In this document: positions 1 to 64,000 of the stretch, piece after piece
How positions within the stretch are numbered: position 1 is the stretch's first letter
How the letters are laid out: the number at the start of each line of letters is the position of its first letter
IMG/VR virus record: IMGVR_UViG_3300026122_000001
DNA length: 64,000 bases
Source of the DNA: a virus
Taxonomy: Duplodnaviria > Heunggongvirae > Uroviricota > Caudoviricetes
Reading direction: 5' to 3' (one strand)
Made by a program: the position numbers and the translations under genes
Notes under the pieces: model-generated
Told to the model about the DNA's origin: nothing
Seen by the model: the letters and a program-made list of their open reading frames with translations, nothing else
Database searches by the model: none

Positions 1-437
1 ACCTCAGTGATCTCACCTTCCGGTGGGCTACCTGGGTATCCAGAGCCATCGGCATCATACATAACCATGGGTTCGCCGGGTGTATAATCGAAATCGAATT
101 CGACCCCGACCAGCATCCCGGACACGCCCATCTCGATTTCCAGTGTATCGCTAAATTCAGTCTGCATCACTCGTCTCCGGCAGAGGTGTAGTAAGCTTCT
201 ACTTGAAGCATACCACACTATTCGGGCTTGTCAAGCCACAGGTCTTCGATTTTGGCGACGGCCTGATCGCGCTGTGCCCGTGTAATCCGCTTAATCCGTA
301 TAGTGTCATCCGGGAAATCATCCGTGAATGCGATGATGTTGTCGATCAGAGTTCGGAAGGTGATGTCCACCGAGATGACCCGCCTAGGCAGCCACTTCTT
401 GTCTTGTTGAACATCAATGAGGTAGTAAGCCAAATCT

Positions 438-995
438 TTACTGCCCCTCATGCAGGTTGTCGCGTATCTCGTCTGGGGCGTCCATTGACACGCCATTGCG
501 AGAATCAGCCATGTGGTTCGGATTGCAACACAACGGGCCGCAACAAATCTGGGTGACGGGCCATTTCACTTTGGACAACTCATAGGCAACCTCATGGGCC
601 TTGTAGGTCCACTTGCGCCACCGGAAGAGGCCGTCCCCGTCCTGGTCAACTTCGCCAGCCCACAGCCAACAGTCCGTATCGGACCCCTTGCGGACACGGG
701 CCCAGAAGGAAGCCTTCTCACCGGGGCTCAATCGCATCTCGTAGGCCCGGACCGCAGCATCCTCGGTCACATACGTATTCTCTGCTTCGTAGAACTTCGT
801 TATGGGTCCCTTGGTAGCGATCCACGTATTGGGTATTTCAGTGAACCAGAAAGCTCCCCACCAAGACAGATTCTCACCCGCGACGATGAGCCGCTCAATT
901 GATCGGTCTGGGTGCAAATAATACACCACCATGCCGGGTTCGATTGGCACGTCTTGGTGTAGACTGCCGTGTTCCTGTTGCCGCCAACAATTCAT
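438..995 (-). CDS. HNH homing-endonuclease-like protein
   Basis: C-terminal 'CCGPLCCNPNHM' HNH motif preceded by a 'DCWLWAG...KAHEVAYEL' block typical of phage HNH_3 endonucleases. Overlaps the downstream gene by 4 nt. Confidence 0.7.
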   Translation of the reverse strand: MNCWRQQEHGSLHQDVPIEPGMVVYYLHPDRSIERLIVAGENLSWWGAFWFTEIPNTWIATKGPITKFYEAENTYVTEDAAVRAYEMRLSPGEKASFWARVRKGSDTDCWLWAGEVDQDGDGLFRWRKWTYKAHEVAYELSKVKWPVTQICCGPLCCNPNHMADSRNGVSMDAPDEIRDNLHEGQ

Positions 996-1918
996 GTGGC
1001 CAGTGCCTTTCCTAGCCAGTAAGGCCGATTGGTCTCGCGGCCCTCTTGAAAACTTGAGGCTGGGTTAGGGTCAGCACCATGCTGACCACATGCGGGGCAT
1101 AACCACCCGTGCCCGCCGGTGTCGACTTCCCTGTCACAATGCCAACATACTGCTACGCAGTTCGCTGGTCGCTCGTAGCCTGATGCTACGTCCGGCTGGC
1201 TGCTTGGGTTGACTTGATCCCAAATGTTGGCGATCTCGCTGTATGTCGGAAGTACCTCTGGGCTGACTTGGAAGTTGCCGTTGTTGCCCGTATTGTGTGG
1301 CAGCTTGTAAATGAAGGTGCCATTCCGCTCGTAGGCGTCCAGGTCCCAGGTCCAGTTCATTCCTTTGGTGTGCAACATCTCATGCAATGCGGCATGGCCC
1401 TTACCGTGCATCTCTTTCTGGGAGTACACCGAGTTGGCATACATCTGCACGGAATTACGCTTCCAATCCAGTGCGCGGGCGAGGAAGTAGTTTGCCACCT
1501 CGGACTCCGGGATGCTGAATGACCGGGCGTCAAAGTAGGCCAGTTGGGTGACGCTCATCAACCGCATGCACCTGGCAAAGTTGGCCGTCATCACCGAGGC
1601 AGCGATGCTCTCGATTTTGTTCTGGCAGTAACCGAACCATGCATCAGTCTGGAGGGTGTCGTAGTCCGTCATCACGAAGCTTGCTTCGTCACTCTGGATA
1701 TACCCCATCTTGAAGCCCTGCATGTCCGAAGCGACACCGAGTGCTGCCTGGAGCATCGACTCAATGAGCTTGCTGTCAAAGGGACGACGGAACCCCTTGG
1801 TGAACGTGTGGAACGCCCGCCCATCAATACGAACAACCACCGGTATCCGGCGGGGCAGAAACCGCCTGGCTGGCAGTTCGTAGTTCGTTTTCATACGATG
1901 CATGATCGAGTCGCTCAT
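992..1918 (-). CDS. tRNA-His guanylyltransferase (Thg1-like 3'-5' nucleotidyltransferase)
   Basis: N-terminal 'VVVRIDGRAFHTFTKGF..PFD' and 'GYIQSDEASFV' blocks match the Thg1 family (human THG1L 'VVVRLDGRNFHRF...AYGQSDEYSFVF'). C-terminal Cys/His-rich tail. Confidence 0.8.
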   Translation of the reverse strand: MSDSIMHRMKTNYELPARRFLPRRIPVVVRIDGRAFHTFTKGFRRPFDSKLIESMLQAALGVASDMQGFKMGYIQSDEASFVMTDYDTLQTDAWFGYCQNKIESIAASVMTANFARCMRLMSVTQLAYFDARSFSIPESEVANYFLARALDWKRNSVQMYANSVYSQKEMHGKGHAALHEMLHTKGMNWTWDLDAYERNGTFIYKLPHNTGNNGNFQVSPEVLPTYSEIANIWDQVNPSSQPDVASGYERPANCVAVCWHCDREVDTGGHGWLCPACGQHGADPNPASSFQEGRETNRPYWLGKALAT

Positions 1919-1936
1919 AGCTACGCTCCGAGTGGG

Positions 1937-2227
1937 TTACAGTCCGGGGTATCGATCTATTGCTTCGTTGACTAGCCGGTTGATGTCATCAAGTTCCACG
2001 TTAGCTAACTCGATGTCATGGGCCGCTGCGAGATAGCCAGCAATGACAATGGTTTCCCTACCATTCTCGACCGCCAAACGAATTTGTCTGTTCAGTTCCA
2101 TGCCGTCTTCGGCACTGATCTCGATGCCATGTAGGTCTTCAAGATATTCAGCAACAGCAATGGTGGCTTCAATTGCCCAGGCTGGTTGCACTTCCGGGTC
2201 AAGGGCTTGTTTCGCTTCGTCCGTCAT
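1937..2227 (-). CDS. hypothetical protein
   Basis: 96-aa ORF in the dense minus-strand gene array; no recognisable motif. Confidence 0.4.
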   Translation of the reverse strand: MTDEAKQALDPEVQPAWAIEATIAVAEYLEDLHGIEISAEDGMELNRQIRLAVENGRETIVIAGYLAAAHDIELANVELDDINRLVNEAIDRYPGL

Positions 2228-2456
2228 CAGCTATCTCCTTGGTTATCAATTCCTTGCCCCATTGGACTCTGTGCCAGCGGCGCTCATGGTAGTAGTACGC
2301 GAAAATCTTTAGAGCCGAGTCAATGACGCCAATCTCGGCACTTAGCTGTATGTTACCCGTGAAAAGGTAGACCAGCGTGGTTGTGATGGTCACAGAAATC
2401 ACACGCCAGGTACATGCCTTGGCCATCGAGCGGCGTCGTTGACTTGGATCGTGCAT
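2199..2456 (-). CDS. hypothetical small membrane protein
   Basis: 85-aa ORF with a hydrophobic segment (VISVTITTTLVYLFTG). Confidence 0.4.
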   Translation of the reverse strand: MHDPSQRRRSMAKACTWRVISVTITTTLVYLFTGNIQLSAEIGVIDSALKIFAYYYHERRWHRVQWGKELITKEIADDGRSETSP

Positions 2457-2471
2457 ATCAATCTCCTAAAG

Positions 2472-2544
2472 CTCCTGGGGGAGGACTTGAACCTCCAACC
2501 ACCTGATTAACAGTCAGGCGCTCTGCCAATTGAGCTACCCAGGA
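2472..2544 (-). tRNA. tRNA-Asn (anticodon GTT)
   Basis: Reverse complement folds as a 73-nt cloverleaf: acceptor TCCTGGG/CCCAGGA, D-arm GCTC-AATTGGCA-GAGC, anticodon arm CCTGA-CTGTTAA-TCAGG, T-arm GGAGG-TTCAAGT-CCTCC. Confidence 0.8.
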
Positions 2545-2551
2545 TTGGTCG

Positions 2552-2827
2552 TCAGTTACCCTTGGCGATGATGACCACTCGATCGACTTCTGTCAACGTG
2601 GATGTCCGCTCGGGCCCGTCCACGCCCTGCCGGGACTTGCCCGTGACTCGCAGATGGAGCCTGTCGGGGCGGAAGGAATCCGGGAGACCGGTGACTTTGG
2701 TGACCACCATGTGGTTCATCCACAGGCTGGACCCTTGACGCCCGGGGTAGACGATCGTGTCGCCGACCTCGATCTGATTGCCGAAATAATCGTTTGCTAC
2801 CACTTCTGTTGCTGTCGCTGTCGTCAT
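2552..2827 (-). CDS. hypothetical protein
   Basis: 91-aa ORF; 4-nt overlap with the upstream gene. Confidence 0.4.
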   Translation of the reverse strand: MTTATATEVVANDYFGNQIEVGDTIVYPGRQGSSLWMNHMVVTKVTGLPDSFRPDRLHLRVTGKSRQGVDGPERTSTLTEVDRVVIIAKGN

Positions 2828-3366
2828 TTCCTCACCCTTGCTGTAAAAGACTGTGTTTGTGGCGGCAGACAGTAATCTTCACCGCACACACCAAACTTGA
2901 TTGAACCCTGGAGTTCCAGCATCTTCTTGCGATCAAACCCCTGCCGAAAGCTGACTGGTGCATTGTACACGATTTGGCCGATGTGGTAATAGATCGGGGT
3001 GTCCCCGACCATTTTCATCCTCGCGGGTGGCCCAACGGCCTCGAATGTACCAACCTTCCAGTCTGGTGATGGCTCAGGTAAAATCTCCAAGGGCGTTACT
3101 GGAGCCCCAGGTACTTGATTCATTGAGTATAACATACGACCATCGGGTATGTCAATGTAAATCCACACATAATCTTGGAAGGTGTCGTCCATGCAAACAA
3201 ACGGAAGCACGGTAATCACCCCGTTGGTCTGCTCGACGGGCTCCTGGCCGACATCGTCTGCGGGAGCCAGCCAGATACAACAAGCCAGGATGAGTGCCAG
3301 CCCTATAACACAACCGGCAATAGTCCAATCATGTAGTTCAATACGGCGTTGTTCAGGGTGGGTCAT
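2824..3366 (-). CDS. hypothetical membrane-anchored protein
   Basis: 180-aa ORF with an N-terminal TM helix (IAGCVIGLALILACCIWLA). Confidence 0.45.
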   Translation of the reverse strand: MTHPEQRRIELHDWTIAGCVIGLALILACCIWLAPADDVGQEPVEQTNGVITVLPFVCMDDTFQDYVWIYIDIPDGRMLYSMNQVPGAPVTPLEILPEPSPDWKVGTFEAVGPPARMKMVGDTPIYYHIGQIVYNAPVSFRQGFDRKKMLELQGSIKFGVCGEDYCLPPQTQSFTARVRK

Positions 3367-3594
3367 GGTCCAATGCCTCCATTTAGGTAGGTAGCGACTA
3401 CGGCATAGATGCCAATCCAGATGAAGAGAATCTTCAACCGCAGTGGTATCGGTCCTATGGGTTCATGGGGTGCTGGGCTCATGGCATATCTCCCGGGCCC
3501 GGTAATGGGCAGATGGAAATGCAGTAGCCCACGATCATTAGACCGAGTACGATAAGCAGTAAGCAGGTATGCAACGGGTTGGGTGCGCGAGTGC

Positions 3595-4431
3595 TCATAG
3601 CAGCGTTGCTCCCTTGTGCTGCCACGAAAAGGCGAGCTTGCCCGTGGGAAAATAGATCAGTTGCCGTTGCTGATTCGGGTCAGTTGTCTCTGTCAGGCAG
3701 TTTGTCATCGCGACATTTTGCCCAAGGTAATCGTAGACCCGCGCGCCATATGGCAACCGCAGCAACTCCACTGCACCCTCTTCTTGCAGCGTAGTCTCTA
3801 GCAGCCGCAGGCCGAGGAAGTTGGCCTTGATCCATTCGGTATCCCCACCGAGTTCTCGCATGGTCACTTGGTCCACCGAGTCCTCGTGGGCACACTCATC
3901 CAGCATGTTGACCATATTCTCTGCCGACACACCGGGGCCGCCATTATCGGGGTTGAAGGCCGTCTGGGTGGCAATCACCGATAGCCGGGTGGACAAGCCG
4001 ATCTCCGACAGTTCCCTGGTCAAGGTAAACGTGTCTGGAATGTTGGCTGCCATGATCTCTTTGTTCACCGACGGGTCCAAGCTGCACACCGACAGCGCCA
4101 CCCTGGACAGGCCAGCTTCATACAACTCCTTGGCGTAGCTGAGATCAGCCGCCAATCGCATGCCGTTGGTCTGAAGGGTAATGATCGGGAACCCAGCATC
4201 ATGGAGGCGTTGGGTAATCAGCCCCAAACCTGTGCGGTCCAGGGTCGGTTCCCCAACACCGGTGATGATGACTTCATCGAATCCCTTGGCAAGGCGGATC
4301 GCCGTCTCCAGACGCTTGTAGTTATAGGAGACGCCACGACCCTTGTTGCAGGTAATCCTGGAGACACAGAACTTGCAACCGGCATCACAAGCTTTGTCCC
4401 CGACGACCACACTGAATGTTTCAAACTTCAT
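3595..4431 (-). CDS. radical SAM domain protein
   Basis: 'CDAGCKFC' (CxxxCxxC) cluster near the N-terminus and a 'GVGEPTLD' glycine-rich SAM motif. Its stop overlaps the start of the vWA gene. Confidence 0.75.
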   Translation of the reverse strand: MKFETFSVVVGDKACDAGCKFCVSRITCNKGRGVSYNYKRLETAIRLAKGFDEVIITGVGEPTLDRTGLGLITQRLHDAGFPIITLQTNGMRLAADLSYAKELYEAGLSRVALSVCSLDPSVNKEIMAANIPDTFTLTRELSEIGLSTRLSVIATQTAFNPDNGGPGVSAENMVNMLDECAHEDSVDQVTMRELGGDTEWIKANFLGLRLLETTLQEEGAVELLRLPYGARVYDYLGQNVAMTNCLTETTDPNQQRQLIYFPTGKLAFSWQHKGATLL

Positions 4432-5192
4432 TACTTCGAGTCTTTCTCAATGTGCTTGACCGCCGCGACGGCTGCCATTTTGTTACCGCACCGAAGCTGT
4501 GAGACTCCGGCACTCATACCCTTGAACGAACTGCGGGTTCCTTCCATCGAATCCTGATAGGTCGCTGCCAGGTCGGTATCCAGCCCGTAAGTGCGGGCTG
4601 CCAGCACCGCATCTTGGTTGGCGGCCGTGAACACAAATTCCCATTGGTAGACATCTCGTTGATGTTCAACCTTTTGCTTGACAAGCGTGGCTGTGTATTC
4701 GCGGCTGTCGTTTTCATCGCCGTCCGTCATAATGGCGATGATGACCTTGTTGGGTCGCTCTGCCTGTGGGGTGTCACTCAAACGGCGACCCAGACTGTCG
4801 ACGGTACTGCCAATCGCGTCCAGCAAAGCTGTCAGTCCCTGGGTGCAGTAATTGGCAACCGATAGGGGCGGCACCGACTGAATAGGTACACAATCAAGCA
4901 GGGTTCTTTGGCTCTTCGTAGACGAAAACTGGACCAAGGTGACGTTGCAGTCCCCGGGCTGGTTCTTCTGGTCGTCTATCAATTCGTTGAAGCCCGCAAT
5001 GACTTCGCCCTTGACGCCGCGCATGGAGGTGGAGGCGTCCAGAATGATGACCAGTTCCGTGAGATCAGGATTGGTATGCCGACCAGGGCTGAGTTCAGGC
5101 GTAGGGCCGGGCTCGAACACGGGTTGAGGATAATGTGGCTTGCTAGGCATACGAGGGATACGGCCTGCGTTGGGTCGTGTGGGGTCAATCAT
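4431..5192 (-). CDS. von Willebrand factor A (vWA) domain protein
   Basis: 'LVIILDASTSMRG' MIDAS-type DxSxS motif and a later 'IIAIMTDGDEND' block. The annotated ORF extends upstream to 5285, but that extension overlaps tRNA-Thr. Start placed at the internal Met (MIDPTR). Confidence 0.65.
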   Translation of the reverse strand: MIDPTRPNAGRIPRMPSKPHYPQPVFEPGPTPELSPGRHTNPDLTELVIILDASTSMRGVKGEVIAGFNELIDDQKNQPGDCNVTLVQFSSTKSQRTLLDCVPIQSVPPLSVANYCTQGLTALLDAIGSTVDSLGRRLSDTPQAERPNKVIIAIMTDGDENDSREYTATLVKQKVEHQRDVYQWEFVFTAANQDAVLAARTYGLDTDLAATYQDSMEGTRSSFKGMSAGVSQLRCGNKMAAVAAVKHIEKDSK

Positions 5193-5227
5193 TCTGTCTC
5201 TCCTGGGTAGGTAACAAACAACAAAAG

Positions 5228-5300
5228 AGCCGCCAGTGGGAGTCGAACCCACGACATGTTGATTACAAATCAACTGCTCTGCCAACTGAGCTACAGCGGC
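5228..5300 (-). tRNA. tRNA-Thr (anticodon TGT)
   Basis: Reverse complement folds as a 73-nt cloverleaf: acceptor GCCGCTG/TGGCGGC (2 GU pairs), D-arm GCTC-AGTTGGCA-GAGC, anticodon arm GTTGA-TTTGTAA-TCAAC, T-arm GTGGG-TTCGACT-CCCAC. Confidence 0.75.
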
Positions 5301-5368
5301 GAATCAAAACTCTTCTTTGGGTCGCATAACTATTTTTGCCATGGTGCCAAAATCGTCGATTGACCCAA

Positions 5369-5650
5369 TCAAAAAGATCGGCATCCACACAAGCAAACCT
5401 GCTTGGGGGTAAGCACAATAAGCTTCACCCCTGGGATATCCAAATTGGGAGCCACCGGGCGTGTCCCGTATCCAAACTGTGCCAGTTCCCCTGACTTGCG
5501 AGCATCAACGGCATCGGGTAGTTCCTTGAAGGTCCCAAGTTCAACCCGCTTGCCACCAACACCAATACGAGCCCGCCATTTCTTTGCAGATTTGCACCAA
5601 TTAACCCCGGGTGTGCCAGACTTGTTGTCATTACGTTTTCGTTGTCGCAT
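5369..5650 (-). CDS. AP2/ERF-like DNA-binding domain protein
   Basis: 'GVNWCKSAKKWRARIGVGGKRVELGTF' matches the AP2 domain signature (YRGV..W.A.I...G..V.LGTF) common in phage HNH-associated proteins. Confidence 0.55.
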   Translation of the reverse strand: MRQRKRNDNKSGTPGVNWCKSAKKWRARIGVGGKRVELGTFKELPDAVDARKSGELAQFGYGTRPVAPNLDIPGVKLIVLTPKQVCLCGCRSF

Positions 5651-5672
5651 AGTTCTGTCTCAAGTGGATGTG

Positions 5673-5689
5673 CGGAGAATTGAACTCCG
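5673..5689 (-). ncRNA. isolated tRNA T-arm-like motif (CGGAG-TTCAATT-CTCCG) in a 320-nt non-coding region
   Basis: Reverse complement reads CGGAGTTCAATTCTCCG followed by CACATCCA. No complementary 5' acceptor strand or clean D/anticodon arms were found nearby, so I do not call it a tRNA. Confidence 0.25.
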
Positions 5690-6037
5690 GTCCTGCGATA
5701 CGGTCTCAAGCCCACGTCTACATGCTTAGCCACCCTTTATTTACCTGTCCCGAGAGTCGAGTGGCGTACTGACGGGCAGGTTGCGGCTGGACGGTTCTAT
5801 TTCCTCACCAACAACCCAGCGTAGGTCAATAAGGAGCATCCGGGTTACTAGGCCGCTGTGCTAACCTACCGGCAAGGTTGTCACGCCTACTGCCTGAGCA
5901 GCTAGTGCTCACGCAGACATCGCAAACAAATCATGTTTGGCGATTAAAGGTTTGGTCAGCTTTTAATGTAGCCTACTGACCAACTACGGCATGCAGTGGT
6001 ACTCTTCTGGTACCCAGTCGAATCCTGTCACCCCCTG

Positions 6038-6397
6038 TTAGTTCGGCACCTGTATGGTCACGAGTGCATTCGGATAGAAATAAAATCGTCGCTGATCCTT
6101 GAAGCTCGGGGTCCTCAAAGTGGCGTTCCACATGGGGCCTTCGTGGCCTCGCATAGCCTCGCGGTTCGTAAACGCACAAGCTTGTGGCTCGCGGGTGTAG
6201 GTAAGCCCATGATGCTCGAACTTCCACCAACGAGGTACTTTCTTAAACGTCGTGATAATCATCCGCATCGCTGCCCTCCCCTGTGAGTCCATTGGGTAGC
6301 CAGTCAGCGCCACAGCAACATGGGTCCCCGTCCGTGGGAGCCGTCGGTGAGGCATTACAGACACGGCTGAGTTGTCGATCAATATGCTTGGTATCAC
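6038..6397 (-). CDS. hypothetical protein (start uncertain)
   Basis: 119-aa ORF that overlaps the neighbouring 71-aa ORF in another frame. The true start may be an internal Met. Confidence 0.35.
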   Translation of the reverse strand: MIPSILIDNSAVSVMPHRRLPRTGTHVAVALTGYPMDSQGRAAMRMIITTFKKVPRWWKFEHHGLTYTREPQACAFTNREAMRGHEGPMWNATLRTPSFKDQRRFYFYPNALVTIQVPN

Positions 6398-6454
6398 GAT
6401 TGTGAGCCACGGCCGTATCCCGTATGGCCATCAAGCATTTGGGGCACTTCATCT

Positions 6455-6458
<4 letters not shown>
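6243..6458 (-). CDS. small Cys-rich (CPKC...CCC) hypothetical protein
   Basis: 71-aa ORF with CxxC and CCC motifs suggesting a zinc ribbon. Confidence 0.35.
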
Positions 6459-6877
<419 letters not shown>

Positions 6878-7516
6878 TCAGTCATCGATCCCTTCCCAGG
6901 CGCTGTCCGCGATGGACTTGTACAGCCCACCCAGTGTGTCGTAAACCCAACCGCAGAAGCGTCGGACCGGGTCGTTGATGACCAGCCACAAACAACTCCA
7001 TGGCCAGAAGATCATCCACCCCGTGATGCGATCCTTGCTCCGGCTGTATTCAGGCTTCTTTGTCCACTGACCGTAACTGTTGGCGAGTTGTTCTTTCCAC
7101 CCGGCCTTCACTTCCCCAGTCAGCTTACCAGTCTCCAATGCTTTTCGATAATTGGCATCGGTCGTGTTGCCAAAACCACGATCGATCTGTATCTGGAGCC
7201 ACTGTGCCCGTCTTCGTTTGTACTCTCTGGCCACGTAGCGAGTAAAGGCTCGCCACTTAACGATACTGTAGCCCACGCCGACCGCTGCGTAGCCGAGTAC
7301 CGACAACCCGAAGTTCAGCGGGTTGGCAAACACCCAGTCGAGCCAGGTGGAATTTCCTAGCCCCAGCATCGCGCCCAGGGCAACGACGGAAACAAACACG
7401 GCCCAGCCGCCAGACTGTTTCTCTAGCGACAACAGGATCAGCAGCGAGGCAACAATGAACAAACCCCAAAACCAGAGGCCGCCAAACACAAACAACGTCA
7501 ATAAAGCTTCAGACAT
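6878..7516 (-). CDS. hypothetical integral membrane protein
   Basis: 212-aa ORF with several hydrophobic helices (LFVFGGLWFWGLFIVASLLILL; VFVSVVALGAMLGL; GYAAVGVGYSIV). Confidence 0.5.
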   Translation of the reverse strand: MSEALLTLFVFGGLWFWGLFIVASLLILLSLEKQSGGWAVFVSVVALGAMLGLGNSTWLDWVFANPLNFGLSVLGYAAVGVGYSIVKWRAFTRYVAREYKRRRAQWLQIQIDRGFGNTTDANYRKALETGKLTGEVKAGWKEQLANSYGQWTKKPEYSRSKDRITGWMIFWPWSCLWLVINDPVRRFCGWVYDTLGGLYKSIADSAWEGIDD

Positions 7517-7577
7517 GATAGTCTCCTTCTTAGTACAAGTTTACCACACTTTCGCGTGATGTCAAATCAAATCGTGA

Positions 7578-7811
7578 TTATTTCTTCTCCTGGGTCCGTC
7601 GAATCACCCATCGCCCAGTGTCGGGGTCCCTGACAACCTCCCATTGGCCAAACTCGCCATCGATTTGGAAGTCACGGAAATCGATACTATACGAGCGGGG
7701 CGGCGGGTCCGGCCGCAAATGGATGCCCAGGATGGCACCGCTTAGCAGACCAAGGGGCAGGGCAATAAGAACGGTTGTCAGAATCATGGTTCGTGTGGCT
7801 TTAAGCATCAA
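7578..7811 (-). CDS. small membrane protein
   Basis: 77-aa ORF with an N-terminal TM segment (MILTTVLIALPLGLLSGAILGI). Confidence 0.4.
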   Translation of the reverse strand: MMLKATRTMILTTVLIALPLGLLSGAILGIHLRPDPPPRSYSIDFRDFQIDGEFGQWEVVRDPDTGRWVIRRTQEKK

Positions 7812-8383
7812 ACAAGTCTCCTCCGCATAATAGAACGTAGCATGTCATCAAAGTGGTAGCGTTCAACTTCCCGGACGTTGAGTATCATCCAGTGAAGCTG
7901 TTTGGATGTGTAATGCTCCCACCAGTCGGCATCTTCTGGCCATGGGTCATCTGGCTCTGGGTCCAGCAAACCAAGCAGGTTGGCCAACCGAGCATAATGG
8001 TGGTCGAAACTTTCCCGGAACAAAACGTATTCGCAGTGATGGGCTTGCACAAATGTCCGCGAACCGGACCATTGCAGCAAAGCCTCATCCAGTGATTTGT
8101 CCCTGTAAAACATGTTGTGCCACCGCAGCAATGCAATGGCCGGATTGCAAACAACTGTGAAAAACTTGTACTCTGATCTGATGTCCTCTGTCAGTACGCA
8201 CCGAGTCACCAGACTGTTGTAGCTTTCGCCCGGGGAGCCGACGACACGCGACCCCGGGAGGTATGCCCATTGCATCCGAAACTTTAGCACGGGCACTAGG
8301 GGCTCGTCCAGAAACACCAGCTTCAAACGATCATTGATTATCGCCATGTCGTCGCTCGTAGGATTGGGGAGGCTGGTAACCAC
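7808..8383 (-). CDS. hypothetical protein
   Basis: 191-aa ORF; 4-nt overlap with the upstream gene. Confidence 0.45.
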   Translation of the reverse strand: MVTSLPNPTSDDMAIINDRLKLVFLDEPLVPVLKFRMQWAYLPGSRVVGSPGESYNSLVTRCVLTEDIRSEYKFFTVVCNPAIALLRWHNMFYRDKSLDEALLQWSGSRTFVQAHHCEYVLFRESFDHHYARLANLLGLLDPEPDDPWPEDADWWEHYTSKQLHWMILNVREVERYHFDDMLRSIMRRRLV

Positions 8384-8882
8384 GGGCCTTGTTGGTAATC
8401 ACAGGGATAAGATCGGGCATCCCTGTCGATTTGGCCCGGCTGATACACTCCTCTACGTCGGTCTCGATATGCTCGAATTCGACGGTCCAAGTCTGACCAT
8501 CAGGGTCGCGGCCCCAGTGGGCCAGGTTGTCACGATTCTTGCGGCACGTATTGGTGGCATCAAAGATAACCACCTTGTGGCCAGCCTCGAACAGTGCTTT
8601 GACCATAATGCGAGCCTGTGCCCACACCAAGTCTTCACAGGGCGCATAGTACCGGTGGCCATGAACGACAATCCTGATTGCGTCGGGACTCACAATCGGT
8701 GCGCCCAACGATTTTGCCAACTCTTGTGCCCGTGTAGTTTTGCCAGACCGGGCAGTCCCATCATTGCAACTAGCGTATTCATAAGTAACCAAGTTCCTCC
8801 ATTTCTTGCCCAAAGAGGTCATGCACAAGCTTATGTGCCCTCGCCTCGTGTTTGTAAAATTCCATATAGTGTGCTGGCCCAC
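8331..8882 (-). CDS. P-loop polynucleotide 5'-kinase-like protein (T4 Pnk kinase-domain-like)
   Basis: Walker A 'GTARSGKTT', then 'VVIFDATNTCRKNRDNLAHW', which resembles T4 Pnk 'VIISDTNLNPERRLAWETF'. No phosphatase domain. The start is ambiguous (alternative Met at 8822) because the 5' end overlaps the sulfotransferase gene. Confidence 0.6.
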   Translation of the reverse strand: MGQHTIWNFTNTRRGHISLCMTSLGKKWRNLVTYEYASCNDGTARSGKTTRAQELAKSLGAPIVSPDAIRIVVHGHRYYAPCEDLVWAQARIMVKALFEAGHKVVIFDATNTCRKNRDNLAHWGRDPDGQTWTVEFEHIETDVEECISRAKSTGMPDLIPVITNKARGYQPPQSYERRHGDNQ

Positions 8883-9303
8883 GCAGCCCAGTACAGTCTT
8901 TAGCAGGTAGGGTAACTGGTACTAAGCCAATACCGACCAAGACCTGATTCAACTGGGCTTCCAAGTTGGCCTCATATCGCAATACGTGAGTTGCATACAG
9001 ACTGTGCCAAAACAGTCGGCCGTCCGGAAGGAAATGTGTGTTTCTGGACCACATGCGAATGAACTCGTACAATGACAGCTTATGATTGCGACTTGTCTTG
9101 TGCCACCACGAAATCATCACATCCAGTGGGTTGCGAACAGTGGTCACCACGGTCCAGCCGGTCGGCTTTGGCACCGTCAGCCCTGTGTGGTGACTTCCCA
9201 CCATCTCGGCACCAAACTTGCCTACAAGCACATCCCTGGTAGCCACAGAGGCTGTCCGGGGGTGGGCGAGGTAGCAAAACTGTTTATCGGCGATTTCGTA
9301 CAT
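8779..9303 (-). CDS. sulfotransferase-family-like protein
   Basis: 'AHPRTAS' resembles the 5'-PSB loop (PKSGTT) and 'RNPLDVMISWW' resembles the 3'-PB RNPxD motif of PAPS-dependent sulfotransferases. Confidence 0.5.
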   Translation of the reverse strand: MYEIADKQFCYLAHPRTASVATRDVLVGKFGAEMVGSHHTGLTVPKPTGWTVVTTVRNPLDVMISWWHKTSRNHKLSLYEFIRMWSRNTHFLPDGRLFWHSLYATHVLRYEANLEAQLNQVLVGIGLVPVTLPAKDCTGLRGPAHYMEFYKHEARAHKLVHDLFGQEMEELGYL

Positions 9304-10631
9304 CAGATGCTGACTTCGTCTAGCATGTCAATCTTGAATCGCTGGGGCCCGGCGGCATCAGTTTCCGGACGCCGCAAGCGAACAGGCAAACGCCAGGTGA
9401 CGCCGTACTTCTGGTTGACCCCATGCAACAACTGTGTGGGCTCAGTGAAACCAGAGAAAGCGTTGAAGGCATACGGGTCCGTGGCTACCCAGGCACCGTT
9501 AATCATCAACTCGCCATCCATCTCGGTGGTCGTGCCGGGTCGATGGAAATGGCCGCAACAGTAATAGCGAATCGGCGGGCCCGCCATGTGGCGATCCAGG
9601 CCCATGATCCGGCGTTGTCGACGTTCCAGCCCATACCACGGGATACCCATGTTGCTGCGAATGTCGTCGCCATGGAACACACAGAACCCCACGCCGCCAA
9701 TGTCGAGGTTGACAGAGAAGGAGTTCGGAATCGCGAAGTCCACGTTGGGTAGATCGGAACAATACATCTGGGCCGTTTTCGCGACCAGGTAATCCCAGTT
9801 GTCATGCGCACCATGGTAGTTCTTCTTCACTGACCGACGGCCGTGGTTACCAGGCACATAAACGACATTCACTTGCTTGAAGTACGGGGCCAGGTCCCGG
9901 AACATCAAAGCGTGAAGCTGGCCGATGGCCAGTGTGTTCTTGAAGATATTTCGGAAATAGGATCGTTCCACATGACCGTGAATCTCACCGCTGGTATGGT
10001 CGCCATAACAGAGGATGGTAAGGTCCGGAAAATGGAACTGCGGTGCCAGCGTATGCTGTGTCCACTTGATGACAGCATCAACATACCGCTCCGCACGGGC
10101 AACACTGACGGGAAAATTGTAGTTCTCCAGCCCGCCGACCTTCTCAGGTGTGACAACCTGATCGTGGTGACCATCGGAGATGTGCATGACCAAATGTTCG
10201 GTCACATCACCGTGCTTGCGACATCGTGGCCTCCGTCGGGAGGGCGGCAGCGGGGACATGGGGACAATGCGGTCCTCAAGCTCGTCAGCGATGGCCAAGA
10301 ACAATCCGTGCTCCTTGGCTGCGGCTTTCAAACCCTTACGGGCATCGTTGCGCTCGACACGAAGATGTTCCACATCGGCCTGCAACTCCAGTATCCTTTC
10401 GTCAGTGGGGTCATAGGATTCAGTTGGGGCCGACACCCTTTTACTGGCAAGCGTGACACCCTTATCGGCATGTGACCGCCCACATTGGATGTCCGAGACA
10501 TAGCTACGACTGATACCGTATTTCTCGGCCGCCGTTGCCTGTTTCATCCCGCCAGCCAAATCGGCCTTCAACTCGACGACTTTCTCTTCAGTCAATAGTG
10601 GGTTTGCTTTCGCCATTTGGGGAGACCTCAT
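9303..10631 (-). CDS. HTH-domain / calcineurin-like metallophosphoesterase fusion protein
   Basis: N-terminal HTH-like segment (ATAAEKYGISRSYVSDIQ), a coiled-coil, then phosphoesterase motifs 'HISDGHHDQ', 'CYGDHTSGEIHG' and 'YVPGNHG'. Confidence 0.7.
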   Translation of the reverse strand: MRSPQMAKANPLLTEEKVVELKADLAGGMKQATAAEKYGISRSYVSDIQCGRSHADKGVTLASKRVSAPTESYDPTDERILELQADVEHLRVERNDARKGLKAAAKEHGLFLAIADELEDRIVPMSPLPPSRRRPRCRKHGDVTEHLVMHISDGHHDQVVTPEKVGGLENYNFPVSVARAERYVDAVIKWTQHTLAPQFHFPDLTILCYGDHTSGEIHGHVERSYFRNIFKNTLAIGQLHALMFRDLAPYFKQVNVVYVPGNHGRRSVKKNYHGAHDNWDYLVAKTAQMYCSDLPNVDFAIPNSFSVNLDIGGVGFCVFHGDDIRSNMGIPWYGLERRQRRIMGLDRHMAGPPIRYYCCGHFHRPGTTTEMDGELMINGAWVATDPYAFNAFSGFTEPTQLLHGVNQKYGVTWRLPVRLRRPETDAAGPQRFKIDMLDEVSI

Positions 10632-10682
10632 AGGTTGAAATTATCTGACAAGTTTCATTATACCACGGAACCGGTTGTGTTG

Positions 10683-11780
10683 TCAAGCTCTATCTTGAGG
10701 GTTTTTCCGGTCATAATAGTCTGCGCTGACTACCTTCGCAATCATGCGGGCACGCATCTTTGCCGACCATTGCTCTTTAAGAGGTGTGACCACACACCCC
10801 TCACGGCCTTTGAATGGGCTGTTGATGTCGGCCGGTGAGGCCACCATTGTGGGCCCGTCACAATGAAGCATCTTGGTCTCGTCAAACGCACCCTCAAAGA
10901 GCAGGGGAACAGTCGGAACGCCATGCTTGTCCGCATAGGCCTTCACATCGGCCCAGTCCATGTACTGCATGTCACCGACGGGGCCCGCCATGATGTCAAA
11001 TAGGCGATACCCAGTTCGACCAAGGGCCCCATAGTCCATATCCTGGACCTTGCGGCCATAGATTTCGCCATAGGCCACCGCAGAGCAGCCCTCACCCATG
11101 GTACTGACAATATCTGCCAGCATGTTCTTCATGGCCCCAGTCATGGGTAACCAATACAGGGAGGCACGAGACCCTGACCGAGCGTCCGACATCGGTTTCA
11201 CGTTGGTCGTGTGTGACCCGCACATGAATTCGGGCCCCTCGTCGGTATGAATCAATCCAACCCGGCTGTTGGTCCCATGAATCTTCTCGGTGATGCGAAC
11301 CATTGTGCCTGGCGGGATCGCTCCGGGATGGGCCCGCAAATGCTTGATGCTGGTGTAGATCGGAAACAGCATGTGATCCGGCCGGGCATCGCCAGCGGTC
11401 ATTTCAATCGGCGGCTCGTACTTGACGCCATGATACATCGCGGTGACATTGGTGCCGAATGTCATGTCCCCAGCGTATCTTATCACGAAGCCAAAGGAGG
11501 CCTCGCCACGAATACGAATTGCCCCGACCCGGCATTGTGATTTCTTCTCGTCCCCGGGGTAGACAGAATGCTTCAAGTACCGCTGGGTGCCCAACGCTTC
11601 AGCTACCGATGATGGGATGAGAATGTCTGGCGGGAAGAAAACCACCGAGTCCCCAACCCGATACAAGTCCCGTTGCACAGCGAGTTGGAAACCCAAGACC
11701 TGAATCACATCCAACCGGTCAGCGTTGGGGTGCGGTTTGACTTCGTTGACTCGTTCAATGGTGATAAGCGTCTGGCTCAT
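10683..11780 (-). CDS. ATP-dependent RNA ligase with N-terminal tRNA-binding (OB/Myf-like) domain
   Basis: Nucleotidyltransferase motif I 'ITEKIHGTN' (KxHGxN) and an N-terminal 'NADRLDVIQVLGFQLAV...VVFFPPD' OB-fold-like tRNA-binding segment. This is the DraRnl/NgrRnl-type architecture. Confidence 0.7.
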   Translation of the reverse strand: MSQTLITIERVNEVKPHPNADRLDVIQVLGFQLAVQRDLYRVGDSVVFFPPDILIPSSVAEALGTQRYLKHSVYPGDEKKSQCRVGAIRIRGEASFGFVIRYAGDMTFGTNVTAMYHGVKYEPPIEMTAGDARPDHMLFPIYTSIKHLRAHPGAIPPGTMVRITEKIHGTNSRVGLIHTDEGPEFMCGSHTTNVKPMSDARSGSRASLYWLPMTGAMKNMLADIVSTMGEGCSAVAYGEIYGRKVQDMDYGALGRTGYRLFDIMAGPVGDMQYMDWADVKAYADKHGVPTVPLLFEGAFDETKMLHCDGPTMVASPADINSPFKGREGCVVTPLKEQWSAKMRARMIAKVVSADYYDRKNPQDRA

Positions 11781-13618
11781 AGTTGGGCTCCAGTGCCGAT
11801 GTTAATGGGTAAACTTGGGTGGGGCACAGGGTACTGGTTAATCAGATACTCAAAGGCCTCACAAAAGGCTAGCGGCTCCTCGGTGTTGTTGTAAATCTCT
11901 CTGCACAGGGCACAGTCGGTGATCTGGTCACTCATGCGCGTCCGGAACACCACATCATCGATCATGCGGGTAATCAGGTTCTGGTAAGACCGATAGCTGG
12001 TGGCTACCAACTCTGACATACCAAGCCGGTCGTTGGCGGCCGACGCAACTCGACTGTACCAATGATCGCCACGGAACGTCACCATGGGTTTCCGTAAATG
12101 CCAGTTGTCGATGATTGTATTGTAACCTCCGAACGGAAAAGAATCAATACCAAAGTCACCGAATTCCAACCGTTGCATATAACCGTCATAACCACCCCGA
12201 TCAGGCATCGCTATAGCGGTATTGCCAAATATCTCTTTGATGTCCGCCAGGAATGGGTTAAGCCCCTGGTAGCGGCAAACACCATTGCTTGGGAAGAACT
12301 GAACACGGCATGGGGCCTTCGCGGCACGCATGGCGTCCCGTACCGCATACAACATGGGGATGTTGTATTTGGTCGGGCCCCAGCAAGCATTGATTATCAC
12401 ATCGGTAGAAGTACGTTTTGGTTTGCGTGGGACATAGCTGGGCTTTACGGACTGGTTGCCCATACCAGGCAACAACACCAGCCGCTCAGAATAATGTCGC
12501 TGGGCACCAGGAGCCTCGACCTCAGCACCGCTGATGAAGTAGTCAATCTCTGACCCGGCCGTACTCACCGGGTGGCCAGTGGTGCTGACTTGAATGGGCG
12601 CGAAACGCTGGTTGGCCAATATCAGGGACAGGGCATTCATCCCGACATCCGGGTACAGGATGGCCGCATACGAGTTACACTGTAGGGGCTCAAGACCTTG
12701 AATCTGATCGTCTTCATCGATATGCACGAAATGCACGTTGTCAAATCCGACGGTATCGACCGCCAAGTCCCCGGCGTCTTTACCAAGATGGAACAAGTCC
12801 AGTTTGAAACGACTTCGCAAAGCAGCAACCAATGGGGCCACACTTTTGTGTACCACAGTGTTGGGTGCCCAGCGGTCTGAAATGATGGCAATCCGTGTGT
12901 CATCTGGTGTGTTATTCACCGGCACCTGTGGCCACTTGGCTTTGATACACTCATTCAGTTGGCGTTTCAGTGATGGTGCGCCATCCTCATCGGCATAGGT
13001 TGGGATGAAATGCGCATCCGTAAACTTTGTTGAATGCGGAAAACCAGGTGGTGGACCACTACGGAAATGTTCCCGCAGCCGTCGCTGAACGTGCTCGGAC
13101 GTAATACAGTTGGCAGCCAACGGGTAAGTAGTCCACCACGCAGCCTGAAGCTGGTCGCACGAGTCTGTGTATTTACAGAAATCACTCGGGCGCATTTGCC
13201 GGTATGTTCTCGGTGACATCAGCGTAAGAATCTTCGATAACTGCTGGTTGGTGCTAAACAGTCTGTCAAGCCAGACATCGGCTGTATTGAAGCTTGACAG
13301 CGCCAAGAGGTTGGCAATGATGGGATTCAATGAGACAAAATACAACTGGTCCGGTTTCTGGACATGAAACCTGGGCGACACAAAGGTGTCCAGAAAGACT
13401 TTCAGAAATTCTTCGAGATGGGTACGGGTTGCGGGCCTCATTGGGCCAAGATTGACTTGGCAATAGAAGCTAAACGCTTTGCGAATTAGCCTCATGTACT
13501 CGGGGTAATCATACCCGTTGCTGGTCAGGCATATTCTCTGCAACTCGAAGTCAGGCAGCACTCGTTGCACCAGGGACAAGTTTGTTGGTGGCTGTATTGG
13601 ATAAGTCATCAGTTTCAC
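11777..13618 (-). CDS. GT41-family glycosyltransferase (OGT / HMW1C-like catalytic domain, no TPRs)
   Basis: 'QRFAPIQVSTTGHPVSTAGSEIDYFISGAEVEAPGAQRHYSERLVLLP' aligns with human OGT '[48 protein letters not shown]'. A later block 'KPMVTFRGDHWYSRVASAANDRLGMSELVA' matches OGT '[20 protein letters not shown]'. Confidence 0.75.
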   Translation of the reverse strand: MKLMTYPIQPPTNLSLVQRVLPDFELQRICLTSNGYDYPEYMRLIRKAFSFYCQVNLGPMRPATRTHLEEFLKVFLDTFVSPRFHVQKPDQLYFVSLNPIIANLLALSSFNTADVWLDRLFSTNQQLSKILTLMSPRTYRQMRPSDFCKYTDSCDQLQAAWWTTYPLAANCITSEHVQRRLREHFRSGPPPGFPHSTKFTDAHFIPTYADEDGAPSLKRQLNECIKAKWPQVPVNNTPDDTRIAIISDRWAPNTVVHKSVAPLVAALRSRFKLDLFHLGKDAGDLAVDTVGFDNVHFVHIDEDDQIQGLEPLQCNSYAAILYPDVGMNALSLILANQRFAPIQVSTTGHPVSTAGSEIDYFISGAEVEAPGAQRHYSERLVLLPGMGNQSVKPSYVPRKPKRTSTDVIINACWGPTKYNIPMLYAVRDAMRAAKAPCRVQFFPSNGVCRYQGLNPFLADIKEIFGNTAIAMPDRGGYDGYMQRLEFGDFGIDSFPFGGYNTIIDNWHLRKPMVTFRGDHWYSRVASAANDRLGMSELVATSYRSYQNLITRMIDDVVFRTRMSDQITDCALCREIYNNTEEPLAFCEAFEYLINQYPVPHPSLPINIGTGAQL

Positions 13619-14880
13619 CTCAGGTATTCTTGTAGTTTGCCCTCGTTGACGTACAGTATTAGGTCACACGGGATACCCATGCTTGCAATCTGCGAAGCAA
13701 TGTCGCGCACCCGCCATGCCGAGGTGACCACAATGATGTCCACCGGTGAGTCTTTTAGCACCCCGGGGTCCTGAATCGCCTGGCCTGTGCCCGGGACATG
13801 TTTCCCAACAAGCTCGGGATTTGAATCCACCACCAGCGGGAACTTGACCCTATTCACCCCATAGAAGTTAAAGAACGAGGCGCTCTTACCAATTCCGCCC
13901 CAAAAGGCCAGCTTGCGCCCACAGTCCCGGTAGTTATGGAGATCGGCTGAAACTGCTAGAATTTGGTTATCAGCTTGGTCCCCAAACTGTTTGGCACGCT
14001 GGTTGTGCGATTCGCATGGACGCAACTTACACAGGGCTGTCAACACGCCCTTATGGTAGGCAGTCCCAGCCCGAATGATATGAAAATGTTTTTGTAACAA
14101 GTGTTCCAAGCTTTGAGTTGTAAACTGCGAGACATGCTCATAGATCATATCCTGCAACCGAAGTTTGTCAAGAATCAAATCACCATTCGGAACTTCGACA
14201 AACAGGTATGGTTGGATGCCCTCCAGGTGACAGGCGTAAACCAACTCATCCAAAAAGACAGCAGGCTGGGGGAAATGTTCGAGCACATGCCGCATGATAA
14301 TCAACCCAGGCATATGGGCCGGAATGTCCCATTCTGGGTTTGCGTAGTCGAGCTTGTAAACGAAATCTCGGTCAACGCACTGCGAGTCATGGGTCCGCCA
14401 GTATTCCAAGCTGGGATCAATCCCAACGTACTTCATGGTGTTCCAGTTGCTGTACAGCGACATCTCATTGATGAAAGAGCCGTCCCCGCAACCGATTTCC
14501 ATAACGGTGTCCCCAGGCTCCAGCGGTACAAACTCAGTTAGCTCGTAGGCTAGTTGCTCACAATGATTCACCCAGCCCTCGCCACGATTGTACATCTGCC
14601 AGTTGCCCACATAGTCAACCGCTTCGGGATCGAACTGTGGATTGTAGATATGGCCGCAGTCGCCGCACAAAACATGCAGCATGCCATACCTGGCCGCCGA
14701 TAAAGCTTCTTGCTCGCTAGCAGGCGGGGCAATCGTGGACAGTGGTTGATGCCCAGGGGCGAACAATGTGTATGGATTCATGCCACCACAGACAATACAA
14801 TGAGTCCTCATGCTTTTTTGCCTCCATGCCGATATGGGCGACTCTTGTTGTAGGCAAGTTTTTGTTCCAAGGCTTCGCAC
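13615..14880 (-). CDS. SAM-dependent methyltransferase, TylC3-type C-methyltransferase-like (Zn-ribbon + MTase + C-terminal domain)
   Basis: N-terminal zinc ribbon (CIVCGG...CGDCGH), methyltransferase motif I 'VMEIGCGDGSF', and a long C-terminal domain as in NDP-hexose C-methyltransferases. Confidence 0.7.
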   Translation of the reverse strand: MRSLGTKTCLQQESPISAWRQKSMRTHCIVCGGMNPYTLFAPGHQPLSTIAPPASEQEALSAARYGMLHVLCGDCGHIYNPQFDPEAVDYVGNWQMYNRGEGWVNHCEQLAYELTEFVPLEPGDTVMEIGCGDGSFINEMSLYSNWNTMKYVGIDPSLEYWRTHDSQCVDRDFVYKLDYANPEWDIPAHMPGLIIMRHVLEHFPQPAVFLDELVYACHLEGIQPYLFVEVPNGDLILDKLRLQDMIYEHVSQFTTQSLEHLLQKHFHIIRAGTAYHKGVLTALCKLRPCESHNQRAKQFGDQADNQILAVSADLHNYRDCGRKLAFWGGIGKSASFFNFYGVNRVKFPLVVDSNPELVGKHVPGTGQAIQDPGVLKDSPVDIIVVTSAWRVRDIASQIASMGIPCDLILYVNEGKLQEYLR

Positions 14881-15464
14881 ATCGGAATTTCAAACTCATA
14901 ACACACGGCCGCCGAGACAATGAACATCTTGGCGAACACCGCAGCCATGCCACGAGGGAACCCGGTGGCAGTGTCGCGAGTCAAGAATTTCTCCGGGTCC
15001 AAGCCGTTCACTCGGTACTCTTCCATGGCATAACTGATCTGGGCGATAATGACCATCAGGCCATGGGAGAGGTCCACGCCGTAGCCTGCATCTGGTTCCA
15101 TGAACTTCCAGGCTTCTTCGATCAAGTCCTCCAGCCGGGCCAACGGATGGGTTGCCGGGCCACGCCCCATGATCTCGCCTATCGCCTCCACGATTGGAAT
15201 TTGGTACCGTCCGATGGTGTCGGCAGCCCGAATCCATAGGTCGGCAAACTCAGAGGCCAATCCCTCGGGCTTCCTTGTGTCCACATCGCGTGTCAAATAG
15301 GTCTGGTATGCGGGCATACCGGTGGCAACCTCTTCCCATACCTCGGTGAGTTCGGTGACAAACAACATCAATTGTTCACCAAAGTTGCGATCCATCTGTT
15401 CCCACCAACCTTTTTCGATGGCGGTTCCGTGGGACTCTTCAATCAGTTGGGTTATGTTAATCAA
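14808..15464 (-). CDS. MazG-like nucleoside triphosphate pyrophosphohydrolase
   Basis: 'GEQLMLFVTELTEVWEE' helical EExxE-type motif and C-terminal 'KLAYNKSRPYRHGGKK', typical of phage MazG proteins. Confidence 0.65.
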   Translation of the reverse strand: MINITQLIEESHGTAIEKGWWEQMDRNFGEQLMLFVTELTEVWEEVATGMPAYQTYLTRDVDTRKPEGLASEFADLWIRAADTIGRYQIPIVEAIGEIMGRGPATHPLARLEDLIEEAWKFMEPDAGYGVDLSHGLMVIIAQISYAMEEYRVNGLDPEKFLTRDTATGFPRGMAAVFAKMFIVSAAVCYEFEIPMCEALEQKLAYNKSRPYRHGGKKA

Positions 15465-15474
15465 TGGTCGCTCC

Positions 15475-18132
15475 TTAGCTACAGCCTAGTGATGTTCCGC
15501 AATTGTAACATAGATAGCATGAGCCGCTACGCACGGTCATACTGCCACACTGACTACACAGGGGTGTGGCTTCCTGGTCGGCCTTGGTATCAACACTCGA
15601 TGTCAGTGGGACAACGGGTGTCTCGGATGATTTGAAACGTACAAGCATCCACCTGAAGATGAAATCAACAATGGACTTGGCCATCTTGATATCGGCGTCC
15701 TTGGTGAAGCCCATTGGCTCAAACTGCATGTAGGAAAACTTATCAGCAAACGTCGCCATCGGGACCCCATGTTGAAGACCCATTGACACCGCAATGCTGA
15801 AGGCATCCATCATACCACTGATGGTGCTGCCCTCTTTGGACATCGAGATAAACACCTCACCGGGTGTCCCGTCGGGATAAAGCCCAACTGTGACATAGCC
15901 TTCATGGCCACCGATGCCAAACTTTTTGGTCAACGATTCCCGCTCGTCCGGAAGTGGGCGTCGAACTTGCTTCGGTGGCGACTCAGCGAGTTGCTTTGCA
16001 TCTTTCTTACCCGCCGAAGTATTCAGGGGTTGATGGCTTTTTGAGCCGTCTCGATAAATGGTGACGGACTTCAACCCAAGTTCCCAGGCACGGCGTATCG
16101 CTTTCTCTATGTCGGCTGGCGTCGACTCGCCCGGCATGTTTACCGTTTTGGATATTGCCCCACTAAGGAACGGCTGAGCCGCCGCAAGCATTCTCAGATG
16201 GGCCAACCACGGTATGCTCCGTGTCCCATGTTGGGGTGCCAAGGCGGTATCGAAAACACTGAGATGGTTCGGCTTCAGAATGGAACCTTCAAAGGTGCCC
16301 TTCTCCTCCAGCCACTCCAAAAGTGGATCAATATGTGTGTCACCGTACCCAAGGAATCGCAGTGCCTTTGGGACACTTCTGTTGACCATCTTCAAAGTGC
16401 CGCCGCCGACCAACTGCTTGAATTTGATGAGTGCAATATCAGGCTCGATGCCCAATGTGGAACAATCCATCATAAACGAGATCGTACCCGTAGGGGCCAA
16501 CACCGTGGTTTGCGCGTTGCGGTAACCGTGCAGTTCCCCTTGGGTCCTAGCCTGTTTCCACACTGTATGGGCAGCTTCAGCCAGGTATGTTGGCATCGGC
16601 ACACGTCCGAGGGCAGCATAATGCTCGCCCATGACTTCCAGCATGGGTACCCGGTTCAACTCGAAATCTTCAAACGAACCAAGCTCTGTAGCGATCTCCG
16701 AGCTAGTCGCATAGGCTGTGCCTGTAAGGACAGCCGTCACACCAGCACAGACACCTCGGCCTTGGTCTGAATCATAGGCGAACCCATTGGACATAAGCAG
16801 GCTTCCCAAATTGGAATAACCCAGGCCCAGGGCACGGTGCCGATGGCTTGTTTGTGCGATCTTTGCCGATGGGTAACTGGCACGATCAACGATGATGTCT
16901 TGTGCAATCACCACTAGCCGGACGGCTGTTTTGAAACGCTCGACATCAACAGTGCCGTCTGGTCGGCGGAACTTCATAAGGTTGAGGCTGGCCAGGTTGC
17001 AAGCCGAGTCGTCCAAGTAATTGTACTCGCCGCATGGATTGCTGGCATTGATACGACCTGACTTAGGGCATGTATGGCTCTTGTTCAGGACCGAGTCAAA
17101 CTGAACACCCGGATCACCACATTGCCATGCCGATTCTGCTAGGGCCTTCAGGACGGCTCGGGCTTTATGGACTGGGCCGCTGGTGGCGGCATCGGTTACC
17201 CATGTGGTATGCCAGTCACCGTCTTTTGCAACTTGCATCATAAACTCGTCCGAGAGCCTAACGGACAGGTTGGCATTCTGGTACATGACCGACATGTAAG
17301 CATCCTGTGGGTCGTACCCTTTGGCCACCATCGCGGCAACCTTTGCTTCCTCGTGGGCCTTGCACACTATGAAGGCCAACAAATCTGGGTGCGAATCTTT
17401 GAGGCTGAACAACAATGCAGCCCGGCGTGTTTTGCCGCCGCTCTTCACCACCTCGGCGACTTCATTGTAGATTCTGGCAAAACTCATGGGGCCAGAAGCT
17501 CGCCCGCCACCGGTCAGTTTTTCACACGAGCCGCGCAGTGTGGACAAGTCGGCACCAACGCCGGACCCGAATTTGAACAGCATGGCTTCATCGATTGCAA
17601 ACTGCATGATGTCTTCCATGCTGTCAGCCACGCTCTGAATGAAGCAGGCTGATACTTGTGGCTCTTCGCAGGGATTCTGTACGGGCATGATCCCGTCCGG
17701 TGTCCAGGTGAAACCACAAGGGGTCCCAACAATACCATACTGCTGCCAGATGCCCACGTTGAACCACACCGGCGAGTTGAATGCCATGTGTTGGTGCAGA
17801 CACAACCAGGACAACTCTCGGTAAAATACCTCGGCGTCTTCCTTGCTGAAATAGCCGTCCTCGGCACCCCAGTCAGCGATGGTCCGCACCACACGATGGA
17901 TCAAAGCCTCGATACTTGTCTCGCGTTCGTCGGTGCCTTGCTCACCATAGAAGTATTTGCTCGCAACAATGTTGGTGGCCATCTGTGACCAACTCTCGGG
18001 GACCCGAACTTGGTCCTGTTGGAAGATGACTTCGCCGGTGCTGTCAGTGATTTTGGCATCACGGGAGGCCCATTCCAACGAGTCGGCTGGGTTTGTATGC
18101 TCACAGAAAAACGGTTTAATTTCCATACTCAT
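15475..18132 (-). CDS. nrdJ: adenosylcobalamin-dependent (class II) ribonucleotide reductase
   Basis: 885-aa protein with the active-site block 'ASNPCGEYNYLDDSACNLASLNL' and the C-terminal Cys cluster 'CSQCGSMTVRSGSCYLCYNCG' characteristic of NrdJ. Confidence 0.9.
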   Translation of the reverse strand: MSMEIKPFFCEHTNPADSLEWASRDAKITDSTGEVIFQQDQVRVPESWSQMATNIVASKYFYGEQGTDERETSIEALIHRVVRTIADWGAEDGYFSKEDAEVFYRELSWLCLHQHMAFNSPVWFNVGIWQQYGIVGTPCGFTWTPDGIMPVQNPCEEPQVSACFIQSVADSMEDIMQFAIDEAMLFKFGSGVGADLSTLRGSCEKLTGGGRASGPMSFARIYNEVAEVVKSGGKTRRAALLFSLKDSHPDLLAFIVCKAHEEAKVAAMVAKGYDPQDAYMSVMYQNANLSVRLSDEFMMQVAKDGDWHTTWVTDAATSGPVHKARAVLKALAESAWQCGDPGVQFDSVLNKSHTCPKSGRINASNPCGEYNYLDDSACNLASLNLMKFRRPDGTVDVERFKTAVRLVVIAQDIIVDRASYPSAKIAQTSHRHRALGLGYSNLGSLLMSNGFAYDSDQGRGVCAGVTAVLTGTAYATSSEIATELGSFEDFELNRVPMLEVMGEHYAALGRVPMPTYLAEAAHTVWKQARTQGELHGYRNAQTTVLAPTGTISFMMDCSTLGIEPDIALIKFKQLVGGGTLKMVNRSVPKALRFLGYGDTHIDPLLEWLEEKGTFEGSILKPNHLSVFDTALAPQHGTRSIPWLAHLRMLAAAQPFLSGAISKTVNMPGESTPADIEKAIRRAWELGLKSVTIYRDGSKSHQPLNTSAGKKDAKQLAESPPKQVRRPLPDERESLTKKFGIGGHEGYVTVGLYPDGTPGEVFISMSKEGSTISGMMDAFSIAVSMGLQHGVPMATFADKFSYMQFEPMGFTKDADIKMAKSIVDFIFRWMLVRFKSSETPVVPLTSSVDTKADQEATPLCSQCGSMTVRSGSCYLCYNCGTSLGCS

Positions 18133-18857
18133 CAGTTTTCTGTCTCCAAGAGGTCACCGAATAGTGAGGGCGCACGCAGAATAAACTGTGCCAGAATGCC
18201 ATGAAAGATGCCACGGATTTGCCATTGTGCCGCCGGGTTCAATGCTCGCTCACGAAAGATGTGTCTCCAGGTTCTGAGATTGAATGTAGAGACCACCTCG
18301 GTTTTGGTGGCGTTGGGCAAGACTTCACGGGCGTCCTCGGCCTTGATGCCACGCTCACGGTATACGAGATACTGACGGTACGTCCTGTAGGCTGTGTACA
18401 TATAATCCCGCTGGTTTACGTCCTTCAGGAAGGGGTCACACAAGAGCGTATTGGAAGTCGAACTCTGCCGAACTTCGTATTGACCAACGGGCACCCCGAT
18501 AGATGGTGGGCAGATAATCTGCAAACCCTTTTTACCATAATCACAGAAGCGTTGTGATTCTTGGCTGTAGGCCGCGATCCGGTGCCGAACCAATTGATGG
18601 CTACATGACCGGCTGCAAATGATCTTGACGGTTAGATTGGCATGTTCAATGACACTTTCATGCGGATGTTTACGATCCAACAGATTGTGGCAAAACTTTG
18701 GCGCTGACTCATCGGTAATTCGATGCTCGGATTTGTAGCATGTCCGCCCGGCCCACTCACAGGCTTGGGCCAACTCATCAAAGTGGTTATAGGGGCTAAG
18801 CTCCCAGCCGGGTTCGACAACGGTTATGGCGGTTCGATCAAATGGTGTCAGTGTCAA
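18132..18857 (-). CDS. thyX: FAD-dependent thymidylate synthase
   Basis: ThyX signature 'LVRHRIAAYSQESQRF' (RHRxxSxxxxSxRY-like). Size of 241 aa is typical. Confidence 0.85.
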   Translation of the reverse strand: MTLTPFDRTAITVVEPGWELSPYNHFDELAQACEWAGRTCYKSEHRITDESAPKFCHNLLDRKHPHESVIEHANLTVKIICSRSCSHQLVRHRIAAYSQESQRFCDYGKKGLQIICPPSIGVPVGQYEVRQSSTSNTLLCDPFLKDVNQRDYMYTAYRTYRQYLVYRERGIKAEDAREVLPNATKTEVVSTFNLRTWRHIFRERALNPAAQWQIRGIFHGILAQFILRAPSLFGDLLETEN

Positions 18858-18866
18858 CGGTAAACC

Positions 18867-19811
18867 TCAGGGTTTGTTTGGCATTGGTGGTAAATCCCAG
18901 ATTACAAAATCCGGGTCTGGTAGCGGGACCGTGCGACCGGCGATTCGACCTATCATATCATAGGCGTAGTCACAAATCAAGTCCATTCCCTTATAATCCA
19001 GTGTTTCTGGTTTGTCATACGGTTGATGATAGGTGCCGAAGTCAGTACCGGTGTGCAAGAAAACAACCGGGATGCCTTTGTTGGCGAACGTAACCTGATC
19101 GCTTCCGTAACTACGCCGAAACGTGATCCTCTTTGCGAAGGGGTACTTGGGGAACAGTTTATCCAGTACTGCTGGAACATCCACCTCCCAAATAGACAGC
19201 CGTTTCGTCAGGTGGCCCACCATATCCAAATTGAGCATGAACACATGCTTGCGGATGCTCGGGTCCCCCTCTGGCAGCACGGGGTATTTCACATAATGCT
19301 TAGAACCGTAATATCCCAATTCCTCGCCAGTATACCACTGAAACAGAATGGTCATGTCGGGCTTGGGCCCCGCTGCGAATCGGCGAGCAAGCTCCAGCAC
19401 CATGGCTGATCCTGAGGCGTTGTCGTCTGCGCCTGGATAGACCTCTCTGTTACGGACCCCAATATGATCCAGGTGGGCACCGACAACTACGATCTGGTCG
19501 GTGTTGGTTCCCTCCCGCCATGCCATGATGTTCTGGCAAACACCCTTTGGTGTACGCACCGATTGTTTGTGGGTCTTCAATCCGGCTTTGGCACATCGCT
19601 CCAGGATGGATGTCTGTGCCTTTTTGATCTCAGGCGAAGCCGACAGGCGACCTCTCATCCCCTGGGACGCAAGGTATTCTACCTCGGCCTGCATGTTGGT
19701 GGGCGGCTTGACAACCTCCCTGACAGTCAGGACATTGAAGGTAAAACGGGCGAGAATGCCCCACGCTGCCAGCATAAAAATGGTAAAGAGTATGGTGTTT
19801 ACACGTTTCAT
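18867..19811 (-). CDS. M28-family zinc metallopeptidase (aminopeptidase-like) with N-terminal signal/TM
   Basis: 'VVVGAHLDHIG' and 'GADDNASGSAMVLELAR' metal-binding blocks. N-terminal hydrophobic segment 'ILFTIFMLAAWGILA'. Confidence 0.75.
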   Translation of the reverse strand: MKRVNTILFTIFMLAAWGILARFTFNVLTVREVVKPPTNMQAEVEYLASQGMRGRLSASPEIKKAQTSILERCAKAGLKTHKQSVRTPKGVCQNIMAWREGTNTDQIVVVGAHLDHIGVRNREVYPGADDNASGSAMVLELARRFAAGPKPDMTILFQWYTGEELGYYGSKHYVKYPVLPEGDPSIRKHVFMLNLDMVGHLTKRLSIWEVDVPAVLDKLFPKYPFAKRITFRRSYGSDQVTFANKGIPVVFLHTGTDFGTYHQPYDKPETLDYKGMDLICDYAYDMIGRIAGRTVPLPDPDFVIWDLPPMPNKP

Positions 19812-20215
19812 GCTTCGTCACCCGTGGGCTCGGCAGCCGCTTCCAAGGTCTTTTGCAGGTTGTGGAAGTCACGCCGAGCCATCACATCTGCGTTGGCCTG
19901 TATCTTCTGCAACGCAGTCAACAGCAGTGGTGCTTCCTCGAACTTCAGGCGGGCAATGAGCGCCTCGGCCACAGCAGCGGATTCGTCCTTCTGCAACACC
20001 AACTGGCCGCCATGATACAGCGAGGCTTTGACGATGCCCGCCATGTAGGCAGCGACATTGTCAGTCAAAGGGGCAACTGGTACCACCCCAGTCAGCATCT
20101 CGCCGGTGTGCATGTTGATACCCCCATAGGTCTCGTCTTCGCCGTCTTCGCGGCAAATCAACAGAACATGCTTGTTGTCTTCAGTCTTGCACACACGGCC
20201 GATTGTCATAATCAT
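19808..20215 (-). CDS. hypothetical protein
   Basis: 135-aa ORF; 4-nt overlap with the M28 peptidase gene. Confidence 0.45.
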   Translation of the reverse strand: MIMTIGRVCKTEDNKHVLLICREDGEDETYGGINMHTGEMLTGVVPVAPLTDNVAAYMAGIVKASLYHGGQLVLQKDESAAVAEALIARLKFEEAPLLLTALQKIQANADVMARRDFHNLQKTLEAAAEPTGDEA

Positions 20216-20224
20216 AGCAACTCC

Positions 20225-20692
20225 TTAGCTTTGTGGTTTTGTTGGTCGCGTAACTTTGTGGTCACGAGCGGGTCTGGTATGTTCCCGGCCTTCACCGGCT
20301 GCCAAGACACGCTGCGTGGTGTAGACTCCGAAATCTTCCGCCACCACGGACGGTTTAACTATCGTGGACCACGGGCCGCCCCGTAGTCGAATCCCGGTCC
20401 ATGTTGGAACAGGTGTGTTAGTGTAGCCAGTACAAATGGCCGTTCGACCCTTTTCATCCTGAACCACCTTGTCAACGAAGTAGGCACCCATGTGCGCAGA
20501 GGTTGCACGATCATTGACATACCGCCGGTAATGCAATGCCACAACACGCGCAATATCGCCTTGCACGCCGGACCATTTGGCCCCGGTGTTTACGTTGTAG
20601 CCTTCTACAGTTGGTAGGTCAATCAAGGTGACAAAGATGCGGGCGGTCCCCACCCTAATCACACAACCTAACTCAAGCGGCGGATCGGGCAT
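20225..20692 (-). CDS. hypothetical protein
   Basis: 155-aa ORF. Confidence 0.45.
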   Translation of the reverse strand: MPDPPLELGCVIRVGTARIFVTLIDLPTVEGYNVNTGAKWSGVQGDIARVVALHYRRYVNDRATSAHMGAYFVDKVVQDEKGRTAICTGYTNTPVPTWTGIRLRGGPWSTIVKPSVVAEDFGVYTTQRVLAAGEGREHTRPARDHKVTRPTKPQS

Positions 20693-21230
20693 CGAACACC
20701 TCCTTCAGAATATCAAATGAAAACGGTTTCAGCATACCGAGGCATTGCAAGGCATGGTCCACGCCCACATCGGTTGCTTTTCGCTTGGGCCAAATACTGT
20801 TGAGCATCTCTTCGCGGTTGCTGTGACAGTGTCCGTACAAATTCCAAGCACCCATAGCTTCGCCGGGCCATGTAACAAACGGGCAATGGCACAGTGTTAT
20901 CCGCTGTCCGTATGGGCTGATCTCCAACAGCCTGTTGCAGGTGCTAAAATGTGTGGCCGCTGAGTTCCGATCGTGGTTGCCTTGGATCAAATGTACTTCG
21001 CGGCACTCAATGCGTTGGCGGTAATGGCCCACCTTGCGTGCGCCCCAACAAAAGTCACCCAGAATGTACAAAATGTCATCCCGCCGCACACACGTATTGA
21101 TCTCGTGCAGGATACACTCGTCCATCTCGTCTATGATGTCGAATGGTCGATCACACATCTTTAGGATACCGAGATGCCCAAGATGCAGATCGGCCGTAAA
21201 CCATGTCTTCTTAGACTGTGACCGGCTCAT
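20673..21230 (-). CDS. calcineurin-like metallophosphoesterase (phage protein-phosphatase-like)
   Basis: Motifs 'FTADLHLGH', 'YILGDFC' and 'IQGNHD'. Confidence 0.7.
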   Translation of the reverse strand: MSRSQSKKTWFTADLHLGHLGILKMCDRPFDIIDEMDECILHEINTCVRRDDILYILGDFCWGARKVGHYRQRIECREVHLIQGNHDRNSAATHFSTCNRLLEISPYGQRITLCHCPFVTWPGEAMGAWNLYGHCHSNREEMLNSIWPKRKATDVGVDHALQCLGMLKPFSFDILKEVFDARSAA

Positions 21231-23184
21231 CTTCCTCTTCCTCCTCGTTCCAAATTAGCGTGCCATCCTCGCCGAGTGTCATCAGTTCGAGACGACGATT
21301 GGCAGCCAGCACGTCACGGACATGCTCGTCATACGGCAGATGGAACAGGTCTACGATCGTCGCGCCACGGTTCTCGTCCATGCCCTTACGGTGAATACGA
21401 TCCTCAGCCTGCCGTCGGGAGGCTGGGTCGAAATCGTTTGACCAAAATACCGCCATCCTGGCTTCAGTCAACGTCAAGGCCATACCACCGGACTTCGGGT
21501 GGGCAACAAACGCGACCTTGCGATTGGCCGCTGTGTCGCACCAATAATCCAGTGCCGCCACGTCTTTGATGACAATTCGTTTCTCGGTGTCGGGGTCATA
21601 CTGGTATACCACCCAGCCACGACCATCAACCCGCACCACGTCCCACTGCTTTCGCAAGCAGAGAGTTGTTACACGATCGACTGATCCAGTGAACCCAGCA
21701 AAGACCACAATCCGGCCTTGCTCTTCGTTCTCGTCCAAAAGATCGATCATCTTGTCTTCTTTTGGGCACGGAAGCTCGTGGGTGACGCGGACATGCTTCG
21801 GCACTTCTTTGCGGCCTTCGCATGTTGGACACTCAATGCGGTGCTTCTTCAGCGTTGCCACATAATCTGGGTCCATCAACTCCACGGCTTGGAACCGATG
21901 TTCCTCGTCATTCGGGTCATACCACTCGTCGATCTCACCGGTGCCCTTGCATGCCTTGCACGGTTGGGTACCCTTGACCACATCACGATACTGGAACCCA
22001 TCGCTGAGTTCACGCAGCCACGTAAGGCCGGTGATGACATTCGGTGCCGATTTCAAGATGACCTTGGCGACCGCAGCGACTTCCTTTGTCGGCGGGCACT
22101 TCTCGATACGATACTGTTTGTCCGGCAACTGGATACAATCTTTCTTGTGCAGCACGACCACCAGGCCTTTGAGCCGTTCAGCAAGATAGGCGACCTCATT
22201 ACTGCTCTTGGACCATTCGTGGTAGTCTTCGCCCTCAGCGATGGCCAGTGTCTGGTCGTGGGGCCCGTCCTCATACAGCAGCCCACATGTGGCACAACGC
22301 AACTCATCGTCCCGCCAAGCTACAACTTCTTGGTGTGTCCCACCACTCAGGTTGTTTCGTTCTTCCAAGAAAGCCAACCGCTTTTTGAAAGCGTGGTGGT
22401 TGCCCTCCTTGATGAACCCGGGGTAAGCAATCTCGGCCTGTGACCACCAGTCCATAGGTGACTTGGGTGATGGTGTACCGGACATCTCGATGACGTAACA
22501 GTCGTGTCCCCAGTCTTCGAGCATCCCTTCTGTCAAGTCGCGTGCATTCTTTGATCGCTGACTGGTCGGACCTTTCAGTAGGGAGGATTCATCAAAGACG
22601 ACACCCTGGGGTGCCTTGTCTCCGGGCGTCCAGTTCTGCATCGTCTTGACCATCTTCTCGTAGGTCATCATCAAGACTTGGACGCTAGGGTCAAGCTTCC
22701 ACTTTTTGAATTCGCGCTCGACCGCCTTGATACCTGATTTGGGCCCGACCCACCACCAAACCTTGGCTCCGGACTGCTCCATGATCTCGATGGCGGACAG
22801 TGTTTTACCAACGCCCATCTCAGCCGCGAAAATCTGGAAGTGATAGGTCAATCCAGCGTCTGCCATCAGCTTCTGATGGTCCATCAGCGGTCGCTTGTAC
22901 TCGAAGTTTTTCAGGGGCTGGTCGAACCATGCATACGGATTGCCGCCCTTCAGCAATTCCAACTGGAATCGATTGCGGCGACAGTCTTTGACCGACCACA
23001 CCTTCCGGGGCTTCTTGTCAAACCCGTGCCACTTCGCACCACGCATTGCCTTGATGTCATCCTTGGCACCAAACGGGGATTTCAGAAACTCGATGCGACC
23101 GCCTGTGTAAGCAATCGAGGCATTGGCCTTAACCCGCTTCCCCTTCTGAGTCGTGATAATTATGCTTGTATGTTCGAGTTCCAT
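21211..23184 (-). CDS. SF2 (SNF2/DEAD-like) helicase with embedded zinc-finger insert
   Basis: Motif I 'GVGKTLSAIE', motif II 'VVFDESSLLKG', C-terminal motif VI 'QAEDRIHRKG'. The middle region carries CxxC pairs (CATCG, CKACKGTGE, CPTCEGRKE). Confidence 0.75.
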   Translation of the reverse strand: MELEHTSIIITTQKGKRVKANASIAYTGGRIEFLKSPFGAKDDIKAMRGAKWHGFDKKPRKVWSVKDCRRNRFQLELLKGGNPYAWFDQPLKNFEYKRPLMDHQKLMADAGLTYHFQIFAAEMGVGKTLSAIEIMEQSGAKVWWWVGPKSGIKAVEREFKKWKLDPSVQVLMMTYEKMVKTMQNWTPGDKAPQGVVFDESSLLKGPTSQRSKNARDLTEGMLEDWGHDCYVIEMSGTPSPKSPMDWWSQAEIAYPGFIKEGNHHAFKKRLAFLEERNNLSGGTHQEVVAWRDDELRCATCGLLYEDGPHDQTLAIAEGEDYHEWSKSSNEVAYLAERLKGLVVVLHKKDCIQLPDKQYRIEKCPPTKEVAAVAKVILKSAPNVITGLTWLRELSDGFQYRDVVKGTQPCKACKGTGEIDEWYDPNDEEHRFQAVELMDPDYVATLKKHRIECPTCEGRKEVPKHVRVTHELPCPKEDKMIDLLDENEEQGRIVVFAGFTGSVDRVTTLCLRKQWDVVRVDGRGWVVYQYDPDTEKRIVIKDVAALDYWCDTAANRKVAFVAHPKSGGMALTLTEARMAVFWSNDFDPASRRQAEDRIHRKGMDENRGATIVDLFHLPYDEHVRDVLAANRRLELMTLGEDGTLIWNEEEEEDEPVTV

Positions 23185-23429
23185 TAGAATTCCCAGTTCC
23201 CGTGTTCGATTAGTTTGCCATGATGGTCAAAGCCCCAGCACATATAAGACTTGTCGTCGCCACCCCGAGGAGTCTGGCCAATCAGCATGTCCGTACCTGA
23301 GCGGCTTTTCTCCATCACATAAGTTCGCGAAGACAACGCCTTGCCCATATCCATGGTGTTATCGGTTACGCTTACTCCGGAGAAGCCCAGTCTGTGGAGA
23401 ACCTCCACAAATCGTTCGAGATCAGTCAT
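23184..23429 (-). CDS. hypothetical small protein
   Basis: 81-aa ORF. Confidence 0.35.
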   Translation of the reverse strand: MTDLERFVEVLHRLGFSGVSVTDNTMDMGKALSSRTYVMEKSRSGTDMLIGQTPRGGDDKSYMCWGFDHHGKLIEHGNWEF

Positions 23430-23895
23430 CTTGCACCCCCGGATCAGGCAGTAGTTGCCCGGGACCGAACCGCCAAGATGGGAAAGGCATCCACCCGTGA
23501 GGCAACCAGCGGATGCCCGGTGTGCCGTGCCAGTACATCACGCCCCACGGTGTGTCATAGTAGTCATTGACTCCGGTTAGCGGGGATCGTGTTTGACCCA
23601 AATCGCGTCCACCATGATACAAGGTCCCACGCTGACCAGCCGAGCGAGTCGCGCGGAAGTGCCGATACTTCCATGGTGGCTCAACATACAGGCGATCAGT
23701 GAATTGATCGATTGGCGGTGCGGCGACCTCAACGGTCACAACCACCTCGGTGGTCTCCCGGAGACTTTCGGGATCGAATACGTCGAAGGCCATCCGAACC
23801 AGAAGCAACAGCAGCAACCCGCAAAGGAAGGTCATCACTGTCATGTAGACAGCTTTGGCAACGAAGGCGAGCTTGGATCGTGCTGGTTTAGTCAT
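23422..23895 (-). CDS. hypothetical membrane-anchored protein
   Basis: 157-aa ORF with an N-terminal TM (VYMTVMTFLCGLLLLLLV). Confidence 0.45.
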   Translation of the reverse strand: MTKPARSKLAFVAKAVYMTVMTFLCGLLLLLLVRMAFDVFDPESLRETTEVVVTVEVAAPPIDQFTDRLYVEPPWKYRHFRATRSAGQRGTLYHGGRDLGQTRSPLTGVNDYYDTPWGVMYWHGTPGIRWLPHGWMPFPSWRFGPGQLLPDPGVQDD

Positions 23896-24479
23896 GGGTT
23901 TGGCCCCTCAAGTAAAAAAGTATGGTCGGATAGTTGTCGCTTTGTCAATTGGCCAAAGAATGCTTTCAGCCCGATCTTTTCAAACGCCAGGTAAACTTTA
24001 TCGAAGCACTCCCGAACCGCCGGGGGTGTGTTAGCTCGGCATCCAAGCTTGACGGCTGTCCGCCACTGCCTAAGCGAGCCTGTGGTCAATGCGGCTTGCA
24101 TTCCCCGCATCATAGTTTCGACGACCACAAACGGCATTCCATGGGTTGCTTCCAGTATGTCCTGCATGTCACGCTCATCTGCCATCAGCAGGAAGCCATA
24201 ATGCAACATATCAAGGTACGGAATTGATTCTTCAACAGTGGCAGCGGCTGACCGGTCTTTGAAAGCAGCTACACAGGCGAGGTGATGAGCCCCTGGCGTC
24301 AGTTTGGGTTGCTTCTGATCGGCTGCACCAGACGGCGAGTAACCAAGCATCTTCTTTGAGTACCCAAGGAAAATGCCATTGTCTATTGTCGGCGTCTGTA
24401 TGAGAACTGCATCACAATTCATCGTGGGGCCTCCAAGCACAGCCATGTGTGATATGTTGTCCAGGCTTGATGAGGCCAT
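23892..24479 (-). CDS. hypothetical protein
   Basis: 195-aa ORF; 4-nt overlap with the downstream gene. Confidence 0.45.
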   Translation of the reverse strand: MASSSLDNISHMAVLGGPTMNCDAVLIQTPTIDNGIFLGYSKKMLGYSPSGAADQKQPKLTPGAHHLACVAAFKDRSAAATVEESIPYLDMLHYGFLLMADERDMQDILEATHGMPFVVVETMMRGMQAALTTGSLRQWRTAVKLGCRANTPPAVRECFDKVYLAFEKIGLKAFFGQLTKRQLSDHTFLLEGPNP

Positions 24480-24636
24480 GGAAGTTCAAACAGTCAGCCG
24501 CCCCACCACAAACCACAGCCACGTTTTCATCCACTAAGGTGTATTCGATCAAAGATGGCTCTTTCTTGCCGCCATGGCAAAAGGCACAACAGTTCTGCAT
24601 GCTGTAGCCATAGCCCTGTAGTTGGTGGCAATACAG

Positions 24637-24861
24637 TCATTTGGCTTGTACCTCAAAAGGTTCCTCGACGCCATGCCCGCAACATGCAGACGTGACGCCC
24701 TTGAGATGTCCCAAGCAAGCATCGTGTCCTTCGGGTGTAGGCATCTCACCACACCGGACGCACGGGCGTACCACCGTGGCTAGCTCACCTGTGTCTCCGT
24801 ACCGCCAAGCCCCGCCTTGATAAACAAGTGGGTGACCGCTCTGGAATGCCCGAACTGTCAT
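24637..24861 (-). CDS. small Cys/His-rich hypothetical protein (trimmed from longer ORF)
   Basis: The 159-aa ORF overlaps the Nudix gene out of frame. An internal Met at 24861 gives a 74-aa protein (CVRCGE...CLGH...CCGHG) whose start overlaps the Nudix stop by 4 nt. Confidence 0.35.
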   Translation of the reverse strand: MTVRAFQSGHPLVYQGGAWRYGDTGELATVVRPCVRCGEMPTPEGHDACLGHLKGVTSACCGHGVEEPFEVQAK

Positions 24862-25304
24862 AAGTACGTTTCTCTGGGATCGGGGAACTGGCACTCCGTG
24901 TAGCTCACCGTGTGGTCCAACGCCAACGGTATCAGCCACTTCAAGTTTTCCAACACATTGGGCGGAAGGGCCACAACACGGAAGAGCATAACTCGCTCGT
25001 CTGTGGGTGACTCCAACTTGGTCAGGTCTCCGACTGCCATAAAGACCTGCACCAACGCGCCAGGACTGCCCGCTGAGGGGCGTTGTTCCATTTGGCAATA
25101 CGCATGCCATTTCCATTCGGCCACCAGGTGCCCGGTCTCCTCTTGAAACTCCCGTTCCATTGCCTCGGCGGCGGTTTCACCTTCCTCGATCTTGCCACCG
25201 ATCCCATTCAAGCGACCGGCCTGCCAATCGGGACGTTTCTTCTCGATCAGTGCCACGACCTGAAACTCAGGGTCAAAGAGGAAACCGACTACGTACTCTT
25301 GCAT
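24858..25304 (-). CDS. NUDIX hydrolase
   Basis: Nudix box 'GGKIEEGETAAEAMEREFQEETG'. Start placed at the Met (MQEYVVG) whose ATG sits 4 nt from the upstream gene's stop. The full ORF extends to 25424. Confidence 0.65.
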   Translation of the reverse strand: MQEYVVGFLFDPEFQVVALIEKKRPDWQAGRLNGIGGKIEEGETAAEAMEREFQEETGHLVAEWKWHAYCQMEQRPSAGSPGALVQVFMAVGDLTKLESPTDERVMLFRVVALPPNVLENLKWLIPLALDHTVSYTECQFPDPRETYL

Positions 25305-25305
25305 C

Positions 25306-25785
25306 TCAGTCACCGGGGAAAAGGATGGTTTCAACCAATCGAATGGCGTCATCAAAGTTGTCGGTCCAGAACGGGACCAGTTCGCGAAGCCACTTGCAGT
25401 CGTGGCGGTTGCCGGGTTTGGCAATCACAATTGTTGGTGTGCGATCAGCCCAAGCCCATGAGATTTCCGACACAGTGCCGATGCTCACCTCAGGCGCAGA
25501 CGGTTCAAAGTTCACCAGCAAGAGGTCGGCCTTGCTACAATCCAAATAGTCGCGTGCGACGATACCGCTGGGTGAGAAGACCAAATCCCGGTCATGCTGG
25601 CCGTTGGCCTCCCAGCCAAGACAGTCATGGCCTTGCTGTGCTTGCTTCGCCCGCATGGGCGAGAAGCACCGTACCTCCGGGAGCCGACGGACTGCCTCGA
25701 TGCGCCAGCGAGTGGCGTCTTCGTAGGATAGACCCGTGATGGGGCCAGCCAAATAAATGCGTGGTTTCGACATGTCGGCCTCCAT
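25306..25785 (-). CDS. nucleoside 2-deoxyribosyltransferase-like protein
   Basis: N-terminal 'PRIYLAGPITG' matches the YLAGP signature of the nucleoside 2-deoxyribosyltransferase / DNPH1 fold. Confidence 0.5.
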   Translation of the reverse strand: MEADMSKPRIYLAGPITGLSYEDATRWRIEAVRRLPEVRCFSPMRAKQAQQGHDCLGWEANGQHDRDLVFSPSGIVARDYLDCSKADLLLVNFEPSAPEVSIGTVSEISWAWADRTPTIVIAKPGNRHDCKWLRELVPFWTDNFDDAIRLVETILFPGD

Positions 25786-25911
25786 AGGTTAAGGAATAAG
25801 GACTTCTACCATCTCCTATTCTAACCTCGATGACGTTCCATGTCAATAGAAAAGCACGACCTTTTCAGATCGTGCTTTCCGTCAGATCACGTCGACTACG
25901 GCTCGTGTGTC

Positions 25912-26871
25912 TCAATAGTGTGGGTTTTGCCGAGCGAAATCGGCCATGACCTTGGGTGCCCCGGCGTCGAAGCCGACCACATCCATCATTCCGGCGTCAT
26001 TCGGGTCCGCAATGGACACTCTGTTGGCCGTGAATGCAACGACAATCATTTTGGCGTCGATCCCCATCTTGCGACGGTACTCCTGTAGGACTACCGACGG
26101 GTGCCCACTATGGGAGTTTGTGTCGTTATCCGTGTAGATGCAGAACACATCGACTGGAATCTTGTTCTCCATGGCGTAGATCATCGGCAACGCACAGTCT
26201 GTGCCGCCCCAGGCAGCGTCCTGGGTCAACCGCCGAACCTCTGTCAGTGAGGACCGCTTGGTAATCGGCATGGGCTTCAGGTGGTGACAGAACGCGAAGC
26301 ACGCAACCTGCTCCTCCGTTCGGACCAACGTGGTCGCCATGCACCCGGCGGCGTCCGCTGGTGTCAGATGCGTGTTACTGATCGTATCAAATCGCATGGA
26401 GCCGGAGACATCGATCCCGACCAGATAGCGTTTACCGGTAGGCTCCACAGAGCCAAATGAGGCATCATAGGCGTCTTCCAAGGCATCACAGACCTGAGAG
26501 ACCGGGTTCCACTGGAGGCTGCCCTTCACGCCTTTACCAGCACTGTAGGTCGTCAGGGCCAACAGAACATTGAACGGATGAATCCGCTGCTTGGCCAGGG
26601 CCTCTTTGTCACGAAGCTGGTCACAGACCATCTTGGTGTGTTTGGTATTCGGCCGCAGGACCCCAATACTGGACATCTTGCCCAGATTGCGAATCATCGC
26701 CGTGAGCGGCATCCCCAAGTTCAGTAGGGCTTCCCACACCACTGGCTCATTCAGGAACTGAGTAGGGACGCACTCGCGCACAAGTCCGTATTCCTCAATC
26801 AGCATGGCTGCATATTCGGCACTTGGTGCGGCTTTGATAGCCTCCACACCCTGCAACGTAAGGCCGACCAT
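25912..26871 (-). CDS. rsr: Ro60 (TROVE/vWA) orthologue lacking the N-terminal ~200 residues
   Basis: 'EALLNLGMPLTAMIRNLGKM', 'RIHPFNVLLALTTY', 'VEPTGKRYLVGIDVSGSM' and 'GGTDCALPMIYA...DVF...TDNDT...HP..LQEYRRKMGIDAKMIV...ADPNDAGMMDVVGFDAGAP' are collinear with human Ro60 from about residue 200 to the C-terminus. No ORF encoding the missing HEAT-repeat N-terminus lies upstream. Confidence 0.8.
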   Translation of the reverse strand: MVGLTLQGVEAIKAAPSAEYAAMLIEEYGLVRECVPTQFLNEPVVWEALLNLGMPLTAMIRNLGKMSSIGVLRPNTKHTKMVCDQLRDKEALAKQRIHPFNVLLALTTYSAGKGVKGSLQWNPVSQVCDALEDAYDASFGSVEPTGKRYLVGIDVSGSMRFDTISNTHLTPADAAGCMATTLVRTEEQVACFAFCHHLKPMPITKRSSLTEVRRLTQDAAWGGTDCALPMIYAMENKIPVDVFCIYTDNDTNSHSGHPSVVLQEYRRKMGIDAKMIVVAFTANRVSIADPNDAGMMDVVGFDAGAPKVMADFARQNPHY

Positions 26872-27330
26872 GTACCGGAACTCCGGTCGAACACCCTCAC
26901 CCGTCTCGGACGGGAGCGCTCACACGCTCACTTTCACTTGTTGTTGCTGGCCAGGTTGCCCGTTTCCTAACCAGGCTTGTTGGTGCTGGCTCAGGAACGC
27001 CCTGGGTTACCCCACAGACGAACCCGAAACCAGGCTTGTTCAATGGCCTCGAACAAAGTGCGGCTTGGAGTTTATTCTACTGGCGCTCTCCCAACTGAGC
27101 TACCCCCTGCATACATCGAAAGGCGGGGAGGAGGATTTGAACCACCGACATCCAGTTCCCTTGATAATCCAAACCAACGGCTCAAGGCCAAGCAAGCACT
27201 AGGGGACTCGAACCCCTAACCGACGACCATCGCACTTGCATAAAAGGTGGAGCTTGCTGGGATACGACTGCCTACTGAAAGGGTTTCGTCCCCCAACCGC
27301 TCCATAAGGATGCCACGAACAAGTTTGCAA
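26872..27330 (-). ncRNA. array of non-canonical tRNA-like modules; candidate Y RNA(s) (YrlA-like)
   Basis: On the minus strand: two T-arm mimics (AGGGG-TTCGAGT-CCCCT with extended 7-bp stem at 27199-27220; GGTGG-TTCAAAT-CCTCC at 27128-27146) and one acceptor+D-arm mimic (GCAGGGGGTAGCTCAGTTGGGAGAGCGCC at 27080-27110). None closes into a cloverleaf. There are also hairpins and a 13-nt direct repeat (aaccaggcttgtt at 26969 and 27028). All sit immediately 5' of the Ro60-like gene. Confidence 0.35.
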
Positions 27331-27543
27331 CCGAGGGATTAAATTGTGCTTGATAACCCTCGACCAGCGGCTCGTGGCAAGTGCCGACGCCGGGTACTCG
27401 ATCCCGGCGAAGGCTGTGTCTCACTACATCGGACCGTCCTCCATGGTTAGTGTCCGCTTGTCGTTTGTTTCCTCTCGTCATTCCTTACATTCTCAATTAT
27501 ATCACACTCGGACAGGGTTGTCAAACAGAAACCTTGAATTTGG

Positions 27544-27834
27544 TCAAGATTTCTTCCGAGGGTATTCCGCCGGACCGGTCCGGGCCCTCAGTGGACGCGC
27601 ACGATATTCGTAATTGGACTCCCCGGGCTCTAAGCTCTCCGGGTCAAATTCGAGTTCCATCTGAGGATCAGCATCTGCCATCAAGGTCTCGGCTTCATCC
27701 ATGGTATCACAGTCGTTACCCTCGAAGTGGTCGATGATCTTCAAAGCCACCCGCTGACGGCCCACAGGTGGGATGTCCTCACGAATTGCACTCCATAGTT
27801 CGTCAGCCAGTCTGGCTCCACTTCCCCAACCCAT
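27544..27834 (-). CDS. hypothetical acidic protein
   Basis: 96-aa ORF. Confidence 0.4.
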   Translation of the reverse strand: MGWGSGARLADELWSAIREDIPPVGRQRVALKIIDHFEGNDCDTMDEAETLMADADPQMELEFDPESLEPGESNYEYRARPLRARTGPAEYPRKKS

Positions 27835-27835
27835 G

Positions 27836-28162
27836 TCAGTTCTCCGATACTAGATTTCTGTGTGCCCTCAGTGCGACCCAATGTTGGCGTTCCATTAAGG
27901 CCAGCCGGTCACGTTCCTTCTGAACAATTGCCGCCGGGGCCCGACTCACGAAGTTTTCATTAGCCAACTTCTCTCGACGCTTCACAATTAACTTGTCCAA
28001 CCGCGATATAGCTTTGCTCAGATTTGCAATCGCTTCCTGTGAAGTATCACCGGGTACGGTGACGTACATCGTGATCTCCGACATCCCGAGTGTCGCTGGT
28101 ATCACAACGGTCTCTATATGGCTCTCATGGCCCATCTTCGTCCTCGACTTCATCTGGCACAA
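27836..28162 (-). CDS. valyl-tRNA synthetase C-terminal coiled-coil domain-like protein
   Basis: 'KLANENFVSRAPAAIVQKERDRLA' matches the ValRS C-terminal tRNA-binding coiled-coil signature (KLxNxxFxxKAPxxVVxxEREKL). Confidence 0.5.
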   Translation of the reverse strand: MCQMKSRTKMGHESHIETVVIPATLGMSEITMYVTVPGDTSQEAIANLSKAISRLDKLIVKRREKLANENFVSRAPAAIVQKERDRLALMERQHWVALRAHRNLVSEN

Positions 28163-28406
28163 AGGAATAAACGTGTGGCTCGGTCAGCATCCACCGACCG
28201 GTCACTTTGCGACCAGTGACTTCCACCGTGATCTTTATTTCGTCCCCGTCTTGGGCACCAATCCCCTCTAGGATTTGATCCAGAGCCTCGCGGCCATCAA
28301 AGTCCTTCTCGTCATCCGGCGAGTGCAGCTTGTTGCGATAGCATACCCAATCGCCTCGTTTGTTACAGTATTGCCGAAGGACGGCCGTGAATGATAGTTG
28401 TCTCAC
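28125..28406 (-). CDS. hypothetical protein
   Basis: 93-aa ORF. Confidence 0.4.
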   Translation of the reverse strand: MRQLSFTAVLRQYCNKRGDWVCYRNKLHSPDDEKDFDGREALDQILEGIGAQDGDEIKITVEVTGRKVTGRWMLTEPHVYSFVPDEVEDEDGP

Positions 28407-28675
28407 AGGATGCCTTTTGCTAGGGCTACCAAGTAACTGGATATCTTCAACTCGTCTTGAAGCGTGAAGCTACGGTCAGTGCCAGGCTTCGCGTGCATGT
28501 CGACCACAAATGTCACTGTCCCCATGGTCTTGTCTGGACATTCAACACCGGCGGTAATCACCACGCCGCCCAGCCCCAATGCTGGCCAGCGGTCTGCATC
28601 TACGGTCCCATTGTACTTGTCCACCAACGACTGAATATGTCGCAGTCGTGGCTCGCTTCCAATCGGTGCTACCAT
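28403..28675 (-). CDS. hypothetical protein
   Basis: 90-aa ORF immediately upstream of tRNA-Glu. Confidence 0.4.
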   Translation of the reverse strand: MVAPIGSEPRLRHIQSLVDKYNGTVDADRWPALGLGGVVITAGVECPDKTMGTVTFVVDMHAKPGTDRSFTLQDELKISSYLVALAKGIL

Positions 28676-28686
28676 TTGAATCCTCA

Positions 28687-28758
28687 GTGGGGCATAGGGG
28701 AATTGAACCCCTGTTGCCGGGTTGAAGGCCCGGTGTCCTAACCACTAGACGAATGCTC
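28687..28758 (-). tRNA. tRNA-Glu (anticodon TTC)
   Basis: Reverse complement GGAGCATTCGTCTAGTGGTTAGGACACCGGGCCTTCAACCCGGCAACAGGGGTTCAATTCCCCTATGCCCCA. D-arm GTCTAGTGGTTAGGACACC closely matches E. coli tRNA-Glu. Anticodon arm CCGGG-CCTTCAA-CCCGG; T-arm AGGGG-TTCAATT-CCCCT. Confidence 0.8.
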
Positions 28759-29050
28759 CTGGGTCTGCTGTCACAATTCGGTACATGTGTTGAAGAATCT
28801 CTGCCTCACACCAGCTAGAAAAACTTGACAGTGTGTAATCAGCGGCTGCCATATCTACCCAAAATGTGATATACAACGGGCGACCATCCTGGCACGGCAT
28901 CATCACCTGGATCATGCGTCCGCCGGGACCATGCCTGGGTGATGGCTGCACTGTGACCGTGCCACCATACTGAGCCGCCATGGTGCGAATCCGACCCAAC
29001 CTCAGAGGCTTAAAATTCATGGCCACATGGACACTCCCGTTTACGTACAT
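28745..29050 (-). CDS. hypothetical protein (trimmed from longer ORF)
   Basis: The long ORF's N-terminus overlaps the basic zinc-ribbon gene out of frame. An internal Met (MYVNG) gives a 102-aa product. Confidence 0.3.
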   Translation of the reverse strand: MYVNGSVHVAMNFKPLRLGRIRTMAAQYGGTVTVQPSPRHGPGGRMIQVMMPCQDGRPLYITFWVDMAAADYTLSSFSSWCEAEILQHMYRIVTADPGAFV

Positions 29051-29381
29051 GGACCTTTGTCTTACATTCCGGGCACGTCTTCTTTGGCGTGGCCCGCTTC
29101 TTCTTTTTCTTGACTGTCTTTTTGGCTGCTTTCTTCTTGACGGATTTCTTTTTCTTCTTGGGCCCACCCCGGGGTGCGGTCGGCGGCTCGCCATGCTCAA
29201 GGAAGTAAACCAGGTGTCGACATCGTTTGGCCACGTCCGGATATTTCTTGATGATCTTTCGGAGCAACGGGCACTCCCCGTTCTCCTCCAACAGGTAGGA
29301 CCCATCTTCGACAAACACATCGGCCATCAATAGGATGACTTGTATGTCAGCGTCGGTGAAATTCATTCCCATGTCAGTCAC
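29010..29381 (-). CDS. basic Lys-rich protein with C-terminal zinc ribbon
   Basis: KKKK-rich tract and 'CPECKTKVHVRKRECPCGHEF'. Confidence 0.45.
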   Translation of the reverse strand: MTDMGMNFTDADIQVILLMADVFVEDGSYLLEENGECPLLRKIIKKYPDVAKRCRHLVYFLEHGEPPTAPRGGPKKKKKSVKKKAAKKTVKKKKKRATPKKTCPECKTKVHVRKRECPCGHEF

Positions 29382-29652
29382 CGCCTCGCATACAACGCCC
29401 TAGCTGGTCGTCAACCGCTTCGACTTCCTCCCGGACATTCTCTATGCCCCGGACCAGATTTTTCGTTATGGCCCGGTTCGTTGTGATATGCTCCCGAACC
29501 AACTCTGACAACTCATGAAGCTGGTTTGTCAGCGATATCACCGTTGACTGCAACTCAAGAAGGTGGTCAGCAAATTGTCTTTCAATCGGACTCATAGCCA
29601 CCCCATGCGAGAAGCCAACGTGAAGAGGTATGCAGCCATATAAGCAACACAT
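29374..29652 (-). CDS. hypothetical protein
   Basis: 92-aa ORF. Confidence 0.35.
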   Translation of the reverse strand: MCCLYGCIPLHVGFSHGVAMSPIERQFADHLLELQSTVISLTNQLHELSELVREHITTNRAITKNLVRGIENVREEVEAVDDQLGRCMRGGD

Positions 29653-29682
29653 ATCCCCAGGACAAAGAAGCCGACGCTTTGG

Positions 29683-29958
29683 TCACTTAGTTTCATTGGG
29701 CACCTCGGGGCGGAATTTGTATCTCAGCATCACGAGGATACAGGCAGCGTTCATCAAGTAATTGAACATCATCCAACCCACCCAGCCGAACAGCGACCAC
29801 ACACTGATGATATAGCACACCTCGCCGCTCAGCCAGAGCAGCAAGCCCAAGCAGCTAAGTCCACGGGCATGCCCTTCCTTGTGGCACTTCAACGCCTGCG
29901 GAAACCCACAGAGGGCGAAGCACACAGAACCGATCCAACCTATGAGTTCAGGAGTCAT
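29683..29958 (-). CDS. small PQ-loop/LAB_N-like membrane protein (possible holin-like)
   Basis: Three TM segments and 'CGFPQALK' resembling the PQ-loop motif. Confidence 0.4.
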   Translation of the reverse strand: MTPELIGWIGSVCFALCGFPQALKCHKEGHARGLSCLGLLLWLSGEVCYIISVWSLFGWVGWMMFNYLMNAACILVMLRYKFRPEVPNETK

Positions 29959-29967
29959 ATGTTCCGC

Positions 29968-30784
29968 CTACGGGTAGTATTTCATCAGTGCGGACCCATC
30001 GTAACTTGCCCAGAGCTTGGGGTACGTTTCTTTGATGAGCGTGAGCAGAAAACCAAGGTCGCCGCCACCAGTCGACGAGTCTTGGAGGCAACAGTCTGCC
30101 GACTCCAGTATCTCGACGGCGCGAGCTTCGTCAATGTGAACTGTGAAGCCAACCCCGGCGGGGCATTGTTCACTGGCCGGGCCTTCCAGTCTTTCGAGCC
30201 GCTCCTTGAGATCATCATTCTCGTACTTGTCGGCCCGCAATTCACGGATGAGGCCAGCGGCTCCAGCCATGAAGCGTCTGTAGGACCCAACGGAGGCCAC
30301 AGAGGCTACGCTGTCCGCTACGGGTGATCTACCGTCGGCCAACGCATCCATTGCAACCAAGAACCCGTCATAGTACGGTCTGTCATCAAGTTTCATGGCC
30401 TCCAAGGTCTCGCCGTTATGCTTCTGGTCCAACCAGTTATGTCGCCACATGGCCGCCGCTGCCCGCCGCTGCCCGCCACTCCTCGGTGGCCAACCCCCAG
30501 TCGCCGCCATACGAATTGGCGATGATGACCCAGGCCATCTCCAAGTCCTCCGCATACGCCGCTGCCTCGGTGTCCAGTGTCTCAGCAAACATAGACGCCA
30601 ACTCGGGGTCCATGATCTTGTCCGATGTGGCCGGGCCGCACCAACATTGGGCCGCGAGTTCAGTTGCTCGCTGGCTGGGCTTGGGCTTCTCGTACAGGTA
30701 TGTCCGTGGTACGAATGCTGTGTCAGAGTCTTGTTGTGACATGATTTCCTCAGTCATAGAAGATATAGTCCAAATACGCCACAC
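29968..30784 (-). pseudogene. possible frameshifted gene (two overlapping ORFs joined by a 10-bp tandem duplication)
   Basis: ORFs 30437..30784 and 29968..30588 overlap in different frames exactly at 'gcc gctgcccgcc gctgcccgcc' (30448-30475). Removing one 10-bp copy would fuse them in frame. Confidence 0.3.
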
Positions 30785-30847
30785 GGTACACGTTGTTCCA
30801 CTGAGGCCCGGTAATGTACCGACCCAACTGGCGAAGGCCCAGTAATG

Positions 30848-31174
30848 TCAGCGCAAGCAGAATGAGCGGGGAGCCACAATAATGTTGGTGGTCTCATTTA
30901 GGCTGGGAGCCCATCTCTGCAATTTGTCATAGCACCATTTGCTTGATGCCATAAGCCAAACGCCAGCGTACCATCGAATGTTGTTCCACATATCTTGCTC
31001 CCACTCAAAGAACCAATTGCCGCCCCTCTGGATCATCTCTCTCCCCAGTGTTACAGCACCGAGTCGGGCCGAGGCAAACCAGTCCAGAGTTCCCTCGATC
31101 AACTTTCCGGGCGTCCCCTTCGGCGAGCGGACTTGGTCCTCTGTAAGGTGACCCGGGGGCAGCCGCATGGCCAC
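30848..31174 (-). CDS. hypothetical protein
   Basis: 108-aa ORF. Confidence 0.4.
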   Translation of the reverse strand: MAMRLPPGHLTEDQVRSPKGTPGKLIEGTLDWFASARLGAVTLGREMIQRGGNWFFEWEQDMWNNIRWYAGVWLMASSKWCYDKLQRWAPSLNETTNIIVAPRSFCLR

Positions 31175-31239
31175 CAGTGGTCGGTTCCCGTCTCAGTGAC
31201 CAAACATCGATCGGGGCCGTTCTTCCGGGTCATAAGTTT

Positions 31240-31331
31240 GGCCCGTAGAGGAATCGAACCCCTGACTCCCCACCCACCGCCGTGTTCAACATTGGTAGGA
31301 CCAGGGTGCTTTACCACTAAGCTAACGAACC
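31240..31331 (-). tRNA. long (92-nt) tRNA-like gene, anticodon unresolved
   Basis: Reverse complement has acceptor GGTTCGT/ACGGGCC (2 GU pairs), D-arm GCTT-AGTGGTA-AAGC and T-arm AGGGG-TTCGATT-CCTCT. The 44-nt region between D- and T-arms does not fold into a clear anticodon arm by eye. Confidence 0.45.
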
Positions 31332-31341
31332 GAACCGTAAG

Positions 31342-31415
31342 TAGCGGAGGCTGGACTCGAACCAGCGGTCTCCAGGTTATGAGCCTGACGAGATGACCAT
31401 CTTCTCTACTCCGCA
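31342..31415 (-). tRNA. tRNA-Met/fMet/Ile2 (anticodon CAT)
   Basis: Reverse complement: D-arm GAGA-AGATGGTCA-TCTC, anticodon arm TCAGG-CTCATAA-CCTGG, T-arm GCTGG-TTCGAGT-CCAGC, acceptor TGCGGAG/CTCCGCT with a 1:72 T.T mismatch. Confidence 0.7.
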
Positions 31416-31549
31416 CCATCTGGACGGGCTTCTGCTCTGGAGGACAGAAGCCCGCCCGCCTACGTCCAAGTGCCTTTGAATCCTTTGGGTGCGCAAGTCA
31501 CCTGGCACTTGATGAGCCTGTGGCTGGCAGGCTCTCCTGGGTTATTTCT

Positions 31550-32416
31550 TCACGTCGTCACCGAGGTGCAGCAACGGCAGTGGCATTGACGAATTTCCAT
31601 CCATGAAGTAGATTTTGACGCCAGGTCCTTGGAGATCGCTTGCAGTGCCTCCAGGGCTTTCAGCTTGATGTACGCCGGATTACCAGCGACAGCATCATTG
31701 ATGAGTTTGATCGCCGGGGCATCCGCCCTGGCAAGAATCTCGACCTCCAGGGCTTTTTCTGCCGAGGCTTCCCGATCAGCGACGGCCTTGGCCTTCTGCT
31801 GTTGCTGTTGTGTCGCATACAGATCAAGTTTGGCCTTCTCTTCCTCGGCCTCTTGTTCCCGGACCTTCTTACTGACAATGGCGGCCTTGATATGTGGCGG
31901 CAAGTCGATCTTCCGAAGCAACACGGCTTTAATCGTGATATACTTCCCGACTTTCTCCTGTAGTTGGCCCGTGAGATCGGTTTGCATCTTGGTTTGAACT
32001 TGGGCGTCGAACAGTTGTTCGCAGGTAGCCACCGATTTGCCAACCGATCGCATCAACGATCGCAAATTGGGCGTCAACTTCACGGCTATCACTGCATCAC
32101 CGTCGCCGACATCCTGTTTCGCTGCCGGACATGCCGTCGGATTGAGTTCAAAGATCACTGTCACGTCGATATCGGAAACCTGCTGGTCGGCCGTCGGAAC
32201 CGGAATCTTCTCAGTATCGAGCTTCTGTTCTTTGGTGTTGAAATCAGTCCAGGCATAGAACGGATTCACCGGGAAATGCAGGCCTTCGTCATACTGCTCG
32301 TCGACCACGCTGCCAAAGCAGGTTGCTACACCGGTGTCACCGGCATCCACGACTTTGACGAACCGTGCGCCAAAAAAGATGGCGACCAGCAAACTGACCA
32401 CCGCCACAACTCCCAT
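31550..32416 (-). CDS. SPFH/band-7 (prohibitin/HflC-like) membrane protein
   Basis: N-terminal TM, then SPFH-like blocks (IKAVLLRKIDLPPHIKAAI) and a long Glu/Lys/Ala-rich coiled-coil (REQEAEEEKAKLD...). Confidence 0.7.
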   Translation of the reverse strand: MGVVAVVSLLVAIFFGARFVKVVDAGDTGVATCFGSVVDEQYDEGLHFPVNPFYAWTDFNTKEQKLDTEKIPVPTADQQVSDIDVTVIFELNPTACPAAKQDVGDGDAVIAVKLTPNLRSLMRSVGKSVATCEQLFDAQVQTKMQTDLTGQLQEKVGKYITIKAVLLRKIDLPPHIKAAIVSKKVREQEAEEEKAKLDLYATQQQQQKAKAVADREASAEKALEVEILARADAPAIKLINDAVAGNPAYIKLKALEALQAISKDLASKSTSWMEIRQCHCRCCTSVTT

Positions 32417-32531
32417 AGTAACCTCCGCGTACTGACCTTTCGCATTGACTCAACTCCTCAAGGGTGAACGGAAATGTAAACGTGCTTCAAACAAGTCTAG
32501 CATACATCTACCAGCTTGTCAAGTGAAATTC

Positions 32532-33086
32532 TTATGGGTACCAGATTTTCCCATCAAAGAGATTCGTTGCCCCGTTGCCGATGCTGCCATCATACATGAT
32601 GTACTCGACACCCCCGGCCTTGAAAATCTCCATCCCGAGTTCGATTTCCTCTTGCCACCGCTCCGGGGTTTGTTTGATAGCCTGCCAGTGGGCCACTACG
32701 CATTCGATACCCGCAAAGACTATTGCCCTGGCACAATCAGAACAAGCCGCCCAAGGGGCAAACATTGTGGCACCCTCAAGACCAAAGCCATTTCGTGCGG
32801 CACAAAAGACTGCATCTCGCTCGGCATGCTCGATCAGTTTGTACTTCCGTGGCCGTTCATGGTTTCGTGGGTCGTCGCCCAAGTTGCCCGGGAATCGATT
32901 GACCCCATCACAGATGAACCGCCCATCACGGGTGATGGCCACCCCGACCTGTGTGCTTTTGTCCTGGCTGTGTACCTTTGCAAGATCGTAAGCATAGCCA
33001 AGATAGTCCTTGGCATACGGAATCATCGTCAAAATCGGCACCGACTGTGACCCAAAGGTTGCCATCTCTGTTTGTTGCTGTTGCAT
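32532..33086 (-). CDS. dCMP deaminase (CDA-fold zinc deaminase)
   Basis: 'HAERDAV...APWAACSDCA' matches the H-A-E...P-C-x-x-C zinc-binding motif of dCMP/cytidine deaminases. Start trimmed to an internal Met, because the long ORF has an Arg-rich, non-protein-like N-terminus. Confidence 0.7.
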   Translation of the reverse strand: MQQQQTEMATFGSQSVPILTMIPYAKDYLGYAYDLAKVHSQDKSTQVGVAITRDGRFICDGVNRFPGNLGDDPRNHERPRKYKLIEHAERDAVFCAARNGFGLEGATMFAPWAACSDCARAIVFAGIECVVAHWQAIKQTPERWQEEIELGMEIFKAGGVEYIMYDGSIGNGATNLFDGKIWYP

Positions 33087-33171
33087 CACTAACCAGATAA
33101 TTGTGTAAAGGAACGGCCGGGGCGGTCTTAGGAGAACCCGCCCCGGCCAAAGCATCACCTCACCTCGCCTC

Positions 33172-33900
33172 TTAGGTAGCGCGACCACCTGTCGCATCCT
33201 CTTCAACAACCGTACCGCCTTCGTCCACGGGATTGAGGAACTTCTCAATCGCCGCCAATACCTGTTGCGTCGGGAGCCTGACTTCGATCGGGGCCGAACA
33301 GGCAATCGCCACCGGGACATGCCAGGAGAATTGCTTCTGGATGTACCGGACCTTGAGCGTCAGCGGTGTCGCCACCTTCGGCTCCACAATTCGGCCCTTC
33401 TCGGCCGCTGCGACAGCTTGTTCCGGCGTAATCGCCAAGAACGGAAGCATCTTCTTGGATTCGTTCTGGGCGGACCTGGACCCACAGAAGAACTCGCACA
33501 GGGTGTTGGACCCCGAGTCGTAGACCAAAAAGGACAACCCGCACTGGCAGGACGAATTCTTGACTTCCGACATCTGGCGGATTCGCTCGAACTCCGGCTC
33601 GCCGACCGTATACCGCGAGATGATATTGTCTCGATCCGACATGTCCAGGGTTTTCGTCCGGACACCCAGGAGCAGAACGTCAATGCTGATGCCAAGGTCA
33701 ATGACCTCTTCGCCGTCAACAATGCCATAATGGCCGGGCTGAATCTTGCCGGTGTCAATGTACTTTCCCTTGGTGAACAACTGCATCCTGGGGAGAAACG
33801 ATGACCCAGTAGCGAACTGTTCAAGAACGTCAAGACTGACATTCGAGGATGCAGGGAGTTGTTCGATTACCGGGACTAGGGCGTCTTGCTCTTTTTTCAT
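33172..33900 (-). CDS. hypothetical protein
   Basis: 242-aa ORF with good coding appearance; no recognised motif. Confidence 0.45.
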   Translation of the reverse strand: MKKEQDALVPVIEQLPASSNVSLDVLEQFATGSSFLPRMQLFTKGKYIDTGKIQPGHYGIVDGEEVIDLGISIDVLLLGVRTKTLDMSDRDNIISRYTVGEPEFERIRQMSEVKNSSCQCGLSFLVYDSGSNTLCEFFCGSRSAQNESKKMLPFLAITPEQAVAAAEKGRIVEPKVATPLTLKVRYIQKQFSWHVPVAIACSAPIEVRLPTQQVLAAIEKFLNPVDEGGTVVEEDATGGRAT

Positions 33901-34009
33901 AGCAAATACCTCACTTCAGAGAGAAAAGGAAAAAGGAACGAACGTGGGCTGGCACCATTGCCAACCCGATGCTTCTATCATAGTCTGACGTATGGGCGTT
34001 TGTCAATCT

Positions 34010-34966
34010 CTATTCTTCATTATTTTCGGATTTTGGTGCATTTCGTTTAGATCGCTCCCGCAGAATGTCACTTTTCCGTTTTGCAGCGTGGTTGGCAGCA
34101 ATCTTGTCATGTTCAGCTTTGGTCTCGTGCAAAAGGTCCAGCGAGGCAGCATCCATATGGACCGCCCAGGCTAGGGCCATTCGCCAACCATCCAAAGGGG
34201 TTGTGCATTTTGCACCCGGCAGCACTGAGGTAGCGGCTGTCAACCGAAGGCGTTCCTCTTCTATATCCCGGAGGTACCGTAGATGGGGATATGGTGTATA
34301 CCTGTCGGCATAGAATGACTCCATACTGCCTTTGTTGATCGCCTCACGGAAGGCTTTGATCCGACCCTGGGCCATTTGGCGGAACTCTATGACTGGCATA
34401 GTTTCCGCATCATGAATGTGGTCCGGCCGGTAGGACGGATGCATCTGCGAGAGCCAGTAAGAGTTGCTGAGTGTTATTTCACCACGATCCACCTGATGTT
34501 GTAACGCCGCAGTCAATTTCAGTATGCCCAACATCTTGGTGACCCAAAACGGGGATTTGTGTACCATCGCGGCCACATCGGCCAGGGTCAGGCAGGGGTC
34601 GGTTTCCATGATCTTGTTGATTTGACGCGCATATTCTATCCGGGTTGTCTCAGGGCGGATAGCGTTCGCCTGTATCTGGAGCGACAACAAAAGTGTGTCA
34701 GAGACATCGGCGACAATGGCAGGCACGGCGGGGATGAGGGCATCACGGCAGCAGTTAAGCCGGTAGAGCCCGTCGACCACTTCGTATTGATCGGGACCCC
34801 GGTGCGCGGCGGGGCGGACACACAGGCTATTGAGTAACCCATGGTCTTTGATGGAGTCAAGCATCTCCTCGTACAACAAGGTCCGACGGTTGATGACCCG
34901 GAGAACCACCGGTGGTTCGTGGATATTGATAGTCGGTATGACTTGGATATTCGGTATAGTCGACAT
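34010..34966 (-). CDS. ParB/Srx-fold (ParB-like nuclease/partition) protein
   Basis: 'VVDGLYRLNCCRDA' resembles the ParB GxxRxxA box, with a preceding 'IHEPPVVLRVI' block. Start moved to the internal Met, because the upstream part of the ORF runs through a repeat region. Confidence 0.6.
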   Translation of the reverse strand: MSTIPNIQVIPTINIHEPPVVLRVINRRTLLYEEMLDSIKDHGLLNSLCVRPAAHRGPDQYEVVDGLYRLNCCRDALIPAVPAIVADVSDTLLLSLQIQANAIRPETTRIEYARQINKIMETDPCLTLADVAAMVHKSPFWVTKMLGILKLTAALQHQVDRGEITLSNSYWLSQMHPSYRPDHIHDAETMPVIEFRQMAQGRIKAFREAINKGSMESFYADRYTPYPHLRYLRDIEEERLRLTAATSVLPGAKCTTPLDGWRMALAWAVHMDAASLDLLHETKAEHDKIAANHAAKRKSDILRERSKRNAPKSENNEE

Positions 34967-34970
34967 AACT

Positions 34971-35260
34971 GGGCTGGTGACTTTTGGGTGTGAAAAGGAA
35001 CCACCAAGTGTGAAAAGGCACCAGCAACTGCCAATTTGGCATGTGGTGAACTTACAAGACGGACAAAAGGTACACAGTATACTATACGGAAAAAGTCGAC
35101 GTTTTGTCCAGGAAAAAACTGGACTTTCGCCATTTTGTCCAAAGTTTTCAAAATACTGCCGGACTTTCACGGGGCTGGTGCCTTTTGGGTGTGAAACATC
35201 TTTGAGTTTTCACACGATTTAAGAACTTTCACACCTAAAAGGCACCACCCCAGGGTGGTC
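34971..35260. repeat. iteron-like direct and inverted repeats (candidate origin/partition site)
   Basis: A ~26-bp direct repeat 'gggctggtgNcttttgggtgtgaaa' at 34971-34996 and 35172-35197, an inverted partner 'tttcacacctaaaaggcacc' at 35227-35246, and additional 'gtgtgaaaagg' half-sites. An AT-rich palindromic stretch lies at 35345-35370. Confidence 0.5.
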
Positions 35261-35543
35261 TAAGTCCTTTGGTATTCTTCTTTTACAATATCAGACTGTC
35301 TGTTTCAACCTAAAAAGGGTTCAGCGAGTAGCGGTCTATGATTTTTCATTTTGAAAACGCTTTCAAAAATACACCCGTTGCGGCCATCAGTTTTCGCGCT
35401 TTTAGGTTGTGAGCCTCATCGCCGATTCAGTAATCGTTGCATTCCTCATAACCGCACCACCCGTGGTTGTGGTGCCTTAACGTGTGCCAATGACACCAGG
35501 CCAACCAGAAATTTCTTGACTTTCGGTGACTTCCGTGACTAAG

Positions 35544-35580
35544 CCTTGACAGCGGGCCCCACAGCATATTATGATGGTGT
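35544..35580 (+). promoter_or_regulatory. candidate sigma70-like promoter upstream of the primase gene
   Basis: TTGACA (35544), then a TATTAT-like -10 after ~16 nt. The RBS 'AGGAG' sits 8 nt before the ATG at 35685. Confidence 0.25.
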
Positions 35581-35684
35581 GAGATGACACGGATATGCCG
35601 GTTGACCAGAAAATTCAAAGTTTTCCCGGATAATCAACGTCTTCGTGCCGTAATGTATGGTGTAAACACCATTAGGAGCACAGT

Positions 35685-38477
35685 ATGAAACCAACCGGCC
35701 CGCCTACCGTAACATCGGCCATTCAGTATTTTCTCACCCATAATTCACCAAACTCCCCCGACCTAGCTGCCCTTTACAACCCGGGTATGGAAGCCCAAAT
35801 CAATGTCGCCCGCATGGATGGCGATCCGGTTGAAGGCCGCCGCAACACCTACGAGGACGGGGAAACCAGGTGGTGGAACATCCGGATTCCAAAGAGTGCC
35901 GACAAAGACCCGAACTGGAACGACTACGCACTCCAGTTCTCGCTTGAAAAGTACGCCCACAGCATCGGAATGTCAGGTTGGAACTGGCAAGAGCGACGAA
36001 GCTATTTTGTCGGGTACGACTTCGATTCGATCGTCGGACACGCCCCGGGAGTTGGCGTTTCGGACGAAGAACTTCAGAAAGTTCGCGATGTCGTTGAAGA
36101 CATCCCTTGGATCGAGACACGATTCAGTACCGGTGGGAACGGACTCCACCTGTATGTTCATTTTGCCGACCCACCTGAAACTGCAACCCACACCGAACAT
36201 GCGGCCCTAGCACGGGCCGTGCTTGGCGTTATGGCCAAGGAAGCGGCTTTCGATCTTGCTGCCAGCATGGATGTCTGCGGTAACATTCTGTGGTGTTTTC
36301 GCAAAGACGTTCTGGAAGAAGGTAGTCAGGGTTTGAAGCTTATCAACCCGGCTACCGAGAAGTTCGACAAAGTCCCTGTGAATTGGCGAGACAACGTGGC
36401 TGTTATCTCACGACAAGCAAGACACATTCGGGTGCAAGGTCTGGCGGGCCTTGAACATGAAGAAACACCCTTTGAGGAATTGGCACGGGCACGGAAACGC
36501 ATCCCGCTTGAGGCATCACACAAGGCGGTAATGGAAGACCTCGAAGAGTCGGGGTTCTCGTCGGTCTGGGTAGCTGACCATTGGCTACTTCAAACGCACA
36601 CGGCGGCGATCAAAGACTTATACAACAGGTATGCTGATGAAGGTCGACCACTAAAGGGTTTCTTTGACACACTATCTGGCGGTGCCGATCCTTCCAAACC
36701 CAACTGTTTTCTGTTTCCAATGAAAGAGGGTGGGTGGCGTGTCTTTCGGTTTGGCATGGGAGCCGTGGAAGCTGATACATGGGACCAAGCTCCCAATGGC
36801 TGGACTCAGTGTTATTTGAATCAGGCACCATCGTTGGAGGATGCGGCACATGCTCTCGGTGGTATCGAGGACGGTGACAAACCCGGCACGTACATATTTG
36901 AGACCGGCTTGTTGGCTCTTGAGGCAGTTAAGGCGATGGGTAAGACACTGGACTTGCCAGACGCCCTGAAGACCCGGGAGACTTCGTTGTCGTTGACCAA
37001 AAAGGGTAGCCGCCTGCACATCAAGGTTGTGAAGAAGAAGTCTGACGAGGAAGACGATGTGAAGATGCCGGGGTGGCTTGCAAAGAAAAGCCATTGGACC
37101 CGGTTGGAGTCAGTTGTTGTCCCAGAACTTGAGACCACACCTGAACATTACGAGCACGACAACTTTGTCCGTTGGTGCTGGCAAGGCGGCATCGAGGCAG
37201 GTTGGGCAATTCATGAAAGTGGGGCGTGGAAGAACTTGAAGAAAGACAATGCGAGAACAGCGTTCCGTGGTTTGGGCTACAATGGTCCTGAAACAGAGAA
37301 GCTGATGGGCGAAGCTTATCTTGACCCCTGGGCACTTACTACGATTCCGTTCGGCGTCGAGTATCCTGGCGGGCGAGTCTGGAACCGGTTCGCACCTCAG
37401 TGGACGTACCAACCAGCAAACCTACCCGCTGATGTCGAACCGCACCACCCACATTGGGACATGGTGCTGAGACATTCCGGGCACGAACTTGATGGACCTT
37501 TGAAGCACAATCCCTGGGCACAGCAACATGGTATCTTCACCGGCGGGGATTATCTCCTACACTGGGCAACCAGTACGCTGCGTGAACCCGAACAGCATCT
37601 TCCGTATTTGTTTCTCTGGGGACCACAGAACAGCGGTAAATCTATCTTTGGTGACGCCTTGGCTTTGCTAATGAGTGATGGTGCAGTGGAGGTTGCCAAC
37701 CAGGCCATTACGAGCAACGGTGGCTTCAACAGCGAACTCAAGGGTGTCATTGTGGCCCGTGTGGAGGAAATCGACCTCCGTGAAGCTGGCGGTAAATACT
37801 ACAACCGTGTGAAGGACTGGGTCACGGCTGAGACATTCCAGGTACACAGGAAGGGGCAAGAGCCTTATACGATCCCCAACTACCTGAAGTTCATCCACAC
37901 TGCGAACAACAAGAACTTCTCCCCGATCTGGCCCGGAGATAGCCGAATCACAACCATTTGGGTACCGGCCTTGTCGGTAGTTGACGGACAGACCACAGAG
38001 ATTCCCAAGCCCGAGTTACTCAAACGTCTGAAAGAGGAAGCTCCGCACTTTATGACCACGATCATGCGGACTGTATTGCCACCCCAGACCACACGTCTTC
38101 GGATACCTGTGGTCGAGACTGCGAGTAAGCAGACTCTCACGGAAACGGCAATGACCCCCTTGCAGCGATTCTTGCACGAGAACTGTTTCCATGTACCTGG
38201 TAACAAGATACTTCTCACAGAATTCTTGGCGACATTCCAGGCCACATTGACGCCAATCGAGTTGACCAAGTGGACACGTAACCAGGTCAAACAAGAGTTG
38301 GAGCCACCCTACCTATATGGTACGGACAGCCGACGCCAGATGTATGTTGCGAACGTGTCATTCACGGAGCCGACAACAGCAGAGGCAGCGGTGATGGAAA
38401 CCCAACCTGAATACTTCGTAGAGAATGGATTTTTGAAACTTACGACCAAGGGGTCGGATGACACAGGAGCTATGTGA
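35685..38477 (+). CDS. bifunctional primase-polymerase (AEP) / SF3 helicase (D5/P4-type) replication protein
   Basis: N-terminal AEP motif 'STGGNGLHLYVHF' and C-terminal Walker A 'GPQNSGKS', followed by a P4/D5-type helicase C-domain (FIHTANN). 930 aa. Confidence 0.8.
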   Translation: MKPTGPPTVTSAIQYFLTHNSPNSPDLAALYNPGMEAQINVARMDGDPVEGRRNTYEDGETRWWNIRIPKSADKDPNWNDYALQFSLEKYAHSIGMSGWNWQERRSYFVGYDFDSIVGHAPGVGVSDEELQKVRDVVEDIPWIETRFSTGGNGLHLYVHFADPPETATHTEHAALARAVLGVMAKEAAFDLAASMDVCGNILWCFRKDVLEEGSQGLKLINPATEKFDKVPVNWRDNVAVISRQARHIRVQGLAGLEHEETPFEELARARKRIPLEASHKAVMEDLEESGFSSVWVADHWLLQTHTAAIKDLYNRYADEGRPLKGFFDTLSGGADPSKPNCFLFPMKEGGWRVFRFGMGAVEADTWDQAPNGWTQCYLNQAPSLEDAAHALGGIEDGDKPGTYIFETGLLALEAVKAMGKTLDLPDALKTRETSLSLTKKGSRLHIKVVKKKSDEEDDVKMPGWLAKKSHWTRLESVVVPELETTPEHYEHDNFVRWCWQGGIEAGWAIHESGAWKNLKKDNARTAFRGLGYNGPETEKLMGEAYLDPWALTTIPFGVEYPGGRVWNRFAPQWTYQPANLPADVEPHHPHWDMVLRHSGHELDGPLKHNPWAQQHGIFTGGDYLLHWATSTLREPEQHLPYLFLWGPQNSGKSIFGDALALLMSDGAVEVANQAITSNGGFNSELKGVIVARVEEIDLREAGGKYYNRVKDWVTAETFQVHRKGQEPYTIPNYLKFIHTANNKNFSPIWPGDSRITTIWVPALSVVDGQTTEIPKPELLKRLKEEAPHFMTTIMRTVLPPQTTRLRIPVVETASKQTLTETAMTPLQRFLHENCFHVPGNKILLTEFLATFQATLTPIELTKWTRNQVKQELEPPYLYGTDSRRQMYVANVSFTEPTTAEAAVMETQPEYFVENGFLKLTTKGSDDTGAM

Positions 38478-38644
38478 TGATTGCTGTAGACGTTTATCGT
38501 TGTTACGGATTCGCAAGCCGTTCGGTACTCACCGCTGAGCATGTTGGAACCATGCTGGAAGAAGACCGTCCAGACGACGAGGATAGCTTTGCGGACCATC
38601 ACGATGGCGATTTGGTTTGTTACCCCGAATAAGCAGGCAACGTA

Positions 38645-38887
38645 ATGGCACATTTTATCCAAGCCAATGGCACGATGAGACACAACATCCCTGTCCCGTT
38701 GTCATTGACGGCCTTGCAGCAATACGTGCAGGGGTTTGTCCAGTTCATTGATTTGTCAGGTGGTGACTGCATCGCTGTCAATGAAAAGAGTGCCGAGTAT
38801 GGGGACGCGAACCAAACAGCCACGGCTTTGGCGTTTCAACCCATCTGTGGTCCGGCAGTCTTGTTCCATCCCGGTGAACTAGAATGA
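38645..38887 (+). CDS. hypothetical protein
   Basis: 80-aa ORF in the plus-strand replication module. Confidence 0.35.
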   Translation: MAHFIQANGTMRHNIPVPLSLTALQQYVQGFVQFIDLSGGDCIAVNEKSAEYGDANQTATALAFQPICGPAVLFHPGELE

Positions 38888-39162
38888 CACAGTTCCGAGA
38901 AGAATCTGATGTGGCCAAGCCCTTCAACAAAAAGAAGAAGGTCAAGAAGAATTTTGGCGTCGAGTACCTGGGCCCCAAGATGACTTTCCCGAAAGGCGTG
39001 CTTGTTTGGGAATACGAGTGGCGTATCCACCGATGGTACGCGACAGAGAAACAACGAGACACCGCATTGGCCAGTTTGATAAAGAGTGAGTGCTATATTT
39101 ACCGTCAGCATACCAAAGAGGCTGCCAAGGGTGGCCCAAGATACCGAAAGGTGGATCGATGA
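38884..39162 (+). CDS. hypothetical protein
   Basis: 92-aa ORF; 4-nt overlap with the neighbours. Confidence 0.4.
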   Translation: MTQFREESDVAKPFNKKKKVKKNFGVEYLGPKMTFPKGVLVWEYEWRIHRWYATEKQRDTALASLIKSECYIYRQHTKEAAKGGPRYRKVDR

Positions 39163-39833
39163 GGATAATTGGATTCGGACATTCAAAGCGTGCAGGCAAG
39201 GATACCATCGCAGAGATGGTCGCTGGACATTTGCGGACTGGCACTAACTGGTCAGTACAGATGACGGGCTTTGCCGACAAGCTCAAAGAAGTATGTCACA
39301 ACCTGTATGGTTGGGACGGTCTCATGGGCAAGGACTTCTACAACACACCGGAGGGTGCGCCACTGCGAGAAGTCCCACTGCCAACGATCGGAAAGTCGCC
39401 CCGCCAAATCTGGATCGACATGGGCACCCCGGCCGTCCGGGAACGTGTCTATGACATGACGTGGGTCGAGTTCACCTTGCGGCCAGCCAATCCACCGGAT
39501 GTCTTGATTATCCCCGATGTTCGGTTCCCGAATGAAGCACAACGCATCCATGAACTTGGCGGCATTTTGGTCCAGGTCGAACGGCCCGGGTTCCCGGCCG
39601 GTAACGATGTGGCCGACCAAGCTCTCGTTGGTTATGAGGGCTGGACTGCCAAGGTGACGAACGATCGCGATCTCCAGTACCTTGACTATTGGGCCGAGAT
39701 CATTGCCTGTCACGTTGGTGGGGCTTTCAAGGACCAGACGTTGCAGGAGTTGCTTGACAACGCCCGCACGCGACTTGACGAGTCTGTTGCCCACTGGCAG
39801 CAAGTCATGTCCAATCTACAGAATGGGGGCTGA
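39159..39833 (+). CDS. deoxynucleoside monophosphate kinase (T4 gp1-like)
   Basis: 'MRIIGFGHSKRAGKDTIAEMV' parallels T4 dNMP kinase 'MKLIFLSGVKRSGKDTTADFI'. Start set at the Met preceded by a GGAGG-like RBS. Confidence 0.65.
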   Translation: MRIIGFGHSKRAGKDTIAEMVAGHLRTGTNWSVQMTGFADKLKEVCHNLYGWDGLMGKDFYNTPEGAPLREVPLPTIGKSPRQIWIDMGTPAVRERVYDMTWVEFTLRPANPPDVLIIPDVRFPNEAQRIHELGGILVQVERPGFPAGNDVADQALVGYEGWTAKVTNDRDLQYLDYWAEIIACHVGGAFKDQTLQELLDNARTRLDESVAHWQQVMSNLQNGG

Positions 39834-39837
39834 GACC

Positions 39838-40314
39838 ATGGCCAAGAAACCCGCAGCAGAAGCCGCCAATCAAGCTCGCCGGTTGATCGCCGGGGCCCTC
39901 GCTGACTTTTTGAACCACCTGATAAAGCAGCGAGAACCCATGCTTGTAGGGGGTCAGTACAAACCTGACAACTTACTGCGGGCATACGTAGAGTGGAGTA
40001 AGCTCCGTGGTTTTGACTCTGGGAGCCCGGATGGCGAAGCCTGGGGACAGCTTTGCATCGGTGGATTCATGCAGGGTATGCCAGAAGCTCCTGAGACGCC
40101 GCTGACGGGCCTACAGGGCCCTGGTCGTAAGAAACCGCCTTTCGACCCACCTTCCAAGCCGGAGCCGCCCAAACGGCCTCCTATCGACCTGGGCGCTGGT
40201 AACGACGTGGACATGGACTCGTATGACGATACTCCAAAGGGCCACAGACGCCAGAAGTGGGAGGACGAGGGCGAGGATTGGAAGAAGGGCAAGCCGGAGG
40301 ACCCCGATGAGTAA
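39838..40314 (+). CDS. hypothetical protein with Pro/Lys-rich acidic tail
   Basis: Starts MAKKPAAEAANQARR. The low-complexity C-terminus may be a flexible interaction tail. Confidence 0.4.
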   Translation: MAKKPAAEAANQARRLIAGALADFLNHLIKQREPMLVGGQYKPDNLLRAYVEWSKLRGFDSGSPDGEAWGQLCIGGFMQGMPEAPETPLTGLQGPGRKKPPFDPPSKPEPPKRPPIDLGAGNDVDMDSYDDTPKGHRRQKWEDEGEDWKKGKPEDPDE

Positions 40315-40927
40315 ACTGCATAGTTCCATCGCCCATTTGATGGGCAACTTGATGTGTGCGATCGATGTCGAGACCACCGGGCGGATACCCGGGTTTCACG
40401 AGATCATCCAGATTGCGGTTCAGCCACTGGACAGCGACTTTCAGGTCCTGCCGGACATCCGGCCGTTTTACACTGAAGTCGCGCCAGAATACCCGCAGCG
40501 TGCGGAGAGATCAGCCACCAAGATTCATGGGCTGGACCTAAGATACATCTGCCAGTATGCCCCGACCCAACTCAAAGCTGCCGACATGTTTGATGATTGG
40601 TTCCAGCGGCTTCAGTTGCCGATAACCAAACGGATCGTGCCGCTGGCACACAATTGGGCCTTTGAGCGATCCTTCTTGTTACCTTGGCTCGGGCTTGATG
40701 CTTTGGATGACATGTTTCACATGCACCCCAGAGATTCAATGTTGCTGGCCATCTCCATCAACGATCGCTACACTTTCCGGTGCCAGCCACGACCATGGCC
40801 ATCTGTAAGCTTGGCATCGTTATGCGAGAAGCTCGGCATCGTCAATGAAAAAGCCCATGACGCCTTGTGTGACGCACGGGCTGAGGCTAAGGTGTATCGT
40901 CAACTGATGGTCCACTCACTGGTATAA
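40307..40927 (+). CDS. DEDDh 3'-5' exonuclease (DnaQ/epsilon-like)
   Basis: Exo I 'AIDVETTG', Exo II 'HNWAFE', Exo III 'HDALCDA'. Confidence 0.75.
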   Translation: MSKLHSSIAHLMGNLMCAIDVETTGRIPGFHEIIQIAVQPLDSDFQVLPDIRPFYTEVAPEYPQRAERSATKIHGLDLRYICQYAPTQLKAADMFDDWFQRLQLPITKRIVPLAHNWAFERSFLLPWLGLDALDDMFHMHPRDSMLLAISINDRYTFRCQPRPWPSVSLASLCEKLGIVNEKAHDALCDARAEAKVYRQLMVHSLV

Positions 40928-41821
40928 ATCACAGGCGGGGCATGCAGCCCCGTCGATCTCGACTAGCTTACCAGTGCGGTTGCAATGAAGTATCATTGCC
41001 ATACAACCACAACTCTGTGCCTTCCCCTCTACGGGGACACGATGTTCGCAGTTGGCGAACTTGGGCAAAAAGGTCCAAGCGTCCGGGCTCTTTAGATTTG
41101 TGGTTTTCCGTTCGTACCCGTCTGGGACTGGAGGCGGTTCCCAGCCCTTCTTTGGGTACACGATGGTCCCATCTTTATGAACACGGGGTCTTATGTATCC
41201 GGACATGTTTTGTTCCATGAGTTTTTGTTGGGTGGCTCGCTCGGCTGCTTGGCGTTTGGATATTGCAGTCTCCATGGCTCGAATTGCCTTTTCTGACCGT
41301 TTTAGAACAGCAGCGTCCCTTTTTGCCTCACTGATGGCTTTAGCTTCTCTGCGTTTAGCCGCCTCAGCCCGACGCTCAGTTTTAAGCAGTTCACGGGCCA
41401 ACATTTTAGCCGGATGTTTCTTGGCACGCTCCGCTCGTCTGGCTGCGCGAGCATCTGCACGGACTGCTCTGGCCTCTTTCCTGGCCACCCTGTCCCGTGC
41501 TGCCTGGGCCCGTTGGTCTGCCAACTCGGCCTCGCGTTTGGCCCTGGCCTCTGGCCCGGCGTCAGGCTGGCTATACTGGGTGTTACCCTGCTGAATGGCT
41601 GCACGTATTTGTCTATCACGTTGTCGTGATTCCTTTTTGGCTGTTTTTACGTCAGCCCGACGGTCCCGCTTCGATTTGGCCTGTGCTTGGAGAGTGGCCT
41701 GTGCTTGGGCCAGGGCTTTCATATCCTCAAGTGGTGTATCGGTGTGTGCCGCATCCTCAAGAATCTTCTTGAAAGTTTGCATGTAATACACGCGCTCAAG
41801 TTGGGCAATGTCTTCGGTCAT
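40916..41821 (-). CDS. basic coiled-coil protein with C-terminal Cys-rich zinc-binding domain
   Basis: Long Arg/Lys/Ala/Glu-rich helical region, then 'CEHRVPVEG...CGCMAMILHCN...CPACDLYQ'. Confidence 0.45.
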   Translation of the reverse strand: MTEDIAQLERVYYMQTFKKILEDAAHTDTPLEDMKALAQAQATLQAQAKSKRDRRADVKTAKKESRQRDRQIRAAIQQGNTQYSQPDAGPEARAKREAELADQRAQAARDRVARKEARAVRADARAARRAERAKKHPAKMLARELLKTERRAEAAKRREAKAISEAKRDAAVLKRSEKAIRAMETAISKRQAAERATQQKLMEQNMSGYIRPRVHKDGTIVYPKKGWEPPPVPDGYERKTTNLKSPDAWTFLPKFANCEHRVPVEGKAQSCGCMAMILHCNRTGKLVEIDGAACPACDLYQ

Positions 41822-43497
41822 TCTTCATCACCTGTGTAAGTTTCCCACCATGGTGGTGCGTCCCAAGGCTTATCGTCTGGGTCTGTGGGTTCGGCTTCTC
41901 TGTCACCACATTCACACCCACTATAGAGTAGCCTGGAAGCGTACTTGGTTGTGTACGGATTATATTCCTCATCGTAGCCGGGACATACTTCCTCGTTGGC
42001 ATGTTCAACGCCTCCGTATGGGTATTCCCCAAGCGAAGAGAGAAAGTCCCACCAGCCGTATGTCGTATTCCAAAGATATCGCCGGAGATAGTCGTTATGG
42101 CCAGTGACCAGGCCGCTCCGTTTAACCCACATCCCGTTGGTAAGATATGCTTCGCCCCCGGTCCATTCCCAACCACCCACATCCCTGTCTTCCCTTGGCT
42201 CCCAGTCGCCATCCCCACCAGTCTTCTGGTAACCATGATTCCAACTAACGGTGCAATGATTAGGCTGGTTGATCCAGCACGCATAGTCTTGGTCTATTAA
42301 ATTCACCCATGTTTTTATGTCCCGTGGCTTTCTCTTGCGACAGTCCCCAGGGTTTGACTTCCACCAAGGGTAATCCCATCTCACTGGTGCTGGCTCAAGC
42401 GCCAGCCAGGCTGTTATAAGCGATTCAGTATTCGACATCATGCTAACCGTGCTGATTTGCCCCTTTCTAAGTGGGATACTTCCTTGGAGCGCCTGGTGTT
42501 CGGTAGCGGCTGACTCCATTTCGCCCAATTGTTCATCAGCTAGGGCTTCAAGACGGTCATGCTCGGCTGAGATATCGTCGGCACCTTCATCCAATTCTTC
42601 AATGTAGTCCTCTTGATCCTCAATATGCTCTTGTGCTTTTTCGCAGGCCCCCTCAAGGCTTTTATCGTCAGAGGCTTTGTTGCAGATATAATCCTTGAGC
42701 TTGTTTAGTTCCTCCAAGCGTTCTTGGGCACGCTCTTTTTGTTCCTCGAACCAGTCTATACCAACTTGAAATCCCGCTTGTAGTGTACGCCATTTATTGT
42801 ACTTCCCATCTGCCGCCCATGCCCTTGTGTAGGCTTGGTACATCTTTTGCCCGTGCTCTATTGCTGCTTCCTGAAACTCTTGGCCCTCGTCAATAAATTC
42901 ATTGACCCAATGCCGCTGCCATTGTCCAAAGAGGCCATGGTCGCTAGTACCATAGTTAGCGCTCTCTTCAACATGGTCGGCCCAAAACTCTGTGTAGGTA
43001 TAACCACATAGTTGTTCTGGTGTATACTCAATACCAGAATCAACAAACGGCACCTGGTTCCAGTCATACTGGGCTGGTGGCTCTGGGCATTCATGTGCGT
43101 TTGCACACGTTATGCAACAGTCACACCAACCCTCATCGATGGCATCTTCGATCTCGTTCAGTATACCGGCGGTCCAAAGCTGGCCTGGGTCTTTTATGTC
43201 TTCCAACTCCGTCCAGAAATCTTCCCATTCGGTACCTCGCTCCGGCGGGTAGAAACACAATTCCTCCAGTTTTTCGCGTATTTTTTCAATATCCTTTTGT
43301 GAATAAATATGGGGCTTCGTGGGGAGTTCTAGTTTCTCGACATCGGAACAGTTTCCAATCGGATTCTCACACAAGTCGTTGATGGCCGTCAGGAGTACAA
43401 TGTAATCGTTGAACGTGAATAGATCATCCTCTGCCCACTTGTGGACATCCTTTGGGATGGGCGGGTCAGCATTGGGGTCTTTTTTTGCTTTTGGCAC
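41818..43497 (-). CDS. hypothetical acidic Trp/Cys-rich protein
   Basis: 559-aa ORF, unusually rich in W, D, E and C; no recognised domain. Confidence 0.45.
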   Translation of the reverse strand: MPKAKKDPNADPPIPKDVHKWAEDDLFTFNDYIVLLTAINDLCENPIGNCSDVEKLELPTKPHIYSQKDIEKIREKLEELCFYPPERGTEWEDFWTELEDIKDPGQLWTAGILNEIEDAIDEGWCDCCITCANAHECPEPPAQYDWNQVPFVDSGIEYTPEQLCGYTYTEFWADHVEESANYGTSDHGLFGQWQRHWVNEFIDEGQEFQEAAIEHGQKMYQAYTRAWAADGKYNKWRTLQAGFQVGIDWFEEQKERAQERLEELNKLKDYICNKASDDKSLEGACEKAQEHIEDQEDYIEELDEGADDISAEHDRLEALADEQLGEMESAATEHQALQGSIPLRKGQISTVSMMSNTESLITAWLALEPAPVRWDYPWWKSNPGDCRKRKPRDIKTWVNLIDQDYACWINQPNHCTVSWNHGYQKTGGDGDWEPREDRDVGGWEWTGGEAYLTNGMWVKRSGLVTGHNDYLRRYLWNTTYGWWDFLSSLGEYPYGGVEHANEEVCPGYDEEYNPYTTKYASRLLYSGCECGDREAEPTDPDDKPWDAPPWWETYTGDEE

Positions 43498-43502
43498 TGG
43501 CC

Positions 43503-44069
43503 TTATTCCTCGTCTGCCGGTGGGGGCATCTCTGGTAATCCATCGCTGAGAATCTTGTAGACCTTCGCAGTGGAGAAGTCAGTCAGGGCTGCACGTTGTA
43601 CACGGACCCCAAATTGCCGAAGCCGTTTCTGTACCATACGGGTCAGTTGCTTTTCAACTTGGCCCGAGATGTTTTGCAACAGGTCGTCGAGGATCCACTT
43701 AGTTATCACCTCGACTATCGCGGCCTGGGTGATGTCGTAGATGGTGGCGTCTACGTCATAGTTCCGCTTGCCAATGGCGCGCACCACATCGCTTATCGTG
43801 TAAACGACGAGTGCGCCAACAACGACCTGTTGCTTGTCTCTTGTCATCAAAGCTTGTGTCTTGAGGTTGAGCGTCTGACGGGCTGTCGGGATCACTTCAA
43901 ACTCAGTAGAGAATGGCCAGTACCAGTGGAACCCCGGTGCCATCTCTTTGGGCTCTTTACCCCAGGGCCATTTCACACCACCATGTGTTGACCGGATGAT
44001 AATTGGCCTTGGAACAAAGTCCAGTATGGCCATGACGATGTCATTGATCCAGTTGAGGAATTCCATCAA
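43503..44069 (-). CDS. SPFH-like domain protein (tentative)
   Basis: 'LMTRDKQQVVVGALVVYTISD' resembles the SPFH core (TKDNVxVxVDAVVYYRI). Confidence 0.4.
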   Translation of the reverse strand: MMEFLNWINDIVMAILDFVPRPIIIRSTHGGVKWPWGKEPKEMAPGFHWYWPFSTEFEVIPTARQTLNLKTQALMTRDKQQVVVGALVVYTISDVVRAIGKRNYDVDATIYDITQAAIVEVITKWILDDLLQNISGQVEKQLTRMVQKRLRQFGVRVQRAALTDFSTAKVYKILSDGLPEMPPPADEE

Positions 44070-46936
44070 TCATCCTCCCCAGCTTGGAGGAAGCAGGTTT
44101 GGCAGCCCCACTTCTCGCCCTCTTTGTCGTACTTGAAGTCATACTGTTTGTTGGGCGTTTTCTCGTCATCGGGGTCTTCGCCAGATACATGGGCCTCATC
44201 AGCGATACAGACCCGGAGTTCACCTTCGCTATTGTCACCACCGGGCCCGCCGTCATCCTCAACAAGAACCACCATTTGATCCAGGGTGCCATAGTCAGAC
44301 TCGCTGGTCTTTTCGGTATGCCGGATTTTGGTTTGATCGATGTAGATGACATTGTAGCTTAAAGAAGGCATTTGAATGAACGGATCATCAACATTATTGA
44401 TGCCAGTCATAGCAAGCCATAACGCAGGCTGTTCGGAAGATTCCACATTAGCGTGTGTGGTATCAACAAACACCGGGCGGGGCGTGAAGTCCACGTCCGA
44501 TGGGTGCGGATCACCACGATCGCTTTGTGGACCCATGCCTTGGTTGGGTCCGCCCATGTAAATCACTCCCTCACCAGTCAGGGTATCATAGACACCAATC
44601 GGAAGGTCACCGGTGGCATTGGCTCCGATGTTATCCCCACCGGCAAGCCCCAGGTCGATTTCCGACTGGGTGGGAAAATCCCATTCGGCTGGCACAGTGG
44701 CTGGCCAGGCAAAATCGTAGGCCTCCATTTCACCAGACTTCACTGGTAACCAGCATTCCATCGTCATGGACTGATTATCGGTGTCAAGATCAGCCACCTC
44801 CAAGATACCCTTTACCGGGCCGTTCGCCACATAGGGTTTATCAAAGTCCAGTGTTATGGCGTCAAAGGCCTCAAGATTGATTTTCTGAAGAAATGTATCG
44901 AACTTCAGACGCTTCCAAGTATTTGATTTTCGTATCAACCAGAAGGTTGCCACCTTGTGGATGATGTCAGGTTGGTTGTAGATATAGTATTCGTACTCCT
45001 CCTCTTGGATACCATATTTGCGAACATTGTGTCTCAAGATGAGTTTGTTCAACTCTTTCTGGGCATAGCTCACGCGCCAAGTTGCCGTGTATTTTGTGAC
45101 GACATTCTCTGTGGATGTCAGTTCCATGACAATCGTGTTGTGATCGATATCCGTCTCTGTGATTGTATCCACGGCTGCTGGTTCCTCAGCCAGGTATCGG
45201 ATATAGAATATGCCATCAATCAATCGCAGACTACAACGAGCTTGGAACGCAATCTCGTTTAGCACGGCTACGATATTCTTTCGTTCCAGCAACGCAAAGT
45301 TGGCCGGGAAGATTTCCAGTTTGGCTTGCACCTCATCAAAGCTGACAAGGTCATAAGTCATCTCAGAGTATGTGTCAATGAGGTACTTGAGGATGTCACA
45401 AATGTTGGGCCCAACGTCAGACTGGAACGTAACATAGAGGTCGTCATCCCATTCCTGATCGGTGATGGTGCTCAGCGCTTTATTGACGACCACTTGCACG
45501 GTACTAATTGTACCATACGTGATTTCGCGAACTTCATACAGGTCAGTGGGGACATGCGTCAAGACACTCAGCCCATGAAAATTTTTGAAGGCCTTTACCT
45601 GGAGAACAGTTCCGGGTACAATACTGACAATGTACGTGATTGGTTCATCGCCACCGATGCTGACTTGTGAGCCAGAGTTGGCCCAAAAGTGTTTGAGGAC
45701 ATCATTTTTTGGTGGGTTCGGCTCGGGGTTGGGGCCACGGATAAAAAAGGCTTGGTCACGCCGAACACATTCCCCGTTGATCTTGAAATTCCCTGATGAC
45801 ATACTGCCGACCGGTGCCGATTCGCCACCAGTACATGGTATCTTTGATTGCAGTTTGATATCGGCTGGAACACCAGGGTCCTGTTGACAATATGGGGAGC
45901 CGTTGTCGGTGGCATCTCTAGTAGCCGCCTCTTCGTCAGGCGGGTGACTGCGGCTGGAGATATGGAACATATCCTCTTCACCGACGGCGGTACTGAAACT
46001 ACCAGTGAAATAAGCCCCGCCGATTACCAACGTGATACCACCACGGGGAAAGTCTTCACCACCAAGTATTCGCACAGGGTTGCAACCAATCCCTTGTGCC
46101 AGGGCAGCATCCACCGTAGCTTGACGTTGGGCAATGGCACATTGCTTGGCCCGTAAGTATTGATCCCAGGCTTTCGTAGCCTGTTCGTTAGCAGCATCGG
46201 CCTTATCGTAATGATCTTTTGCGACATCATTATCGTGACCCTGCCATTGGGCCGCGACATTCCAATGATGAGCCGCCGTCATATGGGCCAACATGGTATT
46301 GGGTGGTTTGGCCCCATACGGAGCATTGAGATGTTCTGAAACGCCACTAAGAATCCCAACAGGGCATAGCGTGGTACCCGTCACTGCTTTGTTGCATTGA
46401 ACCGCCGGGACATCGATTCCGGTGCCGAAGATAGACGGCCACACCCGACCAACCATATCTCTTGGGATAAATGGGAACTGGCCTTCCTCGGGTGAGAAGC
46501 CCGCTTCCTTGTCTTCAATTTGGGTCACCACGCTGAACGATACTGTCTGGTCGCCTTCGACCCAGGACACGGGAGAACTGATCTTACCACGGAAGAGCAG
46601 GAATTTGTCATCCAGAGGCATACCTTCAAACCAATGGTATACCCACACGTCGCGCTTGTGGATATCAAATTGGTCCATGATAGCTTTGATGCTACCATCG
46701 GTGTCGTCCAATTTGATATCCATTTCCGCAGTGTCTTCGTTTTGGTCAATGCTGATGACATTGTCCAGTGCGCTAACTTCCACGATCTTACCTGGGATGT
46801 TACCAACATCACGATCAGCATACGAAGCTCTGGTCGTGCTGGCTTCAAGATTCCATTCGATCTCGATTATTACGATGGGCTCGGTTCCGAGACGTGTTTG
46901 CATCGCGGCGATGGCAGTGGCTGACAAGTTTCTCAT
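44066..46936 (-). CDS. large putative virion structural protein (tail/baseplate-associated?)
   Basis: 956-aa ORF directly upstream of the giant fibre-like genes and overlapping its neighbours; no diagnostic motif. Confidence 0.4.
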   Translation of the reverse strand: MRNLSATAIAAMQTRLGTEPIVIIEIEWNLEASTTRASYADRDVGNIPGKIVEVSALDNVISIDQNEDTAEMDIKLDDTDGSIKAIMDQFDIHKRDVWVYHWFEGMPLDDKFLLFRGKISSPVSWVEGDQTVSFSVVTQIEDKEAGFSPEEGQFPFIPRDMVGRVWPSIFGTGIDVPAVQCNKAVTGTTLCPVGILSGVSEHLNAPYGAKPPNTMLAHMTAAHHWNVAAQWQGHDNDVAKDHYDKADAANEQATKAWDQYLRAKQCAIAQRQATVDAALAQGIGCNPVRILGGEDFPRGGITLVIGGAYFTGSFSTAVGEEDMFHISSRSHPPDEEAATRDATDNGSPYCQQDPGVPADIKLQSKIPCTGGESAPVGSMSSGNFKINGECVRRDQAFFIRGPNPEPNPPKNDVLKHFWANSGSQVSIGGDEPITYIVSIVPGTVLQVKAFKNFHGLSVLTHVPTDLYEVREITYGTISTVQVVVNKALSTITDQEWDDDLYVTFQSDVGPNICDILKYLIDTYSEMTYDLVSFDEVQAKLEIFPANFALLERKNIVAVLNEIAFQARCSLRLIDGIFYIRYLAEEPAAVDTITETDIDHNTIVMELTSTENVVTKYTATWRVSYAQKELNKLILRHNVRKYGIQEEEYEYYIYNQPDIIHKVATFWLIRKSNTWKRLKFDTFLQKINLEAFDAITLDFDKPYVANGPVKGILEVADLDTDNQSMTMECWLPVKSGEMEAYDFAWPATVPAEWDFPTQSEIDLGLAGGDNIGANATGDLPIGVYDTLTGEGVIYMGGPNQGMGPQSDRGDPHPSDVDFTPRPVFVDTTHANVESSEQPALWLAMTGINNVDDPFIQMPSLSYNVIYIDQTKIRHTEKTSESDYGTLDQMVVLVEDDGGPGGDNSEGELRVCIADEAHVSGEDPDDEKTPNKQYDFKYDKEGEKWGCQTCFLQAGEDD

Positions 46937-47319
46937 TGTAGAATTCCCTCAAACTCAAGTTGTATGGTTTGACGCTCTTGCCCTGGGCAGTTCCCCGATC
47001 GATTGGGGGTGCTAAACTCAAACGGATCATTTACAAAATTGCCCACCCAGACACGATCAAGGTGGTCAGTGAGCCGAATGGTTGAGGCATAATAGGATGT
47101 GATGAATGCCCTCAATTCCAACGCTTTCATACGAGACAGAACCAGCGAGAACACAAGTCGACGCCGCCGGTTTTTCGTTTTGATATACGTGTAAAGTGTC
47201 CCGTCCATGGCACGCTTGGTGGCGACCTCATCTGTCAGTTCTTCACTGTCCCCTAGTTGGGGGTTAGGCAGGAAAGACGTGGTTTGAATACCAGGATATG
47301 GGGCTTCAAGTGTCAGCAC
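46933..47319 (-). CDS. hypothetical protein (possible structural)
   Basis: 128-aa ORF; 4-nt overlap with the 956-aa gene. Confidence 0.4.
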   Translation of the reverse strand: MLTLEAPYPGIQTTSFLPNPQLGDSEELTDEVATKRAMDGTLYTYIKTKNRRRRLVFSLVLSRMKALELRAFITSYYASTIRLTDHLDRVWVGNFVNDPFEFSTPNRSGNCPGQERQTIQLEFEGILQ

Positions 47320-47431
47320 GGGGCATCTCCTATCTGTATAATCGTTGCAATCCGGAGAATCATACTACATCTTACACTAGATGGAGTTGTGTGTCAAGGA
47401 CAAAACATACCGATTTCGATGGTTTTCTAAA

Positions 47432-50400
47432 TTATCTCACGGGGACCCTCGGAAAGTTCATCGCCGCATTGATTTGCTCGATAGTCATGGCCCGATCATA
47501 GATGCGATAATCCTGACAGTACCCATCAGAACTCTGCGAAGACGGGGACAAGAGACTGATCTGTAGATTCGTGGTGGTTGGGCTGAAGTCAACATAGTTA
47601 TCAGCATGCGTTTGCGTGACTTGAGCAACACCATCAATGTACCAGACCATGGTCAACCCCTTGCGAGTGATTGCATAATGATGCCATTCGCTATCTGTAG
47701 CTTCCCAGTGATTGAAGGACGAAGTCACAGAGACACCACCGTTGGTGGACTTTTGGCAATACAGATAGACATTGTTGTTGTAGAGCATACAGTAGATGCT
47801 ACTGTTGTTCCCGTTGTAGTTGCTCATAAAGTGGTTTGCAGTTGCCGCGCCAGGATCGTTCGATTTCCACCACCATGAGATTGTGAAATCCACATTCTCG
47901 GCTAGGTATGCCTTAGTTGCAGCGTCTGTGAGATAGATGCAACCATGGCCAGCCACATCAAAGTCCAAAGCTTGGGCCCCATGAACACCAGCAACGGTGT
48001 TGTCCTCGGTGTTTGGAGTAGTCTCATGCTGGACAGTTTGGTGCTCAGCATTCGCAGAATAATCAGTCACAACATTGCTAGCGGCATCGTCGTCCATCTT
48101 CAACCAAAGCACTGGGTCCTTCATCGGGATATCCAGACCGTGGATGATTGCAAGGCTTCTCGCCTGCACGGTACCAGCCGCCAGATAAATCTCTTCAAAG
48201 TCAGTGCCATCTGATCGCATACGGTAAACATTGCCACCAACGTTATTGCCCCAGTAGATGAAGTCATCTCGTGGGTTGTACACCATGCCACCAGCAGCGG
48301 GGCCGTTTGTTCCCATTGTTCTTAGCAGTACGATATTTGATCCATCTTCGTCGGCCCGCTTGATCTTACCATCTGAGTAACAACCCCAAAAGATATGACC
48401 CTTGTTGTCACCGGTTATTGATATCGGATAATTCCCGACATTGGTAAGACCGGACAGCCAATTTTCTGAATTGCCGCCATCACAGTCGGCCTTACGAATG
48501 TAGTCGTCGCTTCCGCACCAGTAAATCTTACCCTTAGTACCTTCGTTTTCCTGACACCACATACCACGGGTCGCTGTACCCGTATAGCCAGACGGAAGGA
48601 TATTTACAGGTGTGCCGCCTGTGAATGGCATCTTCCAGATACCATACGTATGCGAATAGAAGTAGAGTTCCTCACGGGTTTGACTGATACATAAGGCCCG
48701 AACAGTAGACGCATCGTCGTGCATCAGCACTGGCGTTGTGAGCATCTCTGGATCGCCTGAACGAATTTGCCCCAGTGAATAGTCAGCCCAGAACAACATA
48801 CGTGAAGTGTTGGCGTATGCCGACTCGTTGAGAATTTGGGCCGCAACTTGGCCGGTCAGTATTCGCAGGTTCTCACCCTTGGTATCGATATTGTGCATGT
48901 TGTGCAAACCATCAGCAAAGATCATCAGCTTGCTCGTGCCATCACCACGGGTCGGCAGATGTTTGTGACAGATCGTCACGCCATCAATGTCACCACCAGA
49001 AGGTGACCACAGGGCTGTGATGCCCGTGCCACCGGTTGCTGGCCCAATAACTCGTCCATAGACAGTACCCGAGTAAGCCAGATACATGGTATCGTTATCT
49101 GGGCTATACGTGATGTTTTTGTCAGAGCCACCGGTGCCGAACTGCCCGGCTGCGCCGGTATCATATCCCATGACTTGGTATATGTTGGACTGATTGGTCC
49201 AGATGACTCGGCGGTTCACGTTGTCAATACACATATGCCATGGGGTGGCGGTTGCAAGTCGTGTTGTGACGCTGGAGCCATCATAGTTGCAGTACAGGAT
49301 TTTCCCGGTGTTTCTGGAGGTCCAGTAGACCCGCTGTGATTCTCTTTCACAATCCAGAGCGTAATAGTTGGAATCAGCGGCCCCTGAGGTTCGGATAGTT
49401 CGTCGGTCTGTACCGTCGAGATTGGAACGAAACATCGCAGGACCGTCGTCCGTGAAGAACAAGAAGCCCGCAACTGGGTCTATGGCCATCCGGTAGATAT
49501 AGGGTCCAAGTACCCGGTTATCTATCACCACCTCTGGTCGTGAGCCATTTAGATTGCTGCGCTTGATACAACGATCGGCCCAGTCAACCCAGTATATCTT
49601 GCCATTGACATCATCACATTTTAAGGAAGAGACAGCAGTCACTCTACCCTCCATCAACTTTGTGTCGGCCGTGAAGTCAAGGTCGATTCTGCGGATTGAC
49701 TTCGAGGTGCCCACATCAGCAACATAAAGTTTTCCGTCAGTGTCATCGGGGCAGTTACCAGGAGCACCACCAACGGGATCGCCGTCCCAGGTCCCGACAC
49801 CCAAGTAGTTTTCACTACTATCTGATTTGTCGACTACGATCTGTAAGTCAGTACCAGTGAGAGGTTTGATTTTCCAGACGTATCCGTCACCGTTGGCGAA
49901 GTACAGATACTCATCGTTGTGGTTATATTCCAAGCCCGTTGCATACGAACTCGCAGACCAGACAACACCAAGGCTGCCACCAGCCGTGGTGCCTCGGCGT
50001 ATTCGGCTCCCTCCGGTGTCGTCTTCTGTCCAGAACAACCAACCGTTGATATAATCAATTGTGAGTCGGCGGGGGTTGTTAGTAGAAGCCAGCGTATGGA
50101 CTGCTGTTTTGCTGGTCCCATCAAAGTTCATTGAATAGATGATGTCGACGCCCTTCTCAGAAACATAGAGCTTCTTCGCGATCGGATCGACTGCCAGCCC
50201 TGAACACTGCGAGGAGGAGCCCATACTGACTTGGTTAGAGCCATCAAGGTTGCATCTTTGCAACGTGCCAGCATCATATTCGGACCACCAGACATACCCA
50301 TGCTCTGCGCACACCGCCATAGCAAACGGACGACCGAGCCCAGTCTTGATACGCTCATAGAACAAACCGTCTCTGGACATTCGGGACATCCAGCCGTGGG

Positions 50401-53400
50401 TGACGCTGCTGGTCCAGTAGATCATCTCCCCAGACTGCTGTGTGGATATCTGTTCAACAGAATCCTCCTGGGTGTAATTGAGCAGCCTGTATTCCGAGCC
50501 ATCCGTATTGCAGACATAAATCCCGGCATCATAAGACGCCGCCCCAGAGTTCAGCATGATGATCTGTGACTTATCAAAGTTGACCCCGATGTTCCCAGTC
50601 CGGTCATCACAGATCGGTCGGGCAACTGGGTTGGAACCCCAGGCTTTGAAGTAGGTGCCCTCGACTGTGAATTCACCGTTGTCGGCCACACCATTATACC
50701 AGTCGGGAATCATGGTAAGATCACCATGGTCATAGCCACGGACGACGCCATTCACCACGGTGGCAGCAACGCCTTGCAGGTCAGTGACGGTGTCACTTGT
50801 GTAGTTCACGTCACCGATCAGAATGTCAGTTGCCCGGGCCTCGAAAGCAATAGCTGTTTCGTTGTTCCACACATACCATTGGCCACCACTGTAGTGTACC
50901 GCCACTGTGTGCTCGCTCCAGCTTGTTGGATACGATGCATATGCGAAGCGGGTGCCAGCGTCTTCCTCAGTGTACATAATCCACCCGGTTCCAGACCAGG
51001 AGTCAGGTCCACCAAAACCGGGCCCTGTGTCCCCAAGGAACTTGTACCGCGAAGCATCACAGAAGCCTACGCCTGCTGTGTAGAAGTCTCCTGAGGTAAA
51101 TGTGTTCAGGTACCAGGGGCTTTGCGCAGCACACCACATATCGGGGCTTGAGCCGCCTTGATAGAAGGTGTCACAGTTGATGGTGCAATCGTCCATCTCG
51201 TCTAGGGCTTGAGCATTGGTATTCACCAGAGACACGTTGCCCGGGCTATCAATGGTTTGGCCATTCATATCAAGATCGCCATGTCGCCCATAGAAATTTG
51301 CGGGTTGGACCCCGCCACTTAGGACAATATCGTTGGCGTCTTCGACAAAGATACAGCCTTCATTGATGGTCGTGCGATTCTCGAACCACTCTGTGTCGCT
51401 GTCTAACGGCAACAGCCATCGCATGCTGGACTTGTGGTAATGTTTGGGACTCGCACCTTGGGCTAGCGGGCCTGGCAGCACCGCAGAATCCCATTTGCCC
51501 CAGTCTTTCATGTGGCCCACGAACTTGTACCCGTCCGGCAAATAGTCAGCGTAGTTGCCCAAAGTCGCATTGTCATTGGGGTCGGCTTCTAACACAGACC
51601 CACAGGCTGCGGTTGCATCGAGTTCCCCATCGATATACAATTCGACATTGTTGTTGTAACGTCGCAGCCAAATATGCCGCCACCTGTCACATTGGCCAAT
51701 GAGTGTTGTGACGCTAGCGAAGTTGATACCAACCCCGTTAGAACCCTCGTACCCAAATCGTACCTTGCCAGGGTAGATGGCATGATCCGCGTTGTATAAA
51801 AGAATTGTCACGGACGGAGTTGACAACCAGGTGTTACCACCCACGGCTGTGGCAAAAAGCACCTCATAGCTACCGCCGGGAACCCCCGTCGCGGGCCGAA
51901 TCCAGCCACCCAAAGCCCATTCGGCATCAGCCGACCCACCAGCAAACGGCGTGGCATTGTTCATATGGAACTCGCCTGTCCCGTCAAAGTAGTAGCAAGG
52001 CCAGGTGCCTTGGCTCAGCGTATCGATTTCCAAATCACAGAAATCAACATCCCCTGGGGTGGCCCCCGTGCTGAGATCGATGTGACCGGTGCCACGGGTC
52101 CAGACAAACTCACCGGTGCCGCTTATGGCATCAATGACATCATCACTGATGTCCCAACGAACATCACGGCCCGAACAATCAACTGTCACGTCGGATGTAG
52201 AACCACCGGTGATGGCGATAGCCAGATCAACCGCAGCAATCGTAACCGGTGTGTATGTGGAACAGTCAATTGTTAGGTCCCCACCGGTGCCTTGCCCACG
52301 GAATGCAAGTTGGCCACCGAAGGCATAATCACCAGCCCGGAAGGCAAAGTTGGCAGTGCCGGAGTCAACACGAGCAGTGAAGGTGCCAGTTTCGTAGGTT
52401 CCCGGTGTGAACACGGCTGAGGCCGCTGGGTTGATTGCAAACATGGCAGCAATGGAGGCCGTGCCAGCAATATCTTCAACGCCTGCCCCGCCCGTGGAGC
52501 CATTGAAGTAGATGTAACCATCTCCACTGAGAGTACCACCAGATTCGAGCGCGAGCTTGGCACCGCTCCCCATCTGGATGGTAGTCCCCGAGTCCACAAC
52601 CATTTCGCAGCCATCATCGATTTCCAACCGACCGCTGATATTGAGATCGCCCGAGGTGAGCGTGTAACCACCATCAAAGGTGCTGTAGACATTGAAACAC
52701 CGGAGTTCCGTGATGTCGCTACCGGCTGCGCGGGCTGCCCAAGTCTGTGGTGATCGTGGTCGGATAGAGCAGGTGATGTTTTGTGTCCCAGTATGTGCAG
52801 TGTCATCCCAGTCTTGCGGGTAAATGATGGCATTGGTCATTGCTACTGCACCGCTGCCAGCCAATGTGATAGTTGGACCCCACAGGTTCCCACCCGTAAT
52901 CGTCAGGTCACCGGCTATCAGACTGATGCTACCACACGCATCGGAGTCGGGAGTCGTCATTGTGAGACCATACCCACCAGTTTTGTTACTGATAATATGC
53001 TCGTAAGTCCCAGACATCTGGAAGAGGCTGTCTTGGGTGCCACCAAGGAACGAGATCGTACCCGTGCCTGAATCCCACAGGCTGTTACCACTAGAGTTGT
53101 CTGTGTACGTCAGGTCTCCATAGAACTGGTAGTTGGGGTTGTTTGTGTCACCCTCGATATAGATGGCATTCATGCCCGTTCCGTAGGTATGGAAAAGCAG
53201 GTTGTTGAAGACATACGTCCCTGCTGACGGGGTCCAGGTCCCAACTTCGGCACCGGAGTAGATATTACGGACTTGAACCGAACCTGTGATGTTTGAGTAG
53301 TCGCCCGCAACCAACACTGGGGTAGTTGACCCCGATACCAAATCCATGAGCAAATCACCACATGAGATCGTACCATCCAGAAGCACGAGGCCATGCCCGT

Positions 53401-55729
53401 TGTTTGGACGATAGATTTGCAGGTACCCACCCCCATTCAACACACCGGTGGAATAGATGTACGTGTCTGTATCATAATACGTGAGGATACGGTAAGCCAA
53501 GGTGAGTGTACCATAGATTTTGAGGTCACCGCCGTCGACACGCATGTATGATCCAGCCGTCTCGACGGTATAACTGGCCCCGGTGTCAACCGTGACTGCA
53601 TAGAAGTATTCTGCGGCACCAACGGGGTCGTTGTTCCAATAGCTTTTTCCGACACCCTTCAGGATGAGAGTCCCTGTGCCTTTATCTACGTTAGCCCCAA
53701 CACGATTGTCGTAGTTACCATACAACGTGAGGTTGGTGGTAGCGTCACCCATGGTCATTGCGGCCGAAGCGTTGTCAAAGGTGAAGTCTCCATAGACGGT
53801 GAGGCTGTCCTGATAGGTGCTCATAATCAGACGTGTAGCATCGATGTTGAGCGTGCCACCAATCGTGGAGTCATTGTAGACGTACATCGCGCGACCGCCC
53901 GTTTTTGCCACCTGCGTGTTTTCAATTTGATGGCCAAATGTGGAGATGAATCCGTGGGCGTTGCTGCCACTGAACGTGATGGTTCCAGAGCCTTTGGTCC
54001 AGGTAATGTTAGAATTCTGAATGTACAGGTATCGCTCGCAGACGAAGTTGGGGTTGTTGACAGAATTGTCAATCACCAAAGAACCGCTGGAAGTTTCATA
54101 GTGATACCAGTTGTGGAACGTATAGGTTCCACCACTGTATCGCATTTCGCAGGCGCTGGCATTTTCGTTTCTAACATAAAACTCGGTGATTGATGAATAG
54201 TCAGCCGGAACTAGCACAGCAGTGGCAACCGGGTAATAATAATAAAGGTGCGTGCAAGTCACGGTGGCTGAAGCTGAATAACTGACAATACCGCCACCGT
54301 TTGCTGGGTAATGGATATAGAAACCCGTGGCACCAGAGATGTTGGCCGTAGCACTGACTGTTGTTTGGCAGTTCCCAAGACACAACAGATAGCCGGTGCA
54401 AATCAACGTGCCATCAATAAGACATGTAGGCGAACCAGTCTGGGCACCACAGCGGCCATAGCTGGCCGGGATCGTGATGGTAGCCGTTGAGGCAATCCAT
54501 AGACTGAAGACATATTTGCTACCAGTGAAGAATGTGCCGGTCCCAATAAGTTTTAGGGCGGCCGTATCACGGTTCACAGTCGAGCAATCAGCGTTGTCGA
54601 ACGATGTCCCAATGGTCCAAGTAGCACTGCCCATACTGAGAGTAGTGAAGTCAAAGATTGCGCTACCGATTGTGGTCACGTTGTAGGTGGCAGCATCAAA
54701 GCTGCCAGCCGTACCAGTGAGGCTGTCAGTTGTCAAATCGTTGGCGAGCGTAACAGTATTGGCCGACTTGTCAAATATGATGTCCTCGACGGCTGGTTCA
54801 ACCGTGCAGGTTTGGTCGGCACCGCCACTGAAGGTGATTGAACCCGAACCTTTGGACCATACCAGCGAACCTGCGCCGGTATTGGTGGCACTGAAATCTC
54901 CCTTGATATCCAGGCTGGCGTTATTGGTGAGCATATTGACGGTGCCCGTGAAAGCCCCGCTGTTGATGACAACAAAATCCATATTGAATGTAGTAGTGCC
55001 CGCCGGAAAAATGATATTGTCGGTGTTTTCTGAAAGCGTGATCTCAATGGTGTCTCCAGCACCGCCATCGCCATAGATAGCCGGTACAAATGTCATGCCT
55101 CGGGGCTGTGAACAAAGGATATCTGCATTCCAGGTGCCGTCCATTTGTTTGACGCCACGGTTACCCCATTTGAAGTTGACATAACCTGTCGTGCTGTTAA
55201 TCACACCAGTAGCACTCACGGATATACCACAGCCAGAATACATCTGTAGGACACGGACATCAACATTCAAGGTTCCGTCCACTAGCACGTTGTCATCAGC
55301 GGCAGTTGCTACTTGAACATACACAGCGTTTGTCAGGGTAATGCTCGCCCCGGCAGCGATCCAGATGTTGTTGTAATAGCACGTAGTTGCCCCGCCATAC
55401 CAGGTCTTGCCAACCCCGGTGAGTTTGATAGTGGAAGTTTCTTTGGTGAACGTGATGCCAGCGAAGTACGGATCAAAGTTGCCAGCAATGGTCCATAGGC
55501 CTGAGCCCATTGTGATTGTGTCTGTGATGTTGAACGTGACATCGCCGTTGATCGTGACATCGTTTGCGCCCGTGGTCCAGTTGCCGTCGGTCAGCACGAG
55601 GCTGGCAGCACCGAAGTCGCTGATGAGTGTGACACCATTGGATGGTTTGTCCACTTCAACACCCACTGCGAATGCGTGGCCTTGGAGGTCGATATTTTGT
55701 GCGGCAGAACCCGTGAATTTGATCGCCAT
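47432..55729 (-). CDS. giant repeat protein (2765 aa): beta-helix-like repeats, YWTD/NHL beta-propellers, two LamG/ConA-like lectin domains; putative tail fibre/adhesin
   Basis: N-terminal Gly/Thr/Asn-rich periodic repeats; LamG-like 'WRHIWLRRYNNNVELYIDGEL'; YWTD-type blades (KLYVADVG, KIYWVDWADRCIKRSNLNGS, RVYWTSRNTGKILYCNYDGSS); C-terminal LamG 'WHHYAITRKGLTMVWYIDGV'. Confidence 0.7.
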   Translation of the reverse strand: MAIKFTGSAAQNIDLQGHAFAVGVEVDKPSNGVTLISDFGAASLVLTDGNWTTGANDVTINGDVTFNITDTITMGSGLWTIAGNFDPYFAGITFTKETSTIKLTGVGKTWYGGATTCYYNNIWIAAGASITLTNAVYVQVATAADDNVLVDGTLNVDVRVLQMYSGCGISVSATGVINSTTGYVNFKWGNRGVKQMDGTWNADILCSQPRGMTFVPAIYGDGGAGDTIEITLSENTDNIIFPAGTTTFNMDFVVINSGAFTGTVNMLTNNASLDIKGDFSATNTGAGSLVWSKGSGSITFSGGADQTCTVEPAVEDIIFDKSANTVTLANDLTTDSLTGTAGSFDAATYNVTTIGSAIFDFTTLSMGSATWTIGTSFDNADCSTVNRDTAALKLIGTGTFFTGSKYVFSLWIASTATITIPASYGRCGAQTGSPTCLIDGTLICTGYLLCLGNCQTTVSATANISGATGFYIHYPANGGGIVSYSASATVTCTHLYYYYPVATAVLVPADYSSITEFYVRNENASACEMRYSGGTYTFHNWYHYETSSGSLVIDNSVNNPNFVCERYLYIQNSNITWTKGSGTITFSGSNAHGFISTFGHQIENTQVAKTGGRAMYVYNDSTIGGTLNIDATRLIMSTYQDSLTVYGDFTFDNASAAMTMGDATTNLTLYGNYDNRVGANVDKGTGTLILKGVGKSYWNNDPVGAAEYFYAVTVDTGASYTVETAGSYMRVDGGDLKIYGTLTLAYRILTYYDTDTYIYSTGVLNGGGYLQIYRPNNGHGLVLLDGTISCGDLLMDLVSGSTTPVLVAGDYSNITGSVQVRNIYSGAEVGTWTPSAGTYVFNNLLFHTYGTGMNAIYIEGDTNNPNYQFYGDLTYTDNSSGNSLWDSGTGTISFLGGTQDSLFQMSGTYEHIISNKTGGYGLTMTTPDSDACGSISLIAGDLTITGGNLWGPTITLAGSGAVAMTNAIIYPQDWDDTAHTGTQNITCSIRPRSPQTWAARAAGSDITELRCFNVYSTFDGGYTLTSGDLNISGRLEIDDGCEMVVDSGTTIQMGSGAKLALESGGTLSGDGYIYFNGSTGGAGVEDIAGTASIAAMFAINPAASAVFTPGTYETGTFTARVDSGTANFAFRAGDYAFGGQLAFRGQGTGGDLTIDCSTYTPVTIAAVDLAIAITGGSTSDVTVDCSGRDVRWDISDDVIDAISGTGEFVWTRGTGHIDLSTGATPGDVDFCDLEIDTLSQGTWPCYYFDGTGEFHMNNATPFAGGSADAEWALGGWIRPATGVPGGSYEVLFATAVGGNTWLSTPSVTILLYNADHAIYPGKVRFGYEGSNGVGINFASVTTLIGQCDRWRHIWLRRYNNNVELYIDGELDATAACGSVLEADPNDNATLGNYADYLPDGYKFVGHMKDWGKWDSAVLPGPLAQGASPKHYHKSSMRWLLPLDSDTEWFENRTTINEGCIFVEDANDIVLSGGVQPANFYGRHGDLDMNGQTIDSPGNVSLVNTNAQALDEMDDCTINCDTFYQGGSSPDMWCAAQSPWYLNTFTSGDFYTAGVGFCDASRYKFLGDTGPGFGGPDSWSGTGWIMYTEEDAGTRFAYASYPTSWSEHTVAVHYSGGQWYVWNNETAIAFEARATDILIGDVNYTSDTVTDLQGVAATVVNGVVRGYDHGDLTMIPDWYNGVADNGEFTVEGTYFKAWGSNPVARPICDDRTGNIGVNFDKSQIIMLNSGAASYDAGIYVCNTDGSEYRLLNYTQEDSVEQISTQQSGEMIYWTSSVTHGWMSRMSRDGLFYERIKTGLGRPFAMAVCAEHGYVWWSEYDAGTLQRCNLDGSNQVSMGSSSQCSGLAVDPIAKKLYVSEKGVDIIYSMNFDGTSKTAVHTLASTNNPRRLTIDYINGWLFWTEDDTGGSRIRRGTTAGGSLGVVWSASSYATGLEYNHNDEYLYFANGDGYVWKIKPLTGTDLQIVVDKSDSSENYLGVGTWDGDPVGGAPGNCPDDTDGKLYVADVGTSKSIRRIDLDFTADTKLMEGRVTAVSSLKCDDVNGKIYWVDWADRCIKRSNLNGSRPEVVIDNRVLGPYIYRMAIDPVAGFLFFTDDGPAMFRSNLDGTDRRTIRTSGAADSNYYALDCERESQRVYWTSRNTGKILYCNYDGSSVTTRLATATPWHMCIDNVNRRVIWTNQSNIYQVMGYDTGAAGQFGTGGSDKNITYSPDNDTMYLAYSGTVYGRVIGPATGGTGITALWSPSGGDIDGVTICHKHLPTRGDGTSKLMIFADGLHNMHNIDTKGENLRILTGQVAAQILNESAYANTSRMLFWADYSLGQIRSGDPEMLTTPVLMHDDASTVRALCISQTREELYFYSHTYGIWKMPFTGGTPVNILPSGYTGTATRGMWCQENEGTKGKIYWCGSDDYIRKADCDGGNSENWLSGLTNVGNYPISITGDNKGHIFWGCYSDGKIKRADEDGSNIVLLRTMGTNGPAAGGMVYNPRDDFIYWGNNVGGNVYRMRSDGTDFEEIYLAAGTVQARSLAIIHGLDIPMKDPVLWLKMDDDAASNVVTDYSANAEHQTVQHETTPNTEDNTVAGVHGAQALDFDVAGHGCIYLTDAATKAYLAENVDFTISWWWKSNDPGAATANHFMSNYNGNNSSIYCMLYNNNVYLYCQKSTNGGVSVTSSFNHWEATDSEWHHYAITRKGLTMVWYIDGVAQVTQTHADNYVDFSPTTTNLQISLLSPSSQSSDGYCQDYRIYDRAMTIEQINAAMNFPRVPVR

Positions 55730-55741
55730 AATCCTTCTCCC

Positions 55742-58087
55742 TTATGCAAAGATCACTTGACCAGTGCTGCTCTCTTGTACGCTTACATCGCCTTGGAAGT
55801 CAATGGTGGGGCTGTTTGTTGTCATATCAACCGTCAGGTCCACAGTGTTGGTGCATTGATAGATCACGTCCCCAGTGAATGTGTGGGTCCCTGCGCCATA
55901 CCTAATCGTGTGGTCTACGCTACTTGGCGAACTGACGCGCAACGTGCCACAGTCGATTGTGCCCGCCACATATGTGTTACCAGGAAGGGGGTATTGAATG
56001 TACCCGGTGGTTGTGTCCCATGTCCCGTCGAGCACGGTGATATTGGATTGTGCAAACGATAGATAACCTGTGCCTGTCACCAAACCGCCAGTGTTTAGGA
56101 TAAAGTTCACATAATAGCATCCAATGTCGCCTGTGCAAGTGAGGGTCCCATCCACAGTGAAATCTCCAGTGTTGGACCTGAAGACTTGGCCGGATGGAAT
56201 CGTGTACGAACCTGTAATCCACAATGCATAACAGTAGGTGCTACTAGCAGTCATACCTACAGTTTTGCCGGTACCGGTAAGCTTTAGCACCGAGGTACCA
56301 TAATCAACAGTACCGCAGCCAACCCAGTCCACGTTACCGCTGCACTCCCAGGTCCCAGAACCCATGTACAATGTGTCCCCAGCGTTGGTTAATGTCCAGT
56401 CGCCGGTGGTGACATTGTAGCCATTGGCGTTGAAGTTTCCGTCCTGGATGTCCAGGCTGGCACAGCAGAGGTCGGCGTTGAGTGTCAGTGTGCCGCCAGA
56501 CTTGTTGACAACAACATTGCCCACACAGTCATCGAATGCGATACCCTGGTCTGCTGAGCCCGTAAAGGTCAGGGTGTCGCCAGCACCCAGAGTCCAGAAG
56601 ACACGCCCTGTTGAAAGGTAGTCCTCTGTGTAATCTCCCTGAATCTCGATAGTGGGATTGTTGGTGGTGTCGATGTACAAATCATATGTGTTTTGTGTCT
56701 GGGCTTCTATATCCTCGAAGATGTAGGTACCCGCCTGAAACTTCAGTGTGGAGTCGCCTGTGGGGGCTGCGCGTTCACGTAGATAAAATATGTCCGTCAC
56801 GTTGGAATAATCCCCGGGGTCCAACACAGAGGTTGCTTCTGGGTCATCAAAATAGATGTTCGCTACAGTCAATGTTCCGTCGTTTCCGATCAGCCCCTTG
56901 GCCGAGCCCGGATTGAATACTTGTAGCCAACCATCACCTGACACACCGCCATTGATGTCCAGTGTGGCTGTCGGTTGTACATTGAGGGCCGTTCCAGACA
57001 CAGCCGCCAGAGTTCCGTCAATCACGCCCGCACCGTCGTACCTAATCTGACCAGCATCCAAGGTATAAGTGCCAGTTATCCAAATGTCGTTGTGATAATG
57101 GGTAGCTGGTGGGAAGCTCACCGTCTTGCCAGCCCCAGTGAGTTTGAATTGACTGGTCTCTTTTGTGATGGCATCAAGGTCCACAGTGTCAAGGTTGCCA
57201 GAGATTTCCCAGGTTTGTGAACCGGCCACAACCGAATTGGATTCAAGCAGCACGTCGCCTCGCAGGTCAAGTCCATAAGTGTTGGCATCGAAGGTACCTT
57301 GGTGGACATCAAAGCCCGCGCAGTCAATCGCCGCCTCCAGAGTTGCTGTGTGGGTGGTGCCGTCAGTTGATCCGTTATTGGTGATAGTGAGTCCACCGAC
57401 TCCCGTGGAATAATCACCACGCTTCATTGCGCACGCCCACTTCAGGTTGGTGGGATCAATTTCACTGACGCGGATACCGCCTGCCAAGGCGTGGCGATCC
57501 GCCTTTGACAGAACAGCATCCCATTTACCCCAGTTGCACATGTCTCCGCTGAAGAAGCGGTCGGACGCCAACGAATAGCAGGCACCAATGTACCATGGGG
57601 AAACTGGATCGATGGCAGTCATGCTGGTGCCTGCATTCCTGCCGATTTCTCGACCATCCAGGTACAAAATAAAATCGTCCCCGTCGCGGACCAACAGGAA
57701 ATGGTGCCAAACAGACAGGGTGATTTCTGTCACGCTGGTTGGCGAAATACCATAACTGCCTCCAGTCGAGACAACCCCTGTCTGTAGCCAATCCCCAAGG
57801 TCATGACGTATAAGCAGATACAGCCGTCTTGTGGCGTCCCTGAAGTCAAACACATACCTGACATCATCGAGACTGTCTTCTGGCTTTATCCAGCCTCCGA
57901 CACTCCAGTCTCCGTCGGGGAAGTCAACCAGGGCGTCATCATCGAATGTCACATAGTCATTGATGCCATCAAAACTCCAACCTTCAAAGAGGTTCACACT
58001 GACTGGGTCAGTCTGCATCGTACCGTGATCGATGCTCTTGTTCGCACCGCCTGTAATCCAAATCGCCATGATTATTCCTCCAGCCAA
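55742..58087 (-). CDS. giant-repeat paralogue (781 aa) with N-terminal LamG/ConA-like domain and beta-helix-like repeats; putative fibre protein
   Basis: 'WSVGGWIKPEDS...VWHHFLLVRDGDDFILYLDGREIG' LamG-like block, then T/G/N-rich repeats similar to the neighbouring giants. Confidence 0.65.
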   Translation of the reverse strand: MAGGIIMAIWITGGANKSIDHGTMQTDPVSVNLFEGWSFDGINDYVTFDDDALVDFPDGDWSVGGWIKPEDSLDDVRYVFDFRDATRRLYLLIRHDLGDWLQTGVVSTGGSYGISPTSVTEITLSVWHHFLLVRDGDDFILYLDGREIGRNAGTSMTAIDPVSPWYIGACYSLASDRFFSGDMCNWGKWDAVLSKADRHALAGGIRVSEIDPTNLKWACAMKRGDYSTGVGGLTITNNGSTDGTTHTATLEAAIDCAGFDVHQGTFDANTYGLDLRGDVLLESNSVVAGSQTWEISGNLDTVDLDAITKETSQFKLTGAGKTVSFPPATHYHNDIWITGTYTLDAGQIRYDGAGVIDGTLAAVSGTALNVQPTATLDINGGVSGDGWLQVFNPGSAKGLIGNDGTLTVANIYFDDPEATSVLDPGDYSNVTDIFYLRERAAPTGDSTLKFQAGTYIFEDIEAQTQNTYDLYIDTTNNPTIEIQGDYTEDYLSTGRVFWTLGAGDTLTFTGSADQGIAFDDCVGNVVVNKSGGTLTLNADLCCASLDIQDGNFNANGYNVTTGDWTLTNAGDTLYMGSGTWECSGNVDWVGCGTVDYGTSVLKLTGTGKTVGMTASSTYCYALWITGSYTIPSGQVFRSNTGDFTVDGTLTCTGDIGCYYVNFILNTGGLVTGTGYLSFAQSNITVLDGTWDTTTGYIQYPLPGNTYVAGTIDCGTLRVSSPSSVDHTIRYGAGTHTFTGDVIYQCTNTVDLTVDMTTNSPTIDFQGDVSVQESSTGQVIFA

Positions 58088-61000
58088 ACTACCGTGCCAG
58101 CAGCGTCATTGACTACGATGCCACCAGCGGGTAAGAAGATACGTGCGCCATTGGTGTTATCAATCGTGAGAGTGTTAGCAGAGTAAGCATACAATTCTAC
58201 CATAGTCGCGCAATCGAAAACGTAAGTGGTATCAGACAGCTTGAACACTGGGGCCCCGCCAGTAGTGCTGAATTGAAGTATATCCGGGTTGTAAATCCCA
58301 CCAGCCAGCACTGCCGTATTGGTCCATCGCTCCAGCCGTAGTGTGGCGATATCACAAACACCGTCCATGATATCAATACCAGACCCAGCCGTGGCATACA
58401 TAGACCGACACACGCCAGCACCCGTCAGGAGGCCAGTAGTCTTTACCCTCAGGAGGCTGCCATACATCGATCCCAGCGTACAACTGGCATTAACAGTCAG
58501 CGTGCCATCAATGGTAATTTTGCCATCCCGGGCCCAAGCACCATTGACATCACTGATGGTGACAGACGCCCCGGTGTCGATCCACAACGAATAAAGGCCA
58601 TTGTTGTATTTTGTGACGACCGTGACGCCAGTACCTGTCATCCTTACAATCGACGTTTGGTGTGTGCCATTCAGACTGTTTGCAAGGCTATCCCATGACC
58701 CACCAAGTTCCCAGAAGCTTACGGCACCCATCCAAACCTCATCAGCAGACAGGAGGTCCACATTGGACGTTACAGTGACATTATAGTCGTTGGCGTCCCA
58801 CTCACCATCATTGATGACAAAGTTCTCGCAGACAAAGTCGTTTGCCATAGTGACCCGGCCCGCGCTTTTGTTCACCGTCACATTATCAATGGCCTTACCA
58901 TCGAAGTCGATTGACTGGTTACCCACCCCTGTAAAGGCCACCGACCCAGTACCAATGGTCCAGGTCATTGTCCCCGAGTTGATCTTACCAACTACGTTAC
59001 CCTGGAAGACCAATGATGGGTCGTTGGTGGAGTTGTTGATATGCACGGTGTCGATGGCATGATGGGGGCTAAAGGCGACATCTCCAGTGAATGTAGTTGT
59101 GCCGCCATCAAAGTTGAACTCGCCACCAGTAATATCTGAGCCAAAATGTACAGAGGCGCTATCATACTGGGCGGCAGCCATGGCGGTGATACCAGTGGTG
59201 GTGGTGTTAAGGTACAATTCCAGATAGTACACATCAATGGTTCCTGTCATTGACGTAATCCCCTCGCCGGGAGAACCTATGTATATCTTGAGGCGGCCAT
59301 CACCAGTCACGGTGCCAGAAACATCAACAGCACCCCGGGGGATAATAGCCAGGCCTGATGGGATTGTTAATGTGGCATCAACATCCAGAGCTTCACAGTA
59401 GCCGGTTGCGGCTACCGTTGTATTACCTGCAATCCAGATATCGGGGTGAGTTGGCCAACTTGTGGACTGAAGCGACAGGGTTTTACCGGCCCCAATCATC
59501 TTGATGGTGGCAGTACCCTTTGTGATTGTGGTCACATCAGCGAAGTCGGCGTCACCACCAAACTGCCAGGTTCCGGTTCCGAAATCAACTTCCCCACCAT
59601 CAAAGGCTGCATCGCCACTGGCTGTGAAGTTGTAGGTCACCCCGTCGAGTTTTCCGGTGTAGCCAGATTGCATGTCGGCCCCCGCCACGCTCCAAGCGAG
59701 GTCCAGCGAGCAATCATCCGTGACACCATCATCCCAGATCGGTGTATCCAACAGGCTGGGCACGCCCGCATTGTCCACGGTTCCACTCTCGGAACCCCAG
59801 TTGCGGTAATCGTCCACCAGACCATTGGCGGCACCATTGGTCCAGTACAAGCCATCAAACGCCCAGTTGACATTGCTGCCTTCGTTGATCGAATTGGTGC
59901 AATGGATGGTCTCGCCGCCGGACGCATCCGAGTTCTGCACTGTGACATGTTGAACCGTCATGGTTGGACTCGTGACATTCAGGTACCAAGTGGCGGCAGC
60001 ACCAAGATCAAGTTTGGCACCGGACTGACCGGTCATGGTAATCTGACCACCAACATTGATTGTGCAACCACTGAGGCCCGCAACGATGAAGCTACCACCG
60101 GTGCCAACAGTGAAGTTGCCAACCGTGTCCAACGTGTAGCCATTGAGGTCCAAAGTTCCAGTCTGGACATTAAGCGAATCGGTTTTGAGATTACTGGCCA
60201 TACTCAGTGTACCAGACTCGGTGACAACGATGTCTTCAATCGTTTGGGTGGCAACAGTAGACATGGTAAAGGTGTGAGTGCCCCCACCTGACAGGGTGAT
60301 GGTCCCTGTACCTTTGCTCCATGTTAGTGTGCCGCCATTATCATCGAAGTACAGATCACCCGCAACATCAAATGACGGGCTGTTGATAGCATTGTTCACA
60401 TGACATGTTTCGCCAGTACCAGATTGCATACGCAAGAACCCTGTGATGGTATAGAGTTCGTTGTTCAATCTGATATCTGAGTCGGCAGCATTAGTGTGGA
60501 GCCATACGTTGGAATCATAGGTCCCGCCTATGAACACACCTGTGCTGGTCGTATCACGGACATAGAAGTCAGCGACAGAGAGTGTCCCGTCAATAACCGT
60601 AAGTCCGCCGCCATCGGTGTTACCAGTACATATGCAACCACCAGCACCGGTAAGAGTGCCACCCGTATTGATCTTGAGTTGCGAGGCACCTTGGCAAATG
60701 AGGTACTCGGCTGCGGATACCGTCACGGTTCCATCAATAATCATGTCCCCGGTGTTGACATACGCATATGTGGAGTCAATAGCATACGAACCAGTCACCC
60801 AGATGCTGTACACGCCCAGTGTGTTGTTGCCACGGTAGTATTTGCTGGCCCCAATAAGTTTGAGTTGGCTAGAGCCACGGGTCGCACTGGGCACGTCTAT
60901 CCAATTCACATTGCCGCCACAAATGATGTCCCCAGAGCCCCAGTTAATGTAGGAGTTGTCTGCAATGAGATCACCAGTGATGGTGATGATGGCATCACCG

Positions 61001-63978
61001 AAGTCCCAATAGCCTGTGGTCAACGTGAGAGACTCAGTCGTGAATGTACCGGAGATCGTAGCAACATTGGTACCAGTCTTGGTGGAGACAATTTCTTCCA
61101 TGTCAAAGTTATCGAAGTTCAAAGCCTGCGTGGCGGTGCCCTCGATACCAACGGTACCGGTGCCCTTGGTCCAGGTGGGCAAACCATCACCAGTAGCGGG
61201 CTGCATTTGTGTGAAGTCGCCTTGGAAGTTGACATCTGGATTGTTGGAGTTGTCCCAAATTAGGTCGCCATCCCACCCGTCATAGTTACGCATGAGTACC
61301 TCTTTGGCAAACGTGTAAGTGCCAGCACTCAGCTTGAATGTTCTGTCGCCATTTGTGAGATTTCGTATCTCTACCTTTTCGGGGTATGTTCCAGGTACCC
61401 AGGTTGCCGTGGGGCTGGGCATTTGAATTCGCATACCGCCATCCACAGAGAATGTCCCGTCCAGGACGGCAAGCCCGCCTGCGGGATAATAGAAGTTGAA
61501 GACATTGGTGCCATCAACAACTGCACCGCTGTTGATGCTAACTACGCCCGTGTTCCCGGACTGCAAGGTTCTATTCACATGCACAGTGCCATCAATACGC
61601 AGTGGGCCACCGCTTACTTTGCAGCCATGGGTAGCGTCCCCATCAATGGTAACTTCAGCCGTGGGGTACACACGCAAGGAGTACAAGAACTGGGTCAGCA
61701 ACATGTAGATTGAACCCGTCCCACGCATATGCAATTCAGAAGTCTCATCGTCGATGGTGCCACCAGAAACATTGAAGTCACCCCAGACATGCCAGTCGCC
61801 ATTGGTGCCCATTTGGATCGTGCCACCTTCCGCGAGCAATCCAAGCTGTGTGGTACTGTCCCCGATGTAGAAATCCGTGTCGTTTGAGAGATCGAGGATG
61901 CCGTCAAAATCAGCATGCAGATGCAAACTCCTACAATAAGCGTGCCCGGGTGTATTGCATTTTTCGGAACCGTTGGCATCAAAATGCACATCATCATCGA
62001 CTGTTGGGTATGGCGCAATGCTGGGGCCACCACTGTAATAAGCCCAGGTATCCCCTTCGGTTACTTGCTGCCAAGTTCCGCTGCCACCGCTTTCACGTAC
62101 CCAGTACCGCTGTCGGTTGTCGCCGATATGATTGACCGCCAGTATGGTTTCGGCAGCCAGCCCCAGGACAACATTTCTGGCTCCGTCACTGACGAGCGCT
62201 AGCGTGTTGGAGGCGGCTAGATTCAGCACGAAATTCTTGTCGCTTCCGTCAATCATGGCCAGAGTATCTGTGGCATACCGGTCAAAGATGGCATCAAAGC
62301 TGGCAGCTTGGCTCACGATCAGGCTATCTGATCCAAGACGTTGCAAGCTGAAACCTAGCACGTTGCTGTGTGACAAAGCAAGAGTGTTCTCAGCACTTTC
62401 CGGCCGTGATTCATTTTCGTCAGCCTGGGCGGTTAGGGTCAGTGTGTCAGCAACTGACTTGTTGTAGACGCCATTGAGATTCAAAGCATCAGAGACCGTT
62501 AGAGTCGCGGAACCGTCCAGCACCCATACCGTATTCTGGTCGCTGCTATCAGTTGGTGTAAGTGTGTTGGAAGCCGCACGGACCCACACGCCGTCAAACA
62601 CAGCAGCGTCAGATACAGTGAGGGTGTTTGCGTGATTCAACGTAAGGACAAAAAGCTTAGCACTCGCGTCTGTTAGAGTCAGCGAGTTACTGAGTGTCCG
62701 GACTCGAACCATATTAACGCTGGCGGCATCAGTTACGGTGACAGTATTGGATGCGGACTCCACGGTGAACCGATTCACGCTCACAACGTGTGATACAGCC
62801 AGGGTGCTGCTTGCATGCCGGAACCATACTTGAATCCGCCAATGCACATCGAGACCAAGGATACCGTTTGCAAGGCTGTCAGTATAGATCGCAGTGTTAT
62901 TGTTACCATCAGCACCCACTACATACACATCGTTGTCAGTTGAGTAGTACAGCTTGTTGTTGATCGGGTTGTAGGACAAATCATACACGGTCTCGCCGAC
63001 TGACAGAATCTCTGTGTTGCCAGTGCCGGATGTTGTGATACGGTAGATTTTGTCGTCATCGCTGTCGAAGTAATAGATGTAGTCGTTGATGAAGTCCACA
63101 GCCAGTCTGGTGATGGTCCCCAGGCTGGAAGCCACCGTGGCAAGATTGCTACCATCCAAGTCACATTTCTGAAGCGTGTTGGTTCCTTCCGAGGCCATAA
63201 AGAGAACAGCGTTTTCTTCATCAACCGCCAAACCACGTTTGGTATCAGATGGCCCGGCACCATCCAGTTCTAAACTGGTGAATAGCTGAGATGAGTTGCT
63301 ACCATCCAAGTCGGCTACCCACACACCGTTCCCGGCGTCCGACCAGTAGACCTTGTCGGGCCCAACTGCCAGCCCCTGTGGATCAGAGATACCACCAATG
63401 ACATTGTCAATTGTGGAAGTGCCATCAATGTTGGCGCGATCGATTTCGCCGTCGCCATTTTCGATGAAGTAGATTTTCTCGGAACTCAAATCCAGACGGG
63501 CGTCCCAACCGTCTGTGATGTCAGAAGTCCATACATCCTCGACATTGCCCCCATCAAGGTCCATCCGGAATATCTTGTTGTTGGTGCTGTCAAAGACATA
63601 GACTTTCTGGAACACAACCGGCACCAAACTGAAGATGGCCGCATCGGTCATAGCCAACGTGGATTCTGGGTTCCTGAGCCACGAATTCCAGGCTCGACTT
63701 TGCCACGCAAGCGTGTTCTCCCCAACCCGGGTGATGGTTTGATTGAAGGTGGCCGAATCTGTCAGACTGAGGGTGTTCGATGGGGTCTCGGTCTTGAGGC
63801 TCACAAGGACCACAGCGTCGGTTAGGGCCGTGGTGTGGCTGAGGGCCCTCTGATAGACGGTCGAGGCCTCGGCAGCGTCTGTGGGGCTCACAGAGCTTGT
63901 GGCGGCTCGGTTGAGGATGCTGACCTCTGTGGCCACACTGGACAGGGTTGGGCTGGTCGCCGCCGACCGGGCGGCCAC
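58072..63978 (-). CDS. giant repeat protein, 5'-truncated at window edge (>1968 aa): YWTD-like beta-propeller, tandem 'NTLxLTD' repeats, beta-helix-like repeats; putative fibre/adhesin
   Basis: The ORF runs to the window end without a start codon. Propeller blades (KIFRMDLDGGN, EKIYFIENGDGEIDRANIDGTS, DKVYWSDAGNGVWVADLDGSN) and ~20 tandem copies of an ~18-aa 'SNTLTxTDxAxxN' unit. Confidence 0.65.
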   Translation of the reverse strand: MAARSAATSPTLSSVATEVSILNRAATSSVSPTDAAEASTVYQRALSHTTALTDAVVLVSLKTETPSNTLSLTDSATFNQTITRVGENTLAWQSRAWNSWLRNPESTLAMTDAAIFSLVPVVFQKVYVFDSTNNKIFRMDLDGGNVEDVWTSDITDGWDARLDLSSEKIYFIENGDGEIDRANIDGTSTIDNVIGGISDPQGLAVGPDKVYWSDAGNGVWVADLDGSNSSQLFTSLELDGAGPSDTKRGLAVDEENAVLFMASEGTNTLQKCDLDGSNLATVASSLGTITRLAVDFINDYIYYFDSDDDKIYRITTSGTGNTEILSVGETVYDLSYNPINNKLYYSTDNDVYVVGADGNNNTAIYTDSLANGILGLDVHWRIQVWFRHASSTLAVSHVVSVNRFTVESASNTVTVTDAASVNMVRVRTLSNSLTLTDASAKLFVLTLNHANTLTVSDAAVFDGVWVRAASNTLTPTDSSDQNTVWVLDGSATLTVSDALNLNGVYNKSVADTLTLTAQADENESRPESAENTLALSHSNVLGFSLQRLGSDSLIVSQAASFDAIFDRYATDTLAMIDGSDKNFVLNLAASNTLALVSDGARNVVLGLAAETILAVNHIGDNRQRYWVRESGGSGTWQQVTEGDTWAYYSGGPSIAPYPTVDDDVHFDANGSEKCNTPGHAYCRSLHLHADFDGILDLSNDTDFYIGDSTTQLGLLAEGGTIQMGTNGDWHVWGDFNVSGGTIDDETSELHMRGTGSIYMLLTQFLYSLRVYPTAEVTIDGDATHGCKVSGGPLRIDGTVHVNRTLQSGNTGVVSINSGAVVDGTNVFNFYYPAGGLAVLDGTFSVDGGMRIQMPSPTATWVPGTYPEKVEIRNLTNGDRTFKLSAGTYTFAKEVLMRNYDGWDGDLIWDNSNNPDVNFQGDFTQMQPATGDGLPTWTKGTGTVGIEGTATQALNFDNFDMEEIVSTKTGTNVATISGTFTTESLTLTTGYWDFGDAIITITGDLIADNSYINWGSGDIICGGNVNWIDVPSATRGSSQLKLIGASKYYRGNNTLGVYSIWVTGSYAIDSTYAYVNTGDMIIDGTVTVSAAEYLICQGASQLKINTGGTLTGAGGCICTGNTDGGGLTVIDGTLSVADFYVRDTTSTGVFIGGTYDSNVWLHTNAADSDIRLNNELYTITGFLRMQSGTGETCHVNNAINSPSFDVAGDLYFDDNGGTLTWSKGTGTITLSGGGTHTFTMSTVATQTIEDIVVTESGTLSMASNLKTDSLNVQTGTLDLNGYTLDTVGNFTVGTGGSFIVAGLSGCTINVGGQITMTGQSGAKLDLGAAATWYLNVTSPTMTVQHVTVQNSDASGGETIHCTNSINEGSNVNWAFDGLYWTNGAANGLVDDYRNWGSESGTVDNAGVPSLLDTPIWDDGVTDDCSLDLAWSVAGADMQSGYTGKLDGVTYNFTASGDAAFDGGEVDFGTGTWQFGGDADFADVTTITKGTATIKMIGAGKTLSLQSTSWPTHPDIWIAGNTTVAATGYCEALDVDATLTIPSGLAIIPRGAVDVSGTVTGDGRLKIYIGSPGEGITSMTGTIDVYYLELYLNTTTTGITAMAAAQYDSASVHFGSDITGGEFNFDGGTTTFTGDVAFSPHHAIDTVHINNSTNDPSLVFQGNVVGKINSGTMTWTIGTGSVAFTGVGNQSIDFDGKAIDNVTVNKSAGRVTMANDFVCENFVINDGEWDANDYNVTVTSNVDLLSADEVWMGAVSFWELGGSWDSLANSLNGTHQTSIVRMTGTGVTVVTKYNNGLYSLWIDTGASVTISDVNGAWARDGKITIDGTLTVNASCTLGSMYGSLLRVKTTGLLTGAGVCRSMYATAGSGIDIMDGVCDIATLRLERWTNTAVLAGGIYNPDILQFSTTGGAPVFKLSDTTYVFDCATMVELYAYSANTLTIDNTNGARIFLPAGGIVVNDAAGTVVWLEE

Positions 63979-64000
63979 GAAGATACGTGTCGCCGTGTCG

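What the first reader, a model, noticed from the sequence alone, without database searches (positions are those of the whole stretch)
25912..27330. N-terminally truncated Ro60 orthologue immediately preceded by an array of non-canonical tRNA-like modules (candidate Y RNA)
The 319-aa protein is collinear with the C-terminal two-thirds of Ro60 (RNLGKM, RIHPF, VEPTGKR, DVSGSM MIDAS, GGTDC..PMIYA, ADPND...GFD) but lacks the HEAT-repeat N-terminus that forms the RNA-binding ring. Directly 5' of it on the same strand lie T-arm and D-arm/acceptor mimics that cannot close into cloverleaves. Bacterial Rsr proteins are known to be encoded next to YrlA-type Y RNAs that contain tRNA-like domains. A phage-borne, shortened Ro with its own tRNA-mimicking RNA next to tRNA and RNA-repair genes would be unusual, and could be an RNA-surveillance or decoy module.
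Basis: partly seen in the sequence, partly recalled or inferred. Interest (0 to 1): 0.75.

Follow-up and report, generated by a model that had tools for sequence, protein, structure and literature searches.

The report
Phage Y-RNA array beside deletion-truncated Ro
An uncultivated large phage carries a promoter-driven array of Ro-associated "Y" RNAs, one of them a tRNA mimic. The Ro protein gene next to it has lost its RNA-binding ring through a roughly 1-kb deletion, so this is a damaged copy of a known phage module, not a new kind of system.

Summary
ORF 26871-25912 (-) encodes 319 aa that match Ro60 residues about 229-534: the last HEAT repeats plus the vWA/MIDAS domain. Directly upstream on the same strand, behind a perfect sigma-70 promoter, lie two Y RNAs. 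M4 (27193-27040) is YrlA-like, with a circularly permuted T-arm / closed acceptor / D-arm domain. A model built without this phage scores it 81 bits, E 3e-18. M1 (27380-27309) is a short Y hairpin. At least three other structured hairpins sit in the same array.

The closest relative (83% identical protein) has a full-length 529-aa Ro. Alignment shows a deletion of about 1 kb in the window. It removed Ro codons 1 to about 214, a 93-aa ORF and two-thirds of a conserved structured RNA. A new in-frame ATG comes from former non-coding sequence. No N-terminal Ro sequence was found in the window, nor in two database searches, which are indirect for the rest of the genome.

The truncated protein lacks the region that holds the known Y-RNA contact residues and cannot close the ring. 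It is most likely a recent remnant. The Y RNAs remain structurally intact. Phage Ro plus Y RNA is already known.

One side result stands out. The short Y hairpins of this clade resemble metazoan stem-bulge/Y RNAs, sharing the bulged-C helix and the GGUUAUC motif.

The parts
27496..27524 (-). Sigma-70-type promoter TTGACA-17-TATAAT with TG extension. It drives the RNA array and, with no terminator in between, the truncated Ro ORF.
   Evidence: 12 of 12 consensus matches. Conserved in L001. L003 and L007 have similar promoters at the head of their arrays.
27383..27414 (-). M0: extended hairpin GCCUUCGCCGGG-AUCGAGUA-CCCGGCGUCGGC with a T-loop-like 8-nt loop. It lies in the 5' part of the transcript. 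Role unknown.
   Evidence: Sequence and fold. The stem is conserved in L001. The whole-segment fold is not better than shuffles (z = -1.0), so support is weak.
27309..27380 (-). M1: short Y RNA (YrlB-like hairpin). It has a lower stem with the GAGC-C-G / UUGUUC helix, an internal loop, and an upper stem ending in GGUUAUC.
   Evidence: R2, which is independent of this phage: 35.2 bits, E 3.5e-7. R1: 62.8 bits, but M1 is in that seed. Fold z = -3.45. Family alignment of 34 sequences: 9 of 14 pairs show compensatory changes. Rfam nematode sbRNA model RF01656: 27.7 bits. A paired C/G indel relative to L001 keeps the lower stem.
27248..27304 (-). M2: very stable conserved hairpin, closed by UGGAGC/GCUCCA. 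The closing stem overlaps a 3' GCUCC-ACC. Role unknown.
   Evidence: Fold: -29.7 kcal/mol, z = -4.81. 90.5% identical to L001. All substitutions relative to L001 are unpaired, wobble or pair-improving.
27192..27239 (-). M3: tRNA-like minihelix. An 8-bp acceptor-like stem (GCAAGUGC/GUGCUUGC) encloses a canonical T arm (GGGG-UUCGAGU-CCCC). It sits directly 5' of M4 and is a candidate processing signal (inferred).
   Evidence: T-loop pattern hit at 27214-27204. Fold z = -2.2. 94% identical to L001. A homologous hairpin precedes the YrlA-like RNA in L003, where it gave a weak mascRNA hit.
27040..27193 (-). M4: YrlA-like Y RNA. A Y stem (GGCCUUGAGC/GUUCGAGGCC, then GGUUUGGA-UUAUC/UCCAAGCC) encloses a circularly permuted tRNA-like domain at 27154-27081. 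In order: anticodon-like stem, 5-nt variable loop, T arm, closed acceptor-like stem, UA, D arm.
   Evidence: R2, built without the window and L001: 81.1 bits, E 2.6e-18, full length. Rfam YrlA: 21.3 bits here and 28.9-31.7 bits in L001, L003 and L007. The MFE fold reproduces the architecture. T arm, acceptor-like stem and lower stem covary among 8 loci.
26908..27039 (-). M5: non-coding stretch with three predicted hairpins. The first 69 nt are 94% identical to L001 4320-4388. Role unknown.
   Evidence: The fold is only marginally better than shuffles (z = -1.65).
26863..26907 (-). Remnant: the 5' third of a ~125-nt conserved structured RNA that is intact in relatives (L001 about 4411-4535, L003 about 5163-5290, L007 about 4116-4235). 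It now supplies the GGAG and the ATG of the truncated ORF.
   Evidence: The closing stem covaries in relatives. The 3' two-thirds are absent from the window.
26852..26863 (-). Deletion junction, good to about 10 nt. Upstream sequence matches L001 up to position 4455. Downstream sequence matches L001 from about 5468-5473. About 1,013 bp are missing, and the breakpoints share GGC.
   Evidence: blastn and the junction alignments.
25912..26871 (-). Truncated Ro60 ORF of 319 aa. It holds the last HEAT repeats (helices up to about residue 141) plus the vWA domain, with an intact MIDAS (D154-x-S156-x-S158, T224, D248).
   Evidence: AlphaFold pLDDT 92.8. TM 0.90 normalised to the query, against the C-terminal part of Rsr 2nvo.
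25845..25878 (-). Terminator-like hairpin (AAAGCACGA ... UCGUGCUUU followed by UCUAUU) that ends the unit. The next promoter follows at 25846-25818.
   Evidence: Read from the sequence. The 10-nt loop exceeds the scanner's limit, so one search did not list it. One search does list the following promoter.

Best explanation
This is a phage Ro60/Y-RNA module of the known bacterial and phage type, in which the protein gene has been crippled by a deletion.

The RNA part. A strong sigma-70 promoter (27524-27496, minus strand) transcribes a polycistronic array of structured RNAs:
- M1, a short Y hairpin;
- M4, a YrlA-like Y RNA whose Y stem carries a circularly permuted tRNA-like domain;
- several other hairpins, two of them with T-arm-like loops. 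These probably act as processing or stability elements (inferred).

The protein part. In sister phages the same unit continues through another conserved structured RNA and small ORFs into a full-length Ro60 (TROVE ring plus vWA). In this phage a deletion of about 1,013 bp, whose breakpoints share only GGC, removed three things: the 3' two-thirds of that RNA, a 93-aa ORF, and Ro codons 1 to about 214. An ATG that arose in the former non-coding sequence (ACG to ATG) is in frame with the rest. That gives a 319-aa ORF holding only the last HEAT repeats and the vWA/MIDAS domain.

Consequence. The lost part contains the region where Y-RNA contact residues were mapped in a phage Ro60, and it makes up more than half of the ring. 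The product therefore cannot act as a Ro ring (inferred). It is most likely a recent, not yet decayed remnant. The Y RNAs are structurally intact. If they still work, they do so through host factors such as a host Rsr or PNPase (inferred).
For: Truncation and deletion (shown):
- The protein covers Ro60 229-534 only.
- tblastn of full-length relatives finds nothing N-terminal anywhere in the 64 kb.
- The nearest relatives have 529-, 527- and 521-aa Ro in syntenic loci.
- blastn and the junction alignments define the deletion.
- The N-terminal profile found no hit on a contig of this genome's size in JGI metagenomes.
- No stand-alone N-terminal ORF of this lineage exists among 5.8 billion proteins: the best hit is 60% identical and sits on unrelated contigs.

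Y RNAs (shown):
- Independent model R2 gives 81.1 bits (E 2.6e-18) for M4 and 35.2 bits for M1.
- Rfam YrlA hits the homologous site in four lineages.
- Stems covary.
- Differences from L001 inside M1, M2 and M4 are mostly compensatory or pair-neutral, including a paired indel.
- The array is 85% identical to L001, while synonymous sites show dS 0.66-1.6.

Loss of RNA binding (inferred from homology):
- P0002 residues 207-395 align to phiRo60 192-362.
- phiRo60's RNA-contact residues R137-K193 (PMC12135203) therefore lie before the truncated protein's first residue.

The ATG is new:
- L001 and L003 have ATACGG and L007 has ACCGTGG where the window has ACATGG.
Against: - The remaining ORF shows no decay. 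There are no stops or frameshifts in 957 nt. dN/dS against L001 is 0.18, within the range of neighbouring genes. There are 14 lineage-specific amino-acid changes against 16 in the intact sister. MIDAS residues are all present. A recent deletion fits this, but so does a protein still under selection.
- A start codon and a GGAG nine bases upstream exist, so the fragment may be expressed.
- Only 64 kb of a 156-kb contig could be read. The searches for an N-terminal fragment elsewhere are indirect.
- No expression data exist for any of the RNAs.
Confidence: 0.7

Rival explanations
1. The 319-aa protein is a selected, functional short form. A vWA/MIDAS domain with a four-repeat HEAT stub would act as an adaptor or decoy for a host partner of Ro. 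The Y RNAs would act separately on host Rsr or PNPase.
For: The ORF is intact, with dN/dS 0.18 and no excess of amino-acid changes over the full-length sister lineage. All MIDAS residues are kept. A new ATG arose by substitution, with GGAG nine bases upstream. AlphaFold gives a confident compact model, pLDDT 92.8. In Thermus phage phiLo the Yrl RNAs bind host PNPase without Ro60 (PMC12135203).
Against: Only one genome carries this form, and every other relative found is full length. The selection signal cannot be told apart from pre-deletion history. GGAG is ancestral (L003 has it too), and half of it lies in a hairpin stem. AlphaFold's confidence reflects the alignment of full-length homologues, not the stability of the fragment. 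Removing more than half of a closed alpha-solenoid ring should expose its core (inference).
Confidence: 0.2
2. The truncation is not biological. Either it is an assembly artefact or a minority variant, or Ro is a split gene whose N-terminal half is encoded outside the 64-kb window.
For: Only 64 kb of the 156-kb contig is visible. The three assemblies that carry the protein (JGI, Logan, ENA) may derive from the same reads. A split Ro (193 aa plus 349 aa) exists on another large contig, L075.
Against: The breakpoints share only 3 nt and no repeat, which is not a typical collapse error. The L075 case is two overlapping ORFs at one site, that is a frameshift, not a relocation. N-terminal searches found no fragment attributable to this genome.
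Confidence: 0.07
3. The tRNA-like modules are decayed tRNA genes or tRNA fragments of a phage tRNA cluster, not Y RNAs.
For: The window carries five tRNAs and a tmRNA on the same strand. Rfam YrlA scores are below the gathering threshold.
Against: The T-arm, acceptor, D-arm order is permuted and is enclosed by a Y stem with conserved GAGCCG / GGUUAUC / UUGUUCG blocks. The same architecture recurs next to Ro genes in eight unrelated loci, with covarying stems. Decay would not preserve compensatory changes.
Confidence: 0.03

Closest known systems
Bacterial and phage Ro60 (Rsr) with YrlA/YrlB Y RNAs (Chen et al. 2014, RNA 20:1715, PMC4201824; Rfam RF02553)
   Same: The Y RNAs are encoded upstream of Ro on the same strand and within 4 kb. 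One carries a tRNA-like domain with the T arm, closed acceptor-like stem and D arm in YrlA order. A second is a simple hairpin like YrlB. Both come from one precursor, as in M. smegmatis.
   Different: Sequence is divergent: 21-32 bits against a gathering score of 69. The 5' motif is (C/U)GAGCCG, not GNCGAAN0-1G. A GGUUAUC block caps the upper stem. Extra hairpin modules are interleaved. In this window the Ro partner lacks its N-terminal 210-odd residues.
Thermus phage phiLo Ro60 with Yrl1/Yrl2 (Hu et al. 2025, NAR, PMC12135203; PDB 9KOP, 9L5Y)
   Same: A phage-encoded Ro with two Y-like RNAs directly upstream. Those RNAs bind host PNPase, which gives a precedent for Ro-independent contacts of phage Y RNAs.
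   Different: phiRo60 is a full ring and only about 22% identical to this protein. Its Yrl RNAs are not described as having a tRNA-like domain (the term does not occur in the paper's main text). Its RNA-contact residues (137-193) correspond to the part deleted here.
Mycobacteriophage, Gordonia and Streptomyces phage 'Ro-like RNA binding protein' genes
   Same: The same protein family in large tailed phages that also carry tRNAs and a tmRNA. 361 GenBank phage records match, 353 of them over at least 80% of the 319 aa.
   Different: Only 38-42% identical. The window's phage has no close relative among 50,697 deposited phages, by DNA or by helicase protein.
Metazoan Y RNAs and nematode stem-bulge RNAs (Rfam RF00019, RF01656)
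   Same: The short Y hairpins share three features with them: the lower-stem helix with a bulged C (GAGC-C-G/UUGUUC against GGUC-C-G/UUGACC), ACUUG on the 3' strand, and GGUUAUC at the stem-loop junction. Six independent loci are hit full length by RF01656 (23-35 bits) and one by RF00019.
   Different: All scores are below gathering (38 bits). These RNAs are transcribed from a bacterial-type promoter within an array. Homology as opposed to convergence is not established.

Membership tests
Ro60 / TROVE protein family | An N-terminal HEAT-repeat (TROVE) domain that forms a closed ring | tested here: not met
   Only TROVE profile positions 278-351 of 442 are present. The alignment to Ro60 starts at residue 229. 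No N-terminal part exists elsewhere in the window.
Ro60 / TROVE protein family | A C-terminal Ro-type vWA domain with a MIDAS motif (DxSxS, T, D) | tested here: met
   PF25045 at 202 bits over positions 1-165 of 165. D154, S156, S158, T224 and D248 are invariant in 62 homologues and present here. The model superposes on Rsr 2nvo with TM 0.90 normalised to the query.
Ro60 / TROVE protein family | A Y-RNA-binding surface on the outer face of the ring | tested here: not met
   phiRo60 contact residues R137-K193 (PMC12135203) map N-terminal of the truncated protein's start, because P0002 207 aligns to phiRo60 192. This is mapping by homology; binding itself was not tested.
YrlA (Rfam RF02553) | A score at or above the family's gathering threshold (69 bits) | tested here: not met
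   21.3 bits in the window. 31.7, 29.3 and 28.9 bits in L001, L003 and L007.
YrlA (Rfam RF02553) | A tRNA-like domain made of a T arm, a closed acceptor-like stem-loop and a D arm, in that order, inside a closing stem | tested here: met
   cmscan alignment. The MFE fold reproduces it. The helices covary among 8 loci. Independent model R2 gives 81.1 bits.
YrlA (Rfam RF02553) | Encoded within 4 kb of a Ro gene on the same strand (criterion of Chen et al. 2014) | tested here: met
   M4 ends 169 nt upstream of the truncated Ro ORF, on the same strand. In L001, L003 and L007 it lies about 0.9 to 2.6 kb upstream of full-length Ro.
YrlA (Rfam RF02553) | A GNCGAAN0-1G motif near the 5' end (the proposed Ro contact) | tested here: inconclusive
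   The window has UUGAGCCG in M4 and ACGAGCCG in M1. The CGA/UGA core is present but the full motif is not. The variant is conserved across the clade, and A-U to G-C covariation with the 3' strand shows it is helical.
YrlA (Rfam RF02553) | Bound by Ro/Rsr in vivo and carrying tRNA-type modifications | not testable with these tools
   This needs immunoprecipitation and modification mapping.
Metazoan Y RNA / nematode sbRNA (RF00019, RF01656) | A score at or above gathering (38 bits) | tested here: not met
   27.7 bits for window M1. The best relative reaches 34.6 bits, L012.
Metazoan Y RNA / nematode sbRNA (RF00019, RF01656) | A stem-bulge-stem with a bulged C in the lower helix and a UUAUC motif at the loop | tested here: met
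   Alignment to RF01656. UUAYC was present in 7 of 7 candidates ascertained without that motif. The motif is described in PMC4726728.

The most novel reading that the evidence does not exclude
The most novel reading has two parts.

First, the Y-RNA array is the real effector of this module. It would work without a phage-encoded Ro ring, by engaging a host Rsr or PNPase. That would explain why the RNAs stay intact after the phage's own Ro lost its RNA-binding half.

Second, the short Y hairpins of this phage clade would be true homologues of animal Y and stem-bulge RNAs. They share the bulged-C Ro-binding helix, ACUUG and GGUUAUC, and they sit beside a Ro that is 43-54% identical to vertebrate Ro60. 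That would point to horizontal transfer of the whole ribonucleoprotein between animals and bacteria or phages.
Probability: 0.15. Interest if true: 0.7.

Novelty: new variant of a known kind. Interest (0 to 1): 0.42.

Why it matters
The headline feature, a shortened Ro, is most simply a deletion allele and says little on its own. The locus is still useful in two ways.

1. It is a natural experiment. Two sister phages, 83% identical in Ro, differ by having or lacking the ring of Ro, while both keep the Y-RNA array. Comparing them would test directly whether phage Y RNAs need the phage's own Ro.

2. It exposes a clade of phage-borne Y RNAs that Rfam's YrlA model misses at its threshold. Their short members look more like animal Y and stem-bulge RNAs than any bacterial Y RNA described in the papers I could read. 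This bears on the long-standing question of how the Ro/Y RNP came to be shared by animals and a minority of bacteria.

Tried and rejected
- **Long-range closing helix.** I considered a helix pairing 27446-27420 (GGUCCGAUG, identical to the vertebrate GGUCCGA motif) with 26897-26869, which would make one giant Y RNA. Rejected: the L001 substitutions on the two strands are not compensatory, and the 3' strand belongs to a separate conserved RNA.
- **Repeated genome motif.** I asked whether the segment 26907-26863 is a repeated promoter or terminator motif. It occurs once.
- **Close relatives among deposited phages.** Megablast of the locus found no match. A helicase protein search found only hits at or below 39% identity over partial coverage, so host and taxon stay unknown.
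- **Single-protein scan of IMG/VR for relatives.** It gave only two distant loci. A DNA pattern for the short Y hairpin was far more productive.
- **Model R1 for short Y RNAs.** It finds only M1 in the window, and M1 is in its seed, so I do not count it as independent evidence.
- **Another short Ro, P0068 (349 aa).** It turned out to be the second of two overlapping ORFs, a frameshifted gene, and not a parallel to this deletion.
- **My own early estimate of conservation.** My first figure, that the RNA array is 92-95% identical to L001, was wrong. The measured value is 84.9%, with M2 at 90.5%, M3 at 94.2%, M4 at 87.2% and M1 at 82.2%.
- **Rfam search of the conserved leader RNA in L001.** Nothing better than E 1.8.
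- **Two further T-loop-like sites (53279-53269, 62710-62700).** They do not fold into T arms.
Full report
**What is at the coordinates**

On the minus strand, ORF 26871..25912 encodes 319 aa.
- Pfam finds a complete Ro-type vWA domain (PF25045, 202 bits, positions 1-165 of 165). It finds only positions 278-351 of the 442-position TROVE profile.
- phmmer against PDB aligns residues 6-313 to human Ro60 229-534 (E 8e-79), Xenopus Ro60 229-534 (1e-76) and D. radiodurans Rsr 230-531 (2e-72).
- An AlphaFold model is confident (mean pLDDT 92.8) and superposes on the C-terminal part of Rsr 2nvo, with TM 0.90 normalised to the query and 0.59 normalised to the target. That confidence comes from an alignment of full-length homologues. 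It says nothing about whether the fragment is stable on its own.
- The MIDAS residues (D154, S156, S158, T224, D248) are present and are invariant in 62 homologues.

**Why the protein is short**

The protein database holds this exact sequence on contigs of up to 156 kb. Its nearest relatives are all full length:
- P0002: 83% identical, 529 aa.
- P0003: 66% identical, 527 aa.
- P0004: 66% identical, 521 aa.

Their loci are syntenic with the window. tblastn of these three proteins against the whole window finds only the C-terminal part, starting at residue 207-217.

blastn of the window against the P0002 locus (L001) gives these blocks:

| Window | L001 | Note |
|---|---|---|
| 28759-27037 | 2264-3987 | aligned |
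| absent | 3988-4319 | includes an 89-aa ORF |
| 27039-26971 | 4320-4388 | aligned |
| 26907-26863 | 4411-4455 | aligned |
| absent | 4456-5472 | a 93-aa ORF and Ro codons 1 to about 214 |
| 26857-25003 | 5473-7321 | aligned |

At the junction the window reads GGTACATGGTCGGC|CTTACGTTGCAGGG. L001 reads GGTATACGGTTGGC|TGGCGGG on one side and CACCGGC|CACCTGTTGCAGGG on the other. This is a deletion of about 1,013 bp whose breakpoints share only GGC, placed to within about 10 nt.

The start codon of the 319-aa ORF lies in what was non-coding sequence. L001 and L003 have ATACGG and L007 has ACCGTGG where the window has ACATGG. The GGAG nine bases upstream is also present in L003, so it is probably ancestral.

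**Is the N-terminal half somewhere else?**

- It is not in the window.
- A profile of the N-terminal 210 residues, scanned over JGI metagenome contigs, found 45 loci. None was on a contig of this genome's length.
- The same region searched against 5.8 billion proteins found no stand-alone fragment closer than 60% identity, and none on a 156-kb or 100-kb contig.

These tests are indirect, because I could read only 64 kb of the contig. Another short Ro in the hit list (P0068, 349 aa) is the downstream half of a gene split into two overlapping ORFs on a 194-kb contig. That is a frameshift at one site, not a comparable deletion.

**State of the remaining ORF**

Nei-Gojobori dN/dS between the window and L001 over the retained part is 0.18, within the range of neighbouring genes (0.04-0.43). 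With P0003 and P0004 as outgroups, the window lineage has 14 private amino-acid changes and the intact L001 lineage has 16. There is no sign of relaxed constraint. Either the deletion is recent relative to the split (dS 0.66), or the fragment is still useful. One genome cannot separate these two.

**What the fragment cannot do**

P0002 residues 207-395 align to Thermus phage phiRo60 residues 192-362. The residues shown by mutagenesis to hold that protein's Y RNA are R137, K141, K142, R163, R169, R173, R178 and K193 (PMC12135203). All therefore fall before the first residue of the 319-aa protein. More than half of the HEAT-repeat ring is missing as well. I infer, without a test, that the fragment cannot form a ring or bind Y RNA in the canonical way.

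**The RNA array: M4, the YrlA-like Y RNA**

Upstream of the ORF a perfect TTGACA-17-TATAAT promoter with a TG extension sits at 27524-27496. No intrinsic terminator is predicted before the ORF. A terminator-like hairpin follows the ORF at about 25878-25845.

- Rfam's YrlA model aligns 27154-27081 as T arm (GGUGG-UUCAAAU-CCUCC), closed acceptor-like stem (UCCCC...GGGGG), UA, D arm (GCUC-AGUUGGGA-GAGC) and a closing stem. The score is 21 bits against a threshold of 69.
- The homologous sites in L001, L003 and L007 score 28.9-31.7 bits.
- I collected eight such RNAs from unrelated Ro-containing loci. In all of them the T arm, the acceptor-like stem and the lower Y stem pair, with different sequences. 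Acceptor examples are UCCCC/GGGGG, CCUCC/GGAGG, CUCCC/GGGAG and CACGC/GCGUG.
- A covariance model built from seven of them, leaving out the window and L001, scores window 27193-27040 at 81.1 bits (E 2.6e-18) over its full length.
- The minimum-free-energy fold of this stretch reproduces the whole architecture.

This is a YrlA-type Y RNA in structure and context, though it fails the Rfam threshold.

**The RNA array: M1, the short Y hairpin**

The same model scores 27383-27306 at 35.2 bits (E 3.5e-7) through its Y stem. This 72-nt hairpin folds far better than shuffles (z = -3.45).

- The pattern GAGCCG-N8-16-GGTTATC-N20-50-TTGTTCG found 20 stretches in IMG/VR. Most are clear hairpins and many lie next to Ro genes.
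- A relaxed pattern found more copies directly upstream of Ro in loci that had been retrieved by protein alone.
- In an alignment of 34 copies, 9 of 14 predicted pairs show double, pair-preserving changes. One is A-U to G-C within the conserved blocks: GAGCCG/UUGUUCG against GGGCCG/UUGCCCG.
- The conserved blocks were partly imposed by my patterns. When I dropped the loop motif from the pattern, all 7 candidates still carried UUAYC.

This matches the simple-hairpin second Y RNA (YrlB, Yrn2) that Chen et al. 2014 found in every species they examined.

**Other modules in the array**

- M2 (27304-27248) is a very stable hairpin (z = -4.8). Its differences from L001 are all unpaired, wobble or pair-improving.
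- M3 (27239-27192) is an acceptor-plus-T-arm minihelix directly 5' of M4. A homologue sits at the same place in L003.
- M0 (27414-27383) is a long hairpin with a T-loop-like loop.
- M5 (27039-26908) has three predicted hairpins and weak statistical support.

I propose that the T-arm hairpins serve as processing or stabilising elements of the precursor. This is an inference only. M. smegmatis YrlA is cleaved by RNase P, and its YrlA and YrlB come from one precursor.

The array is 84.9% identical to L001, with M2 at 90.5%, M3 at 94.2%, M4 at 87.2% and M1 at 82.2%. Synonymous sites of neighbouring genes show dS 0.66-1.6. Differences inside helices are largely compensatory: two double changes in the M4 T arm and acceptor stem, and a paired C/G indel in the M1 lower stem. 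The RNAs have therefore been under structural selection since the two phages diverged. Which lineage changed cannot be told.

**Comparison with what is known**

- Ro with upstream Y RNAs, one of them a tRNA mimic, is established for over 250 bacteria and 22 phages (PMC4201824).
- 361 GenBank phage records encode a Ro-like protein.
- A Thermus phage Ro60 with two upstream Yrl RNAs has been solved, and its Yrl RNAs were shown to bind host PNPase even without Ro60 (PMC12135203).
- Jumbo-phage surveys also list TROVE proteins with a tRNA-like partner (PMC7824862).

So the kind of system is known. Three things differ here:
- the deletion-truncated Ro;
- the divergent Y stem (GAGCCG in place of GNCGAA), together with the interleaved extra hairpins;
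- the phage itself, which has no close relative among deposited phages.

I did not see RNA-repair genes within 10 kb either side.

**An unexpected resemblance**

The best Rfam hit to M1 is not YrlA. It is the nematode stem-bulge RNA family RF01656: 27.7 bits, full length, E 0.0027 in the 1-kb search.

Five further short Y hairpins from independent loci are hit by the same model at 23.4-34.6 bits, against a gathering score of 38. One is hit by vertebrate Y_RNA at 24.6 bits.

The alignment pairs phage GAGC-C-G/UUGUUC with metazoan GGUC-C-G/UUGACC, which is the Ro-binding helix with its bulged C. Two pairs are changed on both sides. ACUUG and GGUUAUC are retained. UUAUC is the loop motif conserved in sbRNAs and vertebrate Y RNAs (PMC4726728). 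The same review states that bacterial Y RNAs are highly divergent from vertebrate ones.

All scores are sub-threshold, and convergence on a common Ro surface is a sufficient explanation. I therefore record this as a lead, not a result.

**Verdict**

The Y-RNA interpretation is supported and extended to two Y RNAs in a promoter-driven array. The truncated Ro is a deletion allele of a full-length gene and is most likely a recent remnant.

Remaining uncertainty:
- The fragment may be a selected short form (about 0.2).
- The truncation may be an artefact, or the gene may be split (about 0.07).

The module is a variant of a known phage system. Its value lies in the natural with-and-without-ring comparison against its sister phage, and in the metazoan-like short Y RNAs.

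Noticed in passing
window 26863-26907 (-); intact copies at L001 about 4411-4535, L003 about 5163-5290, L007 about 4116-4235: A structured RNA of about 125 nt lies between the Y array and Ro in three phage lineages. Its conserved blocks are GGGUGAGGGUGUUC, GGAAGAUU and CCGGCGUCAGYGAAAG..GCAGUAACC. The closing stem covaries: GAGACGGGU/ACCCGUCUC, AACAGUGGGU/ACCUACUGUU and AAGCGGGU/ACCCGCUU. No Rfam family matches it (best E 1.8). The ORFs downstream of it are not homologous to each other, so it may be an independent RNA, not a gene-specific leader. The window keeps only its 5' third.
   Followed up: partly
window 27309-27380 (-); L012 2917-2985, L065 833-899, L048 2820-2887, L041 2909-2981, L024 2099-2162: Short Y hairpins next to phage or metagenomic Ro genes are hit full length by the nematode stem-bulge RNA model RF01656 (23-35 bits, gathering 38), and once by vertebrate Y_RNA. 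They share the bulged-C helix, ACUUG and GGUUAUC with animal Y and sbRNAs.
   Followed up: partly
L075 3448-5050: On a 194-kb contig, Ro is split into two ORFs of 193 aa (TROVE) and 349 aa that overlap by 29 nt. This could be a frameshifted gene, a sequencing error or programmed frameshifting.
   Followed up: partly
window 5662-6035 (-), 2471-2544, 5227-5300, 28687-28759, 31239-31415 (-): The phage carries a tmRNA (111 bits) and five tRNAs, all on the minus strand. The tRNA-Arg(CCU) at 31239-31331 is 93 nt long, which is unusual for tRNA-Arg. It may have a long extra arm or an insertion.
   Followed up: no
window 53269-53279 and 62700-62710 (-): Two further exact matches to the T-loop pattern GGTTCRANNCC lie on the same strand as all the tRNAs but outside any called tRNA. 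When folded they show no T stem, so they are probably chance matches or coding sequence.
   Followed up: partly
L001 3988-4319, against the window 27039/27037 join: The sister phage has about 330 bp, with an 89-aa ORF, inserted between the YrlA-like RNA and the next RNA module. The window lacks this. The RNA array therefore tolerates gene-sized insertions or deletions.
   Followed up: no
L033 2313-2435 and 2697-2828; L040 2565-2696: Matches to the tRNA model that span 123-132 nt (41-47 bits) lie directly upstream of Ro genes in soil metagenome contigs. They may be tRNAs with long insertions, or another form of tRNA-like Y RNA.
   Followed up: no
window 27248-27304 (-): Hairpin M2 is the most stable element of the array (z = -4.8). 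Its 3' end reads GCUCC-ACC, with the GCUCCA inside the closing stem, which is reminiscent of an acceptor stem with a discriminator and CC.
   Followed up: no
L003 3830-4440: The sister lineage L003 carries five Y-stem modules in one array. Three are short hairpins, one is YrlA-like, and one has a T arm and a longer insert. The window has two. Copy number of Y modules therefore varies between close relatives.
   Followed up: partly
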